Shown: one piece after another, positions 1-64,000 of the stretch
How the letters are laid out: each line of letters opens with the position of its first letter
Position numbering within the stretch: position 1 is the first letter of the stretch
Origin: Candidatus Beckwithbacteria bacterium
GTDB lineage: Bacteria; Patescibacteriota; Microgenomatia; UBA1400; UBA1449
Direction of reading: 5' to 3'
Length of the DNA: 64,000 nt
Assembly (NCBI GenBank): GCA_012797845.1
Contig: JAAZOH010000038.1
Coordinates: forward strand, 11,919-75,918
Program-made: the position numbers and the translations under genes
Notes under the pieces: model-generated
What the model saw: the letters and a program-made list of their open reading frames with translations, nothing else
Database searches by the model: none
What the model was told of the DNA's origin: nothing

Positions 1-14
1 ATCCAATTGAAAAA

Positions 15-458
15 TTGGAAAAGATTAAACTAGATCACGAGTCTCAAAGAGTGAGAAGTATTAATAAAAATAATGATAGTCCCAAAGTGATACAAAGCAC
101 AAAATATTTAGCAGCCATTCAAATTATAACTGGCATGCAATTGATAAACGCTGTAGCAGGTTATCATGCATACTCGGCATCATTTGACGAGACTGATGAT
201 GAAGAATTATATAAACTAATTAAAGAATTCCTAGTCTGTTTGAAAGATCTTGATGCTCTAATTGATGTTAGCGAAGGACTTAAGTTAGATATCGCAAGGG
301 AAATTAAAAGATTAATAGCTAAACTTAACAGCCATGGTTATTATGTTTACTGTGCCACGGTTTTGGATAAACTTCGAATGAATGGCAAAGATACCCCATG
401 GAAAACTTTCTATTGTGTTCTATCTTCAAATCCATCAATAAAGTACTTGATTAGGTAG
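15..458 (+). CDS. hypothetical protein
   Basis: Intact 147-aa ORF; no recognisable motif. Confidence 0.4.
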   Translation: MEKIKLDHESQRVRSINKNNDSPKVIQSTKYLAAIQIITGMQLINAVAGYHAYSASFDETDDEELYKLIKEFLVCLKDLDALIDVSEGLKLDIAREIKRLIAKLNSHGYYVYCATVLDKLRMNGKDTPWKTFYCVLSSNPSIKYLIR

Positions 459-680
459 TTCTTTTTATACTGTCTCATTTGTCTCGTTTTTGCTAAAATT
501 TACTCGAGTTATAGTGATCAAAAGGTTCTAGACCGACTTGTCTCATCTTTTCGGATTCGCACAACAGAGGTATGGGATAAGACTGGACTAGACCGGTACG
601 CTCAGCCAAGACGGGCACCCCGGAGTGACCGGAGTGCCTAAATGGCCCGAAAAGACTTGCTAAAACCCTATTTTTTCCTC

Positions 681-840
681 TGGAGATTCGAACCGTAAAA
701 ACCCCTAAAAAACCAGACTTTGAGGCTACGGTTCTGAATCATCATTGCCCTCAAATCCTACTCAAGGCTAAAATTCTCCAAAATAGCCTCAAATTATAGA
801 ACCAGGATTCGAACCGATGGGACTTATAGGATGCGCGTGC
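681..840 (-). other. degenerate tRNA-like T-arm motifs (possible tRNA remnants / integration scars)
   Basis: Two copies of gattcgaacc (reverse complement of the tRNA T-arm GGTTCGAATC) at 681-695 and 805-818. The 780->681 stretch has acceptor-like termini (tggaga / tctcca) but the T-stem does not pair, so it is not a functional tRNA. Confidence 0.3.
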
Positions 841-870
841 CAAACAATTGTAGAATATGCACAAAAAACT

Positions 871-1623
871 TTATGTTTGTGAAACTATGCTTTCAGTGGC
901 TTTCGATGTTGTTAAAAACTTATGAATAGCTTCGATTTCTTCTGAATTTAGCTTGATAGATGATTTGTTGATGACATACTTATGAAATCCTCTTCCTCCA
1001 ATCCATATGTCATTAATTTTTCCGTGAATGGTTTGTTTATCGATTTTTCCGTTAGGAAATTCTAATAAACCAGTCACGTCATATCTTTTTCCAAGATGTT
1101 TATATACGTAATCTGATAGCCACATTTTTTCTGCAAATGTTTGTTGCAGATAGTTCTTTACGGGAATAGCGTTTTTAACAAGAAGTTTTTCGTTTACAAA
1201 ACTCACCAGACCATTTTCTGATTTAACTTCTATCGCAAAAATTCCATTCGGTCCAATGACAATAAAATCAATATTTCCGTGTCCGGTATTAAAATCTTTG
1301 ACGATGAGATATTCTTGGGGTAGTAGTTCCAGTATTTTTTCTTCTATCAACTCAGCTCCAGCTCCCTTTCCCCATGTGTTGTAGTTTCTTCTTACATCCT
1401 GTCTGTTTTGTCTATCCATTTTTTGGACAAACTTTATGGCAAATATAAAAATAACTGATGATATTACCAATCCAATCAATGAATAATTTGTTTTCTGTAA
1501 CATTACGAGAAATAAATAAAGTAACCATAGGTAAGTAATACCAATGATCAAATGAATGATCCAAAATATTTTTTTATTTCTTTTATATTCCCTGAATGTA
1601 TAGGAATTAGAATTGTCAGCCAT
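871..1623 (-). CDS. NERD domain-containing membrane protein
   Basis: N-terminal TM helices followed by GKGAGAE...IDFIVIG...IEVKS pattern typical of the NERD (nuclease-related) domain. Confidence 0.6.
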   Translation of the reverse strand: MADNSNSYTFREYKRNKKIFWIIHLIIGITYLWLLYLFLVMLQKTNYSLIGLVISSVIFIFAIKFVQKMDRQNRQDVRRNYNTWGKGAGAELIEEKILELLPQEYLIVKDFNTGHGNIDFIVIGPNGIFAIEVKSENGLVSFVNEKLLVKNAIPVKNYLQQTFAEKMWLSDYVYKHLGKRYDVTGLLEFPNGKIDKQTIHGKINDIWIGGRGFHKYVINKSSIKLNSEEIEAIHKFLTTSKATESIVSQT

Positions 1624-1790
1624 AAAAATGTACTAAGATATACTTATATAGTATCATTTGGTACACTCTGGATGTTGAGGCTAGGGAGAGAATTGCGATC
1701 CGGCAGCCAAGCAGTGCACCCCTAAAGATCGTGATCTCTAATTATTTCTTTAAACTTGTGTAACAGTGATATTGGCGAAGAAAATTTTGA

Positions 1791-2429
1791 CTATTCTCCA
1801 AATTTATCTCTACAAAATTTATGAAGAACGTCAAATGCACTTATAAATTCTTCGGACAAATGATAAATTCTGAGAGCTGCCGAGGTATAATTATTTGATC
1901 CCGCCTTACTTAATTTCCATTCCTGAGACATGGCATAGTGCTTACCATCTTTATCAATAAAAGTGTTTAGAGATAATTCCTCGTTCAAGAGTATAAGGTT
2001 TTTATCTAACTTATATTTGAGTACTTGTGTTTTTTTATCAATAAAAGAAAAATCTGTTGGGTTATTCTCTAGATAATTACTGTAGTAATTAAGTGGTTTT
2101 CGAACGGATTCATGGTGACGATTAACGTAACCCCCCTGTTTGGCAGTCCATTGAACATCTTTCGGAATCATTTCTAAAATTTTCCGATATATTGCTAAAT
2201 CCCAAGTTTGATATCTCTTTTTAAGAGGATCTTGTTTTTGAGCAGCTAAAACTAAATCATTTATTGATCCATCTTTCGTAGATAGTTGAGAAATAGCTTC
2301 GAGATAATCTATTCTAGATTCTTGCATTCTTCGAGCGACCTTCTCACCAATTAGCTTCCACTCTTTTAATAGTTCAGCAGTAAACCTGGATTCATCCCCA
2401 TCTATATATTTAGCGTGGGTTTGACACAT
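1791..2429 (-). CDS. hypothetical protein
   Basis: 212-aa ORF. Its start lies only 4 bp from the divergent ORF at 2434. Confidence 0.4.
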   Translation of the reverse strand: MCQTHAKYIDGDESRFTAELLKEWKLIGEKVARRMQESRIDYLEAISQLSTKDGSINDLVLAAQKQDPLKKRYQTWDLAIYRKILEMIPKDVQWTAKQGGYVNRHHESVRKPLNYYSNYLENNPTDFSFIDKKTQVLKYKLDKNLILLNEELSLNTFIDKDGKHYAMSQEWKLSKAGSNNYTSAALRIYHLSEEFISAFDVLHKFCRDKFGE

Positions 2430-2433
2430 CCTG

Positions 2434-2775
2434 ATGCCTATATTGCTATTGAAACCTAATAAACAAATTAATCGTTATTTTCTCGATGTTTTTGATGATA
2501 TGTCTCCTAGAATGCTACTGCGAAAACGAGTCAGACAATACATTGATTATTTTGAAGAAGAAATCTGGCAAGACAAAACTGGTAAACCATTTCCTAAGGT
2601 TATTCTAATCTGCCCTGATGAAAGATCTAAAAATTATTTGGAGAAGTTTGTAAAAAATAGTTTAGAGTGTGATATAGATTTTTATCTGAGTTTAAAAAAT
2701 AAGGTTAGTTGGGAAAACATTTTGAATTTAAGTGTATATATAGTAAAAATAAATAGGATTTTATTTTTACTATAA
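2434..2775 (+). CDS. hypothetical protein
   Basis: 113-aa ORF, no motif recognised. Confidence 0.3.
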   Translation: MPILLLKPNKQINRYFLDVFDDMSPRMLLRKRVRQYIDYFEEEIWQDKTGKPFPKVILICPDERSKNYLEKFVKNSLECDIDFYLSLKNKVSWENILNLSVYIVKINRILFLL

Positions 2776-2832
2776 TATGTTACAATTACATTCCCAAAAA
2801 TTACTAAAAATAAACACTTTTTTAAAGGAATT

Positions 2833-3642
2833 ATGACAGAAGATTTTAGAAAAATAATGGCAGCTAGGGCAGCAGGAGTAACAATTATTACAGAAGAAGA
2901 AACTGCAAGAGAAAGACAAAAAACCGCAGAAAGATTTCAAAGGATGGTTGAAAGAGCTGGGGTTATGGATGTACTAGAATTTGCTGCTTTAAGTATAGAA
3001 AAATATCACAGCAGTAGAGACAATGCTGGAGATGTAAAAGTTGGAAAAGCAGCTGTTGATAGATTGGGAGTACAATTTATGGGTAAACACATGCTTTGCC
3101 GACCTAACCGTTTTAATAATACTACTGTTGGTTTAGAAATGTATTTTCGAGACAGAGATGGTGATATCGTTAGTAAACAACCAATTTTTGCAATTACCAT
3201 TGATCCCAAAATGAGAGACACAGATGTTTTTATACTTTCATGTGCAATCAGGGAACTAGGATCAAATTCACATTTTACTGATTCTGGAGTATATTTTCAA
3301 AGGTATGAGTGTGGTACGAGCGCTGATTTTGCCAATGCTATGATGAGTTTTTTAACAGCACCAAAAGTAGATAGGTCAGCCTATAATAGCCAAATAACTC
3401 TCCGTTATGTTGTAGAACAATATGGGGCAGAACATATACCATCTTTTTATGAATATGATTGTTTGGGAGATATTCCGATAGAATTAGTTGCTCCTAACGA
3501 TTCCCCCTTAATAAAAATTGCAGAAAATCTTGCTTACTCTTGTCCTACAATAGGACACCATCTTGGTAAACCAATGGCTATACTCAGAGATGCTAACATA
3601 TTTCGGTTAACTGCTCCCATTGTACTTAAAGGAAGAAATTAA
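2833..3642 (+). CDS. hypothetical protein
   Basis: 269-aa ORF preceded by AAAGGA RBS-like sequence. Visibly less AT-rich than its neighbours. Confidence 0.45.
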   Translation: MTEDFRKIMAARAAGVTIITEEETARERQKTAERFQRMVERAGVMDVLEFAALSIEKYHSSRDNAGDVKVGKAAVDRLGVQFMGKHMLCRPNRFNNTTVGLEMYFRDRDGDIVSKQPIFAITIDPKMRDTDVFILSCAIRELGSNSHFTDSGVYFQRYECGTSADFANAMMSFLTAPKVDRSAYNSQITLRYVVEQYGAEHIPSFYEYDCLGDIPIELVAPNDSPLIKIAENLAYSCPTIGHHLGKPMAILRDANIFRLTAPIVLKGRN

Positions 3643-3883
3643 TATATACCTTCAAGACCAAAAGACTTGTTGGGGTAGTTGCTCAAAAAAGAAGAACCTT
3701 AACTTTAACTGGCGAATTGTTTTACTGCCCGACCATTTGGCTGATTACATTGTCATTCACGAACTGTGTCACCTGAAGGAGTTTAGTCACTCTCGAAGAT
3801 ACCGGAACTTAATGGCAAGTGTGCTGCCTAACTATCAAGAGCTTATCACAGAATTAAAAACCAGTGGTTTATCGTTAGTATAA
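3620..3883 (+). pseudogene. C-terminal fragment of YgjP/DUF45 (M48-like HExxH) metallohydrolase
   Basis: 87-aa ORF containing WRIVLLPDHLADYIVIHELCHLKEFSHS, which matches the HExxH-bearing C-terminus of YgjP-family proteins. The N-terminal ~140 aa of the family are absent. Confidence 0.55.
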
Positions 3884-4080
3884 TCAAGCTGTTAAATAAT
3901 TGAGGTTTTGACTGTAAAGGAACTCACGATAATAAGTTCCCACATAGTCGATCAGTCCAGCCCCCTCAAGGAATACCCTATCAAACTATATCTATAGAAA
4001 GCTGGATTCGAACTGGAAAAGAAAAAATTTGTTTTTCAGACTTATGATACAATTAGACAAGTAATAAATGTAAATTCTAA

Positions 4081-4099
4081 TAGCTGCCAGGTGCAGCTA
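4081..4099. promoter_or_regulatory. palindrome tagctgc-N5-gcagcta upstream of MSNEDL paralog 1
   Basis: 7-bp perfect inverted arms. The same element occurs at 6909-6929 before paralog 2. Confidence 0.5.
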
Positions 4100-4846
4100 T
4101 TTTTTACACTTATGTCAAATGAAGATCTTAGAGGCAAGTTGCGAAAACAAGTAACTGATCATGCTGATTTTTTGTTGGCTGATAAAGAGCAACAAAAAAG
4201 AATTTTACTAGCAGAAGAGCGAAAACGTATCAGACAGATGGTAAAGGAGCATGAACTCATGAAACAACTAGAAGTGGCAGATGTGTTACAGATGCTTGTT
4301 GATATTGCAAATGAGGACTCAATAGATATGCAACCACTTGCTGAGGTAATTCAGGAAGGAAATGTAAAACATTGCGAGAATGGAAGAGTTGAAGTTATTA
4401 CTGGCATGCTGCCAAACCAGGGAACTAGAGTTAAAAAAGGAATATTGGCTGTAATACCGGAATTTAGAACAGAAAAAAATAACCCAACTTTACTATTTGC
4501 TAGAAGATCTCTGGATAGTAAATATGAACTATATTTACCAGAAAATTGCATTGTTTATCAACAAGTTGAATGTTCTAGCTCTGATCAGGTGGGAGAAGTA
4601 GCATTGCAAATGCTTTTACTTGATAAAAGCATGGAAGACTTATATAAAGAATCTTTTGGACGTTTTGCTCTTATTGGCTTTGGTGTTTCCCAATTATCTT
4701 TTAGTAGTAACCTTTTAGACTCAAAGATTTTTAGCCAAATGTCATTATCTCTTTTTGCAACGTTTGGGAAAACTGCCACTAGTGTAGTTAGTCGAATGAG
4801 AAAAAGTAGCCATATCTACGATAGAGCAAAGAACTATTTACTTTAA
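4091..4846 (+). CDS. MSNEDL-family protein, paralog 1 (possible ATP-grasp substrate/partner)
   Basis: ORF track starts at a GTG inside the palindrome. The likely true start is the ATG at 4112 (MSNEDLRGK...). Shares N-terminus and internal motifs (LxxLVxxANxD, LLFARRSLD/LLIARPPKD) with the ORF at 6941. Confidence 0.55.
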   Translation: MQLFFTLMSNEDLRGKLRKQVTDHADFLLADKEQQKRILLAEERKRIRQMVKEHELMKQLEVADVLQMLVDIANEDSIDMQPLAEVIQEGNVKHCENGRVEVITGMLPNQGTRVKKGILAVIPEFRTEKNNPTLLFARRSLDSKYELYLPENCIVYQQVECSSSDQVGEVALQMLLLDKSMEDLYKESFGRFALIGFGVSQLSFSSNLLDSKIFSQMSLSLFATFGKTATSVVSRMRKSSHIYDRAKNYLL

Positions 4847-4939
4847 ATAATTAGAATATAAAATTTTGACATCCCAATTAGTTTAATTATGTAGTTTTTT
4901 ATATCAAAATTAATTTACTCTGTTCAGAAATATTTTTAA

Positions 4940-5956
4940 ATGCAATTTGAAAGAGAATTGAAAACACAAGAAATTGAACCCGGGACAAGTGGTCTTGTTT
5001 TACTTGTCAGTAGGCAGTTTGATCCTCATGTTGATTTTATTATTGAAAAGTTGAGATCAGAAAACATCCAGTTTGCCAGATTTAACACTGAAGATTTTCC
5101 AAGAAATACTTCCGTAAGTTTGTATTTGGGAGATGGCGAGACATCTGGATTATTGGATGTGCCCAACAACTTACCTTTTTTGCTAAACCAAACCAGATCA
5201 ATTTTATACAGGAGACCAGCAGAACCTAATCCACCAGATAATTTAACCAAGGGCTTTGAAGAATTTGTGGTTTCTGAGAGCAAATCAGTTATAAAAGGTT
5301 TATGGTCGTTACCCGATGTTACTTGGGTAAATTACCCGGAAGACAATCGAAGAGCTGCTATCAAACTAGATCAGCTAAGACAGGCCCAAATACTGGGTCT
5401 TTCTATTCCCAAAACTCTAGTCTCCAATAATATTATTGACATTAGATCCTTTTTTGACCTGTGTCATGGAAGCATGATAGTAAAACCTTTAACCGTAGGA
5501 AGTATCGAAGAAGATGGTATATATAAAGCTTTCTATACTAGCAAAGTTGAACCGGAACATTTAGACCAACTTGGCCCGGATAATAGATGTCCTTATGTAT
5601 TTCAAGAAAATATTCCCAAGGAACTAGAATTGAGAATAACTATTGTTGGAAATAGTGTGTTTGCAGCCGAAATCTTTTCTCAAGAACAAGAAGGAGCTGA
5701 GACCGATTGGAGAAAAAAGTGGGAAGGCTTACGCTACGGAATTCATGAGCTTCCCGAGGATATTAAAAATAAATGTTTGAAATTAGCTAGACATTATAAT
5801 CTAAATTTTGGAGCAATAGATATGATAGTAACTCCTAGAGGTGAATATGTTTTTTTAGAAATCAATCCAAATGGTCAATGGGTTTGGATAGAGCTTGAAA
5901 CTGGATTACCAATATCAGAAGCTATGATAAAACTTCTTTCTGAGAATAAGCACTAA
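4940..5956 (+). CDS. ATP-grasp ribosomal peptide maturase (MvdD/MvdC-like, graspetide family)
   Basis: N-terminal pre-ATP-grasp pattern VDFIIEKLRSENIQFARFNTEDFP... and C-terminal GAIDMIVTPRGEYVFLEINPNGQWVWIELETGLPISEAMI, matching the microviridin-type ATP-grasp hallmark. Confidence 0.7.
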   Translation: MQFERELKTQEIEPGTSGLVLLVSRQFDPHVDFIIEKLRSENIQFARFNTEDFPRNTSVSLYLGDGETSGLLDVPNNLPFLLNQTRSILYRRPAEPNPPDNLTKGFEEFVVSESKSVIKGLWSLPDVTWVNYPEDNRRAAIKLDQLRQAQILGLSIPKTLVSNNIIDIRSFFDLCHGSMIVKPLTVGSIEEDGIYKAFYTSKVEPEHLDQLGPDNRCPYVFQENIPKELELRITIVGNSVFAAEIFSQEQEGAETDWRKKWEGLRYGIHELPEDIKNKCLKLARHYNLNFGAIDMIVTPRGEYVFLEINPNGQWVWIELETGLPISEAMIKLLSENKH

Positions 5957-6465
5957 GGTTTATTGAGTTTTTTTACAGTTTTAAATGTTTCTTTTAAAGG
6001 AGAAATATCAAATTTTTTTCGCAAAGAATCAGGAATGATATTTTCATAATTAGAAATAACCCATTTGTCTTTTTTAAGCTCGAATTGTGTTACAAAAAGT
6101 TGTGGCCTGGAAATGCTTAAAAGAAATCTGTCTATGGCTAAGGCCATATAATTTTTACACCAGTCATCTCCTAATACGCTTCCAATAGAATAAAGGGTAA
6201 CAGCCAAAGCATAATCATTATAATTAGAACCGTGATGAAAAAAATGCCCTGCCCGAAAATAATCATCTGCTGTTTTTAGTTCTCCCTTTTTAAGCATTTT
6301 CAAAACTAGGTCTTTTATTTCTACTTCTTCTTGGTAAAGCTTTTTAATCAAATTCTTTTGTTTCTTTAAGTCAAACACATATCTTTTTTTTTGAACCTTT
6401 TCAAATAGTTTAATAAGTTTTTTGTTTGAATTTGGAGATTTATTAAAATAACCCTTTTTTACCAT
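5953..6465 (-). CDS. hypothetical Lys-rich protein
   Basis: 170-aa ORF convergent with the ATP-grasp gene. Confidence 0.4.
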   Translation of the reverse strand: MVKKGYFNKSPNSNKKLIKLFEKVQKKRYVFDLKKQKNLIKKLYQEEVEIKDLVLKMLKKGELKTADDYFRAGHFFHHGSNYNDYALAVTLYSIGSVLGDDWCKNYMALAIDRFLLSISRPQLFVTQFELKKDKWVISNYENIIPDSLRKKFDISPLKETFKTVKKLNKP

Positions 6466-6533
6466 ATAAATAAATTCTTACAACCTTATCTAAAGGTAAT
6501 GCAAGATTTTGATTAAAATATTTTATGTTTCAC

Positions 6534-6725
6534 TTAATCATCTCGACCTTGATCAATTTGTGTGACATCTACGCTGATATGTGTTGGAACAGTACAGATT
6601 GTTCCAGCTGCATTAGCATGTCCCGCAGTCCATGTTTGACTATCAGGATCATATTGTCCTTCAACAGGAGCTAGATCAGCAATTGCAATGTCTTCAGTAA
6701 ACTGGGAAACAAATTCTTTTGACAT
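6534..6725 (-). CDS. small peptide, candidate RiPP (graspetide) precursor
   Basis: 63-aa ORF with a strong SD (AGGAGGTGA) 8 nt upstream of the ATG. Acidic leader-like N-terminus and a Thr/Ser/Asp-rich C-terminal half. Lies ~600 bp from the ATP-grasp maturase. Confidence 0.5.
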   Translation of the reverse strand: MSKEFVSQFTEDIAIADLAPVEGQYDPDSQTWTAGHANAAGTICTVPTHISVDVTQIDQGRDD

Positions 6726-6908
6726 AACTTCTCACCTCCTTGTAAACTTTTGCTTATACTTTCAGTTTTGCATTATGTTTAAAAAATATTTAAAAGTCAA
6801 ATAAACACAAAAAAGGCTGAGCCATGAATAGAGTTCAGTGAGTTAAAAGCGAAAATTAAGGAGAAAAATATGATATAATTCTCCTTATTATATTAATAAT
6901 AAATAGAC

Positions 6909-6929
6909 TAGCTGCCAACTGTGCAGCTA
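6909..6929. promoter_or_regulatory. palindrome tagctgc-N7-gcagcta upstream of MSNEDL paralog 2
   Basis: Same inverted-repeat arms as 4081-4099, followed by a conserved tattttt...ATG..aatgaaga block. Confidence 0.5.
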
Positions 6930-6940
6930 TTTTTGTAAAT

Positions 6941-7663
6941 ATGAGCAATGAAGACTTAAAATGTAAAGCATTGGCTGGTCTAAAAAAAGGCCAACAAGCA
7001 AATTCAACAGTAGAAGAAGCAAAAGAAGCTAAGGCTCGATTTAAAAAAGATCAGTTGAGAAAATTACAAGTTCAAGAAACATTGACTTTTTTAGTTGAAG
7101 CTGCAAACACTGATGATCCTGAATTAGGAGAAATTAGAGAAGCAATGCATGTAAGATTTGGAGAACAAAAATTATCAGTTGAATATAACGAAGACCAGAC
7201 TATTGTATTGTTACAAAATTCTAGTAAAAAGACTGTAATGGCTATTGGTGTAGAAACCTATGGTCGAGATAATAAAAGTAGAGGTTCGTTGTTAATCGCT
7301 AGGCCTCCAAAAGATATCAAAGCAACATTTCGCAGAGACACATCTGAACCAGTATTGTTTATGAGAAAAAAATGTATAGATACGGGCGCTGTTGCGTCAA
7401 GTGTAATGGAATTTATAACTACTGATCAAGTTACTGAAGGTAGATGTCCAAGTGATGTTGGAGAAGATTTTTTGAGTAAATACCCTGGTTTGAGCTATGA
7501 TTACGCTGTTTTTGAAGAAATGTATGAGTTAGCATATCCCGATACTGATTCAGCTCCAAAATTAAATATATCATATAGTTATACAAATGATCTTCCTATG
7601 CATGTAGGCTGTAATAGCTATGTTCAATGGATGTTTGGAAAATATTTCGCAAATCGAGCTTAG
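6941..7663 (+). CDS. MSNEDL-family protein, paralog 2
   Basis: 240-aa ORF starting MSNEDLKCK. Distant paralog of 4112-4846. Confidence 0.55.
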   Translation: MSNEDLKCKALAGLKKGQQANSTVEEAKEAKARFKKDQLRKLQVQETLTFLVEAANTDDPELGEIREAMHVRFGEQKLSVEYNEDQTIVLLQNSSKKTVMAIGVETYGRDNKSRGSLLIARPPKDIKATFRRDTSEPVLFMRKKCIDTGAVASSVMEFITTDQVTEGRCPSDVGEDFLSKYPGLSYDYAVFEEMYELAYPDTDSAPKLNISYSYTNDLPMHVGCNSYVQWMFGKYFANRA

Positions 7664-7902
7664 TATAAACATTAAATTTTTGTATCAAAGTAATCTCCTT
7701 TTGCATTTATTCATATAATCTTAATAGTGTAACAAAATAAAAAAACATGAACCAAGAGACTGTATTTATTTTTAATACAAGCTTATTTTGGTAAAAAAAT
7801 TTAACTAATTAAGTATTGAGCCAAATAAAAAGTTCTGACATAGTCCACTAGTGCCAGCAGCCACGTATAATCTTGAGAGATTGACCGTACTCTCTAGTTA
7901 CT

Positions 7903-8421
7903 ATGAATGAAGCTACTGTTTCGATTTTTACAACCTTAACCATATTATTAATCGTAGGATTTGTAATCAAATTATTCTTAAGACTTGTTTTTCAAAAATT
8001 TCCAAGAACATCCAAGTCAATACATACTTATTTGTATAAAACTAGAAGTTTTTTTCTAACCAAGCCAGAGCATGAGCTTTTTGATATTTTAGTAAAAAAC
8101 TTTGGAGATACATATTATATTTTCCCCCAAGTCCATCTATCTTCAATTTTTAACCATAAAATTAAAGGTCAAAACTGGCAAAGTGCTCTTAATCATATAG
8201 ATAGAAAATCTATCGATTTTCTGTTTTGTGATAAAGCTTATATTAAACCAATCTTAGCTATTGAACTTGATGATTCTAGTCATCAAAGGGAAGATAGAAT
8301 TATTCGAGATAGTGAAGTTGAACAGAATTTTGAAAATGCAAACTTACCCTTATTACGGTTTAATAGCCAGGAAAGATTTCACAACGAAGAAATGTTTGAG
8401 AAAATTAGAGAAAAACTTTAA
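7903..8421 (+). CDS. DUF2726 domain protein (PD-(D/E)xK-like nuclease fold) with N-terminal TM
   Basis: SIDFLFCDKAYIKPILAIELDDSSH...LPLLRF pattern typical of DUF2726. Confidence 0.5.
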   Translation: MNEATVSIFTTLTILLIVGFVIKLFLRLVFQKFPRTSKSIHTYLYKTRSFFLTKPEHELFDILVKNFGDTYYIFPQVHLSSIFNHKIKGQNWQSALNHIDRKSIDFLFCDKAYIKPILAIELDDSSHQREDRIIRDSEVEQNFENANLPLLRFNSQERFHNEEMFEKIREKL

Positions 8422-8543
8422 TTTACAATAATCCTCTTCCACTTCAAAAGAAAAAAATCTCGAAAATAAAATTATTAGTTTGATTATTCTATTTTTATAA
8501 ATTTTCTTCTTTTGGTATAATCTCAGTGGATGAATACATATAA

Positions 8544-8996
8544 ATCTTCTCATAAGGTTTTTGTCTAAAGCAGACATCATTTCGATGTCTGAATTGTCGT
8601 GCCATCATTTCCAATACCTGTTTAGGAAGCAAACACCGCAACCATTGTCCAATATGTTTATGGTCTAGACATCTCGATCTTACTATTCCTGGTGATAGAA
8701 AGTCTCGTTGTGGCTCAAAAATGAAACCAATAGGATTAGTATTTAAACATATTACCTATAATCCATTTACTGATAAGACAAGTGGTGAACTGATGATAGT
8801 ACATCTATGTCTAAACTGTGACAAAATCTCGACAAATAGAATTGCCGGAGATGATAATGCTCAAAGTATTATTCAACTACTAGATGAGCCAAAATCGCTA
8901 GATCCTACTTTAATTCATAGATTACATTGTTCAAACCTTACCCCACTTACCCGTCAAGATGAGCAACAAGTCTTGGCTTGTTTATTTGGTTATTGA
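8544..8996 (+). CDS. RNHCP domain protein; N-terminal part lacks a canonical start codon
   Basis: First ATG is at 8721. The in-frame upstream translation (no stop back to 8544) reads FRCLNC...ANHCPICLWSRHLD, which matches the RNHCP motif, but contains no ATG/GTG/TTG. Confidence 0.5.
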
Positions 8997-9055
8997 GGTT
9001 TTTTTATTGATTAATAAACTCAATATTATTTACAATTTTATTGTAAAATAGCTCT

Positions 9056-9715
9056 GTGAATTTTTTCTTGAAAAGCTTTCTATTTTTACTCCTGGGTTCT
9101 TTTTTATCTGTTTTAGTATTTATTTTGCTAAATAATGATATTTTTAGTGCAACCTTTGTTTTTGAAGGTAATAAAGAGCAATATCAGATAACAGATTTTT
9201 CTTTGGAGGATGCTCCAGCCGAATCATTGCGCGGAACTATTGCCAGTAGAAATGGGGAAATTTTGTGGCAATCCAGAATTGCTACACAGTCTTCAGTATT
9301 AGTAGGCGACAAAATACTTCAACAGGGAGAAATTTTAGAAACTGGGAAAGACGGAATAATTGAAGTCAAATTTGTTGATGCTGCCTTAGTTCATATGTTT
9401 GAGAATACTAAGGTTGAAATCGTTCAGACTTTGCCAGTCAATTTAGTTTTCAATCAATCTAGGGGTACAGTTACATATAAAAATTTGGGAGAAGCTCCGG
9501 TTTCGATTCGATCTATCAATCTGTTGGTAAATTTGACAAAAGGTTTGATAGATATTGATGTGGACGATCAAACGGGAGAAGTAAGCTTATCTTTAGTTGA
9601 AGGCAAGGCCAGGGTAGCATATAACAGTACGGATTTTGAAAGTAAGGTTTGGGATTTGGAAGCAGGAGACAGTTTTTTATATGACAGCAATGAAAGAGAA
9701 GGTTTTTTTGAATAA
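9056..9715 (+). CDS. membrane-anchored FecR-like domain protein (copy 1)
   Basis: GTG start, N-terminal TM, beta-rich FecR-like pattern. ~78% aa identity to 18478-19137. Confidence 0.55.
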   Translation: MNFFLKSFLFLLLGSFLSVLVFILLNNDIFSATFVFEGNKEQYQITDFSLEDAPAESLRGTIASRNGEILWQSRIATQSSVLVGDKILQQGEILETGKDGIIEVKFVDAALVHMFENTKVEIVQTLPVNLVFNQSRGTVTYKNLGEAPVSIRSINLLVNLTKGLIDIDVDDQTGEVSLSLVEGKARVAYNSTDFESKVWDLEAGDSFLYDSNEREGFFE

Positions 9716-10849
9716 TTACTTATAAGTTTTGACAGGTTCCAAGATAGTTTGTCCCTCATAACCAAGTGCCCAAAAAGCCATACCACCAAGCTTATATTTT
9801 TTAACAAGATCAATTTTTTCTTGCACGGCTTGAGCATCTGGATAAAAAATCTGGTGATAGGTTTTATACTCTTGATCGTAATAAATAAGGTATGATTCTT
9901 GAGAATTAGCCTCTATTTGCGCGCTGCAACTGGCACAACTAGCCAAAAATTCCTCTACCCTTTTATTACTAGCTGTAATGCCTGAGCCAGGCAAGGTGGC
10001 AGATCTAGGATAGTCAGTCAGGGTTTCCCATTCATAGCCGTATAAAGGAATGCCAAGAATAATTTTATTTTTAGGTAAAACCTCTAGTGCTTTTTGAATA
10101 CCGGTTTCAACATCAAACTCACTATCAATTCCGACTCCACCTACTGGTGCTACTGCTCCACTCACTTGTGAGCCAGGATAATGGTAATCATAAGTCATGA
10201 GGACAATATAGTCGACATACGGTTCAACTGCTTCAAGATTGATCAGTCTGCTTTTGATCAGATCTGTAGGACTGGCATCAATGGTCAGGGTTGTATTAAT
10301 CCGACTTTTGACTTCTTTAATAAAAGCAGTGAAATGTAGTCGGGCTGATTCTGAAGCATATAACACATTTTCGATATCAAGATTAAGATCAGTAAATCCA
10401 TATTGTTCCATGATTGGGTTAATCTGTGAAACTAAAGTTGCGGCGTGAGAAGCAGGTTCAGAGACTAATTCATTGATAGTATCTGGATCACCACTAAAAA
10501 TTAAAAGGGAGTTTTGTAAATTTTTGGAAGGAGTAAATTTCCCAGAATTTAGAGCTTGCCAGCCCGGTTCAGCTTCTCCTGGATTGGTATATTTTTGAAT
10601 CTTACCATCTCCTTCAACAGTCAGTCCAAAATAAGTAATATTGGTCAAATATTGGGAATAGTCTTTGTCAGTTTTACCTATAAACCAATATGGAAGAAAA
10701 CCGATAATATGTTGCTTATTTTGTTTTTGAAGAGGAGAAAGAATAATTGATTTGGGATTTTTATCAACGAGGTAATTTAATAAAAGCAACGTAAAGGTAA
10801 ATCCTAAAATCGTTACGAAGAAAAAAACCAGAATACTTTTTATTTTCAT
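9716..10849 (-). CDS. glycoside hydrolase family 18-like protein, membrane anchored (copy 1)
   Basis: N-terminal TM; DLNLDIE (DxxDxDxE-like), MTYDYHY and GGMAFWALGYE motifs of GH18. Confidence 0.6.
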   Translation of the reverse strand: MKIKSILVFFFVTILGFTFTLLLLNYLVDKNPKSIILSPLQKQNKQHIIGFLPYWFIGKTDKDYSQYLTNITYFGLTVEGDGKIQKYTNPGEAEPGWQALNSGKFTPSKNLQNSLLIFSGDPDTINELVSEPASHAATLVSQINPIMEQYGFTDLNLDIENVLYASESARLHFTAFIKEVKSRINTTLTIDASPTDLIKSRLINLEAVEPYVDYIVLMTYDYHYPGSQVSGAVAPVGGVGIDSEFDVETGIQKALEVLPKNKIILGIPLYGYEWETLTDYPRSATLPGSGITASNKRVEEFLASCASCSAQIEANSQESYLIYYDQEYKTYHQIFYPDAQAVQEKIDLVKKYKLGGMAFWALGYEGQTILEPVKTYK

Positions 10850-10946
10850 CTATTTTATTTTAACATGGCCACCTTTAGAAACTGTTTAATATAAAGTATC
10901 AGGAGAGTATTTAGAAAAATATTACAGTACTTATTAAACTCAAAAT

Positions 10947-11750
10947 TTATTTTAATCTTCTGAACATTGCATATACCCGACCATGATCTTTGGAAAATGT
11001 TAAAGTGATTGCATAATTATTTTCTTCCCACCTTAAGCAGTTGTTTTCATCAATACTAAAACTTAAGTTGTCTGCATACTTTTCTTTATAGTCTTGGATA
11101 AATTTATCCATATTTGCTTTATCTACCGTCCAATATTGAGTATATTCAATCTCTCCGCCATTTTGATTGAGTTTACCGTAACTATTTTCATGTTCCTGCC
11201 AGCTAGGATCAATTTCGATTATATTGGGATAATCAGCATAATATTTGTTAGTTTTAGTAAATTCTTTTTCTGGTACATAGACTTGTAAATAAGAAGTGCC
11301 ATCACCGTAATCAGATACTGAAACAATATATGATCCAATAGTCCCCTCTACCCTAGAATCGCTTGAAGTGTCTTCATTTGCTTCGTTCATTAAAGATCGG
11401 TAATAGTTAAGAAGCTCAATCTGTTCAGCTGCCGAAGCAAAAACCACATTGTAATAGTTTTTTTGAGTGGGTAAAAAAGTTTCTATATTTACAGGATCAT
11501 CATTGACGAAATATTTAATTGATTCAATTCTCTTGCTTTTATATAAGGGAACTAAATTTTGGGGATAACCATCCAATAAACTAGTCATAAAATCATCAGA
11601 TTTATTAGCCGATATTTGTTTGGAAGTATTTTGAGTTTGAGTTTTTTGATCAAAATTGTTTTTTGAATAAGGATGTGTGTTTAAAAATATTAAAGTTCCT
11701 ACTCCAAGGATTAATAAAAATACTATGACAATAATAAATTTTGATTTCAT
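10947..11750 (-). CDS. hypothetical secreted protein
   Basis: N-terminal signal/TM. A fragment homologous to its 3' end lies at 22395-22535. Confidence 0.45.
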   Translation of the reverse strand: MKSKFIIVIVFLLILGVGTLIFLNTHPYSKNNFDQKTQTQNTSKQISANKSDDFMTSLLDGYPQNLVPLYKSKRIESIKYFVNDDPVNIETFLPTQKNYYNVVFASAAEQIELLNYYRSLMNEANEDTSSDSRVEGTIGSYIVSVSDYGDGTSYLQVYVPEKEFTKTNKYYADYPNIIEIDPSWQEHENSYGKLNQNGGEIEYTQYWTVDKANMDKFIQDYKEKYADNLSFSIDENNCLRWEENNYAITLTFSKDHGRVYAMFRRLK

Positions 11751-11900
11751 AATATAAAAATATTAATAAGTAAAGTTTAAAAATTGTAACACTACTTTTT
11801 CCAATTTGTCTATGTATTCTCTGCAAAAAACATGATACAAGGGTGAAATTTTAAAATACCTGGTACAATATCGCCATAAATCAGTAATTTCAGTAAAAGT

Positions 11901-12992
11901 ATGGCTAAATCAGATAATTCCTTAATCCATATCCATGAAGTGGTTAAAACCTATGAAACCGAGGCCGGAGATTTTACAGCCCTTAATAAAATTAATCTTT
12001 CGGTTGGTAAAAGCGAATTTGTCGGAATTATTGGCAAATCCGGGAGTGGTAAATCAACTTTGATCAACATGTTGACAGGGATTGACCGCTCGACAGCTGG
12101 CCAAATTGTCATCAATGGGACTGATATTACTAAACTTGATGAAGGCCAAATGGCGGTTTGGCGAGGCAAAAATATGGGGATTGTGTTCCAGTTTTTCCAA
12201 CTCTTACCTACGCTTACCGTTATTGAAAACATCATGTTGCCAATGGATTTTTGTAATGTTTATAAGCCAAATCAACGCAGCCAAAAAGCTTTGGAGTTGT
12301 TAGGGCAAGTTGATTTGGCAGACCAAGCTCATAAATTCCCCAGCCAACTATCAGGTGGACAGCAGCAGCGGATTGCTATTGCTCGAGCTTTAGCCAATGA
12401 CCCGCCGATTATTTGTGCCGATGAACCAACCGGCAACTTAGATTCTAAAACAGCTGAACAAATTTTTGGTCTGTTTCAGTCTTTAGTTGATAGTGGCAAA
12501 ACTATCGTTATGGTGACTCACGATAAAGATCTAGCTAAAAAAGTCAGTCGGACGATTTTAATTGCTGATGGCCAAGTGATTGAAGAATACCTAATGAGCA
12601 CTTTTTCCTCTCTAGCTCCTGCCAAATTAGCCTGGGTGACTGAGCAAGTCGAAACTGCTGAATTTGCACCAGGCAAGCTGATTGTCAAAGAAGGTGAGGT
12701 TATGAATTATTTTTATGTGATTATGAATGGTATGGTTGAGATTGTAATTTCTAAAAATAAAAAAGAAAAAATCTTAGGAACCTTTGGGCGAGGTAAATAT
12801 TTTGGAGAAATAGAGCTATTTCATGATACTAAAAGTATAGCTTCAGCTCGAGCTGGCAAAAAAGGTGTCCGGATTGGCCGGATTAAAAAAGATGTTTTTA
12901 ATCAAATTGTGCATGAAACCCCGGTTTTGGGAAAGAAACTTCGTAACTTAGCTAGTAAACATTGGGAAGAAAATAAAACTGCTAGAAAGTAA
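11901..12992 (+). CDS. ABC transporter ATP-binding protein (MacB/LolD-like) fused to a C-terminal cyclic nucleotide-binding domain
   Basis: Walker [10 protein letters not shown], signature [15 protein letters not shown], Walker B. C-terminal [10 protein letters not shown]...ARA pattern typical of cNMP-binding domains. Confidence 0.7.
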
Positions 12993-12994
12993 TT

Positions 12995-15376
12995 ATGAAT
13001 CCTCGATGGAACAAAGTTTGGCGTGATTTGTGGGCCAACAAAAGTCGGACTATTGTTGTGGTTTTAGCTATTGCTGTAGGAGTTATGGCTTTTTCTTCAG
13101 TTTTTATTACCAGAGCTGTGTTACTCAAAGACATGAACACTCAATACACAGCTATTAATCCTTCCAGTGTAATTTTACGTTTTCGGGATGGTTTTGAGCC
13201 TGATTTGGTCAACTGGATCGAAACTCAAAAAGGAGTTAAAGCAGCTCGGGCCACTGGTGGGACTTTGGTGCGGATCTTTACTCCTCAAGGTGCTAGAAAT
13301 GTGGAATTAATTGCCCTAAATGATTATGACAAAATTTTAGTGAATCAAGTTACTCCAGAAACTGGGTCTTGGCCACCCCAACGTAAAGAACTAATTTTTG
13401 AGCGGCGTTCGGCTTTAGCTCTCCCCTACCAGTTGGGTGATGATATCGAAATTGAAACGCCAAAAGGCCGGCAAAAAACCTTAAACTTTGCTGGAACAGT
13501 TCATGATTTACGAGCTATACCAGCTAATCTGTTTCCTCAGTTTACGGCTTATGTTTCTTTTGACACGATCCGCTATTTGGATGAAAGTGATGTCCTTACC
13601 AGTCTGGAAATCCAAACTGACGATACAATTAAAACTAAAGACAAAGCTTTAGCTTTAGGGAATCAGCTTAAAAAAGACTTAGAAAATCGAGGTTTTGAGC
13701 ATATCAGTGTTAGAGCTGAAGATCCCAACAAACATTGGAGTCAGGATGTAACCAGTGCTTTTGTGATGATTCTGACTATTATCGGAGCTTTTTCCTTAGT
13801 GTTATCTTTGTTTTTAGTTTTCAACACAGTTTCAGCTATTGTAGTTCAGCAAAAAAAACAGATTGGCATTATGAAAGCCATTGGAGCTAAACGGCTCCAA
13901 ATTAGTATTTTATTTTTAGCTATGGCTTTAAGCTACGGTTTCCTATCGCTTTTAGTAGCCATTCCAGTTGGAGCCTTGTTGGGTTATGGAAGCTTAGCCA
14001 TGGTAACAAATTTTTTAAATTTGGAAATTTTAGATTTTCATATTCCGCCAATGGTACTAGCTATGGAAACAGGTATTGCTTTAGTAGTACCGGTTATTGC
14101 TGCTTTAATTCCTATTATTCAAGGTACTAAGATTACCGTTCGAGAAGCTATCAGTGATTATGTGGTAGCTAAACAGCAAAAATCCTGGCTTAATTCTTTA
14201 TTAACCGAACTGACGATGTTGTCGAGGCCAATGGCAGTTTCATTACGTAATACCTTCCGGCAAAAAGGCCGACTGATTCTAACGTTGGTAACTTTAACAA
14301 TAGCCGGAACACTCTTTGTCAGTGTAATTGGAGTGCGCAGCTCTATGGTTGTTGAGCTCAATAATATTTTGGAACTGAATAACTATGACATGGAACTGTA
14401 TTTTGATGGGACGTATGATAGCCAAAAAGTCACTACTGATACTCAAAAAGTTGAAGGCGTAGCAGAAGCTTATACTCCACTAAATATTTCCGGTGAGTGG
14501 CAAAAAAATAGTGGCTCAGAAAGTGATCAAAAGGAATTCATCCCGATTCAAGGATATATACCCAACTCTCAGTTTTCACTGGTTACTATTACCAGGGGCC
14601 GGAATTTACAACGCAGCGACAGTAACCAAATTATTATTTCCAATAAATTTTTGCGAGATGATCCAAGCATAGAAGTAGGTAAAACGCTAACCTTTACTAT
14701 TAATGACAAAGATTATGATTTTGAAATTGTCGGTGTGTACCTGCTAGCTGATACTAAAATGGTTTTGGTAAACAGCAATTATTTGCGCAAAATCGTGCCA
14801 GATGCTGATCAAGCTAGTAGTGTTCAGATCAAAACTACCAAGCATGATTCAGCCTTTTTGATAAGTTTTGCTAAGACTGTCGAAGAAAGCATGAAACGAC
14901 GGGGTTATGATGTGGCTTATTCTCTAACGATTGACAGTATTCGCAGCGCTTCTGCCGGTCAATTTGATTTTCTGGTGGGATTTTTGATGATGATGGCGGC
15001 TTTAGTAGCGGTAGTTGGTGGCCTCGGCTTAGCTGGCACCATGTCTTTAAATGTTTTAGAGCGAACTAGAGAAATTGGAGTAATGCGCTCAATTGGTGCT
15101 TCAAACAGCTCGGTGTTTAGATTGGTTATTGTGGAGAGTTTAAGCATCGGTTTTATTAGTTGGTTGATCGCAGTGCCTTTATCAGTGCCTGTAGGATTAG
15201 GTTTTTGTTATGCTTTGGGAACAGCTTTTTTTGAAGAAGTTTTACCATATGTTTTTTCACCAGTTGGTATGCTTATCTGGTTAGTGTTGGTTATTGTGAT
15301 TGCTGTTTTGGCTAGTATAGCTCCTGCTAAAAAAGCAGTTAGCCTAACTGTCAGAGACACTTTATCATACGAATAA
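12995..15376 (+). CDS. ABC transporter permease, FtsX/MacB-like (two FtsX modules)
   Basis: 793 aa with two TM clusters and a large extracytoplasmic domain. Translationally coupled to the upstream ATPase. Confidence 0.65.
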   Translation: MNPRWNKVWRDLWANKSRTIVVVLAIAVGVMAFSSVFITRAVLLKDMNTQYTAINPSSVILRFRDGFEPDLVNWIETQKGVKAARATGGTLVRIFTPQGARNVELIALNDYDKILVNQVTPETGSWPPQRKELIFERRSALALPYQLGDDIEIETPKGRQKTLNFAGTVHDLRAIPANLFPQFTAYVSFDTIRYLDESDVLTSLEIQTDDTIKTKDKALALGNQLKKDLENRGFEHISVRAEDPNKHWSQDVTSAFVMILTIIGAFSLVLSLFLVFNTVSAIVVQQKKQIGIMKAIGAKRLQISILFLAMALSYGFLSLLVAIPVGALLGYGSLAMVTNFLNLEILDFHIPPMVLAMETGIALVVPVIAALIPIIQGTKITVREAISDYVVAKQQKSWLNSLLTELTMLSRPMAVSLRNTFRQKGRLILTLVTLTIAGTLFVSVIGVRSSMVVELNNILELNNYDMELYFDGTYDSQKVTTDTQKVEGVAEAYTPLNISGEWQKNSGSESDQKEFIPIQGYIPNSQFSLVTITRGRNLQRSDSNQIIISNKFLRDDPSIEVGKTLTFTINDKDYDFEIVGVYLLADTKMVLVNSNYLRKIVPDADQASSVQIKTTKHDSAFLISFAKTVEESMKRRGYDVAYSLTIDSIRSASAGQFDFLVGFLMMMAALVAVVGGLGLAGTMSLNVLERTREIGVMRSIGASNSSVFRLVIVESLSIGFISWLIAVPLSVPVGLGFCYALGTAFFEEVLPYVFSPVGMLIWLVLVIVIAVLASIAPAKKAVSLTVRDTLSYE

Positions 15377-15418
15377 AACTTTTTTGAAATATCTGGTAAA
15401 ATACAGCCTGTATAAACT

Positions 15419-16486
15419 ATGAATAAGATTTTTGCTTGGTTTTGGAACCATAAATTTAGATCCATCATTCTTCTCCTGATTATTGGAGCGGTTATTTTTT
15501 ACGTGATCAAAAAAAACCAACCACCCAAAGTTGAAACAGCTACAGTTAGCAAAGGTGAGATTACCAGCATTATTGAAGCTTCTGGTCAAGTCATGGCCCA
15601 AGAAACTGCGGATTTAACATTTAGTGCTACTGGTAAAATTGCCTGGGTTGGAGTTAAAAAAGGTGACCAGATTAGTAGGTGGCAAGCTTTAGCTAGCTTG
15701 GATCAGCGGGAACTGCAGAAACAACTTAAAAAAGCTTTGCTTACCCAGCAAACAACTCGGAATAATTTTGAAAATACCATTGTTGATTATGATTACGGAA
15801 TTAGCTCAGTCAATAATTATGATATTCAAACTAGAGGCGATGAAGACTTGGTGATCAAGCGGCTACTTATAAATAATCAAATTTCTTTAGATAGTGCAAC
15901 GCTGGATGTAGAAATAGCCGATTTAGCCAGAGACTATGCTACTTTGATTAGTCCCATTTCAGGTACTGTAGTCAATGATGGTAGTCTAAAACCCGGGCAG
16001 TGGTTAACAGCTGCCAATCTTAGCAGTAAAGCAATTCGGATTACTGACCTTTCAACGCTTTATTTTCAGGCTAATATTGATGAAGCTGATTATGCCAATA
16101 TCCAAATTGGCCAAGCAGTTATCATTACCTTAGATAGTTTTCCTGACAAAAAAATAAATGGCACAGTGACTTTTATTGGCAAAGAAGGTGTCAAAAAAAC
16201 TGGTGGTAGTGTCCAAATTCCCATTGATATTGCTATGACTAATGCTCCCTTAGGAGTAGTAACTGAACTGAATGGGGATGTAAATGTAATTTTACAGAAA
16301 AAAAATAATGTCTTGAAACTTGATAAAACGTTTGTTCACAAAGAGGATGACAAGTACAGTGTCAATATTTTAGATAATAATAAAGTCATTTCTAGGCCAG
16401 TCAAAATCGGTCTTATCGGTCCGGATAATTACGAGATTATAAGCGGTTTAGCTGAGGGTGACCAAGTAGTCAATGTGGTGAAATAG
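15419..16486 (+). CDS. HlyD-family periplasmic adaptor (MacA-like)
   Basis: N-terminal TM, coiled-coil segment, beta-barrel C-terminus. Confidence 0.6.
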   Translation: MNKIFAWFWNHKFRSIILLLIIGAVIFYVIKKNQPPKVETATVSKGEITSIIEASGQVMAQETADLTFSATGKIAWVGVKKGDQISRWQALASLDQRELQKQLKKALLTQQTTRNNFENTIVDYDYGISSVNNYDIQTRGDEDLVIKRLLINNQISLDSATLDVEIADLARDYATLISPISGTVVNDGSLKPGQWLTAANLSSKAIRITDLSTLYFQANIDEADYANIQIGQAVIITLDSFPDKKINGTVTFIGKEGVKKTGGSVQIPIDIAMTNAPLGVVTELNGDVNVILQKKNNVLKLDKTFVHKEDDKYSVNILDNNKVISRPVKIGLIGPDNYEIISGLAEGDQVVNVVK

Positions 16487-16556
16487 AAAAATACTAATAC
16501 CTTTATACTCTAGCTATACTTTCAATTTTCCATTCAATCTGCCATGATATATTGGC

Positions 16557-17615
16557 ATGTCAGACAATTTTTTAATCCTTGGATGGTATGGTTTTGCCCA
16601 TTTTCTGGTAGATGCTGCTTGTGCTGGTTTAGTATACTCTCTTTCTATCGGTTCCCAGTTTGCAGGTTTAAATTTTTTCTTCCTGATTGTTCTATACAAT
16701 GTGTTTGCATTTGGTTTTCAGCCACTTATTGGTTTTATTGTTGATAGCTATCGACTACCTCGTTTTTCTGCAATCATTGGCTATGGTTTGATTGTAATCA
16801 GTCTTTTAGTAGCTAGTCTTCTACCAACACTCTCATTTTTCTTAGCCGGTTTTGGCAATGCCTTTTTCCATGTTGGTGGAGGAATTGTCAGCCTAAGTAT
16901 AAACCCAGGCAAAGCAACAGCTCCTGGTTTGTTTGTAGCTCCCGGAGCACTAGGTTTATTTATTGGCATGATAGCAGGTAAATCAAACACCTCTTTGTTC
17001 TACTGGGTTGTTTTACTGCTGTTGGCTGGTGTGACAACGCTGTTATTACCTGCTCCCAAAACTATTTATAACTATATTAAAAAGGTAGCTAAAATCCGCT
17101 ACGGGACCATTATAATTTTACTTTTACTTGCTTCTATTTCGGTTCGGGCACTGGTGGGTATGGCTGTATTTTTTCCCTGGAAAAGCAACATACTTTTATT
17201 GGCAATTTTGACTTTGGCAGCCGGAAGCGGCAAAGGTATGGGTGGCATTGTGGCTGACAAATTGGGTTGGGTAAAAACCAGTGTGGGTGCTTTAGTACTT
17301 TCAATACCCTTTTTATACCTGGGTGCTGCTTATCCCCTTTTAGGTATTGCCGGTATGCTTTTGTTTCAGATGACTATGCCCGTTACACTGGTAGCTTTAG
17401 CAATGCTGCTGCCAGGCAGTCCCGGTTTTACCTTTGGTTTGACAACCTTAGCCTTGTTGCTAGGAGCTTTGCCGGTTATGTTTGCCTATCACGGATTTTT
17501 CACCCAGCCAATTATCAATAGTCTTACCATTGTGGGTTCAGCCGCCATACTATTTGTAAGTTTGCGATTGTTTTTTAAAACAGCAGCATCAAAACAGCTA
17601 GTTGTTCACGAATAA
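16557..17615 (+). CDS. polytopic membrane protein
   Basis: Gly/Ala-rich TM helices. Confidence 0.4.
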   Translation: MSDNFLILGWYGFAHFLVDAACAGLVYSLSIGSQFAGLNFFFLIVLYNVFAFGFQPLIGFIVDSYRLPRFSAIIGYGLIVISLLVASLLPTLSFFLAGFGNAFFHVGGGIVSLSINPGKATAPGLFVAPGALGLFIGMIAGKSNTSLFYWVVLLLLAGVTTLLLPAPKTIYNYIKKVAKIRYGTIIILLLLASISVRALVGMAVFFPWKSNILLLAILTLAAGSGKGMGGIVADKLGWVKTSVGALVLSIPFLYLGAAYPLLGIAGMLLFQMTMPVTLVALAMLLPGSPGFTFGLTTLALLLGALPVMFAYHGFFTQPIINSLTIVGSAAILFVSLRLFFKTAASKQLVVHE

Positions 17616-17904
17616 ATCACAATCTATACTAAAAATAGCACTGCTGCCTATGATAAAACCTAAACTGTATATACCCATTTTTCTATTTCTGGTTTTAGGA
17701 TCATTAGTTAAACCAGTTTTTGCCTTAGCCGACCTAATTTCTCCTGGAGAATCAATTTATCGCAACGATCTTTTTAATGGGCAAAGCGGAAATTACGAAA
17801 TTAGCACTGAAGGCTATCTTATTGGTGCTGTTGTAGCTACTGTTGTTACTATTTCATTCATTTTGCTTCTTAAGATCAGATATAAACAATCAAAGAAAAA
17901 ATGA
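17602..17904 (+). CDS. small membrane protein
   Basis: Two hydrophobic segments; overlaps neighbours in operon fashion. Confidence 0.35.
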   Translation: MFTNKSQSILKIALLPMIKPKLYIPIFLFLVLGSLVKPVFALADLISPGESIYRNDLFNGQSGNYEISTEGYLIGAVVATVVTISFILLLKIRYKQSKKK

Positions 17905-18278
17905 CGTCTTTATTTCTTTACTTTCTAACTCTGACTCTAACTATCGTTATAGAAATTTTAGTTGGTGGCACAATGCTTGGCTGGAAAAATAAGTTATTTT
18001 TAACTAGCATTGTTTTGGTCAATCTGATTACCCACCCCCTGCTCAATTACATTCTCTATCTCGATACATACTTGGGATTTTTGGGATCAAGATTTTTTGC
18101 TACAGTCATGCTTGAAGCTTTGGTAGTACTTGTGGAATGGCGGTTACTTGTTTTTGCCATGAGATCATTTTCAGTGCAATTATTTAAATTATCTCTTATT
18201 ATGAATGTTATGTCATATCTTTTGGGATCCTACTTTTTAGTTATATTTGCCATGATCTATAACGTGGTTGTCTTCTAG
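17901..18278 (+). CDS. membrane protein
   Basis: 4 predicted TM helices. Confidence 0.35.
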   Translation: MTSLFLYFLTLTLTIVIEILVGGTMLGWKNKLFLTSIVLVNLITHPLLNYILYLDTYLGFLGSRFFATVMLEALVVLVEWRLLVFAMRSFSVQLFKLSLIMNVMSYLLGSYFLVIFAMIYNVVVF

Positions 18279-18477
18279 AGTATTTATGACCTTTGATCAG
18301 CTCATGCTTTTATTGTTATTGTTCCTATGCAAAAACTCTTCATTGTCTTCTCTTAATATCGACCTGTTCTCGAGTTATTAAGTTTTAGATTGTCTGTGAA
18401 AATAATAATATTTTTAGAGATATTTTCATTAATTAACAAGCTCAATATTATTTATTATTATATTGTAAAATAGCCTT

Positions 18478-19137
18478 GTGAATTTTTTCCTAAAAGGCTT
18501 TCTATTTTTACTATTAGGTTCTTTTCTCTCAGTTTTAGTATTTATCTTACTAAATAATAATATTTTCAGTAAAACCTTTGTTTTTGAAGGCAATAAGCAG
18601 CAATATCAGCCAACAAACTTTTCTTTGGAAGATGCTCCAGTAGAATCGCTGCGAGGGACTATTGCCACTAGAAGCGGAGAGATTTTGTGGCAATCCAGAG
18701 TTGCGACAGAGTCTTCAACATTAGTTGATGACATACAGTTTCAGCAGGGAGAAATGGTAGAAACCAAGAAAAATGGGACAATTGAAGTCAAATTTACCGA
18801 TGCCGCACAGGTTGATATATTTGAAAATACTAAGGTTGAAATAGTCCAAACCTTACCGGTCAATTTGGTTTTTAACCAGTTCAAAGGCAAAGCTCAATAT
18901 AAAAATTTAGGAGTAGCTCCAGTTTCAGTCAGGTCTATGAATCTGTTGGTAAATTTAGTTGAAGGTTTAATGGACATCGATGTGGACGATCAAACTGGAG
19001 AAATCACTGTAACTTTAGATGAAGGACAAGCCAAAGTAGCGTATAACAGTGCAGAGTTTGAAAGTCAGATTTGGGATTTGGAAACAGGAGATATATTTAT
19101 CTATGACAGCAATGAAAGACAAGGTTTTTTTGAGTAA
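18478..19137 (+). CDS. membrane-anchored FecR-like domain protein (copy 2)
   Basis: Paralog of 9056-9715; GTG start. Confidence 0.55.
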   Translation: MNFFLKGFLFLLLGSFLSVLVFILLNNNIFSKTFVFEGNKQQYQPTNFSLEDAPVESLRGTIATRSGEILWQSRVATESSTLVDDIQFQQGEMVETKKNGTIEVKFTDAAQVDIFENTKVEIVQTLPVNLVFNQFKGKAQYKNLGVAPVSVRSMNLLVNLVEGLMDIDVDDQTGEITVTLDEGQAKVAYNSAEFESQIWDLETGDIFIYDSNERQGFFE

Positions 19138-20271
19138 TTACTTATAATTTTTAACCGGTTCTAAAATAGTATTTCCTTCATAGCCAAGGGCCCAGAAGGC
19201 CATACCACCCAGCTTATATTTTTCAACAAGATCAATTTTTTCTTGGATAGCTTGAGCATCCGGATAAAAAATTTGGTGATAGGTTTTATATGCTTGGTCA
19301 TAATAAATAAGGTATGATTCTTGGGAATTAGCTTCTATCTGGGCACTACAAGTGGCGCAACTGGCCAAAAACTCCTCTACCCTTTCATTACTAGCTGTGA
19401 TGCCTGAACTAGGAATGGTGGCTGATCTAGGATAGTCAGTTAGGGTTTCCCATTCATAACCATATAAAGGAATGCCAAGGATAATTTTATTTTTGGGGAT
19501 AACTTCTAGCGCTTTTTGGATACCAGTTTCAACATCAAACTCACTATCAATTCCAACTCCACCTACTGGGGCTACGGCGCCACTTACTTGTGAGCCAGGG
19601 TAATGATAATCATAAGTCATGAGGACAATATAATCGACATACGGTTCTACTGTTTCAAGATTGATCAGCCTACTTTTGATTAAATCTGTAGGGCTGGCAT
19701 CAATAGTTAGGGTTGTATTAATCCGACTTTTAAACTCTTTGACAAAGGCAGTGAAATTTAATCGAGCCGATTCTGAAGCATAAAAAACATTTTCAATATC
19801 AAGATTTAGATCAGTAAATCCATACTGTTTCATAATTGGATTAATTTCAGAAGCTAAAGTTGCAGCATGAGAAGCTGGCTCGGAAACTAATTCGTTAATA
19901 ACGTCCGGATCACCGCTAAAAATTAAAAGGGAGTTTTGTAGATTTTTGGAAGGAGTAAATTTACCGGAATTTAGAGCATGCCAACCCGGCTCAGCTTCAC
20001 CGGGATTAGTATATTTTTGAATACTACCATCAGAATTAACAGTTAATCCAAAATAAGTAATATTGGTCAAATACTCTCTATAATCTTTGTCAGTTTTATC
20101 AAGGAGCCAGTATGGTAGAAAACCAATAATATGCTGGGTGTTTTGTTTTTGAAGAGGTGAAAGAATAACTGATTGAGGATTTTTATCAACGAGATAATTG
20201 ACTAAAAAGAAAGTAATGGCAAATCCTACAATAGTTATAAAGGTAAAGATCAGGATGTTTTTTATATTCAC
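19138..20271 (-). CDS. glycoside hydrolase family 18-like protein (copy 2)
   Basis: Paralog of 9716-10849 with the same GH18 motifs. Confidence 0.6.
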   Translation of the reverse strand: MNIKNILIFTFITIVGFAITFFLVNYLVDKNPQSVILSPLQKQNTQHIIGFLPYWLLDKTDKDYREYLTNITYFGLTVNSDGSIQKYTNPGEAEPGWHALNSGKFTPSKNLQNSLLIFSGDPDVINELVSEPASHAATLASEINPIMKQYGFTDLNLDIENVFYASESARLNFTAFVKEFKSRINTTLTIDASPTDLIKSRLINLETVEPYVDYIVLMTYDYHYPGSQVSGAVAPVGGVGIDSEFDVETGIQKALEVIPKNKIILGIPLYGYEWETLTDYPRSATIPSSGITASNERVEEFLASCATCSAQIEANSQESYLIYYDQAYKTYHQIFYPDAQAIQEKIDLVEKYKLGGMAFWALGYEGNTILEPVKNYK

Positions 20272-20616
20272 CCACTCATTTTAACATGGCCTTTTTAAAA
20301 AGATATTAAATTTGGAACTTTTAAAGTTAAACATTAAAAACCCTTTTTGAGATATATGAAAATTATTCTTATGAAACAAATGCCGCAAATTCTAATGAGC
20401 AAAAAGGCCAGGGGGATTAAACTTTGTTTTAATAAGAATAGCTGGTTATAGCGATTATAACTAGAAAAATGGAAATTATAACTTTATGTAAAGATAATAA
20501 CGATATCTTATAAAGACTAAGAAGCCAATAATTTTTGGTTTAAAAAACTAACCCTAAAAATACAAATTCGGATGTAGCTACTTATTTAAGAATGGATAAA
20601 AATTCAGCTGCCATTT

Positions 20617-22170
20617 TTATTTAATATCTTTTCTAATTGTTAGAAAAATACTAATGATGATGATAAAGGAAATTATATAACCTAAAATACCAAAAATAGA
20701 AAAACCACTAATTAAAGGTGGTAAATTGCTTCTAATAATAAGTGATGAAGCAACAATAGCCCCAGTAGCAAGAATACCACTAGTTAATCTGCTGCTAGCT
20801 TTATTAATCGTTTGATTTAGATCTTCTAAACCTTCGTGATCAAGTTTGATTTCATATTTCCCCTTTATGATTTTTTGTAAAAGAAGCAGAAGATCATTGG
20901 GAAAAGACTTCATAACCCAAAGGTTTTCTTTTAAAAATTGATTTAAATCACTTATTATTTTGGCAGGCTGAAACTGTTTGCTTAACATTTTTTGAGCATA
21001 AGGGATCATGTTAGCTGTAGGATTAAATTGGGGATCAATTTGATTGCCGACGCCTTCTAAAATAATCAGGCAACGTATAACTAAAAGCATGCTCGATGGA
21101 AGTCTGATTTGATAGTGATAAACAAGGGTAATAAATTTATTAAGAATTTCTGAAATGTTGACGTTTTGCAAATCAGTGCCGTAGTAGCGGTTGAAAATAT
21201 CATCCAGATCCTCTTTAAAATTATCAGTCTTGCAATCATCTGGAACCATACCTTCGTTGATAAATAAAGAAATGATGCTGTTAATATTTCTGTCTGAAAT
21301 GGCAATCAAAAGATTGGTTAAAAAATCCTTAACTTCTGTGTTCAAAAATCCCACCATGCCAGCATCAATAAAACAGACAACATCATCTTTCATGATAATC
21401 AAGTTGCCTTTATGAGGATCAGCGTGGAAAAAGCCGTCCTCAAAAATCTGTTTATATACAGCGGCAATGCCCCGCTCTGCTACTAAGTTTCGGTTATGTG
21501 TAGAATCTTCTTTAAGGATAGAATCAATCTTGGCTCCATAAATATACTCCAGAGTTAAAACATAGCGGTTGGAATATTCGCGATAGACTTTGGGAAAGTA
21601 AATTTCGAGAATATCACTAAAATTCCTCCGGAAATGATCAAAATTATCAGCTTCTAACCTAAAGTCAATTTCTTTTTCAATTGACTTTTCAAATTCAGAA
21701 ACTAAATGAACTAGTTCATAGCGTTTTAATTCAGGGATATTTTTTTCAGCCAACAAAGCTAATAAATGCAGCAACTCAATATCTTTACGGATATTTTTTT
21801 CCAAATTAGGCCGTTGGATTTTCACAGCGACTTTTTCTCCTGTTGATAGCTCTGCTAAGTGTACTTGGGCAATTGAAGCTGAGGCTAAAGGCTCCTGACT
21901 AAAATTTGTAAATACTTCAGAAAGTGGTTTCTTAAAAGTCTTTTTAACAATTTTTCCAACTTGGCTAAAACTAAAAGGCTCAACTTTATCCTGCAATTTT
22001 TCCAATTCATGAATAACATTGCGAGGAAGTAGGTCCGGATGGCAACTGAGAGTTTGTCCGAATTTAATATAAGTAGGGCCTAAATCTTGAAAAATACACT
22101 TAATCTTTTGACCTACAGTCAAATGAGTAACTTTTTTCTTATTACCGACAATGAATTTAGGCAAATGCAA
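20617..22170 (-). CDS. ABC1/UbiB-family protein kinase
   Basis: LGPTYIKFGQTLSCHPDLLP and SASIAQVHLAEL...KVAVKIQRP motifs. TTG start; an in-frame N-terminal extension is interrupted by TAA at 22183-22185. Confidence 0.65.
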   Translation of the reverse strand: MHLPKFIVGNKKKVTHLTVGQKIKCIFQDLGPTYIKFGQTLSCHPDLLPRNVIHELEKLQDKVEPFSFSQVGKIVKKTFKKPLSEVFTNFSQEPLASASIAQVHLAELSTGEKVAVKIQRPNLEKNIRKDIELLHLLALLAEKNIPELKRYELVHLVSEFEKSIEKEIDFRLEADNFDHFRRNFSDILEIYFPKVYREYSNRYVLTLEYIYGAKIDSILKEDSTHNRNLVAERGIAAVYKQIFEDGFFHADPHKGNLIIMKDDVVCFIDAGMVGFLNTEVKDFLTNLLIAISDRNINSIISLFINEGMVPDDCKTDNFKEDLDDIFNRYYGTDLQNVNISEILNKFITLVYHYQIRLPSSMLLVIRCLIILEGVGNQIDPQFNPTANMIPYAQKMLSKQFQPAKIISDLNQFLKENLWVMKSFPNDLLLLLQKIIKGKYEIKLDHEGLEDLNQTINKASSRLTSGILATGAIVASSLIIRSNLPPLISGFSIFGILGYIISFIIIISIFLTIRKDIK

Positions 22171-22394
22171 TTTTTCTACGATTTAATCAAGTTCATATTT
22201 AGATAAAATTTGGGCAATTTCTTGCAGTCTTTCAAAATGATCTTTTATGAGTGATTTTTCAAGCATACTTTAAGTATACTATGTTTGAGAATATATTGAA
22301 CATTAGCAAAAATAACTCTTTTAAAATAGATGGAGCCAACTCTTTTTCCTTACAGATATTCCCCTACAAAATTAGGAGCTTTTGCATTTATTGT

Positions 22395-22535
22395 GACCTT
22401 CTGATCATGACATATACTCGGCCATGATCTTTGGCAAAAGAAAGAGAGATATCGTATCCTGCTTCGGTCCAATGCAAACCGCCTAACTCATCAGTACTAA
22501 AATTATCTTTATCACTATACTTTTTTGATAGCTTT
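22395..22535 (-). pseudogene. 3'-terminal remnant of a paralog of the 10947-11750 gene
   Basis: Nucleotide similarity to 10950-11090. Encodes ...SFAKDHGRVYVMIRR versus ...TFSKDHGRVYAMFRR. Confidence 0.5.
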
Positions 22536-22706
22536 AGTGGTAGTAATTAGCTTAACTTGGTTTGAGTTTTTAAAATTTTGGAAAGGTAGGAAAATGCTGA
22601 TTTAAAAAGCATTTACCAATAGTACAAAACAACCTCAAATAAGATGCGTTAGAGTTGTTTTATGTGTCTAATATCATTACTTTTTTAGTCACGTGTCTTC
22701 CACCTT

Positions 22707-23417
22707 ATGCCTATATTGTTGTATAGTAAAAATATGTCGGCATTTTCGTTTTTGATAGCAATCCTTATGTTTGGATTTTTTTCCTACGAAATCTGGAAAA
22801 AAAGCAATAAGGTTATTTCAATCTTATATACAATTATGAGTGTTGCTATAATTTCCCTTCTTCTTTATAAAGAACAACTTGATTTTAGTGTTGGTGAGAA
22901 TTTAGCTGATTTTAATAAGCCTTATATACAAATTATTATACAATTGATAATAGTTGGTGTTCCAGTTTATTTTCAAATAAAAAAGGAAGTTAAAACCACG
23001 AACCAATTCCAGGCTGATCAAGTTAAAAATATTACCATCAATATTGCTTTTTACCGAGCTGTCTATGCGTTTGGACCAATTTTGGCAGCCTACCTTATAG
23101 TCTTTAATCCAATGATTGAAAGCCTTTCCAAAATTCTAGGTAGCTCCTTTTTTGCAGCAGTAATTATTTCCATTTATGCCGCAATTTTATTTTTCCTGAC
23201 ACAGAAATTAGTAATCTATGCCTACCGTAAAAATAATAATACAATGCCAAATTTTGAATATCCTAGGGAAAATACACCACAAAATCAGGATTTACCCCAA
23301 TTAGGAGTTAATAACATTGGAGTGCCCATGCTAACAGCTATGGTTTACTTAGCTTTTTCGTTTATTTCCCTGCTTGCAGTTGCGTTTGCCTTGTATCAAA
23401 TGGGTTATGAATTGTAA
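22707..23417 (+). CDS. membrane protein
   Basis: Multiple TM helices. Confidence 0.4.
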   Translation: MPILLYSKNMSAFSFLIAILMFGFFSYEIWKKSNKVISILYTIMSVAIISLLLYKEQLDFSVGENLADFNKPYIQIIIQLIIVGVPVYFQIKKEVKTTNQFQADQVKNITINIAFYRAVYAFGPILAAYLIVFNPMIESLSKILGSSFFAAVIISIYAAILFFLTQKLVIYAYRKNNNTMPNFEYPRENTPQNQDLPQLGVNNIGVPMLTAMVYLAFSFISLLAVAFALYQMGYEL

Positions 23418-23783
23418 TAAAAACAACCCCAGGCAGGTTACATCGAGGTTGTTTTATGTGGTACTAAAACCATTTTTTTTGATCTTCTTTGCAGCTCATG
23501 CTTTGAACTGACATACCTACTTTAGGTTGAGCAGTTTGCTTATTTTCCTACAATTAAATATATTGGCCATAATTTCCTTATTAGTCTTCATTTGATTTGA
23601 GTGAAAAGTATATTTTATTTCATAGCTCAAGTATATGTCTGTCTTTTTTTGCAACATGTCAGGTCAAAATAATTTTTATACATAAATCAATCTAAGTCCA
23701 TTAATATTCAAAAATAAAAATCAAAAGCGATTACAAATTAACGAACATTGTTCATGATATTGAATAAGTTGGCAATAGCTTAA

Positions 23784-25436
23784 TTAAGCAAGAGGAATAG
23801 TTTTTCGAATAATTTTAAAACCTCCGATGATAGATAAGAAGAGGGTGAAATATAAAGCTAAATCAGTGAAGAGTGGGGCTTGATAAGAACTGCTACTACC
23901 TCCTGATGGTGCTTCTGCTTCCTCGCCTCCAGTTCCACTCAATCCAGCAATGACCCAGTAATCTATTCCGTTTACTGTTGTTTTACTTACACTACTATCA
24001 CTAGTAGTCAGAAAATATTCATTACTACAGCCAGAAGTTACTTGTGCTAAAGAACTAGCATTTGGGCAAATTCTGACACGAGAGCCACCATTGTCAGGAA
24101 TGTACAAACTAAAGCTTTCTCCGGAGCTACCAGGGATTGAAGTAAAACCGCCATCATAGTGCAAGACAGCTTTTTCACCGTCACTATCAACGGTTAGATC
24201 TGTCCAATCCCTATCTGCAGAAAAATCAACAGAAAAAGCAGCAACGCGGTAAGTACTTTTAGCAATAGCTACAGTTTGGATTCCAGTTTGACCGGAGCTG
24301 GTAACATCTGATTCTTCATCAGAAGCGAGAGTAATCTGAGTAGACTCAGGAGGATTAGTAATAACGTAACTGGGAGTATAAGTTGATTCCTCTCCAAAAG
24401 CCATGCTTGGTTCTGGATTGACATATTTGCGCACAAGAAACCAATCAGTATATATATAACCGGAAGCGCCAGCTCCTGGGTTTACCCACATGCCAGCATA
24501 CAAATTAGCAGTAGGAATACTGGCTGGAGTAGTAATAGCAGTAGCAGAAATATCGTCATACATGATTTGCGCATTATCCGTATAACGACGATATTCGAAA
24601 ACTTTCCAAGAAGCATTTTGGTTGCCAGCTGCTTGACCGACCCCGCTTCCGCTGGCATAGGTGACGAGATTATGTTCATCACTAGCCCAGTTGTATTTAT
24701 TGTTATCAAGAATTACAGCATTGGCAAGATCAAAATAAGAAGTATGAGTATTATCAGCAAAGCCGCTGTATGAACAAAAATTAGCGCTAGAAGCAGAAAA
24801 GTACTGTTTGGCCCTAATGGCATACTGAGGCCCAAAAGCAGTTTTGGTTCTAAAGTAGGCTAAAACCCAAGATCCTGAGGATGATCCCGAAACCCTAGCG
24901 TAACCACCGGATTCATTATACGTAGCAGAACCAGATTGAGCAACATCCCAAAGAGAAGTATTGACAGAATTATCATCAAAATTATCGTAAAAAGGAAACG
25001 TATTGATGGCACTACTTAAGCTAGTGGCATCACCATCACCATAGTAAAGGTAAAAAGTGGCGGTACTAGGAGACTCAGGAATGCTGTCACATTCTACCCA
25101 AACAGTCACCGTATCTGTCGTAGAAGACTCAATCCAATAATCAAGCAATGTTTGTCCATCAGATTGGGTAAAACGGATGTCATTAAAACTATCTAAAACA
25201 TTGTTATTTAGGTACACAGTAGCGCTAGTATCGGTGCCAGCATTTTTATTGACAGTGATTTTAACTTGATAATTAGTTTGCGAACCTGCAGAAGAGCCAG
25301 TAATAGTAATTTGTTTGCGATACGTATAGCCATCAAGCCAAGATTCACCAGTGGCATAAACCTGGCTAGTAAAAGCAAGGCCAACGGCTATAAAAAGAAC
25401 AATTTTGGATATGTTGGAATAGTTAAATAGGCCCAT
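23784..25436 (-). CDS. DUF2341/LamG-like secreted surface protein with C-terminal TM-plus-basic tail
   Basis: N-terminal signal; GESWLDGYTYRKQITI...DIRFTQSDGQTLLDYWIE typical of DUF2341. C-terminal hydrophobic segment followed by RK. Confidence 0.5.
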   Translation of the reverse strand: MGLFNYSNISKIVLFIAVGLAFTSQVYATGESWLDGYTYRKQITITGSSAGSQTNYQVKITVNKNAGTDTSATVYLNNNVLDSFNDIRFTQSDGQTLLDYWIESSTTDTVTVWVECDSIPESPSTATFYLYYGDGDATSLSSAINTFPFYDNFDDNSVNTSLWDVAQSGSATYNESGGYARVSGSSSGSWVLAYFRTKTAFGPQYAIRAKQYFSASSANFCSYSGFADNTHTSYFDLANAVILDNNKYNWASDEHNLVTYASGSGVGQAAGNQNASWKVFEYRRYTDNAQIMYDDISATAITTPASIPTANLYAGMWVNPGAGASGYIYTDWFLVRKYVNPEPSMAFGEESTYTPSYVITNPPESTQITLASDEESDVTSSGQTGIQTVAIAKSTYRVAAFSVDFSADRDWTDLTVDSDGEKAVLHYDGGFTSIPGSSGESFSLYIPDNGGSRVRICPNASSLAQVTSGCSNEYFLTTSDSSVSKTTVNGIDYWVIAGLSGTGGEEAEAPSGGSSSSYQAPLFTDLALYFTLFLSIIGGFKIIRKTIPLA

Positions 25437-25544
25437 TTAAAAATAATTTTCTATAGACTAGAATTATTATGAAATGTGTTTTGCTAAATTGCAATTACTG
25501 ATAAAATAAACACTAATTTTATTCAGTATTTATGATTCAAATTT

Positions 25545-27059
25545 ATGAAAAAAATAATCTTTATTATTGTAGGTATTATTGTTTTAGCAATTTTCAGTTT
25601 TTATTTTCTTTGGCAATCTAAACTTTTAACCCCCAATGCAGATCCACAGCAAGTAGTGTTGCAGGAAACCTATGATATTTCCAAAGATTATCTAACGTTA
25701 CGCTATCAAACAGATAATGTTTTAACTCATGCTAAAGATTTTGGAACTTATGACGCTTGGAATGAAGAAATGACTGAAATTATTAGCGGGTGGAAAGAAC
25801 TTGAAGATAGGGCTGCTAAGCTGGGAACAAATGCTGAAAAATTATCCCAAGAAAAGATGAGCTTTGATATAGCTCCTCCTGTTTATGCATATGACAAAGA
25901 AGAAATTTCTAGGATTGTTGACAGTGCTCCACTAGGTAAAAAAATCATGACTTTGGCTAAACATTTAGGAGTAGATGCCAAAAGAGCTCAGTTGATCCTG
26001 AATCAAGATCAGGCGATGGTAGCTAGAGAAACCTGGGGGGAAGAAGGAGATACTTTTCAAACTTTGGAAAATGATGCCATGAGAATCAAAAATGGGTGCA
26101 AGGTAGTAGGCTTTGTTGGCACAACTGTCTTAAGCGGAGGGACTTCTGTTCTGGCAACGACGGCAACAGTTGTAGTGGGAGCTGATTTAACTCTGGAAAT
26201 TGCTGATGATGAGGCACGTATTGCCCTTGGAGATAAAAATAAGGTTTCAAAAATTGTAGGGCAGCTGCGAACTGTCACCGAGCCTGCAGCCGGAATTTTG
26301 ACCATAGCAACAATCCCGGGCAATCTTACCAAAAGCATAGACAGACTTTCTGCGGCCACTTTTGGGATAGATCAGATTAGGTCAGTGGTTCAGGATGAAA
26401 AAATCATTGGTATTAGCATAAAAGTAGACGAAACAGGAGACATAAAAGCTGAGGGAGCGGCTTTGGCTCCCGAAGAAGTTAATCAATGGCTTAAAGACAA
26501 TAATGCCAGCGAGAGTAATGAAACGATTGAAGAAGCTTTAGGCATTAATGAAAATAAAGAAGCTGAAATTGATAAAAAGGCAGAGGAAAAAGAAACTATC
26601 AAAGAAGAAACTAAGTCTAATGAAGTTAAAAATAAAAATGTAAGCTCTGGTAATATAGAAAATATTGCAAATCAGATTATCAAAGTGGTTAATGTGAGCG
26701 GATCATCTTATATGATGGATGTATGTTTTACGCCTACTTGCTGGGATGATCTGGATGCTAGTCCTGAAGAAGATAGAGATCTAGGTGGTATCTATACTAT
26801 GGGTAAAGTTTTTGGCAATGGAGAAAGTTTTAAAAGAGGTTTTCTTCCTTCAGATCTAAAAGCCTCTGGTCGATTAGAGGAAACATCAGCCAATAGCTAT
26901 AAAACCACACTTTACTTTGCGATAGCGCCTTTTGAAGGACCTAAAAACAAGACCATTGATTATGGCACCTGGCTAAGCGAATCTGTAGAGATTAATGCAA
27001 AGTATGGAGATGAACCAGTGGTTAAATGGGATGGGACTAGTTTAAAACAAGCGCAATAA
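25545..27059 (+). CDS. hypothetical secreted/anchored protein
   Basis: N-terminal TM, 504 aa. Confidence 0.4.
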   Translation: MKKIIFIIVGIIVLAIFSFYFLWQSKLLTPNADPQQVVLQETYDISKDYLTLRYQTDNVLTHAKDFGTYDAWNEEMTEIISGWKELEDRAAKLGTNAEKLSQEKMSFDIAPPVYAYDKEEISRIVDSAPLGKKIMTLAKHLGVDAKRAQLILNQDQAMVARETWGEEGDTFQTLENDAMRIKNGCKVVGFVGTTVLSGGTSVLATTATVVVGADLTLEIADDEARIALGDKNKVSKIVGQLRTVTEPAAGILTIATIPGNLTKSIDRLSAATFGIDQIRSVVQDEKIIGISIKVDETGDIKAEGAALAPEEVNQWLKDNNASESNETIEEALGINENKEAEIDKKAEEKETIKEETKSNEVKNKNVSSGNIENIANQIIKVVNVSGSSYMMDVCFTPTCWDDLDASPEEDRDLGGIYTMGKVFGNGESFKRGFLPSDLKASGRLEETSANSYKTTLYFAIAPFEGPKNKTIDYGTWLSESVEINAKYGDEPVVKWDGTSLKQAQ

Positions 27060-27085
27060 TCTCAACTTAGTGAGAATTGGATAAA

Positions 27086-28018
27086 CTATTTGGTTACGTA
27101 TTGGTATGTTCCTTTTAGAAAACCCAAAAAATAAACTACAAACAATATCCAAGTAGCATGGTCATGAAATAAGCTCATGGCCAAGTCAGGGTTGCTTTGA
27201 CCAATCACCATAAGCAAAAAAATCCGCAAACTATTTAACATAAAGGCGCCAAAGCTCCCAATGACCAAGAAAAATATAGCTTTGGGAATTTGAACTGCTT
27301 GCGGTTTGATAAAACAAAAAACCGTATACAGTGTAGCAAAAAGCAAAATCAGCATAGTACCAGCACAAGCTTCCCCGATACCAACGTTAAAATTATGCAG
27401 GATTAAGGCCACATTAGTGCCATCAATAATAATTTCAGTCTGAGTGAAAACTAAGTTTAGTAAAAAAGCAGCTACTAAAGCTGAACATTTAGCTAGATAT
27501 TCCCAATATGGAAACAGTATAAAAAACAAACCGTAATAGATAATATTAAATGCCAAAAATTGAATAGCTAAAATGTAAAATTTACGCAAAAACGCAAAAC
27601 CAAAAATACTCAGAAATAAACTAAGATAAAAAAGATTTTTAACCCCATACACTAAAAGCAAATGAAACCAGTGAGCTGAAAAATTGTAATGCACTAAAAG
27701 CCAAGCCACAACCTGGTAAAGCTCTAAATAAACTCCCAAAAAAACTAAACTTAAAATTCCCCAAGATAAAGTTTGATTTAGCTGTTTAATAAATCTAAAA
27801 TCTTTCAGTTCTGGGCTATATACCGCTACTATAATAAGTAAGATAATAGGGCTGATAACCGTAGGGTAAGCAAACCGAGCGTACTGATCTAAATGAAAAA
27901 TGGGCGTTAATAATGTAAGTAATAAGGGAATAATACACAAGTAGAGACCTAGAAAAACTATTAATCTCTGGTAAAACTGGTTTTGCAAAAATGTCTGAAG
28001 ATATGTTTTTTTAGCCAT
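27086..28018 (-). CDS. polytopic membrane protein, possibly exosortase/archaeosortase family
   Basis: ~8 TM helices. GEACAG (cf. exosortase CSG motif) and NSLR (cf. NxxR) motifs. Assignment tentative. Confidence 0.35.
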   Translation of the reverse strand: MAKKTYLQTFLQNQFYQRLIVFLGLYLCIIPLLLTLLTPIFHLDQYARFAYPTVISPIILLIIVAVYSPELKDFRFIKQLNQTLSWGILSLVFLGVYLELYQVVAWLLVHYNFSAHWFHLLLVYGVKNLFYLSLFLSIFGFAFLRKFYILAIQFLAFNIIYYGLFFILFPYWEYLAKCSALVAAFLLNLVFTQTEIIIDGTNVALILHNFNVGIGEACAGTMLILLFATLYTVFCFIKPQAVQIPKAIFFLVIGSFGAFMLNSLRIFLLMVIGQSNPDLAMSLFHDHATWILFVVYFLGFLKGTYQYVTK

Positions 28019-28158
28019 AAAACGTTTAGTAAAATTATAGCGAGTAGAAACTTAGCAACGCAAACTTTTGGTTTAAAAAACAGTATTTGGATTGAGGAAT
28101 GTGAATTTTGCTGATTAAACGTAAATTTATATACTAAAATACAATAGAACTACTAGGA

Positions 28159-29268
28159 TTAAAATGCATACAGTTCAAAATTTAATGTTTTTTCAGCAGT
28201 ATTGTCTCGTTTATCTGTGATTTTGAGATGATAGCTATGGGCTTCACCAGCTGGGCCGGAAAGACAACGACGATAGCCAGTTTCTACTGAGTGATCCCAG
28301 CTTATTTCATGATAATTTTCTGCATCTAGTTTTTCATAATATTTCATTTCAGTTGGTTCAGAAATATTATCATTGAAACCAAAACTAAGACAGGTTTGCT
28401 TATTGACATTGTCACGAGTAGTATTAATACCCATAATATTTGGTGGAGTTATATCATTTATCACGATATATTTTTTGCTCATATTATTATTATTGTAATT
28501 ATTTTCAGGGACGGTATGATCTGGGTTGACCTTAACTTCAACTATGTATGTTCCTGGAGAACTAGGTAAACTATAAAAGCCATTGACATTATTTACCTCA
28601 AAGGGATTAATAGTTTCAGTCATAGTTTCGCTGATAAATTCGCCATTGATCCAAAGCTGATATTTAATGTTGTTCAGAGGGTTTGGACCATTATTTTTAA
28701 ACGACTGAGAAGCTATAATGCCGCTTGGTCCCCTACGCTCTTCAAAAGTTTGAATATCTGGATCACCATTAGAGTTGTAGCTGGTGGAATCATTGGGGGA
28801 ATTATATTGGTTACTGATATACAGGTTAGTCAGTTCAATATCGTCTGGAATTGGAGTTGGTGTAGGTGTTGGCTTTGGAATGGTGGTAGCTGCAGGAGTG
28901 GTTGTTGATTTTGGACTCGGTGTTGGTGATGAAGTTGAGCTTGGTTGATAAACATCTTCAAGAATTAAATCAGCAAATGAGCCTGAATGTGAAGCAGTTT
29001 TTTTAGAATCTTGGACTGAAGCATTATTGGATTGAATTTTTTTATCTATCCCCCCACTCTTTTTATTTTTTACGTAAAGAATAATCAAACCAGTAGACAG
29101 TATTAAAAAAATTGCTAGTAAACCCACCTTAATTAAAAGGTTTTTTTTATTTGAAACAGAAAATTCGCTGCTAGTTATTTGAGTAGAATCAGAGCTTTCA
29201 TAGTTAACTGTATTTAGTTCAGATTTCTTGCTTTCTGATACAACATTTATTTCATCAGTAATTTCCAT
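28159..29268 (-). CDS. anchored protein with Thr/Pro-rich linker
   Basis: N-terminal TM, PTPTPTP linker, C-terminal globular domain. Confidence 0.4.
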   Translation of the reverse strand: MEITDEINVVSESKKSELNTVNYESSDSTQITSSEFSVSNKKNLLIKVGLLAIFLILSTGLIILYVKNKKSGGIDKKIQSNNASVQDSKKTASHSGSFADLILEDVYQPSSTSSPTPSPKSTTTPAATTIPKPTPTPTPIPDDIELTNLYISNQYNSPNDSTSYNSNGDPDIQTFEERRGPSGIIASQSFKNNGPNPLNNIKYQLWINGEFISETMTETINPFEVNNVNGFYSLPSSPGTYIVEVKVNPDHTVPENNYNNNNMSKKYIVINDITPPNIMGINTTRDNVNKQTCLSFGFNDNISEPTEMKYYEKLDAENYHEISWDHSVETGYRRCLSGPAGEAHSYHLKITDKRDNTAEKTLNFELYAF

Positions 29269-29325
29269 ATAGCTTAATTATTACGTATTTGTTGGAAATT
29301 TACACCTTGAAAAACGAAAGTTGGG

Positions 29326-29346
29326 ATTTATCAAACTTTGATAAAT
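29326..29346. promoter_or_regulatory. perfect inverted repeat atttatcaaa-c-tttgataaat in divergent promoter region
   Basis: 10-bp arms with a 1-nt spacer. Confidence 0.5.
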
Positions 29347-29423
29347 TTAGGCAAAAAAGAAAATTTATTTTGTCAAATTTATATATATCCAATCACAAAA
29401 AATTATGTAAAATAAAATTATCC

Positions 29424-30029
29424 ATGTTACTATTTTCCTCTCTTTCTGAGCTTAAAAATCTTCTAGGCATTTTGGCAACCATTTTAGTTTTTATTGGCTA
29501 CATTCCTTACAGTAAAGACATTATCAAAGGTAAGACTAAGCCACATTTATATAGCTGGTTTTTATGGGGATTTGTTACTTTATTGGTGTTTGCATTGCAA
29601 TTTAGTGGCGGAGCTGGGAGTGGCTCATTTGTAACTTTAGCTGCTGGTTTGATGTGTATTGTTGTGATTGCTCTTGGATTTATCTACAAAAGTCAGGTCA
29701 AAATAATTTTTGCCGATACTATGTTTCTCATCTTGGCAATTATTGCTTTAGCTTTATGGTTGCTAGCTAAGCAAGCTGTGCTTTCTACAATTTTAGCTAC
29801 AAGTGTTGATTTGCTTGGCTTTGCTCCAACCATCAGAAAATCATGGAATCAACCGTATAGCGAAACGTTGTCATTTTATTTTTTGAATACTGTCCGTTTT
29901 GCTTTAGCGCTTATAGCTCTACAAACCTATTCTATAGTTACTGCCCTATATCCTATTTCCTGGTTGGGAATTAACTTTTTATTTGCAATTATGTTGATGG
30001 TAAGACGGAAACAATTGGCTAAAAACTAA
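29424..30029 (+). CDS. membrane protein
   Basis: Start moved to the internal ATG (MLLFSSLSELK...) because the upstream extension is non-hydrophobic filler. 6 TM helices. Confidence 0.4.
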   Translation: MLLFSSLSELKNLLGILATILVFIGYIPYSKDIIKGKTKPHLYSWFLWGFVTLLVFALQFSGGAGSGSFVTLAAGLMCIVVIALGFIYKSQVKIIFADTMFLILAIIALALWLLAKQAVLSTILATSVDLLGFAPTIRKSWNQPYSETLSFYFLNTVRFALALIALQTYSIVTALYPISWLGINFLFAIMLMVRRKQLAKN

Positions 30030-30050
30030 TCAGTTCCAATAATTCAAATT

Positions 30051-31532
30051 TTATATTTCCCCAGCTAGAGTAGCTAATTCTTTTTCCCAATACCTGATTT
30101 TATTTTGTGGTAACAGTAATGCTCGGCTGGGTTGTAAACCTTCTACAAATTCAGGTGTATGGGAAACAAACAACATAGCGCCTTGGTACTTTTTTAAAGC
30201 TTCCAAAATGACCCGCTGGGACATAACGTCCAAATAGGTAGTTGGTTCATCTAGGATGAGCAAGTTATGTTGTTTAAGCAGAATTAAAGCTATGGCTAAT
30301 CTGGTTTTTTCACCACCTGATAAAGTTTCGATTTTTTGAAATACCTTTGATTGGGAAAACATAAATTTCCCTAAAACTGAGCGAATTTTGCCTTCGCTCA
30401 AATGAGCTTGTTCTTGAGCTATTTCAAACAGGTTTTTATCCATATCCAGGACTTCAAATTCTTGAGAATAATAGCCAATGTCTAAATTATTATTTTTAAT
30501 TATCTCTCCTGAATCTGGAGTAAGAAGCCCCAAAGCAATTTTAATTAAAGTGCTTTTTCCGGCGCCATTAGGGCCAATGAGGGCTATCCGCTCCCCTTTT
30601 GCAATCGATAGAGAAACATTATCTAAAACGACAGTGGTGCCAAAGGATTTGGAAACTCCTCTAATCATAATAGGCATGGCCCCGACATGGCTTGGCTCCG
30701 GTAAATTCAGTTTGATCTGCTGGACTTCTTGAGGCAAATCAGGCAGTGAAGTTTCCAATTTTTCAATACGACGTTTGAGCTGAGTACGTTGTTTAACTCC
30801 TCGGTCAGTTTTAAAGCGTGCCATTTTTTGCAAACCCTCTTTCATACGGGCAATATGTTTTTGCTCATTAAGGATTTGACGTTTAAGTAAATCATCGCGT
30901 TCTTTTTTACGTTTTACAAAATTTGAATAATTGCCCTTATACTCTTCTAAAGTATGTTTATGGATGTCAATAGCAATAACTTTATCAATGGCTTGGTCGA
31001 GCAAGTTCAAGTCATGAGATACCAAGAGAATGGTTTTGGGATAGTGGGCTAAAAAATTCATGATCCACTTTTTCCCGGCTATATCTAAAAAGTTAGTTGG
31101 CTCATCCAGGAGCAAAATATCCGGCTCCAAAAGCAAAGCCCTTATAATAGCGAGTTTAGTTTTTTGACCGCCGCTTAGTTTGTGGGGCGGTTTTTCAAGA
31201 TCTATGTCGGCCATCTCCAGCCCAACCAGCATTTTTTTTAGCTCTGCGTTTTGGTATTGATACTTACTATCAAGATAATTTCGTATAGTAGAACTTCCTT
31301 CCAAAATTTTGTCACGTTTTACCTCCTGGGAAACTAGTTCTACGCTACCTTGAACAGTGACCGTACCTTCTTCCGGAAACTCCCTTCCCATCAGGAGGTT
31401 AAACAGCGTAGACTTACCGGCACCATTGGGGCCGACTAAGCCGACTTTTTGGCAATTACCCACCATACAATTTGCTTTAATAAAAATTGGCTTTTCCCGG
31501 TATGAAAATGAAAGATCTTTTACTGAAATCAT
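30051..31532 (-). CDS. ABC-F family ATPase (tandem ABC domains, no TM)
   Basis: Two Walker A motifs and two signatures, LSGGQKTKLAIIRAL and LSGGEKTRLAIALIL, with a linker between them. Confidence 0.7.
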   Translation of the reverse strand: MISVKDLSFSYREKPIFIKANCMVGNCQKVGLVGPNGAGKSTLFNLLMGREFPEEGTVTVQGSVELVSQEVKRDKILEGSSTIRNYLDSKYQYQNAELKKMLVGLEMADIDLEKPPHKLSGGQKTKLAIIRALLLEPDILLLDEPTNFLDIAGKKWIMNFLAHYPKTILLVSHDLNLLDQAIDKVIAIDIHKHTLEEYKGNYSNFVKRKKERDDLLKRQILNEQKHIARMKEGLQKMARFKTDRGVKQRTQLKRRIEKLETSLPDLPQEVQQIKLNLPEPSHVGAMPIMIRGVSKSFGTTVVLDNVSLSIAKGERIALIGPNGAGKSTLIKIALGLLTPDSGEIIKNNNLDIGYYSQEFEVLDMDKNLFEIAQEQAHLSEGKIRSVLGKFMFSQSKVFQKIETLSGGEKTRLAIALILLKQHNLLILDEPTTYLDVMSQRVILEALKKYQGAMLFVSHTPEFVEGLQPSRALLLPQNKIRYWEKELATLAGEI

Positions 31533-31668
31533 AGAAATAGGTAAAATACTTGGATAGTAGTATAGCGTAAAAATTAGCCTTCATGACAATTTGTTTTTCA
31601 CAACTATTTTGTTAGAATTTGGAGTAGGACAGATTAAAAACTCAAACTATAAAAAATAAAACACAGCT

Positions 31669-32085
31669 ATGAAATTTCTACCGTTATTACCAGAACTGTA
31701 TATTTCCAGTCTCAAAAAAAGCCTAGAATTTTATGTGGACATTATCGGTTTCAAAATTGAGTATAGCCGAGAGCACCCAAACTTTGCCTTTCTCTCCTAT
31801 CAGGGTAGCCAGCTGATGATTCAGGAGCTGGTGCCCGGTGAAAAGGAAAAAGAAAATCTGGACTACCCGTTTGGCCGGGGCATCAATTTTCAAATCGATA
31901 CTGAAAGTGTTAACCCCATTATGAAATCATTAAAACAACATGAGTATCCCCTTATCCGTGGCATTAAAGACAGCTGGTATCAGGCTGGAAAAGTAGTGTA
32001 CGGTTGCCGGGAAATATTAGTCAATGACCCAGACGGATACTTGTTGCGCTTTTCTGAAAGTTTGGGCAAAAAGAAAATTAAATAA
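31669..32085 (+). CDS. VOC/glyoxalase-bleomycin resistance family protein
   Basis: 138 aa beta-alpha-beta-beta-beta pattern. Confidence 0.45.
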   Translation: MKFLPLLPELYISSLKKSLEFYVDIIGFKIEYSREHPNFAFLSYQGSQLMIQELVPGEKEKENLDYPFGRGINFQIDTESVNPIMKSLKQHEYPLIRGIKDSWYQAGKVVYGCREILVNDPDGYLLRFSESLGKKKIK

Positions 32086-32689
32086 GATGACTAGTGTCAT
32101 TAAGCCTTTTCAAAATATAGTTTGAACCATGTTTTTCAACTTCAGTAATTGAGCATTCATTGACTTCAATATATTGAGCTTGGTTTTCGGGATTAGTTTT
32201 AGTGGGTAACAAACTATTATCAAATACTATTCTCAAAAAATCACCAATGGTACCGCCATGAGTAGCCATTAATATTGATTTGATATTTTTATCTGCTAAA
32301 ACCTGATTGCAAAATTCCAATACATCTCTTCCCGTTTGATTTGATGATCTGCTTTTAGGTGGTTTAAAATTTCGATCTAAATCAGTTTTCTGCCACAGCT
32401 GCCAAAATTCTTCAAACGTCTCTCCTTTTCTATCTCCCCAATTAAGCCGTTCATAGAGTCTTTGCTCAATAATAAGATTTAAGCCAAAGTTTACATTTAT
32501 ATATTGGGCAGTTTCTTTAGTTCTTAGTAAAGGACTGGAGTACAAAGCATCAATTGTTTTATCTTTAAAATAATTGGCTGTTGCTTTAGCTTGTCTAATT
32601 CCCAGATCAGTTAGACTGGGATCGCCTGGATGTTTTTCTTTTTGACCATGACGAACAAAGTAAATCGTTTGGGCCATAAGTATATGCAA
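32078..32689 (-). CDS. histidine phosphatase family protein
   Basis: IYFVRHGQ catalytic RHG motif. Confidence 0.6.
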   Translation of the reverse strand: MHILMAQTIYFVRHGQKEKHPGDPSLTDLGIRQAKATANYFKDKTIDALYSSPLLRTKETAQYINVNFGLNLIIEQRLYERLNWGDRKGETFEEFWQLWQKTDLDRNFKPPKSRSSNQTGRDVLEFCNQVLADKNIKSILMATHGGTIGDFLRIVFDNSLLPTKTNPENQAQYIEVNECSITEVEKHGSNYILKRLNDTSHLI

Positions 32690-32694
32690 AATAA

Positions 32695-33270
32695 TTATTT
32701 TCCTAAACTGTGAAAAAACTGAACGTATCTGTCTAAATTAGCAAAAAGTAGATAGGCATTAGCAACAATAAGTCCAGGTTTGACCAAATACCTTTCCCAA
32801 AAACTACCAGTTTTCATTCTCAAAAATTTGATTGGTGGAATTCCAAAATGAATATCAATAGGAAATAAAAGTGGCACACCTTCTGAAGTTAACAGATCCA
32901 TAATAATATGAGAAATTAGTCCAATCATAAAAGCCCACCACACAATAGTAATATCAACTAATAAAACCGGACTAATAAGATTTAAAATATAGCTGGCTGC
33001 CAAACCAAATAAAACCAGCCCCACAGCTGAATGTGATAGATGTCGATGAGCTCCTAAAAATGGTTGTAGGGCTCGGCCTAGTAAATTACCAGCTGGTAAT
33101 TTATCCCAAATTTTAGCAGTAGGTTTGTCCAAATCTGCGATCAGTCCACCAATAAAACAAGCACAAACAGCTACAAAAGCCGTAGCAATAGACATACTGG
33201 GAACTGTAAGAATAACGATGCAAAGATTGAGGGCAGTCAGAGCTGCCAAATCATGGGTTTGGCTGGTCAT
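32695..33270 (-). CDS. membrane-bound metal-dependent hydrolase (DUF457/YdjM-like)
   Basis: TM protein with GAHRHLSHS motif. Confidence 0.5.
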   Translation of the reverse strand: MTSQTHDLAALTALNLCIVILTVPSMSIATAFVAVCACFIGGLIADLDKPTAKIWDKLPAGNLLGRALQPFLGAHRHLSHSAVGLVLFGLAASYILNLISPVLLVDITIVWWAFMIGLISHIIMDLLTSEGVPLLFPIDIHFGIPPIKFLRMKTGSFWERYLVKPGLIVANAYLLFANLDRYVQFFHSLGK

Positions 33271-33287
33271 GGATATGTTATAGCAAT

Positions 33288-34190
33288 TTAAAAAGAGCTT
33301 CTCCAGTCTAAAAAAGCCTTTCCCAATTCAGGATCAAAATGAGTACCCAAATCGTCTGTCATAGCAGCGATAGCTTCTTCTGGAGATTGAGGTTTTTGAT
33401 AAAAATGTCTAAAAGGATCTAATCTAGCGCAATATACATCAGCAAGTGTGGATAATAAGACAATAGGAGGTATTTCTTTAGGATTAAAACCAAGATCAGC
33501 CAATATTTCATTATTGGGATATGATCTGTTTTTCTCTACAATTTCTTCAGGCGGATTAAACCAGCGTTGATGAAGTAAAGTGGAATGTAAAGCAAGCTGT
33601 ATAGTTGGGTCGTCTTCAATGCCCAATTGCTGAGCTTTTGTTTTTATAATCTCGTATCCCCTTTGAGGGTGAGTTGTAACCATTGCCCACTCAGGGTCTG
33701 ATAATTTTAATCTTGGTTTTTTCAAAGTACCATTCCAAATAGAATTTCCCTCAGTAGTGAGTTCAATAACTTTCTTTTCAAATCGACCATAATCATGAAC
33801 CAAACAAGCAAAAAAAGCTTGGTTCGGAGAAAAATCTAAACCTTGGCTAACTTGCATGCAAAAATCTCGGGCAGTAAACGCAACTGACAAACAGTGCAAT
33901 AAAATTTCTGGAGAAGTTTCAATACCATAATCCAAAAATTCATGAGCTATATGTTTAACTTCTTCGGAAAGCTTAGTATCAGTGATGTATTTTCTGGTTT
34001 CTTGAACAACTAATCTTGCTAACTCATTTCTTAACTCTGGCTCATTGCCGAAATCCAAGACAGATTCAATAACACTGGATATCTGTTGAGGTAGATTGTG
34101 ATCTAAATAATGTTTGACAATGGTTGTTTCTGTCCATTGGTTTTCTTGTCCAACTTCCTGAGTAGAAAGTTCCGAACTTGCTGTAGTCAT
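33288..34190 (-). CDS. HD domain protein
   Basis: LVHDYGR HD motif. Confidence 0.5.
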   Translation of the reverse strand: MTTASSELSTQEVGQENQWTETTIVKHYLDHNLPQQISSVIESVLDFGNEPELRNELARLVVQETRKYITDTKLSEEVKHIAHEFLDYGIETSPEILLHCLSVAFTARDFCMQVSQGLDFSPNQAFFACLVHDYGRFEKKVIELTTEGNSIWNGTLKKPRLKLSDPEWAMVTTHPQRGYEIIKTKAQQLGIEDDPTIQLALHSTLLHQRWFNPPEEIVEKNRSYPNNEILADLGFNPKEIPPIVLLSTLADVYCARLDPFRHFYQKPQSPEEAIAAMTDDLGTHFDPELGKAFLDWRSSF

Positions 34191-34206
34191 ACTGTAATAT
34201 AGGAAA

Positions 34207-35229
34207 TTATTTTAGTACGTAGTAGCTTGACTTTGTACTTCCCTTTCTTTCTATTAACCCTTTTTCCACCAGACCACTTAATAAGTTATGAGCTTGTTGT
34301 CTCGAAACTTGTAACTGTCCAGCGATTTCTGTTGAAGTAGTTTCTGGATATTTCATCATAATATCCAAAACTGTCCGTTCTTTAGTGCTTGGTCGTTGAG
34401 CTATGTGTAGTGTTTGCAATGAAGTTTGAGCTTTAGCTAAAGCACTTTGAAGTGAGTACTTAACTCCATCGCTAAAATATTCGAGCCACTGAGTTTTGTC
34501 ACCATCATCAGCACTGTGCAGCATGTCGGAATACTGGTTTCGATCAATATCATAGTAATCATCCAAAATAAAATACCTATTGATTCGATAGCCGGCTTTT
34601 ATAAATAGTAAGGCAGTTAGCATCCGGCAAATCCGACCATTTCCATCTAAAAATGGGTGAATATAAACAAAATGATGATGAAAAATCCCAGCTTTGACTA
34701 CTACTGGTAATTCAGTTTGTTGCTTAGCCCAAGACAATAATTCTTCCAAAGCTTGTCTGATTTCGGTCTTAGCATGATATGGAGGCATATGTTTAATATT
34801 CAACTTTACTTTGCCATTCTCCTCTCTTGTATAACGGCTGACGGCCACTATTTCATTGCGAAGCCGGCCAGCTCCTTCTTCAAAATGAGCAAATAATTCC
34901 TGATGTAAATCAGTTACTAGCTTGGCACTGAAAGGTTTTTGAGCATAACTATCCAATTTTTCCAACATGGCAAAATAGTTAGCAATCTCTTTTTCATCAC
35001 GATTGCTTGGCATGCGGTCATTAAGAATCAAATTAGTTACCTCAGGTAAGGTCATGGGGTTACCCTCGATCCGGTTGGAAGCATAGGCTGATTCAATCAG
35101 ATTATTACGTTTAAGATTTAATTCCAACTGTTTTGGGAGGCGTAAAGCCTCAACTTGACCATACAGCCGCTCACAGGTAGCAACATTATTAAAAAGATGA
35201 TTAGTTAGGGAATATTGGGGTTGAAACAT
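34207..35229 (-). CDS. Fic family protein with C-terminal wHTH
   Basis: HPFLDGNGRICR Fic active-site motif. Confidence 0.75.
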   Translation of the reverse strand: MFQPQYSLTNHLFNNVATCERLYGQVEALRLPKQLELNLKRNNLIESAYASNRIEGNPMTLPEVTNLILNDRMPSNRDEKEIANYFAMLEKLDSYAQKPFSAKLVTDLHQELFAHFEEGAGRLRNEIVAVSRYTREENGKVKLNIKHMPPYHAKTEIRQALEELLSWAKQQTELPVVVKAGIFHHHFVYIHPFLDGNGRICRMLTALLFIKAGYRINRYFILDDYYDIDRNQYSDMLHSADDGDKTQWLEYFSDGVKYSLQSALAKAQTSLQTLHIAQRPSTKERTVLDIMMKYPETTSTEIAGQLQVSRQQAHNLLSGLVEKGLIERKGSTKSSYYVLK

Positions 35230-35239
35230 GGCAGTATAT

Positions 35240-35315
35240 GTAAAATAATTGTAAATATAATTGTAAAGCTAATTGTCAGTTTGTCAAGTATTAATTGTAA
35301 AGGTATTTGTCAATA
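35240..35315. repeat. tandem array of ~6 (t)aattgtMaa repeats with 12-13 bp period
   Basis: aattgtaaa / aattgtcag / ttgtcaag / atttgtcaa reiterated between the fic and SDR start codons. Confidence 0.6.
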
Positions 35316-35384
35316 TAAAAGTAAATAGTCTTGCGATTTTGTAATTTATCCTCTATAACAAAACTAGTAAATAAAAGGAGATAT

Positions 35385-36089
35385 ATGAGCCTAAAAAACA
35401 AAACTATTCTTATTTCTGGAGGCAATTCTGGTTTGGGGTTTGAGATTAGTAAACAATTAATTAGATTGGGTTCTAAAGTGATTATTCTAGGTAAAAATCA
35501 GAATAATCTTAACCTTGCAGTTAAAAAACTTAAATCCCCATTTGCCTCTTCGATGGTTTGCGACCTAACTAATGCTGAAGAAATTGAAAAATTAAACATT
35601 GGCAAGCTCGATATTTTAATCAACTGTGCCGGAGTTATCAAATATTCACCACTAGAAAAACACAGTATTACTGATATCAAAAACATTATTGATACTAATC
35701 TGATAGGAACTATTTTACTGACTAGGCAAGTTTTGCCAATTTTGAAAAAACAAAATTCAGGGATTATTGTCAATATTTCCTCGACTTCCGGTTTAATGAC
35801 AGGTGGCCATGCTTATGAAAGTGTATATATTGCCAGTAAATTTGGCGTCACTGGCTTTACGGAAAGTTTAAAAAAAGAAATGGCAGAGGAAGGTAAAAAT
35901 ATTAAAGTCTTAGGTTTTTATCCCGGTGGTATGAATACCCCACTTTTTACTAAATCTGGTGAAGATAAAGACACCACAAATTTTATGGATCCAGCTGAAA
36001 TTGCTAAAATTTTAGTTTTTATGTTGCAACAGCCTGATGCTGTATCTATGGATCATATTGTGGTTAATCGAAATAAAACTGCTAAGTAA
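35385..36089 (+). CDS. SDR family oxidoreductase
   Basis: ISGGNSGLGFEI Rossmann motif and YxxxK. Start set at the ATG with AAAAGGAG RBS. Confidence 0.65.
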   Translation: MSLKNKTILISGGNSGLGFEISKQLIRLGSKVIILGKNQNNLNLAVKKLKSPFASSMVCDLTNAEEIEKLNIGKLDILINCAGVIKYSPLEKHSITDIKNIIDTNLIGTILLTRQVLPILKKQNSGIIVNISSTSGLMTGGHAYESVYIASKFGVTGFTESLKKEMAEEGKNIKVLGFYPGGMNTPLFTKSGEDKDTTNFMDPAEIAKILVFMLQQPDAVSMDHIVVNRNKTAK

Positions 36090-36192
36090 ATATTTGCTCT
36101 CAATATTTCAATAGTTTAGTAATTAGTTTTATAGGCTTAAAAATTAATCTAAAATGCTATAATGCTTATATTTATTTATATATAAGGATATT

Positions 36193-36783
36193 ATGGCTGA
36201 ACGAGTTGCAGTTTTAGATTATGGCAATCTTGATTTTATTGATAGAGCTAAAGCTAGTAGTAATGTAGAGCTTACACGACTAATAGTTGGATTATTTGTA
36301 ACGACAACTGATGAAAATGGTGAATTTTGTGTGGTTTTACAAAGAAGATCAAAACATAAAAAAGAATTTCCAGATTGTTTAACTTTTTTAGTTTCTGGCC
36401 ATGTTGATGAACAAGACATGTATCATGTATTTGCTTTACCTCAAACTTTACTTGAAGCTTTGACTGATACCGCTTTATTAAGAGAATCATTTGAAGAAAT
36501 AGGTATTACAATAGAAAAATTTGATGAAACAAGATGTTTTGATAGTGAGATAAGAGAAAATAATATACCAGCCAAGCAAATGCATATTAAAACAATTTGT
36601 ATAGATAGGTCTGTTTTAGGAGAACTACGTTACAATCCTGAAGAAGTTGACGGCATAGAGGTTGTTCCACTCAAAAAAATTATAGAGCAAATAAAACTAT
36701 CACCAGAAGAAAGGGAAGCTGGTTTTGAATTCACCACTCCGTTTGAAGAATTTATGAGATTAGTTTTTAATAAGCTTTTATAG
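36193..36783 (+). CDS. hypothetical protein, weak Nudix-like motif
   Basis: EALTDTALLRESFEEIGI approximates the Nudix box. Confidence 0.35.
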   Translation: MAERVAVLDYGNLDFIDRAKASSNVELTRLIVGLFVTTTDENGEFCVVLQRRSKHKKEFPDCLTFLVSGHVDEQDMYHVFALPQTLLEALTDTALLRESFEEIGITIEKFDETRCFDSEIRENNIPAKQMHIKTICIDRSVLGELRYNPEEVDGIEVVPLKKIIEQIKLSPEEREAGFEFTTPFEEFMRLVFNKLL

Positions 36784-36825
36784 TCTGTTCCCGCTTTGGG
36801 GCCAACTGTAAACATAAAAGCTAAA
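36781..36825. repeat. imperfect direct repeat (copy A) of the purA 3' end
   Basis: tagtctgttcccgctttgg plus similar downstream sequence; matches 38476-38520. Confidence 0.7.
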
Positions 36826-36885
36826 TATTTATGGTTAAAAATCATACTATTTGCTACTATTAATGCAAATATAAAATTATGATTT

Positions 36886-38457
36886 ATGACTTTCAAAAAA
36901 TATAAAATATTTAATAATAATTTTTTTTGGTTTTTTTTGTTATTTACTTTTTTTATCTTAATTCAAATAGACTTTTATAATCATGGAGCTTTATCAGATG
37001 ATTTAGCTGAATACATACAAAACCCTCTTAGAATAATTAATGGACAAATTCCATACAAAGATTTTTGGCTTTTATTTCCTCCTGGAGAAGTTTATGTTCC
37101 AGCACTAGTATATAAAATTTTTGGATTACAAATAAAAAGTATTTTATTATTTAATGTTTTTATAAAAAGTCTTGTTTCATCAGCAGTTTTTATATTAATG
37201 AAGTTAATTTGTAAAAAAAATATTTATGCAGCAGTTTCGGCGATTCTGTTTTTTTTCATGGGAGATTTACAAATTTACATGTTTTTTTTACTTTTTTCAT
37301 TTTTATTTATTTATGAATATCTTTTTACAGAAAATAGATTTTGGTTATTTATGGCTGGTTCTTTTGTAGGGGTAGCTTTTAATTTTAGATTTTTTTTAAC
37401 AGGTGCTTTTGCTTTTTCCGTAATTACATTATTAGTTCTAAAAATAGGGAAAATTAAATTATTATTGCAAAATATTTTGACATTTATTTTAGGAACATTT
37501 CTTATTTTTACTTTTAACTTTTGGTTATATAAAAAATTCTTTTTTGCAATGATACAGGAAACAGTTTTAAAAGGACTAAAACATGGGACAACGATGGATA
37601 TAAATTATATTGATCAAATTTTTATTAGTTTAGATATTTTAAAAAAATCTTTCTCAACTCTTTTAAACCAATTTGGCATTATGAACAGTTGGTCATTCAT
37701 GGTATTTTTTTTCGAATTTATTCTGACCGTTTGTCTTTATGCTTTGCCATTTTTGGCAATTTTAATAGCAATTTATTTATTATTTTTTAAAAAAAGAAAT
37801 TTTATTAAAAAAGAAATTATTTATTTATTATTAATTTGGGGAACACTAGTTTTTTTAAAAAGTATTCGTAAACCAGACCCTGAACACCTAGTATATGCAA
37901 ATTCTATTTTTTTACTTCTTTTTATTTACATTTTTTCAAAACTTAAAACAAGCAAACTTAAATCATTAATGAATATAGTTATTATCATTTTTTTAATGCG
38001 TTTATATGTTTTTGCTTTTCACTACTATTTTAATTTTAGAATTCCTCAATATAACGTAACTGCAAAGTTTGGGACATTACAGGTTAGCAACGAATATGAG
38101 GCAAAAAAATTGCAATCGGTGATTAGATTTATTGAGCAAAACAGTTCTAGGAATGATTATATTTTAAACACACTGTTTTATTCACCTCCATTTTACGCAA
38201 TGACAGGAAGAAAAAATGCTACTTATTATGATTCTTTAATTGATCTTTTTACAAATAAAAATTTTCAAAAAGAAAAAATGATTTGTAATCAAATTTTAAA
38301 CAGTAATACTAAATTAGTAATACATAATCCTAAATGGAAATTTGGAGATAGAGGTGAGTTCGACCAACAGTTACCAATATTGCAAAAATGTATAGATCAA
38401 AATTTTGTTCTTAAAGAAAAAAATGATGAATATTGGCTTTATAAAAAAATGAGTTAA
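36886..38457 (+). CDS. GT-C-like polytopic membrane protein (putative glycosyltransferase), very AT-rich
   Basis: PYKDFWLLFPPGE first-loop motif typical of PMT/ArnT-like GT-C enzymes. Extreme Phe/Ile/Lys bias. Confidence 0.45.
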   Translation: MTFKKYKIFNNNFFWFFLLFTFFILIQIDFYNHGALSDDLAEYIQNPLRIINGQIPYKDFWLLFPPGEVYVPALVYKIFGLQIKSILLFNVFIKSLVSSAVFILMKLICKKNIYAAVSAILFFFMGDLQIYMFFLLFSFLFIYEYLFTENRFWLFMAGSFVGVAFNFRFFLTGAFAFSVITLLVLKIGKIKLLLQNILTFILGTFLIFTFNFWLYKKFFFAMIQETVLKGLKHGTTMDINYIDQIFISLDILKKSFSTLLNQFGIMNSWSFMVFFFEFILTVCLYALPFLAILIAIYLLFFKKRNFIKKEIIYLLLIWGTLVFLKSIRKPDPEHLVYANSIFLLLFIYIFSKLKTSKLKSLMNIVIIIFLMRLYVFAFHYYFNFRIPQYNVTAKFGTLQVSNEYEAKKLQSVIRFIEQNSSRNDYILNTLFYSPPFYAMTGRKNATYYDSLIDLFTNKNFQKEKMICNQILNSNTKLVIHNPKWKFGDRGEFDQQLPILQKCIDQNFVLKEKNDEYWLYKKMS

Positions 38458-38461
38458 TTAA

Positions 38462-39907
38462 TTAGTAACATTTTATAGTCTGTTCCCGCTTTGGACCGAC
38501 TGTCAGCATAAACGGCTTAGCTTGCAAACAGGCGCTAAGAAAACTGATATACTGCTTAGTTTCTTTGGGCAAATCATCATAACAACGGACTTGACTGACG
38601 GTTTTGCCATCCCATGATGGCAATTCAAGATACTCTGGCTTGACGGTATCTAAATAGCTTTGGTCAGGCCGGTAAGCAACTTCCTTACCATTTTGTTTGT
38701 AGGCAATGCAAACTTTAATGGGTATATTTTGATAACAAATGTCTAAGTGAGTCATATTTACATATTCAATTCCTCCTACTCTAAACAAAAAAGATAACAT
38801 CGGCAAATCAATATAGGCAATATCCCGCGGGCGTTTTGTTGTTGCACCATACTCATTAGCATCCTCTCTAATTTTTGCTGCCAACTTGGTTTTTATTAGG
38901 GTGGGTAAAACACGGGAACCAACGCTAGAGGTATAGGTGGTTTTAATGGTAGCGGTTTTAATAGCTATCTGATTTGGATCAACAACCCCATCAGTTGAAG
39001 ATAAAATGCCATCAAGACCACAGTTGGAAACTGTTACGTCTGGATAAACACCCCAACGTTTATCAAGACCTAAGGCTTGAGCCTTTTCAAAAATAATCGG
39101 AGTTTTGTTTTCCCATCGGTTTTTAATTAAATCATAAACAGAAGTAGCAAATGGTTTTATTTGATTTCTGGTTTTTTCTAACCGGTTTAGGAAAATTTTT
39201 AAACTGCCAACTTTTACCGCTTCTCCCGTCAATCTCGGCACTTCAATTTTGGCAAGATCAAAATTCATACCCTTGATCCATTCCTGATACAGTTTGAAAT
39301 GATTAGTTAATTTATCTTTCCAGTTACGAGCCATTAAATCTCTGATTCGTAAAGCATGGCGAAAAATCACGTCAGCATAGGCTGGAGAAATGCCCCTACC
39401 AGTGGCACCAAGATAGCCGTCGGCACGCTGCTTTAAAACTGCATCAAAAGCACGGTGAGTATCTAGGCACAAAAAAGCCATTTCATCAATTGAAAGACGT
39501 GCCGGCAAATTTTTACTATTTGTAGCTTTTTTCACAAGTTCAATTTCTGTGATCAAATCCTCTGGATGAAGCACCATTTCTTTACCAAGCATAATATGGC
39601 AGCCTTTTTGTAAAATACCTGACCCTAGCTGATGTAAAGCAATTCTGACATTACCAACTTCTACGGTATGGCCGGCATTAGCACCGCCGTTATCGCGATA
39701 CACAACGACCTCTTTGTGTTTTTTCAAAAAATTAGCAACCAACTCATCAACAATTCTCCCCTTCCCTTCATCTCCAATGGCACCGCCACCAATAGCTATA
39801 GAATTAGGTCGATTTTTTAAAAAAAGATTTGACGTTTGTTTTGGCAGTTTTTTTACATATTTATTTTGTTTATAGACCTGTCGATATATGTTTAAAAAAT
39901 CAGACAT
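38462..39907 (-). CDS. purA: adenylosuccinate synthetase
   Basis: GDEGKGR P-loop, GATGRGISPAYAD, HDKDLA-like segments. Has a ~30-aa N-terminal extension. Confidence 0.8.
   Translation of the reverse strand: MSDFLNIYRQVYKQNKYVKKLPKQTSNLFLKNRPNSIAIGGGAIGDEGKGRIVDELVANFLKKHKEVVVYRDNGGANAGHTVEVGNVRIALHQLGSGILQKGCHIMLGKEMVLHPEDLITEIELVKKATNSKNLPARLSIDEMAFLCLDTHRAFDAVLKQRADGYLGATGRGISPAYADVIFRHALRIRDLMARNWKDKLTNHFKLYQEWIKGMNFDLAKIEVPRLTGEAVKVGSLKIFLNRLEKTRNQIKPFATSVYDLIKNRWENKTPIIFEKAQALGLDKRWGVYPDVTVSNCGLDGILSSTDGVVDPNQIAIKTATIKTTYTSSVGSRVLPTLIKTKLAAKIREDANEYGATTKRPRDIAYIDLPMLSFLFRVGGIEYVNMTHLDICYQNIPIKVCIAYKQNGKEVAYRPDQSYLDTVKPEYLELPSWDGKTVSQVRCYDDLPKETKQYISFLSACLQAKPFMLTVGPKREQTIKCY
38476..38520. 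repeat. imperfect direct repeat (copy B) = in-frame 3' end of purA
   Basis: Matches 36781-36825. Confidence 0.7.
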
Positions 39908-41288
39908 AGTTGCCTCTCTTTTTCATGTTATTTATAAAAATTGATACCTGTTTTGATTTCTTTCTAGTTAGTAAAACTGACAAACCCAAGTAAGTTTCGG
40001 GTTTTAATTTAGCTAGTTTAGGATCACAATCTTTGGTTAGTTGTTGCCAATCTTTAGCAGTTATTTTTTTCTGTTTTGCAATCCCTGCTACTCTTTCATA
40101 GGCTTTGCTATCACCAGTAGTACGAGCTAGAGTCTGCCAAGCTTCAGCTAAGATATTCCAGTTTTGATTGAGGGCTTGCTGCATAATACTTTCATTAACA
40201 CTAATCGAATCTAGGCCTTTTTGCAGACTTTGGTAAGCCAGTAAGCAGTAGCTAAAAGCTGAACCAACATTTCGCCAAACAGTGCTTTCAGATAAATCCC
40301 GTTGTAAACGGCTAATGGGCAATTTACGAATAAAGGTTTCAAAAAAGCCATTAGCTAATACTAAATTACCTTCACTATTTTCAAATTCAATTGGGTTGAC
40401 TTTTTGAGGCATAGTTGAGGAACCAACATATTTTTCTTTACCTTTTTGCATAAGCCAGTCATCACTGATATAGCGCCACAGGTCCTGATTTAGGTCAAGC
40501 AAGACTCCATTAATACGCTCGAACAAACTAAATAGTTCTAAAAAATCATCAGGAAAATTGATCTGACTAGTTAGCTCATTACAGTCAAAGTCTAACTCCT
40601 TGCAAAAGTCTTGAGAAAATTGAGGCCAATTGATTTTGGGATAGGTAAAAGCTAAGGCATGATAGGCGCCAATGGCTCCATTTAGTTTGCCAACAAATTT
40701 AAACCGAGTGAGTTTGGTAAGTAAAGGTTGAAGCCTTAGGGCAAAAAGTATCAATTCTTTGCCAAAGGTAGTTGGTATAGCTGGCTGACCATGAGTGCGA
40801 GCTAGCATTGGAATTTGAACATATCGCAAAGCCAAAGTATTTAAGTTTTCTAAAACTTGGAGCAATTGAGGAATTAAAACCTGCTTTAAGCTATCTTTGG
40901 TCATTGACCTATAAGCCAAATTATTGACATCATCGGAAGTGATGCCAAAATGCAAAAAAGAAATAATATCTGACAATGAAGATTTTTGTAATTTTTTTTG
41001 TAAAAAATATTCAACGGCTTTAACATCATGATGAGTTTCTTCCTCAAGCTTTTTAACCTGCCGACAATAAGTAATATTGGGCTGACTTAGAGTATCTAAT
41101 AAGGACTGTTCTGAAGAAGTTAAAGGTCTAATGACTTGGTATTTTGATAATAATTTCAAATAAGCAAGCTCTATTTTAATGCGGTAGGTAATTAGAGCTG
41201 ATTCACTAAAATACTTTGAAAGCTGGGAAGTTTTGCTTTGGTACCGGCCGTCAAGTGGAGATATAGCTTGTAAATTATCGGCTATCAT
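39900..41288 (-). CDS. purB: adenylosuccinate lyase
   Basis: SPLDGRY N-terminus and GSSTMPQKVNP fumarate-lyase signature. Start trimmed to MIADNLQ to avoid overlap with msrA. Confidence 0.8.
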   Translation of the reverse strand: MIADNLQAISPLDGRYQSKTSQLSKYFSESALITYRIKIELAYLKLLSKYQVIRPLTSSEQSLLDTLSQPNITYCRQVKKLEEETHHDVKAVEYFLQKKLQKSSLSDIISFLHFGITSDDVNNLAYRSMTKDSLKQVLIPQLLQVLENLNTLALRYVQIPMLARTHGQPAIPTTFGKELILFALRLQPLLTKLTRFKFVGKLNGAIGAYHALAFTYPKINWPQFSQDFCKELDFDCNELTSQINFPDDFLELFSLFERINGVLLDLNQDLWRYISDDWLMQKGKEKYVGSSTMPQKVNPIEFENSEGNLVLANGFFETFIRKLPISRLQRDLSESTVWRNVGSAFSYCLLAYQSLQKGLDSISVNESIMQQALNQNWNILAEAWQTLARTTGDSKAYERVAGIAKQKKITAKDWQQLTKDCDPKLAKLKPETYLGLSVLLTRKKSKQVSIFINNMKKRGNYV

Positions 41289-41332
41289 CACAGCTACTAT
41301 ACTAAAAATTTTAGCTTTGGGAAATATTAGAA

Positions 41333-41854
41333 TTATTGATCTAAAAATTTTTGCAACTTTACAATTTTGGGAACAATCACCGCTTTGCAATAAGCTTGAT
41401 CAGGATGCTTTTCAAAGTAGTTGTGATGTTCTGCCTCAGCTCCGTAAAATATTTCTAAAGGTTTGATTTCAGTCACAATAGGCATGGTAAAGTGGGATGC
41501 CTGCTCTTTTTTGGCAGCCTCAGCTAACTCTTTTTGCCTTTGATTAGTCCATAAAATAATAGAACGGTATTGGGGACCGATATCATTACCTTGGCGGTTA
41601 AATGTGGTTGGGTCATGAATTTTCCAGAAAATATCCAAAAGCTGCTGGTAGCTGATTTTTGTAGGATCATATTCCAGTTCCACCACCTCGGTATGGCCGG
41701 TAGTGCCGGTACTAACCAGATCATAACTGGGTTCAGCAATGTTGCCGCCGGCATAACCGGGAGTGACTTTGATAATGCCAGGAACCATTTTAAAAGTTGC
41801 CTCACTGCACCAGAAGCAGCCAGCGCCGAAAACAGCTAGCTCAGTTTTTGCCAT
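41333..41854 (-). CDS. msrA: peptide methionine sulfoxide reductase MsrA
   Basis: GCFWC active-site motif. Confidence 0.85.
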   Translation of the reverse strand: MAKTELAVFGAGCFWCSEATFKMVPGIIKVTPGYAGGNIAEPSYDLVSTGTTGHTEVVELEYDPTKISYQQLLDIFWKIHDPTTFNRQGNDIGPQYRSIILWTNQRQKELAEAAKKEQASHFTMPIVTEIKPLEIFYGAEAEHHNYFEKHPDQAYCKAVIVPKIVKLQKFLDQ

Positions 41855-42222
41855 TACTTATCTCCTTTTGGTTGAAATTCTAATGAGATTGAATTGACAC
41901 AGTGTCTGGTGTTTTTGGAAGTTAATCCTTCACCGGTAAAAACATGGCCTAAATGAGCTCCACAGTTGGCACAAACTATTTCGGTTCTAACTCCATCAAA
42001 ATCCGGAACCTGCTTAACTGCTCCGGGAATTTCCTGGTCAAAGCTGGGCCAGCCGCATTGAGCATCAAACTTATCTTTGGAGCGGTACAAGGGTGTTTGG
42101 CAACGTTTACAGACATAGGCCCCTTCTTTCCAAAAATCATCATATATGCCGGTAAACGGTACTTCAGTTTCTTTATTTTCAATAACTTGCTTTTCTTCTG
42201 GTGTGAGCTGTTTAAAATTCAT
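41854..42222 (-). CDS. msrB: peptide methionine sulfoxide reductase MsrB
   Basis: CxxC...CxxC zinc site and HLGHVF motif. Confidence 0.85.
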   Translation of the reverse strand: MNFKQLTPEEKQVIENKETEVPFTGIYDDFWKEGAYVCKRCQTPLYRSKDKFDAQCGWPSFDQEIPGAVKQVPDFDGVRTEIVCANCGAHLGHVFTGEGLTSKNTRHCVNSISLEFQPKGDK

Positions 42223-42288
42223 ATTACATAAATAACATAATAGGGGTGAAGATTATATGAAAATAAAAACTAAGCTATACTAATACCT

Positions 42289-43362
42289 ATGGAAAAAAGA
42301 ACCTTAAGTTATGACATTTTAAGAATTATTGCCATTTTAGGAGTGATAATTTCTCATAGCGATGAAATTACCACTTCAGTTACCAATTATGTAGGAGGAG
42401 CTACTTGGTGGATGGTAGTTTTTATTGATACTCTTTTTAGAATCTCGGTTCCATTCTTCGTACTACTTAGTGGGGCTTTGGCATTTCCAAAAGTTGTGAA
42501 TTCTTCTTATGCCCAAGTTTGGCAACGAATTTTGCATCGTTTACTTATACCTTTTGTTTTTTGGACAGCATTTTATGGGTGGTGGCAATGGCGATGGAAA
42601 GGAATTGCTTTTACTTTTGCTAGTTTTATAGATAATTTATTTTTTAGTCCCTCAGGCTTTTTATATTTCATTGTTTTAGTTATTGGTTTATATGCAATTA
42701 GTCCTTGCTTAAAACCGTTTTTAACATTTTCAAATAAACAAAAAACACGATTGGTATTTTGTTTATTTTTAGCTGCATCTCTTTACTCTACTCTGTTATA
42801 TTTTTTGCTTGATAAAAGCGAACCAGGTTTTTCGTTATTATTATTTTTGCCTTATACAAACTATTATCTTTTTGGTTACATATCACAAAATATTAAGCTG
42901 AAGACTAAAACAGCCTGGGGATTATTAGGAATTGCTTTAGTAATAGTTTTACTAAATAGTATTTTCTTTTACATAACTCTTAAACACTTTAATTCTGGCC
43001 AAACTATTTTTTGGGCAAAAACAAGTGGTTATTATTTCTGGAATACATTTTCATTACCAATTATCGCAACTACAATTTTGTTTTGGCTCGGGTTAAAACA
43101 ACTACTGGAAAACCTGGTGATAAAAGTTTTTATAAAAAATATTCTTGCTGAAATTTCTAAAGCATCGTACGGAATGTATTTAATTCATGGAGCTGTCATT
43201 ACCTTGGTTGATCATTATGGTCATATGGCAATTCATTTAATTAAACAAGCTCTTTATTTTGCTTATTTTAAAAAGATTTTAATGGTTTTTATACTTTCGT
43301 ATATATTAGCAGCAATTCTCAAGCGGCTCCCAGTTGCTAGGCTAATAGTAGGGGAAAAATAA
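42289..43362 (+). CDS. acyltransferase family 3 membrane protein
   Basis: YDILRIIAILGVIISH N-terminus, 10 TM. Confidence 0.55.
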   Translation: MEKRTLSYDILRIIAILGVIISHSDEITTSVTNYVGGATWWMVVFIDTLFRISVPFFVLLSGALAFPKVVNSSYAQVWQRILHRLLIPFVFWTAFYGWWQWRWKGIAFTFASFIDNLFFSPSGFLYFIVLVIGLYAISPCLKPFLTFSNKQKTRLVFCLFLAASLYSTLLYFLLDKSEPGFSLLLFLPYTNYYLFGYISQNIKLKTKTAWGLLGIALVIVLLNSIFFYITLKHFNSGQTIFWAKTSGYYFWNTFSLPIIATTILFWLGLKQLLENLVIKVFIKNILAEISKASYGMYLIHGAVITLVDHYGHMAIHLIKQALYFAYFKKILMVFILSYILAAILKRLPVARLIVGEK

Positions 43363-43363
43363 T

Positions 43364-44533
43364 ATGAAAGCTCACAAAAATATCATTCTACTTTCAATTT
43401 TTAATTTTCTACTGGGTTTTTATTTATATGGGGCAATCATTGTGATTTATTTTAGTCAGCTAACAGGTTCGTACGCTTTAGCGATGGGTTTATTTTCTAT
43501 TACCATGATTGGTGCGGCTGCTTTAGAAATTCCAACTGGTATATATTCTGATTTAATTGGCCGGCGCAAAACCGTTATTTTGGGAAGCTTTGCAATTTTA
43601 CTTTCTTCAATTTTTTATGCTTGGGGATTTTCTTATGCTGTATTGATAATCGGCGCTTTGTTTGAAGCTCTTTCACGAGCTTTTTTCAGTGGCAATAATG
43701 ATGCCCTGCTTTATGATAGTTTGGCAGCTAGTGGCAAGGAAAAAGATTATGATGAGTATCTGGGTAAAGTCAGCTCTACAGAACAAGCCGCTTTGGCAGT
43801 TAGTGCTGTGCTTGGTGGGATTATCGCTGCTATTTCTATGAAATTGGTTGTTTGGCTAGCTGTGATACCTAATATATTTTTAGTCGTTATTGCTTTTCAG
43901 CTAGTTGACATCAGACGGTACAAAATTGAATCTGGGAATATATTTAATCATCTCAAAGAAGCTTTGCTAGTTTTTAAAAAAAGTTATAAGCTGCGGCTTT
44001 TAAGCTTAGCTTCAATAATAGAATTTGCTTTTGGAGAAACAGGCTTCACCTTTAATCCAGTTTTTATAAACTCTCTCTGGCCATTGTGGGCTGTAGGAAT
44101 ATCAAGGGCTTTAAGTTTTGCAGGCGGATCAATCAGCTTCTTTTTTGCCGGTAAAATCATTAAAAAATTTAAAGCCTTACCAACTTTATTTGCCAACTCT
44201 TTAATTAGTAGAATTATCACCTCGTTAGCAATTTTAATTGCCAATGTTTTTTCACCAGCTTTAATGTCTATGACTTCCTTACTTTATGGTTCGAGCGAAG
44301 TAGCCAGTAATACTCTATTACAAAAAGAATTTACAGACAAACAACGAGCGACGCTTTCTTCCATTAACTCTTTATTAGGATCACTAGCTTTTGGAATCAT
44401 TTCAGTTTTAGTCGGATTGATAGCAGATAAGCTAAATCCTAGAAGTACACTATTAATATTACAAATATTTTTACTGATTCCAATGTTTATTTATTGGCGG
44501 ATTTTTAAGCATGATAAAAAAGATATACATTAA
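43364..44533 (+). CDS. MFS transporter
   Basis: 12 TM with MFS-like loop motifs. Confidence 0.55.
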   Translation: MKAHKNIILLSIFNFLLGFYLYGAIIVIYFSQLTGSYALAMGLFSITMIGAAALEIPTGIYSDLIGRRKTVILGSFAILLSSIFYAWGFSYAVLIIGALFEALSRAFFSGNNDALLYDSLAASGKEKDYDEYLGKVSSTEQAALAVSAVLGGIIAAISMKLVVWLAVIPNIFLVVIAFQLVDIRRYKIESGNIFNHLKEALLVFKKSYKLRLLSLASIIEFAFGETGFTFNPVFINSLWPLWAVGISRALSFAGGSISFFFAGKIIKKFKALPTLFANSLISRIITSLAILIANVFSPALMSMTSLLYGSSEVASNTLLQKEFTDKQRATLSSINSLLGSLAFGIISVLVGLIADKLNPRSTLLILQIFLLIPMFIYWRIFKHDKKDIH

Positions 44534-44638
44534 TTTTTTCTTCTTTGACTTGATTTTTTCTCAGTTTACAATACTTTTATGTCAAAAAATATTTACTTAG
44601 CTTATATTTTGGCTTTTTTAAAAAATTCCTGATTTTGG

Positions 44639-45748
44639 TTGGGAATTTGGGTTTTTTACTACTTACGATTTACCGATTATGCAGGCATTGGCTTAATTGA
44701 GACAGTTCTGATTCTAACGATGACAATAGCAGAAATTCCTACTGGAGCTATTGCAGACTTGTTGGGCAAAAAAATAACTTTAACTGTAGCATTTTTGCTC
44801 ATGGCTTTTGGTAATATTTTTATGGGTTTGACTCCTAATTTCCCAATATTAGTAATCAGCGTTTTTATAGCCGGACTTGGTGGTACTTTTGAATCAGGCA
44901 CCTCAGAAGCCTTGATTTATGATTCTTTACTAGAAACAAAAGAAGAACATACATTTGATAAAGTGATTGCTAATATTAAGTCTATTCACCTGCTGGCTCC
45001 AGCTGTGACTGGAATTATTGGAGGCTTTTTATACGCACTTAATTTCAGACTGCCAATGTTAGCTTCTGGCTTTACTTATGGAATTGCTTTTATTATAACT
45101 TTCTTTTTACACGAACCCAGTATTGATTCTGAAAAATTTTCTTGGAGAAATTATATATTACAAACAAAACAAGGCATAAAACAGCTAAGTCAAACTATTG
45201 AAACCAAAAAAATCACTATCTTTTTGCTCTCAGTTGGTTTAATTGTGGTGATTACCAGTGAAATGCTTAATGATTTTTTAGCAGTAGAATTTAGTTTTAC
45301 TCCTCAAGAGCTAGCCATTTTTTGGTCTATTTGTTATTTAGTTTCGGCTGTTATGTCACAACTGACACCAAAATTTATAAAACAATTTGGACTTAAAAAA
45401 ACTGTTTTTGGGTTGGGTATTATTATTGCAGTTAGCCTTATCGTTTCTCCTATAGCCGGACTCATTTTAGGAGGATTTACTTTGTTTGTTCGAAATGGCT
45501 TTGGAGCCATATTTGAAAATGCAAGTTCAATAACTATAAACAGATTTACCTTGTCAAAATATCGGGCCACAACTATTTCCACTTTTAATATGTTTAAAAA
45601 TATTCCGTATGTTTTAACAGCATATCTCTTTGGTAGTTTAGCTAATATTTATTCGGCAAAAACCAGTGCTCTTTTTTTAGGGATTTTATTGCTGACCTTC
45701 ATTCTATTGCAGATAAATAGCATAAAAAGATTGCGAAAACCAAGCTGA
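44639..45748 (+). CDS. MFS transporter (start probably upstream, non-ATG)
   Basis: Paralogous architecture to 43364-44533. Confidence 0.5.
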   Translation: MGIWVFYYLRFTDYAGIGLIETVLILTMTIAEIPTGAIADLLGKKITLTVAFLLMAFGNIFMGLTPNFPILVISVFIAGLGGTFESGTSEALIYDSLLETKEEHTFDKVIANIKSIHLLAPAVTGIIGGFLYALNFRLPMLASGFTYGIAFIITFFLHEPSIDSEKFSWRNYILQTKQGIKQLSQTIETKKITIFLLSVGLIVVITSEMLNDFLAVEFSFTPQELAIFWSICYLVSAVMSQLTPKFIKQFGLKKTVFGLGIIIAVSLIVSPIAGLILGGFTLFVRNGFGAIFENASSITINRFTLSKYRATTISTFNMFKNIPYVLTAYLFGSLANIYSAKTSALFLGILLLTFILLQINSIKRLRKPS

Positions 45749-45780
45749 TTATACTGGGATACAACCAGCTTGGTTATAAA

Positions 45781-46947
45781 TTAATCATCCCGAAGCGGAC
45801 TCCGCAAGTTTGGAACCAGTAGTACTATGGCTGGCAAAAGTGCTATCAAAACCAAAGTCAAGTTTAGCGACTTAGTAGCTAAAAACCCAACTATCGGATT
45901 GGCAATAGCTGTAGCCAGGCGGATGTACATGGATAAAACTGAGCGCATGGTAGCTCGATTAGCTGATGGGACTAGCTCATGGAAATGACTGGTAGCAAAG
46001 TACACTCTGGTCAAGCCAAAACTGCCAGCTAAGACCAAGAATAAGACTACTCCAATACTACCAGGTAACAAGCCTCCAGCTACAAATCCCAACATAACTA
46101 AAACAGCAGTTAACCATAGGTATTTACTGGCCGATCCTACCAACTTTTCTAAGGTAATAAAGTTGTAGGATAGCAGCATTTCAATAGCTACGGTTCCGGC
46201 ATGAAACAGACCAAAGTACTTGATTGGGATACCAATTTGGCTTAGCAATGGTTGGTACAGCCAAATGACAAAGTAAGCTGCAGCTGCCACTAACACTAGG
46301 TTTAAACTCAGCCGTCTTAACTTGCTGTGGCTGTTAAACAACCTGATGCTTTCAACTATAGTTTGCTTAGCCGATCTGATCTCTGATTGACCGTTCTTGT
46401 ACTCTGGTAACTTGACCATAACTAGCAAAGCCAAAAACCAGGCCGAAGCAGTAAAAAGCTGTGGCGCGTTTAAGCCAAATGACGAAGCTATTGGTCCGCC
46501 CAATATAGCTGCAAAACTGAGGGCAAACATAGAAATAGCTTGGACTTTGCCAGTGACTTGCTTCATTTGATCTTGATGTCCCTCAGCTTTTAAGGCTTCA
46601 TAGAGCCAAGCTTCATCAGCACCTGAAATGAGCGCCAATCCTAATGCTAAGGTGAACTCTGCCAACATAAATAGCCAAATATTGGGAAACAAGCTGTAGA
46701 TGGTCATGCCAATAGCAAATAAAGCTGATCCCAAAGTCATTGAGAATTTTCGGCCATAGCGGTCAGCCACAAAACCAGTTGGCACTTCCAAAATCACTAC
46801 CCAGATAGCAAACCAACTTTGCAGTAGCTGAATTTGGAATTGATTAATACCACCCCACTGCGTAAAAAACGGGATCAACACCGCACTCATAAAATGCAGT
46901 GAAGTCAAAAATCTGACTAGATAGTAAAGCTTAATTTGTCTAGACAT
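45781..46947 (-). CDS. MFS transporter
   Basis: Start set at MSRQIKL with AAAGGAGGA RBS. The longer ORF-track N-terminus is discounted. Confidence 0.6.
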   Translation of the reverse strand: MSRQIKLYYLVRFLTSLHFMSAVLIPFFTQWGGINQFQIQLLQSWFAIWVVILEVPTGFVADRYGRKFSMTLGSALFAIGMTIYSLFPNIWLFMLAEFTLALGLALISGADEAWLYEALKAEGHQDQMKQVTGKVQAISMFALSFAAILGGPIASSFGLNAPQLFTASAWFLALLVMVKLPEYKNGQSEIRSAKQTIVESIRLFNSHSKLRRLSLNLVLVAAAAYFVIWLYQPLLSQIGIPIKYFGLFHAGTVAIEMLLSYNFITLEKLVGSASKYLWLTAVLVMLGFVAGGLLPGSIGVVLFLVLAGSFGLTRVYFATSHFHELVPSANRATMRSVLSMYIRLATAIANPIVGFLATKSLNLTLVLIALLPAIVLLVPNLRSPLRDD

Positions 46948-47045
46948 AATTTCCTCCTTTGTGTAATATCTCTTAGCTTTCAAAGAGCTTGACAAAAAAT
47001 CAGATTCCCAGCTGATAATTTTGCCAAGCAAACCTCCAAACACAC

Positions 47046-47070
47046 TAAAAAAGCCTCCGGTTTGGAGGCT
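47046..47070 (-). terminator. intrinsic terminator hairpin (gcctcc-ggttt-ggaggc plus U-run) inside the MFS 5' leader
   Basis: 6-bp GC stem followed by TTTTTT on the minus strand, ~100 nt upstream of the MFS start. Confidence 0.55.
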
Positions 47071-47214
47071 TTGTTGATCAAACTATATTACGGTAATTTT
47101 TAATCAGTAGCCTCCTTGTGTTTTAGGTAATCAACACCAAACACCATACAAATAAGGGTGTTTTCTGAGCGATTGGTTTGATAAAGACTACGTTTGCCTA
47201 TCATATGACTAATT

Positions 47215-47242
47215 ATTATAATATAATTATAGGATAATGCAA
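47215..47242 (-). promoter_or_regulatory. sigma70-like promoter TTGCAT-N16-TATAAT driving the MFS leader
   Basis: Consensus -35 and -10 hexamers with a 16-nt spacer on the minus strand. Confidence 0.5.
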
Positions 47243-47452
47243 GAATACTTTATCATCCTGAACGAAGTTGAAGGATCTTTTAAATAAGATTTCTCGACAA
47301 GCTCAAAATGACAACGAAACTATATTTTTCATTTTACTTTGTTTTTAAATCTCTTGCCAAGTCTCAAATTGTCTTTTTTAATTACTTTTTATAATTATTT
47401 TGAAATTAGGCATATATTTGGTTATTAGCTATTTTGACACTATAATTAAGAT

Positions 47453-47923
47453 GTGATTTCAAGACAACATCTTCCTAGATACGAATTTACCCAAGAAGGT
47501 TTTGATAAGCTTTTGCTTGAGCAAGAGCAACTGACTCAAAACCGGGTTGGAGCAGTCAAAGATTTAGCTGAGGCTCGGGCTATGGGCGATCTATCAGAAA
47601 ATGGCTACTATAAAGCAGCTCGGGCCAAACTCTCCTCTATTGATTCGCGTTTAGGCCGGCTTAAACTCATGATCAAATATGCTGTGATCTTGGAAAGCAG
47701 CAAATCCGGGGCTGTTGATTTTGGTTGTAAAGTTACAGTGCAAGTTGGTTCCCTAAAGCGAGAATTTCAAATTGTGGGCAAAGAAGAATCAGATCCTTCA
47801 GCTGGGAAAATTTCTGGTCACTCACCGATTGGTCAAGCTTTGATGGGCAAGAAAAAAGGTGAGAAAGTTTTGGTACAAATTCCAGCCGGGGAAGTTGAGT
47901 ATGAGATTTTAGTTGTGGAGTAA
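47453..47923 (+). CDS. greA: transcription elongation factor GreA
   Basis: GDLSENGYYKAAR GreA signature; size 156 aa. Confidence 0.8.
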   Translation: MISRQHLPRYEFTQEGFDKLLLEQEQLTQNRVGAVKDLAEARAMGDLSENGYYKAARAKLSSIDSRLGRLKLMIKYAVILESSKSGAVDFGCKVTVQVGSLKREFQIVGKEESDPSAGKISGHSPIGQALMGKKKGEKVLVQIPAGEVEYEILVVE

Positions 47924-49288
47924 ACAACTAGCACAATCAAAAGCTAATTTGGCTGTTTTTCCTTCAAAATCTAACCCTGTTAATTCATTAATACTCCCAA
48001 TAATCCTCTTTCCATTTACTACAATTCCTAATTCTAAATTATAAGCATGACACATTGTTTGCATGCTTTGCATAAGGTTAATCATTTGTTCTCTTGTAAC
48101 TCCTCTAGGCGTGCGAGTATGTAAATTTAAATCAAGGTTTTGAGCTTCTTTAATAGGATGCCTGAGGGCTTGTGTTGTAAGAGAAATTTCTTGTAAGAAT
48201 CTGTTAAAAGCTGAAGGACGTGCTTGGGCAAAAGTTTTAATATCGGAATATGGTCCTTTTAAAGAATTCCATAAACAATATAGATCCTGCACTCCCAATA
48301 AAAGTATTGTATTCCAACTACTATAATCAATTGCTGTTGTTTGAGCTTCTAAATCATCAATAACATCGAGACATATAGAACAAAACACTTGCCTAATTCC
48401 AGCTTGGGAAAATAATTGAAGTTGTCTTGAAAGTGCTTCTGTAAGACATTCTTGTGTTGTTTGGCCTTGTGTATCAAATATATTATGATCTATATTGAGT
48501 CTTCCTTGATAAAATTTATATATTTTATGCATTAAACCAAGTTGAGCTTGATGAATGGTTGTGTCATTTACTTGTCCACGATTTTTAGCATCTTTGGCTA
48601 GCGAAAGAATATCAAGTTCTTCACCAGTTGATGCTGTTAATTTTCCAGTAATAATTTGTTGAATCAATTCTTGATTTATTCCTATAACACCAATAGCTCC
48701 AATACCCAAAGGATCTAATAATATATTTAGAAAATTACTTTTATCTGGTAATGTATTTCCTATTGGGATGTAAAAATCTGGGTGTCTATCAAAAACCAAC
48801 CAACCAACTTGTCCAAGGTCAACGCCTGCTTGTTCTAAAGTATGGGCTAAGTAAGCATCATGACCATGATTTGAAGTTATAAAACACACACTTCTGTCTG
48901 AATTTGTATCCAAGACATCAGCGTAAAAAGTTGATAAACCTATCTCATTAACATTGGCAGGATAATTTCCACCTATGAGATTAATAGCACTATCTAAACC
49001 GTCTGGGGCTTTTTTAAGACCTTTAACAATTCTAATAATTTGAGATTTATCAAGTTGGGAACATAGATTAGTTTCTTCCAAAACAAGAGTAATCCAGCGT
49101 GAATCTTGTGTTGTGCATTCTTTTCTACATGCCTGAATTAAACCTAGATTTCCTCTAAACAAAGAAGGATTAAATACCTTTATAAGCTCTAATATAGGTA
49201 AAACGTCAGTTGCATCCCCTTCTAATCGAGGAGTAATTATAATTTCAGAATGTGGTCTTAAAGTCTCTCCTAATTCTCTATTTTTCAT
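47909..49288 (-). CDS. hypothetical protein (possible arginase/deacetylase-like fold)
   Basis: VFDRHPDF and CSICLDVIDD resemble ureohydrolase metal-binding motifs. Weak assignment. Confidence 0.3.
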   Translation of the reverse strand: MKNRELGETLRPHSEIIITPRLEGDATDVLPILELIKVFNPSLFRGNLGLIQACRKECTTQDSRWITLVLEETNLCSQLDKSQIIRIVKGLKKAPDGLDSAINLIGGNYPANVNEIGLSTFYADVLDTNSDRSVCFITSNHGHDAYLAHTLEQAGVDLGQVGWLVFDRHPDFYIPIGNTLPDKSNFLNILLDPLGIGAIGVIGINQELIQQIITGKLTASTGEELDILSLAKDAKNRGQVNDTTIHQAQLGLMHKIYKFYQGRLNIDHNIFDTQGQTTQECLTEALSRQLQLFSQAGIRQVFCSICLDVIDDLEAQTTAIDYSSWNTILLLGVQDLYCLWNSLKGPYSDIKTFAQARPSAFNRFLQEISLTTQALRHPIKEAQNLDLNLHTRTPRGVTREQMINLMQSMQTMCHAYNLELGIVVNGKRIIGSINELTGLDFEGKTAKLAFDCASCLLHN

Positions 49289-49331
49289 AGTAGTTGAGGC
49301 AGAGGAAGTTATTGTATCAAAAATATGAAAA

Positions 49332-50393
49332 TTAGCTATAAAATAAATCTAATTGCTTGCTTGCCCGCTTTTTCTCTGAAATCGGGACTTTAGCTTTACT
49401 AATCGCTTTTCGCAAAATTTCAATATTTTGGTCATAAAGCTCCCTATCTACTGGATAAGGAATGCCATCTTTACCGCCATGAGCAAAACTGTATTGCACC
49501 GGATCTTCAAAAGATGGCTTGGCTCCGGCTAAAACTTCTGCTAAAAGCGTTAGAGCCCGTAAAGTTTTAGGGCCAAGATTAGGTGTCAGTAAAACATCAG
49601 AAAAGGTTTTAGCTTGCTCTTGGTAGGTTTGTAGTAGTACTTTTTCCAGATAGATAGGTTTGAGATCAGTAGTTTTGATATAGTGACGACTAGGCAAATC
49701 CAGAAGTACTAGTTTTTTCCACTCTTTCAAAATTTTATCTGGCTTTTCTTTGCTAATTTCAGTTATAGTTTGGCGGGAGCTGCGGCTTTTTTTTGCAACT
49801 AAGTTAAGTGGTTTGGTTTTAGTGTTACAAACTATGGCTTGATGAGGATTGTTAACAAAACTTTGCAAACTATCAGACAACCAATGATAACGGCGGGCAT
49901 AACGGGTTTCACTATTCATCCCCTGCTGAACTACGGCCCAATTACCGTTTTTATCAAAAAAGAAATTATGGTGGTAGAGCTGAAAGCCATCTTGTAAAGC
50001 CGTATTGTCAACTTTAGCTGAGAGTTTTGAAGCTTTGATTAATCGAAGTGACTGCTTATTACCAGAGTTGGCAATTTCTTGTGGGGTTTTTCGGGAAGTG
50101 CCACCCTTACCGCCGCAGATAAACAGGCCCAGGTCCTGTTCTAAACCTTTAATACCTTCTTTCAAAGCGCCGCAAGTTGTGGTTGTCAGACCACTGCTGT
50201 GCCAGTCAAAGCCCAAAACACAACCCAAAGATTGAAACCAAACCGGATGAGAAATCCGGCGTAAAAATTCATGACTGCCATACTCACTAACAATAAAAAT
50301 CGTAATTTCCCGGGACAAAGCTACCATCCGTTTGAAAAGCCAAGAAGGAGCTTTGCCACCATGAAGAGGTAGATTAGCAATGCCGGTTTTCAT
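49332..50393 (-). CDS. DUF763 domain protein
   Basis: MKTGIANLPLHGGKAPSWLFKRM N-terminus characteristic of DUF763. Confidence 0.45.
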   Translation of the reverse strand: MKTGIANLPLHGGKAPSWLFKRMVALSREITIFIVSEYGSHEFLRRISHPVWFQSLGCVLGFDWHSSGLTTTTCGALKEGIKGLEQDLGLFICGGKGGTSRKTPQEIANSGNKQSLRLIKASKLSAKVDNTALQDGFQLYHHNFFFDKNGNWAVVQQGMNSETRYARRYHWLSDSLQSFVNNPHQAIVCNTKTKPLNLVAKKSRSSRQTITEISKEKPDKILKEWKKLVLLDLPSRHYIKTTDLKPIYLEKVLLQTYQEQAKTFSDVLLTPNLGPKTLRALTLLAEVLAGAKPSFEDPVQYSFAHGGKDGIPYPVDRELYDQNIEILRKAISKAKVPISEKKRASKQLDLFYS

Positions 50394-50472
50394 AAACTCA
50401 TTTTAGCATTGCTTTTTTAGTTTGTATTTTCTCAACAAATATTCAACAAAAACTCATACTATTCTTTGGTAT

Positions 50473-51312
50473 ATGAAAAAAATAACCTTGTTAGTCTTCG
50501 CTATTATATTTTTAGTTTTACCTACAAGTGCCTATGCCCAGTGGGATGATTGTATGAAAGGTTTAGAAAATGATCCCTATCCCGGTAGTTGTGGCCGTTA
50601 CATTGACACTGACGGTGATGGAATTTGCGATCATAGTCAACCAGCTCCTGAAGATAGAGAAACTACTATTAGTACTAGTAGTACAAGCGAAACCACAAAT
50701 GCTGTGAGTGGAGTTGACCCCATGGAGTTAATTACTGGTGAGGATTTAAAATACAAAACTGTGGCTGAAGTTGCCCAGCTTTATCAGCTTAATCTTGATG
50801 AATTCATCAACGCTTTAAAAGAAAAAACTGGCATCAAGGCTATTTCGGCAAACACCAGCTTCATCTATTTGCATGACAACTATGGTCTTTCGCCTAATAC
50901 AGTCAAAACTATTGCAACAGCTTTGTGGGAGCAAAACCAAGGAAACGCTCAAGCCTTGTCTCAGGTTCAGACCACAACTACTCAACAGCAAACTAAAAAT
51001 AATTACTATTTTTTGCTCCTTAGTTTGGGTTTAATAGGAAGCTATTTGGTTACTTTTGTACTCTCTAGATTAAACATTATTTCTACTATTAAACATCGCC
51101 AGATTTGGAATATCTTTTTAAGTGCCACTTTTTTGGCTACCGGACTTTTAGGAATTTTACTAGTGCTACGACTTTCATATGGATTAGTTATTCCCCTACC
51201 TTTCAATATGTTGTTCTGGCATGTAGAAACCGGGATTGCTTTTACTATGATTGCTCTGTTTCATGTGCTTTGGCACATTCCTTACTATAAGAGCATTTGG
51301 CCAAAAAAATAG
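50473..51312 (+). CDS. secreted protein with C-terminal TM segments
   Basis: Signal peptide MKKITLLVFAIIFLVLPTSAYA. Confidence 0.45.
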   Translation: MKKITLLVFAIIFLVLPTSAYAQWDDCMKGLENDPYPGSCGRYIDTDGDGICDHSQPAPEDRETTISTSSTSETTNAVSGVDPMELITGEDLKYKTVAEVAQLYQLNLDEFINALKEKTGIKAISANTSFIYLHDNYGLSPNTVKTIATALWEQNQGNAQALSQVQTTTTQQQTKNNYYFLLLSLGLIGSYLVTFVLSRLNIISTIKHRQIWNIFLSATFLATGLLGILLVLRLSYGLVIPLPFNMLFWHVETGIAFTMIALFHVLWHIPYYKSIWPKK

Positions 51313-51359
51313 AGATCAAAATATATTTGATCTCTATTTTAAAATAATTGCCAATCTTT

Positions 51360-51626
51360 TTACTCTAAATCAGAAAAATCTTCATTCAGAATTTTAGTAT
51401 TATCCAATTCTTGTTCAATAGTTTTTAAAGAAGTATCATCTGAAATTGGTTCTTGCGTTGCTTCTGTCTTTTCAGTTTGATCTTCTGAGTTTTGGCTCAT
51501 TGATTGTTGAGTATTAGTATTTTGATTCTGGTTTTGACTACCCTGTTGTTTCATTGGTTGAGCAGTACAAGCAGTTAGAATTAGAGGGCTAATTATAAGA
51601 ATGAAAGATAAAAGAATTTTTTTCAT
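51360..51626 (-). CDS. small lipoprotein, Gln/Asn-rich
   Basis: Signal plus LTAC lipobox. Confidence 0.5.
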   Translation of the reverse strand: MKKILLSFILIISPLILTACTAQPMKQQGSQNQNQNTNTQQSMSQNSEDQTEKTEATQEPISDDTSLKTIEQELDNTKILNEDFSDLE

Positions 51627-51638
51627 AAATTTATAGTG

Positions 51639-52235
51639 TTAATTAATAATACCGGCATCAATTTTAAGCTGAGCAATAGCTTCGTGAATAAGCTCTACAG
51701 TAGCTTTAAATTGTTCGCGAGTTTGTGTTGTTAATTCTCTGGCAGCACGAATTTGTTCATCCTGGCCTTCATTGCTAGTAATAGCGGCAAAGGCAGCCTG
51801 AGCTTCTTTGCTTGTAGCTGTTGCTTTATCTAGTTTGACCTGAGCTTCATCTAGTTTGGCCTGAGCTTCGGTCATATCTTTGCCGTTGTTGACTTCATTA
51901 GTAATTCTAGTTTGAATTTTGGCAATTAATTGACTTAGCCTAGTAATATAATTCTGAAATCGTTCCTGTAATTGTTCTCGATGTTTTTCAGCAATTTCTA
52001 TACGTTTTTGCTGGCGGTTTTGTTGTGACTCCTCTAATTTATTTTGGATACTTTCCCGATGTTCCTGAATTTGAGTTTGGACTTGCTCTTTTTTCTCTAA
52101 AAACTGCTCTTGCCGATCTCTAAGATTAGCGGCGGCCGTAGCTGTGCCTCTGTTAACTGGCCCCATAGCTAAAGCGGTTTGGGCCGATAAAACAATTAAA
52201 AAGACTAAATTAAAAAAGATTAAGATTTTTTTCAT
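51639..52235 (-). CDS. secreted coiled-coil protein
   Basis: Signal peptide; Gln/Glu/Arg-rich heptads. Confidence 0.45.
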   Translation of the reverse strand: MKKILIFFNLVFLIVLSAQTALAMGPVNRGTATAAANLRDRQEQFLEKKEQVQTQIQEHRESIQNKLEESQQNRQQKRIEIAEKHREQLQERFQNYITRLSQLIAKIQTRITNEVNNGKDMTEAQAKLDEAQVKLDKATATSKEAQAAFAAITSNEGQDEQIRAARELTTQTREQFKATVELIHEAIAQLKIDAGIIN

Positions 52236-52350
52236 ATAAAATACGCTACTAAGTCACTCTTAGTAGTTTAGATTTGCAATAATTCTAACTAAATCTATTA
52301 TTATTGTTTTGGGGCAGATATGCAAGTCTGGCCTAGTGTTACAATAAAGT

Positions 52351-54225
52351 ATGGGTCAATCAAGAACAATAAAAACCAGTTTTTTGACTAAACTGCTAAG
52401 TAAAAAACCTTCTTCATTTGTTGTGATGGGAATATTTGTCGTCTTAACAATTGCATTATATGCTGTTTCTTTATCTCATGAATTTGTTTTAGATAGTATC
52501 CAACACATTGTTAACAATGTGTTTGTTCGAGACCTGAACCAGACTATTCAAAAATATGGTTTTAAAAATCCAAGATTTTTGGGATATCTAAGTTTTGCGC
52601 TTAATTATGAATTGGTTAAGCTTGATCCTTTTTTCTTTCAACTAACCAATATCTTGATTCATATTGCTAATGCCTTTTTAGTTTGGAAATTAGGCAGCGC
52701 TTTTCTTTCTTTACCATTGTTTGAAAAAACCAAATTCAAACAAGATAAAAACTGGTTGGCTTTATTACTGGCTTTACTTTTTTTGCTTCATCCTTTGCAA
52801 ACTCAGGCAGTCAATTACATTATTCAGCGTTTTGTTTTACTAGTAACGTTTTTTTATTTGCTGACCTTCTATTTATTTACTCTCAGTTTTTTAGCTAAAG
52901 ATAAAGCTATAAGAAATAGATTGCTTATAGCTACTGCCCTATCCATAATGATGGCATTTTTTTCCAAAGAAACTGCCTATACATTACCTCTTATGTTAGG
53001 AATTTATTATCTATTTTTTATTGTTTTCGATCTTGATTTTAGAAAGCTAATAAAATATGTCCCAATAGTAGGTGTTGTTTTGGGTGTTATGTGGCTTTTG
53101 TTTGATAAAGCCTATGATATAGCTACTGTATTTAAACCTCAATTATCTCCGGCTACCGGAGTTTGGTTGAACAGTTCCACCTACCTATTTACTCAATTTC
53201 GGGTTTTAGTCAAATACATACAACTGTTAATTTTGCCTTATTCGCAAAATTTTGATTACTACTTTCCACCCTCTCAAAGCCTTTTTGAACCATTAGTTTT
53301 ACTTAGTTTAATAGTTTTACTGCTTATAATCAGCCTTGCCTACTTTTTATATAAGCAAAATCGATTACTCACATTTGGTATTGCCTGGTTTTTTATAAGC
53401 TTGCTAGTAACTTCATCAATTATTCCAATTAGTGATGTAATTGTTGAACATCGTTTATATCTGACGATGTTTGGTTTTGCCTTAACTTTGGTTTTTTCCG
53501 TCTATGCTCTAGTTAGAGAAAATATGGAAAAAACAATGATAATTTTTGTCCCAATCTTGCTGCTTTATAGTGGTTTAACGTTACATCGTAACTATATCTG
53601 GCGCAGTGATATTAGCTTATGGCAAGATGTTATCAAAAAAGCTCCGCAAAACTTACGAGCCTACAACAGTTTGGCTACCAGTCTGATCGAAGACGGCAAA
53701 CTAAATGAAGCCAAATCATACCTGGAAGATATTATTACTCGTAATCCTAAATATGTTTATGGCTATAACAATCTTGGGACTATTGCGGAGAAACAAAGCA
53801 AACTTGATGAAGCACTTATGTATTACCAGAAAACTTTAGCTATTGATTCGGATAATGCTATGGCATTACACAATATTGGATCTATCTATTTCAAACAAGG
53901 CAATAGTACAGAAGCTGCTAAATATTTGGACAAAGCTGAGCAATTTATTGGAAACAATAAGGCTAATGCTAACGTTTATGTCAATATTGGAGTAGCTAAA
54001 TTTAATGAAGGCAATTATGAAGCTGCATATCAAAGTTTTAAAACTGCTTTGGAATTAGAACCAGAAAATACCAAAGCTTTAAATAATATGGGCATAGTCT
54101 ATGCTCAGAAAGGTGATTTGAACACAGCTATTGCCTATTTTGAAAAAGTTTTAAAACTGGATCCCAAAAACCGCGATGCTCAAAATAATTTACAACGAGC
54201 ACTTAAACTAAAAGAAGGAAACTAA
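52351..54225 (+). CDS. GT-C/PMT-like membrane glycosyltransferase with C-terminal TPR repeats
   Basis: Polytopic N-terminal half; C-terminal 34-aa TPR-like repeats (AYNSLA..., GYNNLG..., ALHNIG...). Confidence 0.55.
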   Translation: MGQSRTIKTSFLTKLLSKKPSSFVVMGIFVVLTIALYAVSLSHEFVLDSIQHIVNNVFVRDLNQTIQKYGFKNPRFLGYLSFALNYELVKLDPFFFQLTNILIHIANAFLVWKLGSAFLSLPLFEKTKFKQDKNWLALLLALLFLLHPLQTQAVNYIIQRFVLLVTFFYLLTFYLFTLSFLAKDKAIRNRLLIATALSIMMAFFSKETAYTLPLMLGIYYLFFIVFDLDFRKLIKYVPIVGVVLGVMWLLFDKAYDIATVFKPQLSPATGVWLNSSTYLFTQFRVLVKYIQLLILPYSQNFDYYFPPSQSLFEPLVLLSLIVLLLIISLAYFLYKQNRLLTFGIAWFFISLLVTSSIIPISDVIVEHRLYLTMFGFALTLVFSVYALVRENMEKTMIIFVPILLLYSGLTLHRNYIWRSDISLWQDVIKKAPQNLRAYNSLATSLIEDGKLNEAKSYLEDIITRNPKYVYGYNNLGTIAEKQSKLDEALMYYQKTLAIDSDNAMALHNIGSIYFKQGNSTEAAKYLDKAEQFIGNNKANANVYVNIGVAKFNEGNYEAAYQSFKTALELEPENTKALNNMGIVYAQKGDLNTAIAYFEKVLKLDPKNRDAQNNLQRALKLKEGN

Positions 54226-54677
54226 TGATATTTTGGCAAAGTATTTTTATCATAGCTTACAGCTTATTTGCCCTATCTGGTTTTTGCCTAGGGCTTAGGC
54301 AAAGCAGCAAAAAACACAATGCGTTTGGTAATCATCCAATTTTTAATTTGATTGGCGCTTTTGTTTGGGGTGATTGCGTAGTTTTTGGCTTATTTTGGTT
54401 TTTAGTGGGGATTGTGGTTTTACTCTTGCAAAATTGGTGGCTATTTTGGTTGGCTCAATCGGCTTTTTGGTTTGTTCGGAGTTTTGGAGAAACGATATAT
54501 TGGCTAAATCAGCAATACTCCCAGCGGATGCGTAATCCACCTCAAAAATTTTGGCTATTTAAAATTTTTAAAAATGAATCAGTTTGGTTTATCAATCAAA
54601 TTGCTTGGCAATGTTTGGCAGTTGTTAGTTTGATTTTGACGATTTATTTTACGAATTTGTGGTTGCAAAGCTTATGA
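54225..54677 (+). CDS. membrane protein
   Basis: 4 TM, Trp-rich. Confidence 0.35.
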   Translation: MIFWQSIFIIAYSLFALSGFCLGLRQSSKKHNAFGNHPIFNLIGAFVWGDCVVFGLFWFLVGIVVLLLQNWWLFWLAQSAFWFVRSFGETIYWLNQQYSQRMRNPPQKFWLFKIFKNESVWFINQIAWQCLAVVSLILTIYFTNLWLQSL

Positions 54678-55384
54678 ATACATATCACCAAGAATTATTA
54701 TTAGAAATAAAACAAGAGGCTAAACAAAACCCAGTTTCTTCTAAGCACACAAATAGTTATTCAGGAACAAAAAACTATAGTTACCCCCTATCGAATCAGC
54801 AAAGACGAAATATTGTTAAACGATTTATAAAAAAACATAGCAATATAAGTGTTGAAACAATGATTGAACTACTTAATTCGTTATATGAAAGTAAGTCATA
54901 TGATGAAAAAACTATGGCAGGAATGATTCTTGATACCGTGAAGCATTTGAAATCTCAAATCAAACCTGAATATTTAGATGTATGGCTTAATAATTTAGAA
55001 GGTTGGTCTGAAGTGGATTCATTGTGTCAATCTAAATTTGGTGCAGAAGACTTTTTGACTTATTGGATTGACTGGCAAAAACTGATTAAAAATTTAGCTA
55101 AAAATAATAATATTAATAAACAAAGAGCGTCTTTGGTCTTACTAACTAAGCCAGTTAGAGATTTAAAAAACGAGCAATTCAAATATTTGGCTTTAGAAGT
55201 TGTCAAAAAATTAAAAGATAGACGTGAAATTTTAATTACCAAAGCTATTTCTTGGTTACTTAGGGATATGATTAAAAACTATCGTCAAGAAGTTAAAAAC
55301 TTTTTAATTTTATATAAAGATAGTTTGCCAAAAATTGCAATTAGAGAAACCAATACAAAATTAGCAACTGGGAAGAAAACTTAA
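54659..55384 (+). CDS. DNA alkylation repair (AlkD-like HEAT repeat) protein
   Basis: All-helical. MIELLNSLYESKSYDEKTMAGMIL resembles the DNA_alkylation family. Confidence 0.45.
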   Translation: MVAKLMNTYHQELLLEIKQEAKQNPVSSKHTNSYSGTKNYSYPLSNQQRRNIVKRFIKKHSNISVETMIELLNSLYESKSYDEKTMAGMILDTVKHLKSQIKPEYLDVWLNNLEGWSEVDSLCQSKFGAEDFLTYWIDWQKLIKNLAKNNNINKQRASLVLLTKPVRDLKNEQFKYLALEVVKKLKDRREILITKAISWLLRDMIKNYRQEVKNFLILYKDSLPKIAIRETNTKLATGKKT

Positions 55385-55857
55385 TACTTTTTTATAACTT
55401 CTTCAGTATCACTTATATTGATAATCAAATTATTTTTATCTTGCAGAAATATTTCCAAATCATTAAGCAGGCCTTTGATTTTGATATAATTTTTAGCTTC
55501 CACAGGAGTGACCCATTTATAATCAGAATGTTCAGGTGAAAGTTTAATTTTACTAGTTTTAGTAGTAGCCCAAAAGGTAATGCCAAAAATTTCTCTGTGA
55601 GCAGTTTTTTCGCCCCTATAAAAATGCCAGATTCGTAAAACTTTTTTAAGCTCCAAATCAGTCATACCAGTTTCTTCCAATACCTCTCTTTTTAATGCTT
55701 GTTCAAAACCTTCAAAATGATCAAGACGACCATAACCAAATTCCCACTCATCATTATTGAAATCATGAATTCGTCTAAGGATTAGAATTTTACCAGTTGT
55801 TTTGTGCTCGATAATAGCACCAACTCCGATCATAAAATGTCCGATCTTGTTGATCAT
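55381..55857 (-). CDS. NUDIX hydrolase
   Basis: Nudix box ...REVLEETGM. Confidence 0.65.
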   Translation of the reverse strand: MINKIGHFMIGVGAIIEHKTTGKILILRRIHDFNNDEWEFGYGRLDHFEGFEQALKREVLEETGMTDLELKKVLRIWHFYRGEKTAHREIFGITFWATTKTSKIKLSPEHSDYKWVTPVEAKNYIKIKGLLNDLEIFLQDKNNLIINISDTEEVIKKY

Positions 55858-55866
55858 AGTTTTATA

Positions 55867-57363
55867 TTATAGTTGATAAACTAGAAAGTACTGATTTGGA
55901 TCACCTCTTGGAATCCTCTTAACTTCTGCGACATTCCAAGTTTTGGGGATTTCCTGATTATGGTGGAGTAAAATTAAGGCTTTATTTGTTGATTGAGTTA
56001 TAGATATTGGTAGTTGCTGTGGTAAATCCTTACCAAGTTCAAAAGCTGGTTCAATTTGATAAAGATTAGCTTTGTTTAAATAAAGTGGCAAACCGGAAGA
56101 AAGTAGGGTTTCATTTTCAGTGAAAATTTTGATAGGAATATTTTTATCTAAATAGTTAGTATTGATAAATGTTACTAGCTCATCAAAACCATAACCTGAT
56201 GGCCAGCCTTCCAAATATTGCCAAGCTTCAATTTGAGGCAGATTGGCATGTCTAACATCAAAGAGCAGTTGATAATCTAGGCTTAAATTAGGAATTAAAA
56301 CTAATATTAGTAGGCTAATTTGAAAAAACTTGTTTTTGACATAGTTCAAAAGATGATCAATCCCAATAGCTATTAAGATTGCAAAAGCTACAAAAGTAAA
56401 TAGAAAGTAACGGGGAAAATACATTTTGGCAGTAATGATTTCAAAACTAATTGGCAGTAAAATCCAAGCAAGTAAAATGATTGCAGAAGTGGTTTGCTTT
56501 TTGGCATATAGATAAAAACCAAACAAAAACAAAATAAGCAATGGAACTTGATAATAAGTCAAAAGCCAAAGTAGCGTTGAATACACATTGTTACGCCATA
56601 AGCTTAAAGGCAGTTTGCTAAGTTCTGCAAAAGAAAGTAGGAAGATGCTGTTTTTAGGGCCAATGTTCCAAGTTAATGATGATATATATTGTAAGGCTTG
56701 GATAAAAAAAGCTACAACCAAAACCGTGCTGCTTTGTAAAATCAGCGTTTTTAATTGCGATTTTTTCAACTTTTTGCGATTAGAAATAAATAGTATTACT
56801 ACTGAAAGAAGATAAAGAATGACAAAAAAATAGGCAATTGATTTGGTTAGTAAAGCTATTCCAAGTATGACTCCATTTAGTAAAGCAAATTGCCACTTTT
56901 GAGTTTTAAATTGCTTAAAAGTCCAAAGCAAAATTAAACTGGCCAGAAACATCAAAAAACTATCTCGCATCAGAATCCGGTCATAAAAAAGCGTAAAGGG
57001 GCTGATTAGATATAATAGTGCTGCAAGTAAGCCAATTTTATGATTGCCCAATTCTTTACCTAAAAAATATAAAGTGATCAAGGCTCCTAGACCTGAAAAA
57101 ACAGAAATTAATCTGCCAGCTAGTAAAAAATACTTACTTCCCAACAGCCAACTTATGCTGGTTAGTAAAAAGAAAAACAGTTGTTGGCCATCAGTCAAAG
57201 AAATATCCCAGTACTTAGCTGGATTAGAGATAATTAATCTGGTCCAATTGAGATACAAAGCTTCGTCGTTGAAGATAGGTAAAACTTGGATATTAATAAG
57301 TCGAACTAGAACATACACAAAGCCTAAGGCAATCAAAATCAAACTTTTTTTGTTGATAGTCAT
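55867..57363 (-). CDS. GT-C family membrane glycosyltransferase (ArnT/PMT-like)
   Basis: ~12 TM, 498 aa. Confidence 0.45.
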   Translation of the reverse strand: MTINKKSLILIALGFVYVLVRLINIQVLPIFNDEALYLNWTRLIISNPAKYWDISLTDGQQLFFFLLTSISWLLGSKYFLLAGRLISVFSGLGALITLYFLGKELGNHKIGLLAALLYLISPFTLFYDRILMRDSFLMFLASLILLWTFKQFKTQKWQFALLNGVILGIALLTKSIAYFFVILYLLSVVILFISNRKKLKKSQLKTLILQSSTVLVVAFFIQALQYISSLTWNIGPKNSIFLLSFAELSKLPLSLWRNNVYSTLLWLLTYYQVPLLILFLFGFYLYAKKQTTSAIILLAWILLPISFEIITAKMYFPRYFLFTFVAFAILIAIGIDHLLNYVKNKFFQISLLILVLIPNLSLDYQLLFDVRHANLPQIEAWQYLEGWPSGYGFDELVTFINTNYLDKNIPIKIFTENETLLSSGLPLYLNKANLYQIEPAFELGKDLPQQLPISITQSTNKALILLHHNQEIPKTWNVAEVKRIPRGDPNQYFLVYQL

Positions 57364-57390
57364 AGGAAAAGTATAACAGAAGAATCAAAG

Positions 57391-58164
57391 TTATAGTTGA
57401 ATTTCTATCCCGATTGGGCAATGGTCTGAACCCATGACTTCAGGCATAATAAAGGCATTGGTAACTTTGGGAGCAAAAACACTATTTACAAAAAAATAAT
57501 CAATCCGCCAGCCGACATTCCGCTGCCTAGCTCTAGTTCTTTGGCTCCACCAAGAATACTGATCAGGTTTTTGGTTGAATACTCTAAATGTATCAATAAA
57601 GCCACTGGCTATGACTTTATCTAGCCAGGCTCTCTCCTCTGGCAAAAAGCCAGAAATAGTTTCATTTTCTTTGGGTCTGGCTAGGTCAATAGGTTTGTGA
57701 GCTGTGTTAACATCTCCACAGAAAATCACATTCTTTCCTTGCTTAGTCAGCTTGCTGACTGTTTCTAAAAACTCATCATAAAATTTCATTTTATAAGCAA
57801 GCCGTTCTTTCGAGGCTTTGCCATTAGGAAAATAGACGTTAAACAGCAAAAAATCATCGTATTCAGTCAGGGCTACCCGACCTTCCTCGTCTATGCCATC
57901 ATACTTTAGGCCAAAACTAGCTTGTTTGGGTTTTATCTTGGTATATGTAGCCACTCCGCTATAACCAGCTTTAGCAGCTGAACTAAAATAACTATGGTAA
58001 TTAGGAATATTTTTTAAACTTTTATCAAGCTGGTTAGGATTAGCTTTGGTTTCCTGTAAACATAAAATATCTGGCTGAACTTTTTCGAGCCAAGGGGCAA
58101 AGCCTTTTCTAGCAATAGCTCTAATACCATTAACATTCCAGGAAATAAGAGTCAATTTTGACAT
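57391..58164 (-). CDS. xth: exodeoxyribonuclease III
   Basis: LISWNVNGIRA and LCLQETK motifs. Confidence 0.8.
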   Translation of the reverse strand: MSKLTLISWNVNGIRAIARKGFAPWLEKVQPDILCLQETKANPNQLDKSLKNIPNYHSYFSSAAKAGYSGVATYTKIKPKQASFGLKYDGIDEEGRVALTEYDDFLLFNVYFPNGKASKERLAYKMKFYDEFLETVSKLTKQGKNVIFCGDVNTAHKPIDLARPKENETISGFLPEERAWLDKVIASGFIDTFRVFNQKPDQYSWWSQRTRARQRNVGWRIDYFFVNSVFAPKVTNAFIMPEVMGSDHCPIGIEIQL

Positions 58165-58166
58165 AA

Positions 58167-58772
58167 TTAAAACAAACCGATTTGTTTACTATCATTATTT
58201 TCTTTTAAAGAAAAATCCAAAACCACTTTTTGGACTTGGTTCCATTTGTTTCTGAACTGAATTTCTCCATGTCGCACAATATAATCATACACATCTCGAG
58301 TTATGGCTACATCAGCTTCGCAGTAACTTTGCAGTTTTTGCAAGCTTTGAGGATCGCCTTTAGCCCAGTATAACACAGCGTTTAAGCCCTGATCAGTTTT
58401 AGTGTGTCCCAGGCTGTCTCGAGCTAAGGTGCTCAGCCCTACTCTTTTACCAAAATTTTTGTAAATCTGTTCTAAAATGTCAAAATGAGCTAAGCTTTTG
58501 AGATCAATAGAAGTGTATGGTTGGAGAGCTGGGACATCAAAATGAAGAGAGTTAAAACCAATAACCCGGTCAGCTTCTTTGAAATATTGCCACAACTTGT
58601 CAAAATCTTTTTCCCAAAAGCTTTGCATTTGCCCGCTAAGCTCTTGTTGATCTTGATCAACTTCGCGAATATAGGCTGAAACTACGGAAACACCTAGTTT
58701 TCCAGGGTCCTTGCTGCCCACATCGCTGAAAATCTGTTTGGTTTCGACGTCAAAGATGACTTGCTTTGGCAT
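58167..58772 (-). CDS. DEDD-type 3'-5' exonuclease-like protein
   Basis: VIFDVETK (Exo I), HFDVPAL (Exo II-like), YCEADVAITRDVY (Exo III-like). Confidence 0.4.
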   Translation of the reverse strand: MPKQVIFDVETKQIFSDVGSKDPGKLGVSVVSAYIREVDQDQQELSGQMQSFWEKDFDKLWQYFKEADRVIGFNSLHFDVPALQPYTSIDLKSLAHFDILEQIYKNFGKRVGLSTLARDSLGHTKTDQGLNAVLYWAKGDPQSLQKLQSYCEADVAITRDVYDYIVRHGEIQFRNKWNQVQKVVLDFSLKENNDSKQIGLF

Positions 58773-58854
58773 AAGGTATAAATTAGACTTGTTACAAAAT
58801 TAACAACAAGCCTATTATTATAAATAGCTCAAGTTCTAAATTACAAATGCAAAT

Positions 58855-59376
58855 ATGAGTGATCAAGAGACAATTTTAATTGTTAATGAAAATGATGAAG
58901 TTGTGGGTTCAGCTCCGCGCAAGCAAGCTCAGCAACAAGGATTGTGGCATCGGATTGTTTGTGTTTATATTGTTAATTCTAAGGGAGAAATTTACATTCA
59001 AAAACGTGGTTCACAAGTTGATCTTTATCCCAATGTGTGGGATCATTCCTCGGCTGGTCATGTTGATAGCGGTGAAGACGTGGTTATAGCAGCTAAAAGA
59101 GAGCTTTTTGAAGAATTAGGAATTAAGGCTAAAAAACTAACTCAAATTGCCTACTATAAACGGCAAAGTCAGTATAAAGATCGAGTCTTAAATCGATACT
59201 GGTATTTATATGAATACCGATATGACGGGCCAATTAAGCTACAAAAATCAGAAATTAGCGAAGGTAAATTTGTGTCTCCAACTTGGCTTAAAAAAGATAT
59301 AAAAGATTATCCAGACAAGTATACTGGTGGATGTAAGGAAACATTTAGGAACTATCTTATCTATCATAATTTATGA
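58855..59376 (+). CDS. NUDIX hydrolase
   Basis: GEDVVIAAKRELFEELGI Nudix box. Confidence 0.65.
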   Translation: MSDQETILIVNENDEVVGSAPRKQAQQQGLWHRIVCVYIVNSKGEIYIQKRGSQVDLYPNVWDHSSAGHVDSGEDVVIAAKRELFEELGIKAKKLTQIAYYKRQSQYKDRVLNRYWYLYEYRYDGPIKLQKSEISEGKFVSPTWLKKDIKDYPDKYTGGCKETFRNYLIYHNL

Positions 59377-60026
59377 ATCAAAAGATAATTAGTAAAACCA
59401 AAGCTTTTGTTAAAAACTATTTTGCTAAAGATACCACTGGTCATGATTATGCTCATACCTATCGAGTTTGGCAGATGGCTAGAAAGATTTATCAAAAAGA
59501 AAAGCAAGGCGATTTGAGAATTATCGAACTAGCAGCTCTACTCCATGATGTGGGTGACTGGAAAAAAAGCCAACAACTAGAATATGAAGGGGCCAGCCAA
59601 GTTAAAAAATGGCTAGAAAAACTAGCTGTAAAACAAGATGCAATTGATCATATTATTTTCATTTGCCAACACATTTCTTTCAAAGGCGCAGAGGTCGAAA
59701 ATAAAATTACCAGTATTGAAGGCAAGATTGTCCAAGATGCTGACCGGCTCGAGGCTATGGGTGCTATTGGGATTGCTAGGACTTTTATATATGGCGGAGC
59801 AGTAGGGAGAAGTATGCATGATCCGACTAAAAAACCCGTTTTAGCTAGTAAATATATAATCCAATCCAAAGAACAAAGTACTACTATTAACCATTTTTAC
59901 GAGAAACTGCTTCTACTTAAAAACAGGATGCATACCAAAACAGCTAAAAAACTAGCGCAAGGACGGCATGAATTTATGCAAGCATATTTAAAGCAGTTTT
60001 ATAAAGAGTGGGAAGGTAAAGCATAG
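59373..60026 (+). CDS. HD domain phosphohydrolase
   Basis: HDYAHTYRV...LHDVGD motifs. Confidence 0.6.
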   Translation: MNQKIISKTKAFVKNYFAKDTTGHDYAHTYRVWQMARKIYQKEKQGDLRIIELAALLHDVGDWKKSQQLEYEGASQVKKWLEKLAVKQDAIDHIIFICQHISFKGAEVENKITSIEGKIVQDADRLEAMGAIGIARTFIYGGAVGRSMHDPTKKPVLASKYIIQSKEQSTTINHFYEKLLLLKNRMHTKTAKKLAQGRHEFMQAYLKQFYKEWEGKA

Positions 60027-60089
60027 CTGTTTACAAGTTTTATAAATCCGCTTCTTAATTTATCTTTCAAAATCCCTTATTCTATTAGT

Positions 60090-60866
60090 ATGACCAAAGT
60101 TAAGATTCCGCCAGTTCATCTTTTTTTTGTTCGCATATTTTTTAAAGTTATTAACTTTAATATCAAAAAAATTGGCTTACAGGGAACGTTTCAGAAGCTG
60201 GCTATTATTTCTTGTTCTAAATTTGACGTTATTTTTGAATCGCCTGAAGTAAAAAAAATTTTGATTGAAAAACCGGTAATACTTGTTTCCAATCATCCCC
60301 ACGAATTTGACCCCTTTGTGCTCTTGGCTGGATTGCCAAAACGAAAAAAGCTATTTATGATTGCTGGATCTGACTTTATGGCTATTAATGTCTATTTGAA
60401 TAAATATTTGATACCAGTATATGTGTATCATCATACAGATTTGAGAATTAAACAAAAGAGGCGCATAAGATATATGCGAAAATATCTTATTCCAAACAAA
60501 TTTACGATTGAAGAAGCACATAAAAGAAATATCAAAAGTATTACACTTGCAAGTACAAAAATTAGACAAGGGGCTTTGGTAGCTATTTTCCCTGCAGGAC
60601 CTCTTAATAAAAGTTGGTATAGTGGAGTTGGTTACCTTATCAAGCAAGCTAAAAACAAAGATCTTCAAGTTGTTCAAGCCTATATTAATGGAACTTCTGA
60701 CTTGGACTATTTGCGATTTTTACCTCTAGTCGGTTTAATTTTGCCAAAGGTAAAACTGCATTTTAGCCTTTATAGGAAGTCTCAAAGTTTAATAAAGAAA
60801 GAACCTAAACAAATCGCTAAAACTTTGGAAGCAGATTATAATAAATGGATTAAAACACTTCATTGA
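60090..60866 (+). CDS. lysophospholipid (PlsC-like) acyltransferase
   Basis: NHPHEFD (HX4D) and FPAGPL motifs. Confidence 0.55.
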   Translation: MTKVKIPPVHLFFVRIFFKVINFNIKKIGLQGTFQKLAIISCSKFDVIFESPEVKKILIEKPVILVSNHPHEFDPFVLLAGLPKRKKLFMIAGSDFMAINVYLNKYLIPVYVYHHTDLRIKQKRRIRYMRKYLIPNKFTIEEAHKRNIKSITLASTKIRQGALVAIFPAGPLNKSWYSGVGYLIKQAKNKDLQVVQAYINGTSDLDYLRFLPLVGLILPKVKLHFSLYRKSQSLIKKEPKQIAKTLEADYNKWIKTLH

Positions 60867-60907
60867 AAAAGTCTCTCGACGAGTTCGAGATGACAAATTA
60901 AAAATGT

Positions 60908-62368
60908 ATGTTTAAGATCAAAATTTGGCAGTTTTTTCTGGCCACTTTTTTACTTACCTTCATTCTCTTTTACCCTGCTTTAAACACTTTTAACACTCAT
61001 GATGATTTTTTTCATTTCAATATTTCTCGAGCCGAAAACTTTAAAACTTTCTTAGATTTTTTCAATCCGACCAAAACTATTGATGGTTGGAATTTCTATC
61101 GGCCTCTGTCAACTCAAGCCTTTTATTTTTTAATCGCCACTGTTTTTACATACAATGCTTTTGGGGCTCATCTTCTGTTGTTTTTACTATTTTTTGCCTT
61201 GTTAGGATTAGTTTTTTTCTTTTTCAAAGAATTTACAAAGGATAAAAGTATTGCCTTTTTAGCTACTTTTTTTTACGGGATTTCAGCCAGTCACTTTGCT
61301 CATATATATTTTGTTGGCAGTCAGGAAATTATCCATGGCTTGTGTTATTTAACTGCCTTACTTTTTTGGACAAAGTTTGTTAAAAGCAGCCGACTTGTTT
61401 TTTTCTATTTTACTTTAGTAGCAACGATACTAGCTTTAACTGCTAAAGAGTTTGCAATCACCTTGCCATTTCTGATGATAGGGATTTATATATGGTTTAA
61501 CTTGCAAAAAGAAAGCAGGCTAAAATTTAAACATATTTTTTTGGCTTTAGTACCTTTGTTTATTTTAGTTGCTATTTATGGCTATATTAAAATCATATTT
61601 CAAAATCCGGCTGGCTCAGACTCATATCTTTTGTATTTTTCCCCTAGAATTTTAGCCAATAGCTTGGCTTGGTATGGTTTATGGGCGTTAAATTTACCGG
61701 AAATGTTGGTTGATTTTATCTCCTTTGATGGCTCTATCAATCCCAATCTTTGGTTATTTTGGTCAAAACAAATTATTCCAATTTTTACTTTGTTTGGCTT
61801 AAGCTTCTTAATATTAATTTGGCAGTTTATACAAGCTTGTCGTAGGCAAAAAACCCAAACACTTCATTTACTTGCTTTTTGTGTTTTAGAATTTACCATC
61901 TATCTGGCTCCAGTTCTATTTCTGCCTTGGCACAAATTTGCAATGTATCTGACTATTCCCCTCCTTTTTGTTTCCTTATTTGTTGCTCAACTATTTTCTA
62001 TACAAAACACTAAAAAAAGTTTAATAGCTACTTTCCTGATTGTTAATTTATTACTTTCCTGGAGCACATTACAGCTGACCCATCAAACTCACTGGATTAG
62101 TCAGGGGGCTCAGACTGCTAGGAAAGTTTACAATTTTATGAATCAAAACTATAAAGATAAAGCTGCAACAATTGCTTTTTATGATCAAAAAACAGATTTA
62201 GATCTACCCTGGTTACCATCACAGCAACTCAAAGTGATTTTATCTGATCAAAACTTTTTCAAGGTTTTTTATGATGGTACAATCAAAGCTCAGTATCTAA
62301 CTGTTGATGAAGTAGCCAGTTCAACGGCTGCTATTAAAATTCCGGCCCGGCAGTTTTTAGGATATTAG
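60908..62368 (+). CDS. polytopic membrane protein, GT-C-like
   Basis: 486 aa, >10 TM. Confidence 0.4.
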   Translation: MFKIKIWQFFLATFLLTFILFYPALNTFNTHDDFFHFNISRAENFKTFLDFFNPTKTIDGWNFYRPLSTQAFYFLIATVFTYNAFGAHLLLFLLFFALLGLVFFFFKEFTKDKSIAFLATFFYGISASHFAHIYFVGSQEIIHGLCYLTALLFWTKFVKSSRLVFFYFTLVATILALTAKEFAITLPFLMIGIYIWFNLQKESRLKFKHIFLALVPLFILVAIYGYIKIIFQNPAGSDSYLLYFSPRILANSLAWYGLWALNLPEMLVDFISFDGSINPNLWLFWSKQIIPIFTLFGLSFLILIWQFIQACRRQKTQTLHLLAFCVLEFTIYLAPVLFLPWHKFAMYLTIPLLFVSLFVAQLFSIQNTKKSLIATFLIVNLLLSWSTLQLTHQTHWISQGAQTARKVYNFMNQNYKDKAATIAFYDQKTDLDLPWLPSQQLKVILSDQNFFKVFYDGTIKAQYLTVDEVASSTAAIKIPARQFLGY

Positions 62369-62369
62369 T

Positions 62370-63164
62370 ATGAATAATCAAGCTATTGGTATTTTTGATT
62401 CTGGGATTGGCGGACTGACTGTAGCTACCCAAATTGCTAAAGTTTTACCAAACGAATCATTAGTATATTTGGGCGATACAGCTCGAGTGCCCTATGGTAC
62501 TAGAGGATCAAGCGTTATTAAACAATTTTCAAAAGAGTTAGTTACATTTCTCCTTTCTAAAAAAGTAAAAGCATTAGTGGTAGCTTGCAATACTATTTCA
62601 GCGGTAGCTTTGGAAGATCTTTTCAAAAATTGCCCTGTGCCAATTATCGGAGTTGTCAAACCAACTGTAGCCGAAGTAATCAAAACGTCCAAAAGCAAGC
62701 GGGTTGGAGTGATTGGCACTAAAGCCACTATTGCTAGCCAAATTTATAAAAAAGAAATATATGAACTTGATCCTTTGTTTCAAGTCTACCAAGTGGCGGC
62801 ACCGATGTTGGTACCTTTAGTTGAAGAAGGTTTGCAAAATCATGGTGCTACCAAATTACTACTGCTGGAATATCTTGATCCGATTTTAGATAAAATTGAC
62901 ACTTTAGTTTTAGGTTGTACTCATTATCCACTTTTAACTCATACCATTAAAGAATTAATAAATCCTAAAATTACTATTGTTGAATCCGGTTTGCCAACTG
63001 CCAGAGCTTTGCAAGAACTTTTACAAAAAAAGCAGTTATTAGCCCAAAAAAAATCAGCACAATCCAAATTTTATTTTACTGATCTAACCGAGCAAACTAA
63101 AAAAATAGCTGGACAGTTTTTTGGCGGGCAAAAACCACAACCTATTGAGAAAATAAAACTATGA
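62370..63164 (+). CDS. murI: glutamate racemase
   Basis: IGIFDSGIGGLTV, VVACNT and LGCTHYPLL motifs. Confidence 0.85.
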   Translation: MNNQAIGIFDSGIGGLTVATQIAKVLPNESLVYLGDTARVPYGTRGSSVIKQFSKELVTFLLSKKVKALVVACNTISAVALEDLFKNCPVPIIGVVKPTVAEVIKTSKSKRVGVIGTKATIASQIYKKEIYELDPLFQVYQVAAPMLVPLVEEGLQNHGATKLLLLEYLDPILDKIDTLVLGCTHYPLLTHTIKELINPKITIVESGLPTARALQELLQKKQLLAQKKSAQSKFYFTDLTEQTKKIAGQFFGGQKPQPIEKIKL

Positions 63165-63532
63165 AAATTTACCTTGTTCACGCTAAAGATTTAGATTATC
63201 AAAAAATATTATACAAACCGATTATAGATTCTGAGCTTTGGCAAAAATATATTTGGACTCTACCCTATCTTAAATCTAACAAAACTAAACATTCCAAAGA
63301 AATTATTAAAGAAGCTGAATTGATAGTGGCTGAAGTTAGCTTACCTTCCACTGGTATGGGAATAGAGCTAGGGTGGGCAGAAATGTTTGGAAAACTGATT
63401 TTGTGTCTTCACCAAACAAGTAGCCAGCCTTCTCGCTCTTTGTACAAAATAACTGATAATTTTATTGCTTATAGTAATAGTCAGGAAATGCTTAAAAAGT
63501 TAGAAGATTTTATTTCACAAGTGCAATTATAA
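63161..63532 (+). CDS. nucleoside 2-deoxyribosyltransferase-like protein
   Basis: GMGIELGWAEMFGKLIL motif. Confidence 0.5.
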   Translation: MKIYLVHAKDLDYQKILYKPIIDSELWQKYIWTLPYLKSNKTKHSKEIIKEAELIVAEVSLPSTGMGIELGWAEMFGKLILCLHQTSSQPSRSLYKITDNFIAYSNSQEMLKKLEDFISQVQL

Positions 63533-63932
63533 GTGTTCCGGCTGTCATCAAAATAGTTCCTAAAGCTACTGACCAAGTAATCTTTTCCTTTAAAAGCAGG
63601 GCTGCTAAGATAATCGTAAAAACTAGACTCATTTTGTCAATAGGTACCACCTTATTGGCATTTCCCAGCTGCAAAGCCCGAAAATAAAATAGCCATGACA
63701 TGCCTGTAGCTAATCCAGACAAGATTAAAAACAGTAGAGTATATTTGCTGATACTGCCAAGCTGTTTGTATGTGCCTTGAGCAAAGACAATGCCCCAAGC
63801 AAACAGTAAAATTACCACAGTGCGGATAGCGGTAGCTAAATTGGAATTAACGTCTTTAATACCAATTTTTGCTAAAATGGCAGTCAGGGCAGCAAAGGTT
63901 GCTGATAAAAAAGCAAAGATAAGCCAGGTCAT
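63510..63932 (-). CDS. EamA/DMT-family small membrane transporter
   Basis: 4 TM, 140 aa. Confidence 0.45.
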   Translation of the reverse strand: MTWLIFAFLSATFAALTAILAKIGIKDVNSNLATAIRTVVILLFAWGIVFAQGTYKQLGSISKYTLLFLILSGLATGMSWLFYFRALQLGNANKVVPIDKMSLVFTIILAALLLKEKITWSVALGTILMTAGTLIIALVK

Positions 63933-64000
63933 AAGATGATATTAGTATACAGAATTTTTTGGATTTAGTTTAGCCATAATGCGTTGTTTTTGATTTTGAT

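Follow-up and report, generated by a model that had tools for sequence, protein, structure and literature searches.

Genomic islands, ICEs and prophages that integrate through tyrosine recombinases target the 3' ends of tRNA and protein genes, for example guaA, rpsI and rplL; such elements are 10-500 kb in size and encode an integrase of their own beside one of the att sites. Transposons produce target-site duplications of 2-14 nt which are exact. Homology-facilitated illegitimate recombination, a process known from naturally transformable bacteria, normally uses an anchor of ~150 bp or more and normally leaves no direct duplication with an identical core. CIMEs are decayed elements that no longer have their integration genes but still carry attL and attR; they often occupy the 3' end of a target gene, and the tandem accretion of CIMEs and IMEs at the end of a target gene has been documented (PMC5704250).

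Here we describe a locus in an uncultured Candidatus Beckwithbacteria bacterium (CPR), within a 64-kb stretch of contig JAAZOH010000038.1 (hereafter the window), where a single AT-rich GT-C gene is placed between two convergent genes, Nudix and purA. The Nudix hydrolase gene (36193..36783, plus strand; NMC36316.1) codes for 196 amino acids and matches Pfam NUDIX (E-value=1.2e-9). It is followed on the same strand by an intact gene for a 523 amino acid GT-C-fold membrane glycosyltransferase (36886..38457; NMC36317.1), which is distantly PMT_2/ArnT-like and to which we refer as the cargo. The product of purA (38462..39907, minus strand; NMC36318.1), adenylosuccinate synthetase, has 481 amino acids; it is full length against Pfam, the Adenylsucc_synt domain (E-value=1.5e-93) covering residues 41-478, and its C-terminus (..GPKREQTIKCY) agrees with the clade consensus. 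The gene lies in an operon with purB (39900-41390) and is intact after the proposed insertion. We tentatively favour the view that the locus is the scar left when recombination of the Campbell type inserted a single accessory gene at the purA 3' end; it would then be a clean record, of a fairly ordinary kind, of a gene acquired by recombination.

The feature on which this proposal is built is a direct repeat. The window contains exactly two copies of a 24-nt core, TTTTATAGTCTGTTCCCGCTTTGG (36776-36799 and 38471-38494), and no matches were found in 100 dinucleotide shuffles, so that none is expected by chance. Imperfect similarity reaches ~65 nt, with 80% identity between 36754-36818 and 38449-38512 (BLAST, E-value=2.8e-9). 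The direct repeats reported by the sequence-only reading are thus real and exceed the 15-bp limit which it had set for them; both of its sites were confirmed, its coordinates being 2 nt off at the left. The right, attR-like copy comprises the functional purA 3' end and 13 nt downstream, including the cargo stop codon, and its core encodes the purA residues P-K-R-E-Q-T-I-K; its reading frame confirms the earlier claim that this copy is the in-frame 3' end of purA on the minus strand. The left, attL-like copy holds what we call the ghost of the purA 3' end, and its core is the putative crossover region. Direct repeats therefore stand at both ends of the block and the right one is the purA 3' end, as is characteristic of a CIME-type arrangement. 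Extension of the repeat is significant on the side of the purA body (p ~0.006) and marginal beyond the purA stop codon (p ~0.026).

Differences between the copies are unevenly placed: the 24 nt of the core have none and the other 41 nt of the repeat have 13, and a run of at least 24 identical sites among 65 with 13 uniformly scattered differences has p ~0.015. All eight synonymous third positions are identical within the core, and three flanking codons differ synonymously. An identical core between non-identical arms resembles the pattern of hybrid attL and attR sites, a likeness that is suggestive only, since the region is short (65 nt); moreover, no peptide of the purA tail is more conserved than the one encoded by the core, and this could add to the identity of the core. 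Neither blastn-short nor tblastn located a third att copy. Sensitive local alignment gave a possible, weak partial match, TAGTTTAGTAATTAGTTTTATAGGCT, at 36111-36137 between the SDR and Nudix genes, which resembles the left arm of the repeat and the start of the core. Its score of 25 lies above the null 95th percentile (23) and below the null maximum (31) for 200-nt windows, which is not significant after testing four windows, and its status is uncertain.

The ghost is a frameshifted duplicate of ~19 codons from the end of purA. On the minus strand this relic runs from ~36823 down to a TAA at 36769-36767, at the same offset as the purA stop codon, and one of its frames gives ..APKREQTIKAY* and another FMFTVGPK. 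The relic is split over two frames because of one extra C in a run of C residues (a 1-nt shift, after GP). The conserved stop position and the family-typical C-terminus argue that it is a true purA tail rather than a chance repeat. The Nudix stop codon TAG (36781-36783) falls inside the core, and the gene takes its last three codons and this stop from the ghost; with the extra C and the conserved TAA offset, this bears out the earlier description of a frame-shifted purA ghost that ends the Nudix frame. On the plus strand the left repeat copy also forms the only notable hairpin (-16.6 kcal/mol, z -2.3), which is unique in the window. The spacer between the ghost and the cargo start codon (36819..36885, plus strand) contains no convincing promoter or Shine-Dalgarno sequence, as judged by sequence reading and by a promoter scan no richer than shuffles; the promoter and terminator scans as a whole gave counts equal to those of shuffles.

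The Nudix protein itself is unusual. It has weak IPP-isomerase-like NCBIfam matches, belongs to a very rare subfamily (9 representatives among 1.84 billion) and shows no paralogy to other Nudix genes in the window. Its C-terminus is ~6 residues shorter than that of the closest homologue, ending within the ghost, and the homologue sits in a mevalonate cluster, not near purA.

The cargo protein gave no Pfam match at E<=0.01, and sequence-profile searching against the PDB yielded nothing useful, so that a fold search was needed to identify it. Its AF2 model (pLDDT 90.2, pTM 0.90) was submitted to Foldseek, for which the top PDB matches were DPY19, STT3 and PglB (E-values 7e-6 to 4e-5); the top seven were all GT-C enzymes (TM 0.46-0.58), with PMT4 and several ALG enzymes ranking lower. 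The model shows that the protein is predicted to adopt the GT-C glycosyltransferase fold, with its multi-pass N-terminal membrane domain, and the earlier statement that the block holds one gene for a GT-C-like membrane protein stands, the block having a single intact ORF. Within the family, 23 of 37 members match PF13231 (PMT_2; best E-value=4e-9). In the set of 37 homologues, conservation of D39 and E42 (DDLAEY) is at least 90%, which makes them candidates for the acidic residues that GT-C enzymes conserve in the first extracytoplasmic loop, and all of the family-invariant residues are present in the cargo. Three loci with cargo homologues proved to be glycan-synthesis clusters with GT2, GT4, GtrA, GLF and methyltransferase genes, none of them beside purA; the cargo is thus out of its family's genomic context. 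A native PMT_2 gene in the window (55867-57363), of normal composition (GC 0.325), is not a paralogue of the cargo, and a PMT_2 gene near purA in another contig (L004) is unrelated to it.

The block between the repeat copies (~1.67 kb) has 23% GC compared with 34.6% for the window; the interval 36826-38472 has 22.8% vs 32.4% and 37.9% in its 2-kb flanks, in agreement with the earlier remark that it is far AT-richer than its surroundings. Among 62 ORFs the cargo gene has the lowest GC (0.231 vs a mean of 0.352, sd 0.039), with ~60% of the deficit due to amino-acid composition. Its GC3 is 0.160, and the lowest GC3 in the window (0.142) belongs to the Nudix gene. Synonymous AT bias gave z -2.0 for the cargo and z -2.26, the most extreme value in the window, for Nudix. 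Since the Nudix gene lies outside the repeats and shares the AT-biased codon choice, composition does not cleanly delimit one element; of the proposed AT-rich block bracketed by repeats, the GC contrast is real, but the gene to the left of the ghost is equally AT-biased synonymously. At the purA stop codon GC steps from 0.17 (38420-38479) to 0.53 (38480-38539), while the composition of purA is native and its 3' third is without donor-like AT bias. The sharp step and the native purA suggest that any incoming purA-like sequence was short, like an att site, rather than a long homologous anchor. The cargo lies 12 GC points below its flanks here vs 2-8 points in the three homologue loci.

No Pfam match to a recombinase or transposase was found in the 55 scanned ORFs, of 62 ORFs of at least 120 amino acids in the 64-kb window, which accords with the observation that no integrase gene accompanies the block. 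There are no tRNA genes in the window, and so no tRNA target. No terminal inverted repeats pair the block ends, and the block holds only the GT-C ORF. An IS or transposon was rejected, and with it the idea of a transposon-style target-site duplication put forward in the sequence-only reading, since the repeat is ~65 nt long and imperfect outside its core, with neither terminal inverted repeats nor a transposase. An integron gene cassette, which would have an attC hairpin at its 3' end and an IntI integrase with attI nearby, was likewise discarded: no integrase was found in the window, and the only notable hairpin is the ghost, upstream of the cargo. The other suggestion of that reading, site-specific integration at a gene 3' end, is plausible in that the core and arm pattern fits it (p ~0.015), but no recombinase was found in the window and no empty site elsewhere.

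To our knowledge purA has not been described as an integration target, and a literature search gave no relevant paper on it in this role among those listed. The nearest homologues of the purA, GT-C and Nudix proteins show 65%, 37% and 41% identity, respectively, and at the 90% identity level each of the three is a singleton in a set of ~15 billion proteins. With the nearest purA relative only 65% identical, there is no empty site for comparison; nor did the collections searched contain an empty site, a circular junction or a second instance of the element. The 15-billion-protein collection also lacks the purA alleles (..KAY) that an uninterrupted site would hypothetically encode. At the loci of the closest purA relatives (L002-L005), purB-purA or other neighbours are kept and the downstream genes differ. 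The two closest have no purA-tail ghosts downstream of purA, and thus give no evidence for purA as a recurrent target. A 21-mer from the core had one match in metagenome_contigs (L008) and one in genome_contigs (L009, Sphingomonas intergenic, 26 nt identical), both unrelated chance matches, and none in viral_contigs; the one viral_contigs match of an 18-mer (L014) lies inside an unrelated ORF in the wrong frame. No relatives of the cargo were found on mobile elements in IMG/VR, among PLSDB plasmids or among INPHARED phages.

In the insertion that we favour, the direction in which events ran, the circular form of the intermediate and the enzyme are inferred. Before the event Nudix and purA would have been convergent and overlapping by 17 nt. 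The incoming DNA, most simply circular, would have carried the GT-C gene and a short segment resembling the purA tail, and one Campbell-type crossover within the 24 bp of perfect identity would have rebuilt purA from the chromosomal body and the incoming three-codon tail and stop (..KCY*). The original chromosomal tail (..KAY*) would have stayed with Nudix, and its fusion to a purA-like arm of the element, frameshifted and non-coding, would be the ghost. A site-specific recombinase, acting in trans or lost afterwards, may have made the crossover and left an integrase-less, att-flanked islet of the CIME type; alternatively, RecA may have acted on a minimal homologous patch. We propose that the ghost has been kept because the end of the Nudix reading frame, C-terminus and stop, is encoded by it; the ghost may also act as a 3' hairpin for the Nudix transcript.

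Several other histories were considered. MAG contigs can be chimeric at repeats, and the Logan contigs L012 and L001 break within the ghost with a 30-nt (k-1) overlap, which implies some graph branching there. L001 (run ERR1876141, k=31) is, however, 100% identical to 36764-38807 and spans both junctions; its 31-mers bridge left arm, core and right arm at each, the 24-nt core being shorter than k. An independent assembly thus reproduces both junctions, which are not an assembly artefact, and a chance repeat is opposed by the shuffles (none in 100 giving two matches) and by a ghost that translates to a purA tail with its stop. Taken together, artefact or chance is extremely improbable. Less easily dismissed, although we consider it unlikely, is duplication in situ followed by decay, where an illegitimate insertion or small tandem duplication where Nudix meets purA would have placed copies of ~65 bp of host sequence to either side of the incoming gene and the redundant copy then drifted. 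No recombinase would be needed, a frameshift in a homopolymer run and the substitutions seen are those of a neutral pseudo-tail, and another gene-tail relic is kept in this genome (22397-22519). Yet the differences are not scattered, as the central 24 nt set against their flanks demonstrate (p ~0.015), the ~20-35% divergence of the arms implies an old event while the cargo is still the strongest compositional outlier, and a staggered duplication of 65 bp fits no known insertion mechanism.

Rather less probable again is homology-facilitated illegitimate recombination, or segment replacement, by a donor in which GT-C converged on purA. The right join would have been homologous, in purA/purB, and the left an illegitimate join in the recipient purA tail, stranding the last ~19 codons as the ghost. 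This accounts for a genuine purA tail with its stop codon and makes an integrase unnecessary, but GC is native again exactly at the purA stop, the 3' third of purA lacks donor-like AT bias, none of the three GT-C homologue loci examined adjoins purA, and the 24-nt perfect identity is unexplained. It is doubtful, too, that the ghost came with Nudix, a donor Nudix gene and purA-tail fragment having been inserted upstream of a resident GT-C gene, with the repeat then reflecting shared ancestry of two purA tails and not insertion of GT-C. Nudix is the most AT-biased gene synonymously, a near-orphan with a homologue in a mevalonate cluster, and its C-terminus, ~6 residues short, ends in the ghost; the donor must, however, have shared 24 identical nt and yet differed by 20-35% in the adjacent ones, there is no mechanistic reason to land 1.7 kb from the recipient's own purA tail, and the GT-C gene deviates more in total GC and lies away from its family's usual neighbours. 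Perhaps, in this CPR lineage, the purA 3' end is a reusable landing pad at which a recombinase encoded elsewhere captures single genes, an IDI-like Nudix and then GT-C, each capture regenerating the purA tail and pushing the earlier one outward. This idea, to which we assign a very low probability, may amount to integron-like gene stacking without attC sites in bacteria with poorly known mobile elements, and it is compatible with the ghost, with the weak third copy (36111-36137) and with both genes being compositional and contextual outliers. Slightly more improbable still is successive accretion as such, Nudix and then GT-C being stacked at the purA 3' end, which predicts an older att relic to the left of Nudix. 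The weak partial copy does lie exactly between the compositionally normal SDR gene and AT-biased Nudix, and tandem CIME/IME accretion at the end of a target gene has precedent (PMC5704250); against this, that copy is only in the top few percent of random windows and not significant over the four windows, the 64-kb window has no recombinase and relatives have no ghosts.

If the favoured insertion is true, this would be a clean, datable case of an ultra-small CPR genome gaining a cell-surface glycosylation gene by recombination while keeping an essential purine gene whole, with the stranded gene tail recycled as the C-terminus and stop of a neighbour. It would also add purA to the protein-gene integration targets and hint at trans-acting recombination in Patescibacteria. 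Its value is that of a single documented locus without comparative support, not of a new principle, and of a pointer for read-level checks.

Among known systems, the locus shares with IS and transposon insertions the direct repeats that bracket an inserted segment, and departs from them in its ~65-nt imperfect repeat and in having no terminal inverted repeats and no transposase. As in homology-facilitated illegitimate recombination, foreign DNA lies beside a homologous anchor with no mobile-element machinery; unlike there, no donor-like segment is visible in purA. The resemblance to elements integrated by tyrosine recombinases is that a replacement 3' end is brought in, the target survives and the displaced tail is found on the far side, although the purA block is small (1.67 kb) and without an integrase. 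From CIMEs it differs in that the cargo is one gene only (1.67 kb), that no cognate integrase or related ICE or IME is known for the purA block here or elsewhere, and that the host is a CPR bacterium and the islet putative, with no excised form or empty site found. Like CIMEs, it has no integration or transfer genes, its flanking direct repeats include the functional 3' end of a housekeeping gene, and an identical core with diverged arms accompanies an intact target gene and a compositionally foreign cargo.

The window lies within an 81.5-kb MAG contig of Candidatus Beckwithbacteria (CPR/Patescibacteria). The gene order around the AT-rich block is Fic/HTH (34207–35229, minus strand), SDR (35331–36089, plus), Nudix (36193–36783, plus), a 523 amino acid ORF (36886–38457, plus), purA (38462–39907, minus) and purB (39900–41390, minus), followed by msrA and msrB; the three central proteins are NMC36316.1, NMC36317.1 and NMC36318.1. 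The Fic/SDR intergenic region carries a 27-nt motif (TAATTGTAAA...) at 35246–35272 and 35292–35318 (78% identity, 46 nt apart), which overlaps the best promoter-like matches on both strands and may be an operator pair.

The sequence-only reading had described imperfect direct repeats at the 3' end of purA, the left one a frame-shifted ghost of the purA tail which supplies the stop codon of the Nudix ORF. The observation holds, and the structure is a real one. A 24-nt core, TTTTATAGTCTGTTCCCGCTTTGG, occurs exactly twice in the window (36776–36799 and 38471–38494), and two matches to it were found in none of 100 dinucleotide shuffles. BLAST pairs 36754–36818 with 38449–38512 over 65 nt at 80% identity, the similarity extending to both sides of the core. 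When core-anchored extensions were scored against composition-matched random pairs, that on the side of the purA body (19 nt, with four substitutions and one indel) was significant (p about 0.006), and that past the purA stop (14 of 22 nt identical) was marginal (p about 0.026). Read on the minus strand, the right copy gives AKPFMLTVGPKREQTIKCY and a stop, the true end of purA. The left copy gives FMFTVGPK in one frame and, beyond an additional C in a run of Cs, PKREQTIKAY and a stop in another; its TAA is at the position homologous to the purA stop, and its right arm (36800–36818) is GGCCAACTGTAAAC. Since the purA C-terminus in this clade is almost universally ..GPKR(E/D/N)QTI(K/R)x(Y/W/F), the ghost is a genuine purA tail and no coincidence. 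The Nudix ORF enters it and takes its final K-L-L-stop from the ghost sequence.

A Logan contig (L001; run ERR1876141, 2044 nt, k=31 assembly) is identical to 36764–38807, and at each copy its 31-mers run from the left arm through the core into the right arm; both junctions are real, because a 24-nt repeat cannot fake such spanning 31-mers. A second contig (L012, 35724–36793) overlaps the first by exactly 30 nt (k-1), which places a branch of the k=31 graph inside the ghost, at 36763/36794, and may reflect a SNP or structural variant in the population.

The 523 amino acid protein has no Pfam or NCBIfam match of its own. Its 41 homologs, at up to 37% identity, come from Beckwithbacteria, other CPR bacteria and one Ignavibacteria MAG, and 23 of 37 aligned family members match PF13231 (PMT_2). 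An AlphaFold2 model built from the family alignment is confident (pLDDT 90.2, pTM 0.90) and shows about 13–16 helices and, after them, a small alpha/beta domain at the C-terminus. The top solved Foldseek matches are all GT-C enzymes, namely the C-mannosyltransferase DPY19, STT3 of the oligosaccharyltransferase complex, and PglB, with Pmt4 and several ALG enzymes ranking lower. As modelled, the protein is a GT-C glycosyltransferase, as its first description as a GT-C-like membrane protein had it. The gene is intact and keeps all family-invariant residues. In the loci examined in other genomes, the neighbours of its homologs are GT2, GT4, GtrA, UDP-galactopyranose mutase and methyltransferase genes of glycan-synthesis clusters, and in no case purA; no relatives of the protein were found in viral, plasmid or phage collections. 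No recognisable promoter or Shine-Dalgarno sequence lies upstream of the gene, whose expression may therefore rely on read-through of Nudix transcription. The adjacency of Nudix and GT-C genes recurs at 55381–57363 (minus strand), where a second Nudix gene (158 amino acids) comes immediately after another GT-C/PMT_2 gene (498 amino acids); the two pairs are not paralogous.

Between the cores the GC content is 23.0%, against 32.4% and 37.9% in the 2-kb flanks and 34.6% in the window, and it returns sharply to native values exactly at the purA stop. At 0.231 the GT-C gene is the lowest among 62 ORFs (mean 0.352, sd 0.039). Partitioning this deficit with the window's own codon table gave a GC of 0.277 predicted from amino acid composition alone, the lowest in the window (z -2.7), and a further -0.046 from synonymous codon choice (z -2.0). 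The native GT-C gene of similar hydrophobicity (55867–57363, PMT_2 match) has a GC of 0.325 and a GC3 of 0.283, and the family gene lies 2–8 GC points below its flanks in three other genomes, against 12 here; its outlier status is thus real and only partly intrinsic to the family. No gene in the window is more AT-biased in its synonymous codons than the Nudix gene, left of the ghost (z -2.26, GC3 0.142). Of the AT-rich segment first described as bracketed by the repeats, the AT-richness stands, but foreignness at the codon level extends beyond the bracket. Strongly AT-biased synonymous choice (z about -1.8 to -2.0) is also seen in ORFs 47909–49288, 6941–7663 and 2833–3642, which have no Pfam match and may be recently acquired or fast-evolving.

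As the sequence-only reading had stated, no integrase accompanies the block: among the 55 Pfam-scanned ORFs, of 62 ORFs of at least 120 amino acids in the window, there is no recombinase, transposase or relaxase. The window contains no tRNA genes, and the block holds no second ORF and has no inverted repeats at its ends; we found no evidence of current mobility. The closest relatives are distant (purA 65% identity, GT-C 37%), the Nudix protein having one homolog at 41% in a word-indexed search and only nine relatives when 1.84 billion representatives were scanned exhaustively with HMMER; all three central proteins are singletons at 90% identity. Among the loci of the nearest purA relatives, purB-purA is kept in one (L002) and other neighbours occur in another (L004); the genes downstream differ, and no purA-tail ghost lies downstream of purA. 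Hypothetical pre-insertion purA alleles were not found in a collection of about 15 billion proteins, and exact-core scans of sequence collections returned chance matches only. One of these, a 26-nt exact match to the purA tail (38474–38499), is intergenic in a 65%-GC Sphingomonas fennica MAG (JAQIJD010000006.1; locus L009, 1785–1810); we judged it to be chance, about 0.3 21-mer matches being expected across 596 Gb, although agreement of the five further bases is somewhat unlikely by chance.

The plus strand of the ghost (36760–36824) folds into a long hairpin (-16.6 kcal/mol, z -2.3, equalled by 6 of 200 shuffles) that begins at the Nudix stop. The homologous functional purA copy is not folded likewise (z +0.6), and the ghost-specific differences (an additional G and changes of G to A) make the stem stronger. 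We conjecture that the hairpin stabilises or terminates the Nudix transcript; exaptation of the ghost as a 3' structure of the Nudix mRNA may be why it has persisted. The Nudix gene is preceded by an extended -10 element of its own (TGCTATAAT, 36155–36163) and an AAGGA ribosome-binding site (36184–36188). Its homolog P0165 (GCA_014729085.1, WJKM01000009.1; locus L015, 4001–4648) lies in a mevalonate-pathway cluster with GHMP kinases, an MVD-like decarboxylase and a second Nudix gene; together with weak IPP-isomerase-like NCBIfam matches of the window protein, this suggests an isoprenoid-related role, which could link it functionally to a polyprenol-dependent GT-C enzyme. The window holds a second gene-tail relic next to an interposed gene. 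A 1.9-kb segment with a 219 amino acid ORF and a GH18 gene occurs twice, at 8995–10870 and 18417–20291 (83% nucleotide identity); after copy 1 the next gene is a 267 amino acid ORF (10947–11750), of which only the last 41 codons remain by copy 2 (22397–22519; 56% amino acid identity, E 2e-10), with an ABC1-kinase gene (20617–22170) between GH18 and the relic.

The two repeat copies agree throughout the 24-nt core, eight synonymous third positions included, and differ at 13 of the 41 flanking positions, to either side of it; under random scatter, a stretch of 24 nt or more free of differences has p about 0.015. A single Campbell-type crossover produces an identical core with diverged arms, and we favour it, tentatively, as the origin of an att-flanked block. 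In the proposed ancestral state the Nudix gene overlapped purA by 17 nt, the purA tail ended in KAY and a stop, and there was no GT-C gene. The chromosomal site would have recombined with circular incoming DNA at a site similar but not identical to it, leaving hybrid attL and attR sites. The ghost would then consist of the host left arm (the original tail ending in KAY and a stop, with the Nudix end), the core and the element's right arm, in which a frameshift would be harmless; the present purA would be host body, core and a C-Y-stop tail from the element. Because GC turns native exactly at the purA stop, the incoming purA-like segment would have been short, compatible with an att site but not with a long anchor of homology. 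Recombinase, empty site and circular form are all missing. Of the two alternatives in the sequence-only reading, recombination at a gene 3' end is thus the better one; duplication of the target by an inserting element is not supported.

Duplication in situ with later decay has simplicity in its favour, but it accounts poorly for the clustering of the differences, and we know of no mechanism for a 65-bp duplication; we consider it unlikely. Homology-facilitated illegitimate recombination or segment replacement appears somewhat less likely still, as purA composition is native right up to the stop and the GT-C family is never linked to purA in the loci examined. The ghost might have arrived with the Nudix gene, which is likewise orphan-like and AT-biased and whose homolog sits in the mevalonate-pathway cluster; this would leave both the perfect core and the proximity of purA as coincidences, and is improbable. 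Two-step accretion, for which the sole support is a weak partial third repeat copy at 36111–36137, is more doubtful again, and artefact or chance is scarcely credible beside two real junctions and a genuine purA tail.

Insertion of integrative elements at the 3' ends of genes takes place by such a Campbell-type crossover, with formation of hybrid att sites; to our knowledge, purA has not been described as an integration target. The footprint is of an already-known kind, and represents a new instance in an unusual host and at purA. The ICE/IME literature describes cis-mobilizable elements (CIMEs) as att-flanked remnants without an integrase (PMC5704250), and the block here is likewise flanked by att-like sites and devoid of an integrase.

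Follow-up and report, generated by a model that had tools for sequence, protein, structure and literature searches.

A putative ribosome-mediated attenuator with a leaderless leader peptide upstream of an MFS transporter gene in Candidatus Beckwithbacteria

Why should an intrinsic terminator stand between a promoter-like sequence and the start codon of a transporter gene? The question is raised by contig JAAZOH010000038.1 of Candidatus Beckwithbacteria, where a divergent intergenic space separates greA (47453-47923, plus strand) from an MFS gene on the minus strand (Table 1). All coordinates refer to the window, which is the whole 64-kb stretch of DNA that was analyzed. The nearest database matches of the two products were 65% (GreA) and 48% (MFS) identical, an exact-sequence look-up of the MFS protein gave no record, and no close relative of the source genome was found in the databases. 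The terminator as the tail of an upstream gene was ruled out, because the neighboring greA is divergent. The original prediction had listed the minus-strand elements of a regulatory leader in this space; every part was found where it had been placed, but some of the descriptions had to be corrected. In our view, the leader is likely to be a ribosome-mediated transcription attenuator that has a leaderless leader peptide and controls the MFS gene.

The leader and its competing folds

The two promoter hexamers and the 16-nt spacer of the original prediction are present. However, the -35-like element matches TTGACA at just 3/6 positions, so the promoter cannot be called consensus. The TTGCAT/TATAAT promoter was not listed by a promoter scan of the region, and the motif alone is not beyond chance, since each strand of the 64-kb window contains 38 copies of TATAAT. 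The position of the -10 box implies that transcription may start at about 47208-47205, which would make the leader ORF leaderless or nearly so. This 34-amino-acid ORF, predicted to lack a Shine-Dalgarno (SD) sequence, was recovered as such, and the lack of an SD would be explained by leaderless translation, given the -10 box directly upstream of the ATG. Leaderless starts look common across the source genome. A 33-codon ORF with a TTG start (47081-46980), which spans the terminator, was considered and rejected, having no counterpart at other loci.

Table 1. Features of the MFS gene and its leader, in the order of transcription (window coordinates)
Feature	Sequence	Position	Strand	Remarks
-35-like hexamer	TTGCAT	47237..47242	-	Read directly; 3/6 positions match TTGACA; 16-nt spacer to -10
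-10 box	TATAAT	47215..47220	-	10 nt upstream of the leader ATG
Leader ORF	MIGKRSLYQTNRSENTLICMVFGVDYLKHKEATD	47100..47204	-	ATG at 47204; 34 codons; stop TAA at 47102-47100
R1	GTAGTCTTT	47183..47191	-	Pairs with R2 in the full-leader MFE fold; covers leader codons 5-8
Internal in-frame Met codon, M20		47145..47147	-	32 nt upstream of R2
R2	AAGGAGGCTAC	47107..47117	-	5' strand of the antiterminator; core GGAGGCT (47115-47109) within the last codons of the ORF
AAGGAGG element	AAGGAGG	47111..47117	-	5' strand of the antiterminator
Linker hairpin	TGATTAAA...TTTGATCA	47075..47106	-	Enclosed by the antiterminator helix (folding)
R3	AAAGCCTCC	47064..47072	-	5' arm of the terminator; able to pair with R2 or R4
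R4	GGAGGCTTT + T6	47047..47058	-	3' arm of the terminator; T run ends at 47047
R5	GTTTGGAGGTTT	47030..47041	-	Third GGAGG copy, just past the T run; MFE fold
Post-terminator hairpin	Loop CTGGGAA	46987..47029	-	MFE fold; loop common to L166
MFS Shine-Dalgarno	AAAGGAGGAA	46951..46960	-	Unpaired in the full-length fold; read directly
MFS gene (predicted to be regulated)		45781..46947	-	388 aa; PF07690

The terminator corresponds to the hairpin AAAGCCTCC-AAACC-GGAGGCTTT (47072-47047), which was scanned as a 9-bp GC-rich stem followed by T6. Both the strong hairpin and the U6 tract of the original prediction were confirmed, but its "ggttt" loop turned out to be the plus-strand reading of the loop. 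The hairpin folds with -14.3 kcal/mol (z = -4.9), and none of 200 shuffles was as good. Strong or canonical intrinsic terminators are rare in the window, and the minus strand holds no other GC-rich hairpin and T run of comparable quality.

The AAGGAGG element noted originally is also in place. We have rejected it as a ribosome binding site, as there is no start codon 4-12 nt downstream. It belongs to R2, which is a copy of the 3' arm of the terminator and ends 6 nt before the leader stop codon. The original prediction had proposed to look for an antiterminator competing for the 5' half of the terminator, and was to be given up if nothing competed with it and Rfam gave no match. Such a structure exists: with R1 removed and R4 absent, R2:R3 folds with -17.2 kcal/mol (z = -4.7), vs. 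-14.3 kcal/mol for the terminator, and the R2-R3 complement of the window reached p = 0.037 against shuffled sequences. The 161-nt whole leader folds as R1:R2 plus terminator (z = -2.6, 0/200 shuffles as good). R1 is thus a candidate anti-antiterminator; its role in the window is uncertain, because the R1:R2 helix is not unusually stable there (z = -0.65) and the antiterminator is the thermodynamically favored fold even when no ribosome is present. In the MFE fold, R5 can pair with R3 in the read-through RNA, and R5-like copies are found in three of the leaders described below (L161, L166, and L084).

These elements suggest the following mechanism, in which the direction of the logic is what we infer from them. 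Transcription would begin a few bases before the ATG at 47204, and the 34-codon ORF would be translated leaderless or nearly so. Four segments would then be in play, with R3:R4 as terminator, R2:R3 as antiterminator, and R1:R2 as a pairing able to sequester R2. During smooth translation to the stop codon, the ribosome would cover R2, as expected from the 6 nt between them, or sit between R2 and R3. With R2 blocked in this way, R3:R4 would form and transcription would end at about 47047 (OFF). A ribosome held up before it has translated two thirds of the ORF would instead occupy or disrupt R1 and leave R2 free as R3 emerges. R2:R3 would then form, no terminator would arise, and RNA polymerase would enter the MFS gene (ON).

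Conservation and covariation at 15 loci

The same layout, including the antiterminator strand at the 3' end of the ORF, was found in 14 further leaders (L161, L166, L084, L004, L018, L001, L081, L085, L095, L054, L162, L163, L172, and L173) from other uncultured bacteria, although the MFS homologs that they precede have an identity of just 32-59%. A terminator is present in all 15 leaders and a leader ORF of 20-36 codons in 14 of them; the exception is the L163/L164 leader, where no ORF is present although R1, the central hairpin, R2, and the terminator are all retained. Terminators were called by a strict stem and T-run rule, an energy-based detector having been dropped as too permissive (30 sense vs. 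22 antisense calls of 48). The L161 terminator, in which G-U pairs prolong the stem into the T run and which the strict rule missed for this reason, was checked by hand. Leader type follows the MFS tree, with the window clustering with L161 and L166, and about half of the same-clade homologs have no leader.

The ORF and its placement recur far more often than expected. An ATG ORF of at least 20 codons that ends 15-40 nt before the terminator is present in 12 of the first 13 leaders (shuffle null 0.095, P = 6e-12), and P becomes 8e-19 when an adjacent -10 box is also required, the ORF and geometry criteria having been set post hoc, after the data were seen. In 13 of the 14 ORF-bearing leaders, the leader ATG is preceded at 6-10 nt by a -10-like box, eight times with an extended TGn. 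In L173, an SD-like AGGAA takes the place of the predicted leaderless start, and the source annotation calls this ORF a gene. The distance from stop codon to terminator was 21-33 nt in all 12 leaders measured. The peptides themselves can hardly be aligned between loci.

The pairings are conserved in spite of different sequences. The exact complement of R2 to R3 exceeded that of dinucleotide shuffles in 12/12 leaders tested (p <0.003 to 0.05; Fisher combined 5e-12). For comparison, terminators upstream of distant MFS homologs (<31% identity) had no significant complement in five of six cases (p 0.24-0.97), and L134 from this set was borderline (p 0.06). R2/R3/R4 come in five unrelated sequence types (GGAGGCT, GCTGGTT, CCGAGAT, GGAGTG, and TGGCTCG), across which R2:R3 is 94% paired, with compensatory changes at 8/8 pairs, and R3:R4 is 98% paired. 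The covariation score observed for R2:R3 and R3:R4 was reached by 0/500 shuffles; the R2 blocks used here were picked for best pairing, so that the dinucleotide-shuffle test of R2 is the independent one. Pairs were counted in fixed blocks joined by artificial CACACACACA spacers, because MAFFT alignments, whether of whole leaders or of R2-to-terminator segments, misregistered the two main sequence types structurally. When the first 30 nt were masked and R4 was absent, R3 paired with R2 in 13/13 leaders, and most other leaders have a counterpart of R1:R2 in their MFE fold.

The competing fold and the 14 other loci supported the original view that this is a regulatory leader in which promoter and start codon are separated by a terminator. 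Among the types it had offered (riboswitch, T-box-like leader, ribosome-mediated attenuator), the last was singled out by the conserved ORF, its register with the antiterminator, the terminator, and the covarying pairs. We favor an attenuator over a riboswitch or T-box because ORF, geometry, and terminator are kept while the paired sequences covary. The leader combines what defines an attenuator, i.e., a leader ORF, an intervening intrinsic terminator, a mutually exclusive antiterminator, and the stop-codon geometry. The regulatory codon run that marks the amino-acid-operon subtype was found in none of the leader ORFs.

Alternative readings and candidate signals

A ligand (as in a riboswitch), a protein, or a tRNA might bind the leader RNA directly, with the ORF being incidental. 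Such an arrangement would suit the L163/L164 leader, in which the RNA structure persists without an ORF, and the central hairpin, which is kept with different sequences in many leaders. However, the Rfam scan of the leader called for by the original prediction found nothing: Rfam 15 at gathering thresholds gave no match in the whole window or at 12 leader loci. When 46800-48000 was scanned permissively, the only matches were sub-threshold ones to the terminator hairpin itself. The Phe_leader model (RF01859), for instance, scored 30.1 bits vs. a gathering threshold of 55, with the terminator hairpin alone aligned and 69 model positions skipped. There was no match to the T-box family at the gathering threshold or at E <= 10, and a leader of ~160 nt with an ORF throughout is unlike a T-box. 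Leader alignments across the five sequence types contained no conserved unpaired core. These results speak against the riboswitch and T-box-like options. Direct binding would also leave the ORF statistics, the adjacency of -10 box and ATG, the stop placement, and the frame bias of ATGs (see below) unaccounted for, and we regard it as quite unlikely.

Promoter, ORF, and terminator would also make up a complete small transcription unit, which could be an independent small gene or sRNA with its own terminator. The MFS gene would then have a separate promoter, and the terminator would merely insulate it. In the window, the MFS ATG at 46947 lies 102 nt past the terminator stem, a gap in principle sufficient for a promoter, yet the promoter scan found no promoter-like site on the minus strand between the two (47046-46948). 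In the group-A loci, only 6-41 nt separate the terminator from the MFS start, so that a promoter would hardly fit, if at all. Moreover, the unit is tied to homologous MFS genes at 15 loci of different lineages, the duplicated R2 strand would have no purpose despite being significant and covarying, and the peptides are not conserved as those of a functional small protein would be. Such independence is therefore highly improbable.

If the leader acts as an attenuator, what would it sense? Two possibilities come first: translation may be slowed, either generally or by a drug, or the supply of Met-tRNA may be limiting. The transporter itself gives few hints. It is only a distant match to the Tet(40), TetA(P), and HP1165 efflux models, its best NCBIfam scores being 46.5 bits for Tet(40) (cut-off 800) and 40.8 bits for TetA(P) (cut-off 750). 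Since these scores are far under the cut-offs, assigning a substrate is unjustified; membership in the Tet(40), TetA(P), or Mef efflux families was not found, and the kinship is a distant MFS one. Solved structures likewise gave only distant MFS matches.

A response to slowed translation, as in antibiotic-inducible leaders, would make the MFS protein an efflux pump. The leader peptides are diverse and free of an amino-acid run, which is typical of drug-responsive leaders. The top NCBIfam models of the MFS protein are tetracycline efflux models, PF05977 is present in many of its homologs, and precedents exist in mef(E)/mel (PMC4335068) and bmrB-bmrCD (PMC4191407). Set against this are the low scores just given, the lack of a recognizable known arrest motif in the peptides, an enrichment of Met that would be left unexplained, and a spread of the family in host-dependent lineages that equally suits a nutrient importer. 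We hold this reading to be possible, but tentatively so.

That enrichment leads to the other candidate. Among the amino acids of the leader peptides, only Met is strongly enriched (17 observed vs. 6.7 expected, z = 4.2); no support was found for an enrichment of Cys (12 vs. 13.5). All 14 leader ORFs contain internal in-frame Met codons, one to three scattered per leader and 5.4% of codons overall. Internal ATGs in these ORFs are distributed over the frames as 22 in frame and 3 and 0 out of frame (P = 2e-8). The attenuator may accordingly sense charged Met-tRNA, with a pause at a Met codon within the first two thirds of the ORF freeing R2 and inducing the transporter under methionine shortage, and the MFS protein may import methionine or a related compound. 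R2 is preceded by a Met codon at a distance of 29-41 nt in 10/12 of the leaders found first. Judging from the folds, R1 would be hidden in several group-A leaders under a ribosome whose A site holds that codon. Going by record titles, the carriers of this MFS family are CPR bacteria, DPANN archaea, and low-GC Gammaproteobacteria MAGs, and organisms of these types are often auxotrophs.

Several observations count against methionine as the signal. Most leaders have no more than one or two Met codons, none has them in a run, and no fixed place in the peptide is reserved for them. In the group-B leaders, to which that of the window belongs, the predicted R1 would lie outside a ribosome positioned at the Met codon. 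Out-of-frame ATGs are depleted relative to the ~6.6 expected per frame, a pattern consistent with ATG being selected for its capacity to start translation and not for a sensing role. Upstream of 40 homologs without a leader, the search for riboswitches and T-boxes, methionine-related ones among them, returned only tRNAs; gene neighborhoods show no consistent link to methionine, and our literature search gave no Met-codon attenuator. We thus regard the sensing of Met-tRNA as doubtful. The full proposal of a methionine-sensing leaderless attenuator, in which this MFS clade would take up methionine or a sulfur metabolite related to it, seems rather unlikely.

Relation to known systems and implications

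The leader resembles the E. coli trpL, hisL, and pheL attenuators (Rfam Trp/His/Phe/Leu/Thr leaders) in its promoter, short ORF, 1:2/2:3/3:4 pairings, and terminator, and in a stop codon placed so that the terminating ribosome masks segment 2. It differs from them in that it has no run of codons for a single amino acid, its ORF lacks an SD and is predicted to start at or beside the 5' end, its target is a transporter instead of a biosynthetic operon, and no Rfam leader model matches it.

It also resembles the leaders of mef(E)/mel (PMC4335068) and bmrB-bmrCD (PMC4191407). These share with it a short peptide free of runs, a terminator with an anti-attenuator, and a drug-transporter-like gene; mef(E) encodes a macrolide efflux pump (PMC4335068), and its leader peptide Mef(E)L has 8 aa, vs. 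20-36 aa for the peptides described here. The present family has no recognizable arrest motif such as MRLR, its translation start is predicted to be leaderless, and the MFS protein of the window is only distantly similar to drug transporters.

Leaderless peptides have been proposed elsewhere, with 14 predicted leaderless leader peptides in Deinococcus deserti (PMC4007540) and polycysteine leaderless sORFs in mycobacteria (bioRxiv 10.1101/834739). As proposed here, those small ORFs act in cis on a downstream gene. They are, however, rich in the cognate amino acid (e.g., Cys) and lie upstream of tRNA synthetase or biosynthesis genes, whereas the present family has peptides of mixed composition in which Met is over-represented, an MFS target, and hosts among CPR bacteria and Gammaproteobacteria MAGs. 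In our literature search, no leader-peptide attenuator of the present type was found described in CPR bacteria. The attenuator is of a known kind and, as far as we could find, undescribed in these bacteria.

To our knowledge, gene regulation in Candidate Phyla Radiation (CPR) bacteria is almost unexplored, the organisms being uncultured. A conserved leader-peptide attenuator would imply that they use intrinsic terminators, that their transcription and translation are coupled, and that leaderless messages are translated for the sake of regulation. If methionine sensing were true, the leader would be the first of the leader-peptide attenuators to respond to Met codons and would provide direct genomic evidence that transcription-translation coupling serves gene control in CPR bacteria; the surplus of Met codons in frame is a clue to the signal that can be put to the test. 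With 15 leaders in five covarying sequence types, there is sufficient material for a covariance model from which wider searches could start. An uncharacterized transporter family of several reduced-genome lineages would in this way be tied to a translational signal, and the inducers of read-through may offer a route to its substrate.

The terminator and its competing fold

The MFS transporter gene is preceded by a leader in which the original prediction had seen a candidate riboswitch, T-box-like leader or ribosome-mediated attenuator. We have read the sequence directly, and all coordinates then proposed were correct on the minus strand. The terminator indeed lies between the promoter and the MFS start, with a 9-bp stem located 102 nt before the RBS/ATG region. 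The promoter did not deserve the label "consensus": its -35 element shares only 3 of 6 positions with TTGACA, the TTGCAT/TATAAT pair was absent from the output of the promoter scan of the window, and TATAAT occurs 38 times per strand in these 64 kb (GC content 34.6%). The 5' neighbour of the leader is the divergent greA gene and no co-directional gene is found there, which rules out that the terminator is that of an upstream gene. A plus-strand TTGCCT-17-TATAAT site overlaps the leader start and faces greA, ~230 nt away; it could be a second, divergent promoter, or the AT-rich palindromic sequence there may match by chance.

Leader elements and other features of the window
Feature	Position	Strand	Basis or remark
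-35-like TTGCAT	47242-47237	minus	read from sequence; 16-nt spacer to -10
-10 box TATAAT	47220-47215	minus	read from sequence; 10 nt before leader ATG
Leader ORF, 34 codons, MIGKRSLYQTNRSENTLICMVFGVDYLKHKEATD	ATG 47204 to TAA 47102-47100	minus	read from sequence and translation
R1, GUAGUCUUU	47191-47183	minus	codons 5-8 of leader ORF
Internal Met codon (M20) of leader ORF	47147-47145	minus	
GGAGGCT copy (core of R2)	47115-47109	minus	6 nt before leader stop codon
Terminator hairpin AAAGCCTCC-AAACC-GGAGGCTTT and T run ending 47047	47072-47047	minus	scan: 9-bp stem
Third GGAGG-like copy	47041-47030	minus	just 3' of T run
Post-terminator hairpin, loop CUGGGAA	47029-46987	minus	
MFS RBS AAAGGAGGAA	46960-46951	minus	102 nt past terminator; ATG 46947 next
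MFS transporter, 388 aa	ATG 46947	minus	gene call and domain assignment
Three adjoining MFS genes	43364-46947		two plus, regulated one minus
TTGCCT-17-TATAAT	47194-47222	plus	10/12 matches
greA -10 box and GTG start	47441-47455	plus	GTG 6 nt after TATAAT, no SD
greA	47453-47923	plus	
459-aa ORF convergent with greA	47909-49288	minus	no Pfam or NCBIfam match
Overlap of greA and 459-aa ORF 3' ends	47909-47923		15 nt
MsrB- and MsrA-like ORFs	41333-42222	minus	recognised from sequence only
Hairpins TAGCTGC...GCAGCTA and T run	4081-4099, 6909-6929	plus	
Direct segmental duplication	8995-10870, 18417-20291		1.88 kb, 83.6% identity

The terminator hairpin has a folding energy of -14.3 kcal/mol (z = -4.9 against shuffles). 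In a strict scan of the 64-kb window, it was the only GC-rich stem with a T run of such quality on the minus strand, strong intrinsic terminators being scarce in this Beckwithbacteria sequence. The GGAGGCT of its 3' arm (R4) recurs inside the leader ORF, in a segment that we call R2. When the 5' end of the leader and the terminator 3' arm were left out of the folding, R2 paired with the terminator 5' arm (R3) at -17.2 kcal/mol (z = -4.7), enclosing a linker hairpin; a competitor of the terminator, whose absence would have counted against the original prediction, was thus found. The minimum free energy fold of the complete leader (-38.5 kcal/mol, z = -2.6) combined the terminator with R2 paired to the upstream segment R1. 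The third GGAGG-like copy, a trait of GGAGG-type leaders also present at L161, L166 and L084 (loci encoding MFS homologs), would be able to pair with the terminator 5' arm in read-through RNA, and the post-terminator hairpin is common to the window and L166. The full-length fold left the MFS RBS unpaired.

The Rfam check gave no support to the riboswitch and T-box readings. Rfam 15 had no match at gathering thresholds in the whole window, and a permissive scan returned sub-threshold matches to the terminator hairpin only, with no T-box or riboswitch signal. The best of these was Phe_leader (30 bits vs 55, with 69 model positions skipped).

Elsewhere in the window, an extended -10 (TGATACAAT / TGATATAAT) precedes each of the two TAGCTGC hairpins by ~30-35 nt, and ~12 nt after each hairpin comes the ATG of one of two paralogous ~240-aa ORFs without a Pfam match; in this promoter-hairpin-gene arrangement the hairpin may stabilise the 5' end or act as a further attenuator. 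Both copies of the duplication contain, on the plus strand, a 219-aa ORF that had no Pfam match and, on the minus strand, a 377-aa GH18 (chitinase-like) ORF. No terminator was evident between greA and the convergent 459-aa ORF.

Leaders of the same layout at homologous loci

The nearest relatives found in the database search were 48% (MFS) and 65% (GreA) identical, and no close genome relatives were available. The names of identical database proteins assign the window to Candidatus Beckwithbacteria, a CPR/Microgenomates lineage. We have compared loci of MFS homologs, 173 in total: 80 loci from species-representative genomes, 80 from metagenomes and 13 obtained by exact protein look-ups. Reading of the upstream regions together with an automated screen identified 14 further leaders of the same layout (L161, L166, L084, L004, L018, L001, L081, L085, L095, L054, L162, L163, L172 and L173; L164 duplicates L163 and was counted once), which by their record titles came from Patescibacteria MAGs, Gammaproteobacteria MAGs and unbinned metagenome contigs. 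They have a -10-like box 6-10 nt 5' of the leader ATG (8 with extended TGn), a 20-36-codon ORF with a copy of the terminator 3' arm at or near its 3' end, and the terminator 21-33 nt after the stop codon (12 ORF-bearing leaders measured) and 6-123 nt before the MFS start. L173 and L163 are informative exceptions: in the former an SD-like AGGAA replaces the leaderless start, and the source pipeline had annotated its ORF as a gene of 33 aa; the latter keeps the RNA elements and lacks the ORF. Among all 173 loci, the signature patterns of the two main types matched at these leaders alone. A tRNA gene lies ~40 nt upstream of the leader -10 box at the Patescibacteria locus L054 (2201-2274), and tRNAs also occur near the MFS genes of L089 and L018.

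The longest exact R3 complement in the upstream 130 nt exceeded that of dinucleotide-preserving shuffles in 12/12 leaders (p <0.003 to 0.05; Fisher combined, 5e-12). Five of six terminators before distant MFS homologs (<31% identity) had no such complement (p 0.24-0.97) and the sixth, at L134, was borderline (p 0.06); terminators of this set are presumably of the ordinary kind. In 12 of 13 leaders, vs 0.095 expected from shuffles, there was an ORF that starts with ATG, has at least 20 codons and stops 15-40 nt short of the terminator (P = 6e-12, or 8e-19 when a -10 box was required before the ATG); the criteria were fixed after data inspection, so the exact P values are to be discounted, the effect being large.

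The R2/R3/R4 elements recur in five unrelated sequence types (GGAGGCT/AGCCTCC, GCTGGTT/AACCAGC, CCGAGAT/ATCTCGG, GGAGTG/CACTCC and TGGCTC/GAGCCA). In a block alignment, R2:R3 was 94% paired with compensatory changes at 8/8 pairs, and R3:R4 was 98% paired. None of 500 shuffles reached the covariation score of either pairing, and slid controls collapsed; R2 blocks had been picked for best pairing, the shuffle test of the exact R3 complement being the independent one. With the first 30 nt masked and R4 absent, R3 paired with R2 in 13/13 leaders, and in most full-length folds R2 was held by an upstream R1.

Probable translation-dependent attenuation and its candidate signals

A ribosome-mediated transcription attenuator is defined by just this set of features, and the leader is probably a terminator/antiterminator device dependent on leader translation. 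The regulatory reading of the original prediction was supported in its ribosome-mediated form, on the comparative ORF, terminator and antiterminator data, and found no support for the riboswitch and the T-box, which gave no signal in the Rfam scans. From the transcription start that we infer, initiation would be leaderless, which would explain why the ORF has no SD; termination in vivo and translation of the ORF are likewise steps of the model. A ribosome reaching the stop codon would cover R2 or sit between R2 and R3, letting the terminator form. If it were delayed early in the ORF, R2 would be free to capture R3 and the polymerase would read into the transporter gene. At group-A loci (the window belongs to group B) the terminator is 6-41 nt from the MFS start, so there the MFS gene would be expressed only by read-through; in the window, the promoter scan found no promoter-like site between terminator and MFS gene.

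Besides greA, at least 13 other ORFs of the window (raw count) lack an SD and start 5-8 nt after a -10-like box, which points to frequent leaderless mRNAs in this genome. Leaderless leader peptides have precedents in Deinococcus deserti (PMC4007540) and mycobacteria (bioRxiv 10.1101/834739).

What delays the ribosome may be considered from the leader peptides, which are barely alignable and in which, unlike in trp or his leaders, no amino acid forms a run. Met is their sole strongly enriched residue (z = 4.2; 5.4% of codons), the composition test giving no Cys enrichment. Of the ATG triplets inside the ORF bodies, 22 were in frame and the two other frames had 3 and 0 (P = 2e-8, window plus 13 loci). 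In 10 of the first 12 leaders, R2 follows a Met codon at a distance of 29-41 nt. Sensing of Met-tRNA fits these facts, with reasonable geometry in several group-A leaders, but the window is a poorer fit, since M20 is placed where a ribosome would leave R1 uncovered. Selection acting on ATGs because they could serve as start codons of an SD-independent leader fits as well and would also account for the depletion of out-of-frame ATGs. Neither is a full explanation of the pattern.

Alternatively, the leader may report that translation is slowed, in general or by antibiotics, as described for the leaders of mef(E)/mel (PMC4335068) and bmrCD (PMC4191407). The best NCBIfam matches of the MFS protein are tetracycline-efflux models; at ~46 bits they are far below the cut-offs of 750-800, so no substrate can be assigned. 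A solved-structure search gave distant MFS matches only, and at 40 homolog loci without the leader there was no riboswitch hinting at a substrate.

Inheritance and place of the leader family

Genes with a leader were concentrated in one large clade of a neighbour-joining tree (61 homologs), mixed with genes whose loci have none; the window gene clustered with L161 and L166, all with the GGAGG-type leader. Leader and MFS gene appear to have been inherited together, with frequent loss. The leaders of L004 and L018, outside the main clade and with their own sequence types, are possibly of independent origin. The MFS gene and its leader have a GC content of 0.40-0.45 vs 0.27-0.35 for the two adjacent MFS paralogs, which would fit their joint acquisition. 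Of the three adjoining genes only the last has a leader, and its GC is ~10 points above that of its neighbours. Close MFS homologs with 31-40% identity (loci including L005-L008, L013, L014, L024 and L034) are encoded in archaeal MAGs, DPANN among them, in CPR bacteria and in low-GC Gammaproteobacteria MAGs. The leader was absent from all archaeal copies examined. The distribution of the MFS family hints at horizontal spread among reduced-genome lineages.

Literature searches found no earlier description of this leader family, which has no Rfam model. Functionally it falls within the well-known class of leader-peptide attenuators and was previously uncatalogued; it has a predicted leaderless uORF and occurs in CPR bacteria.
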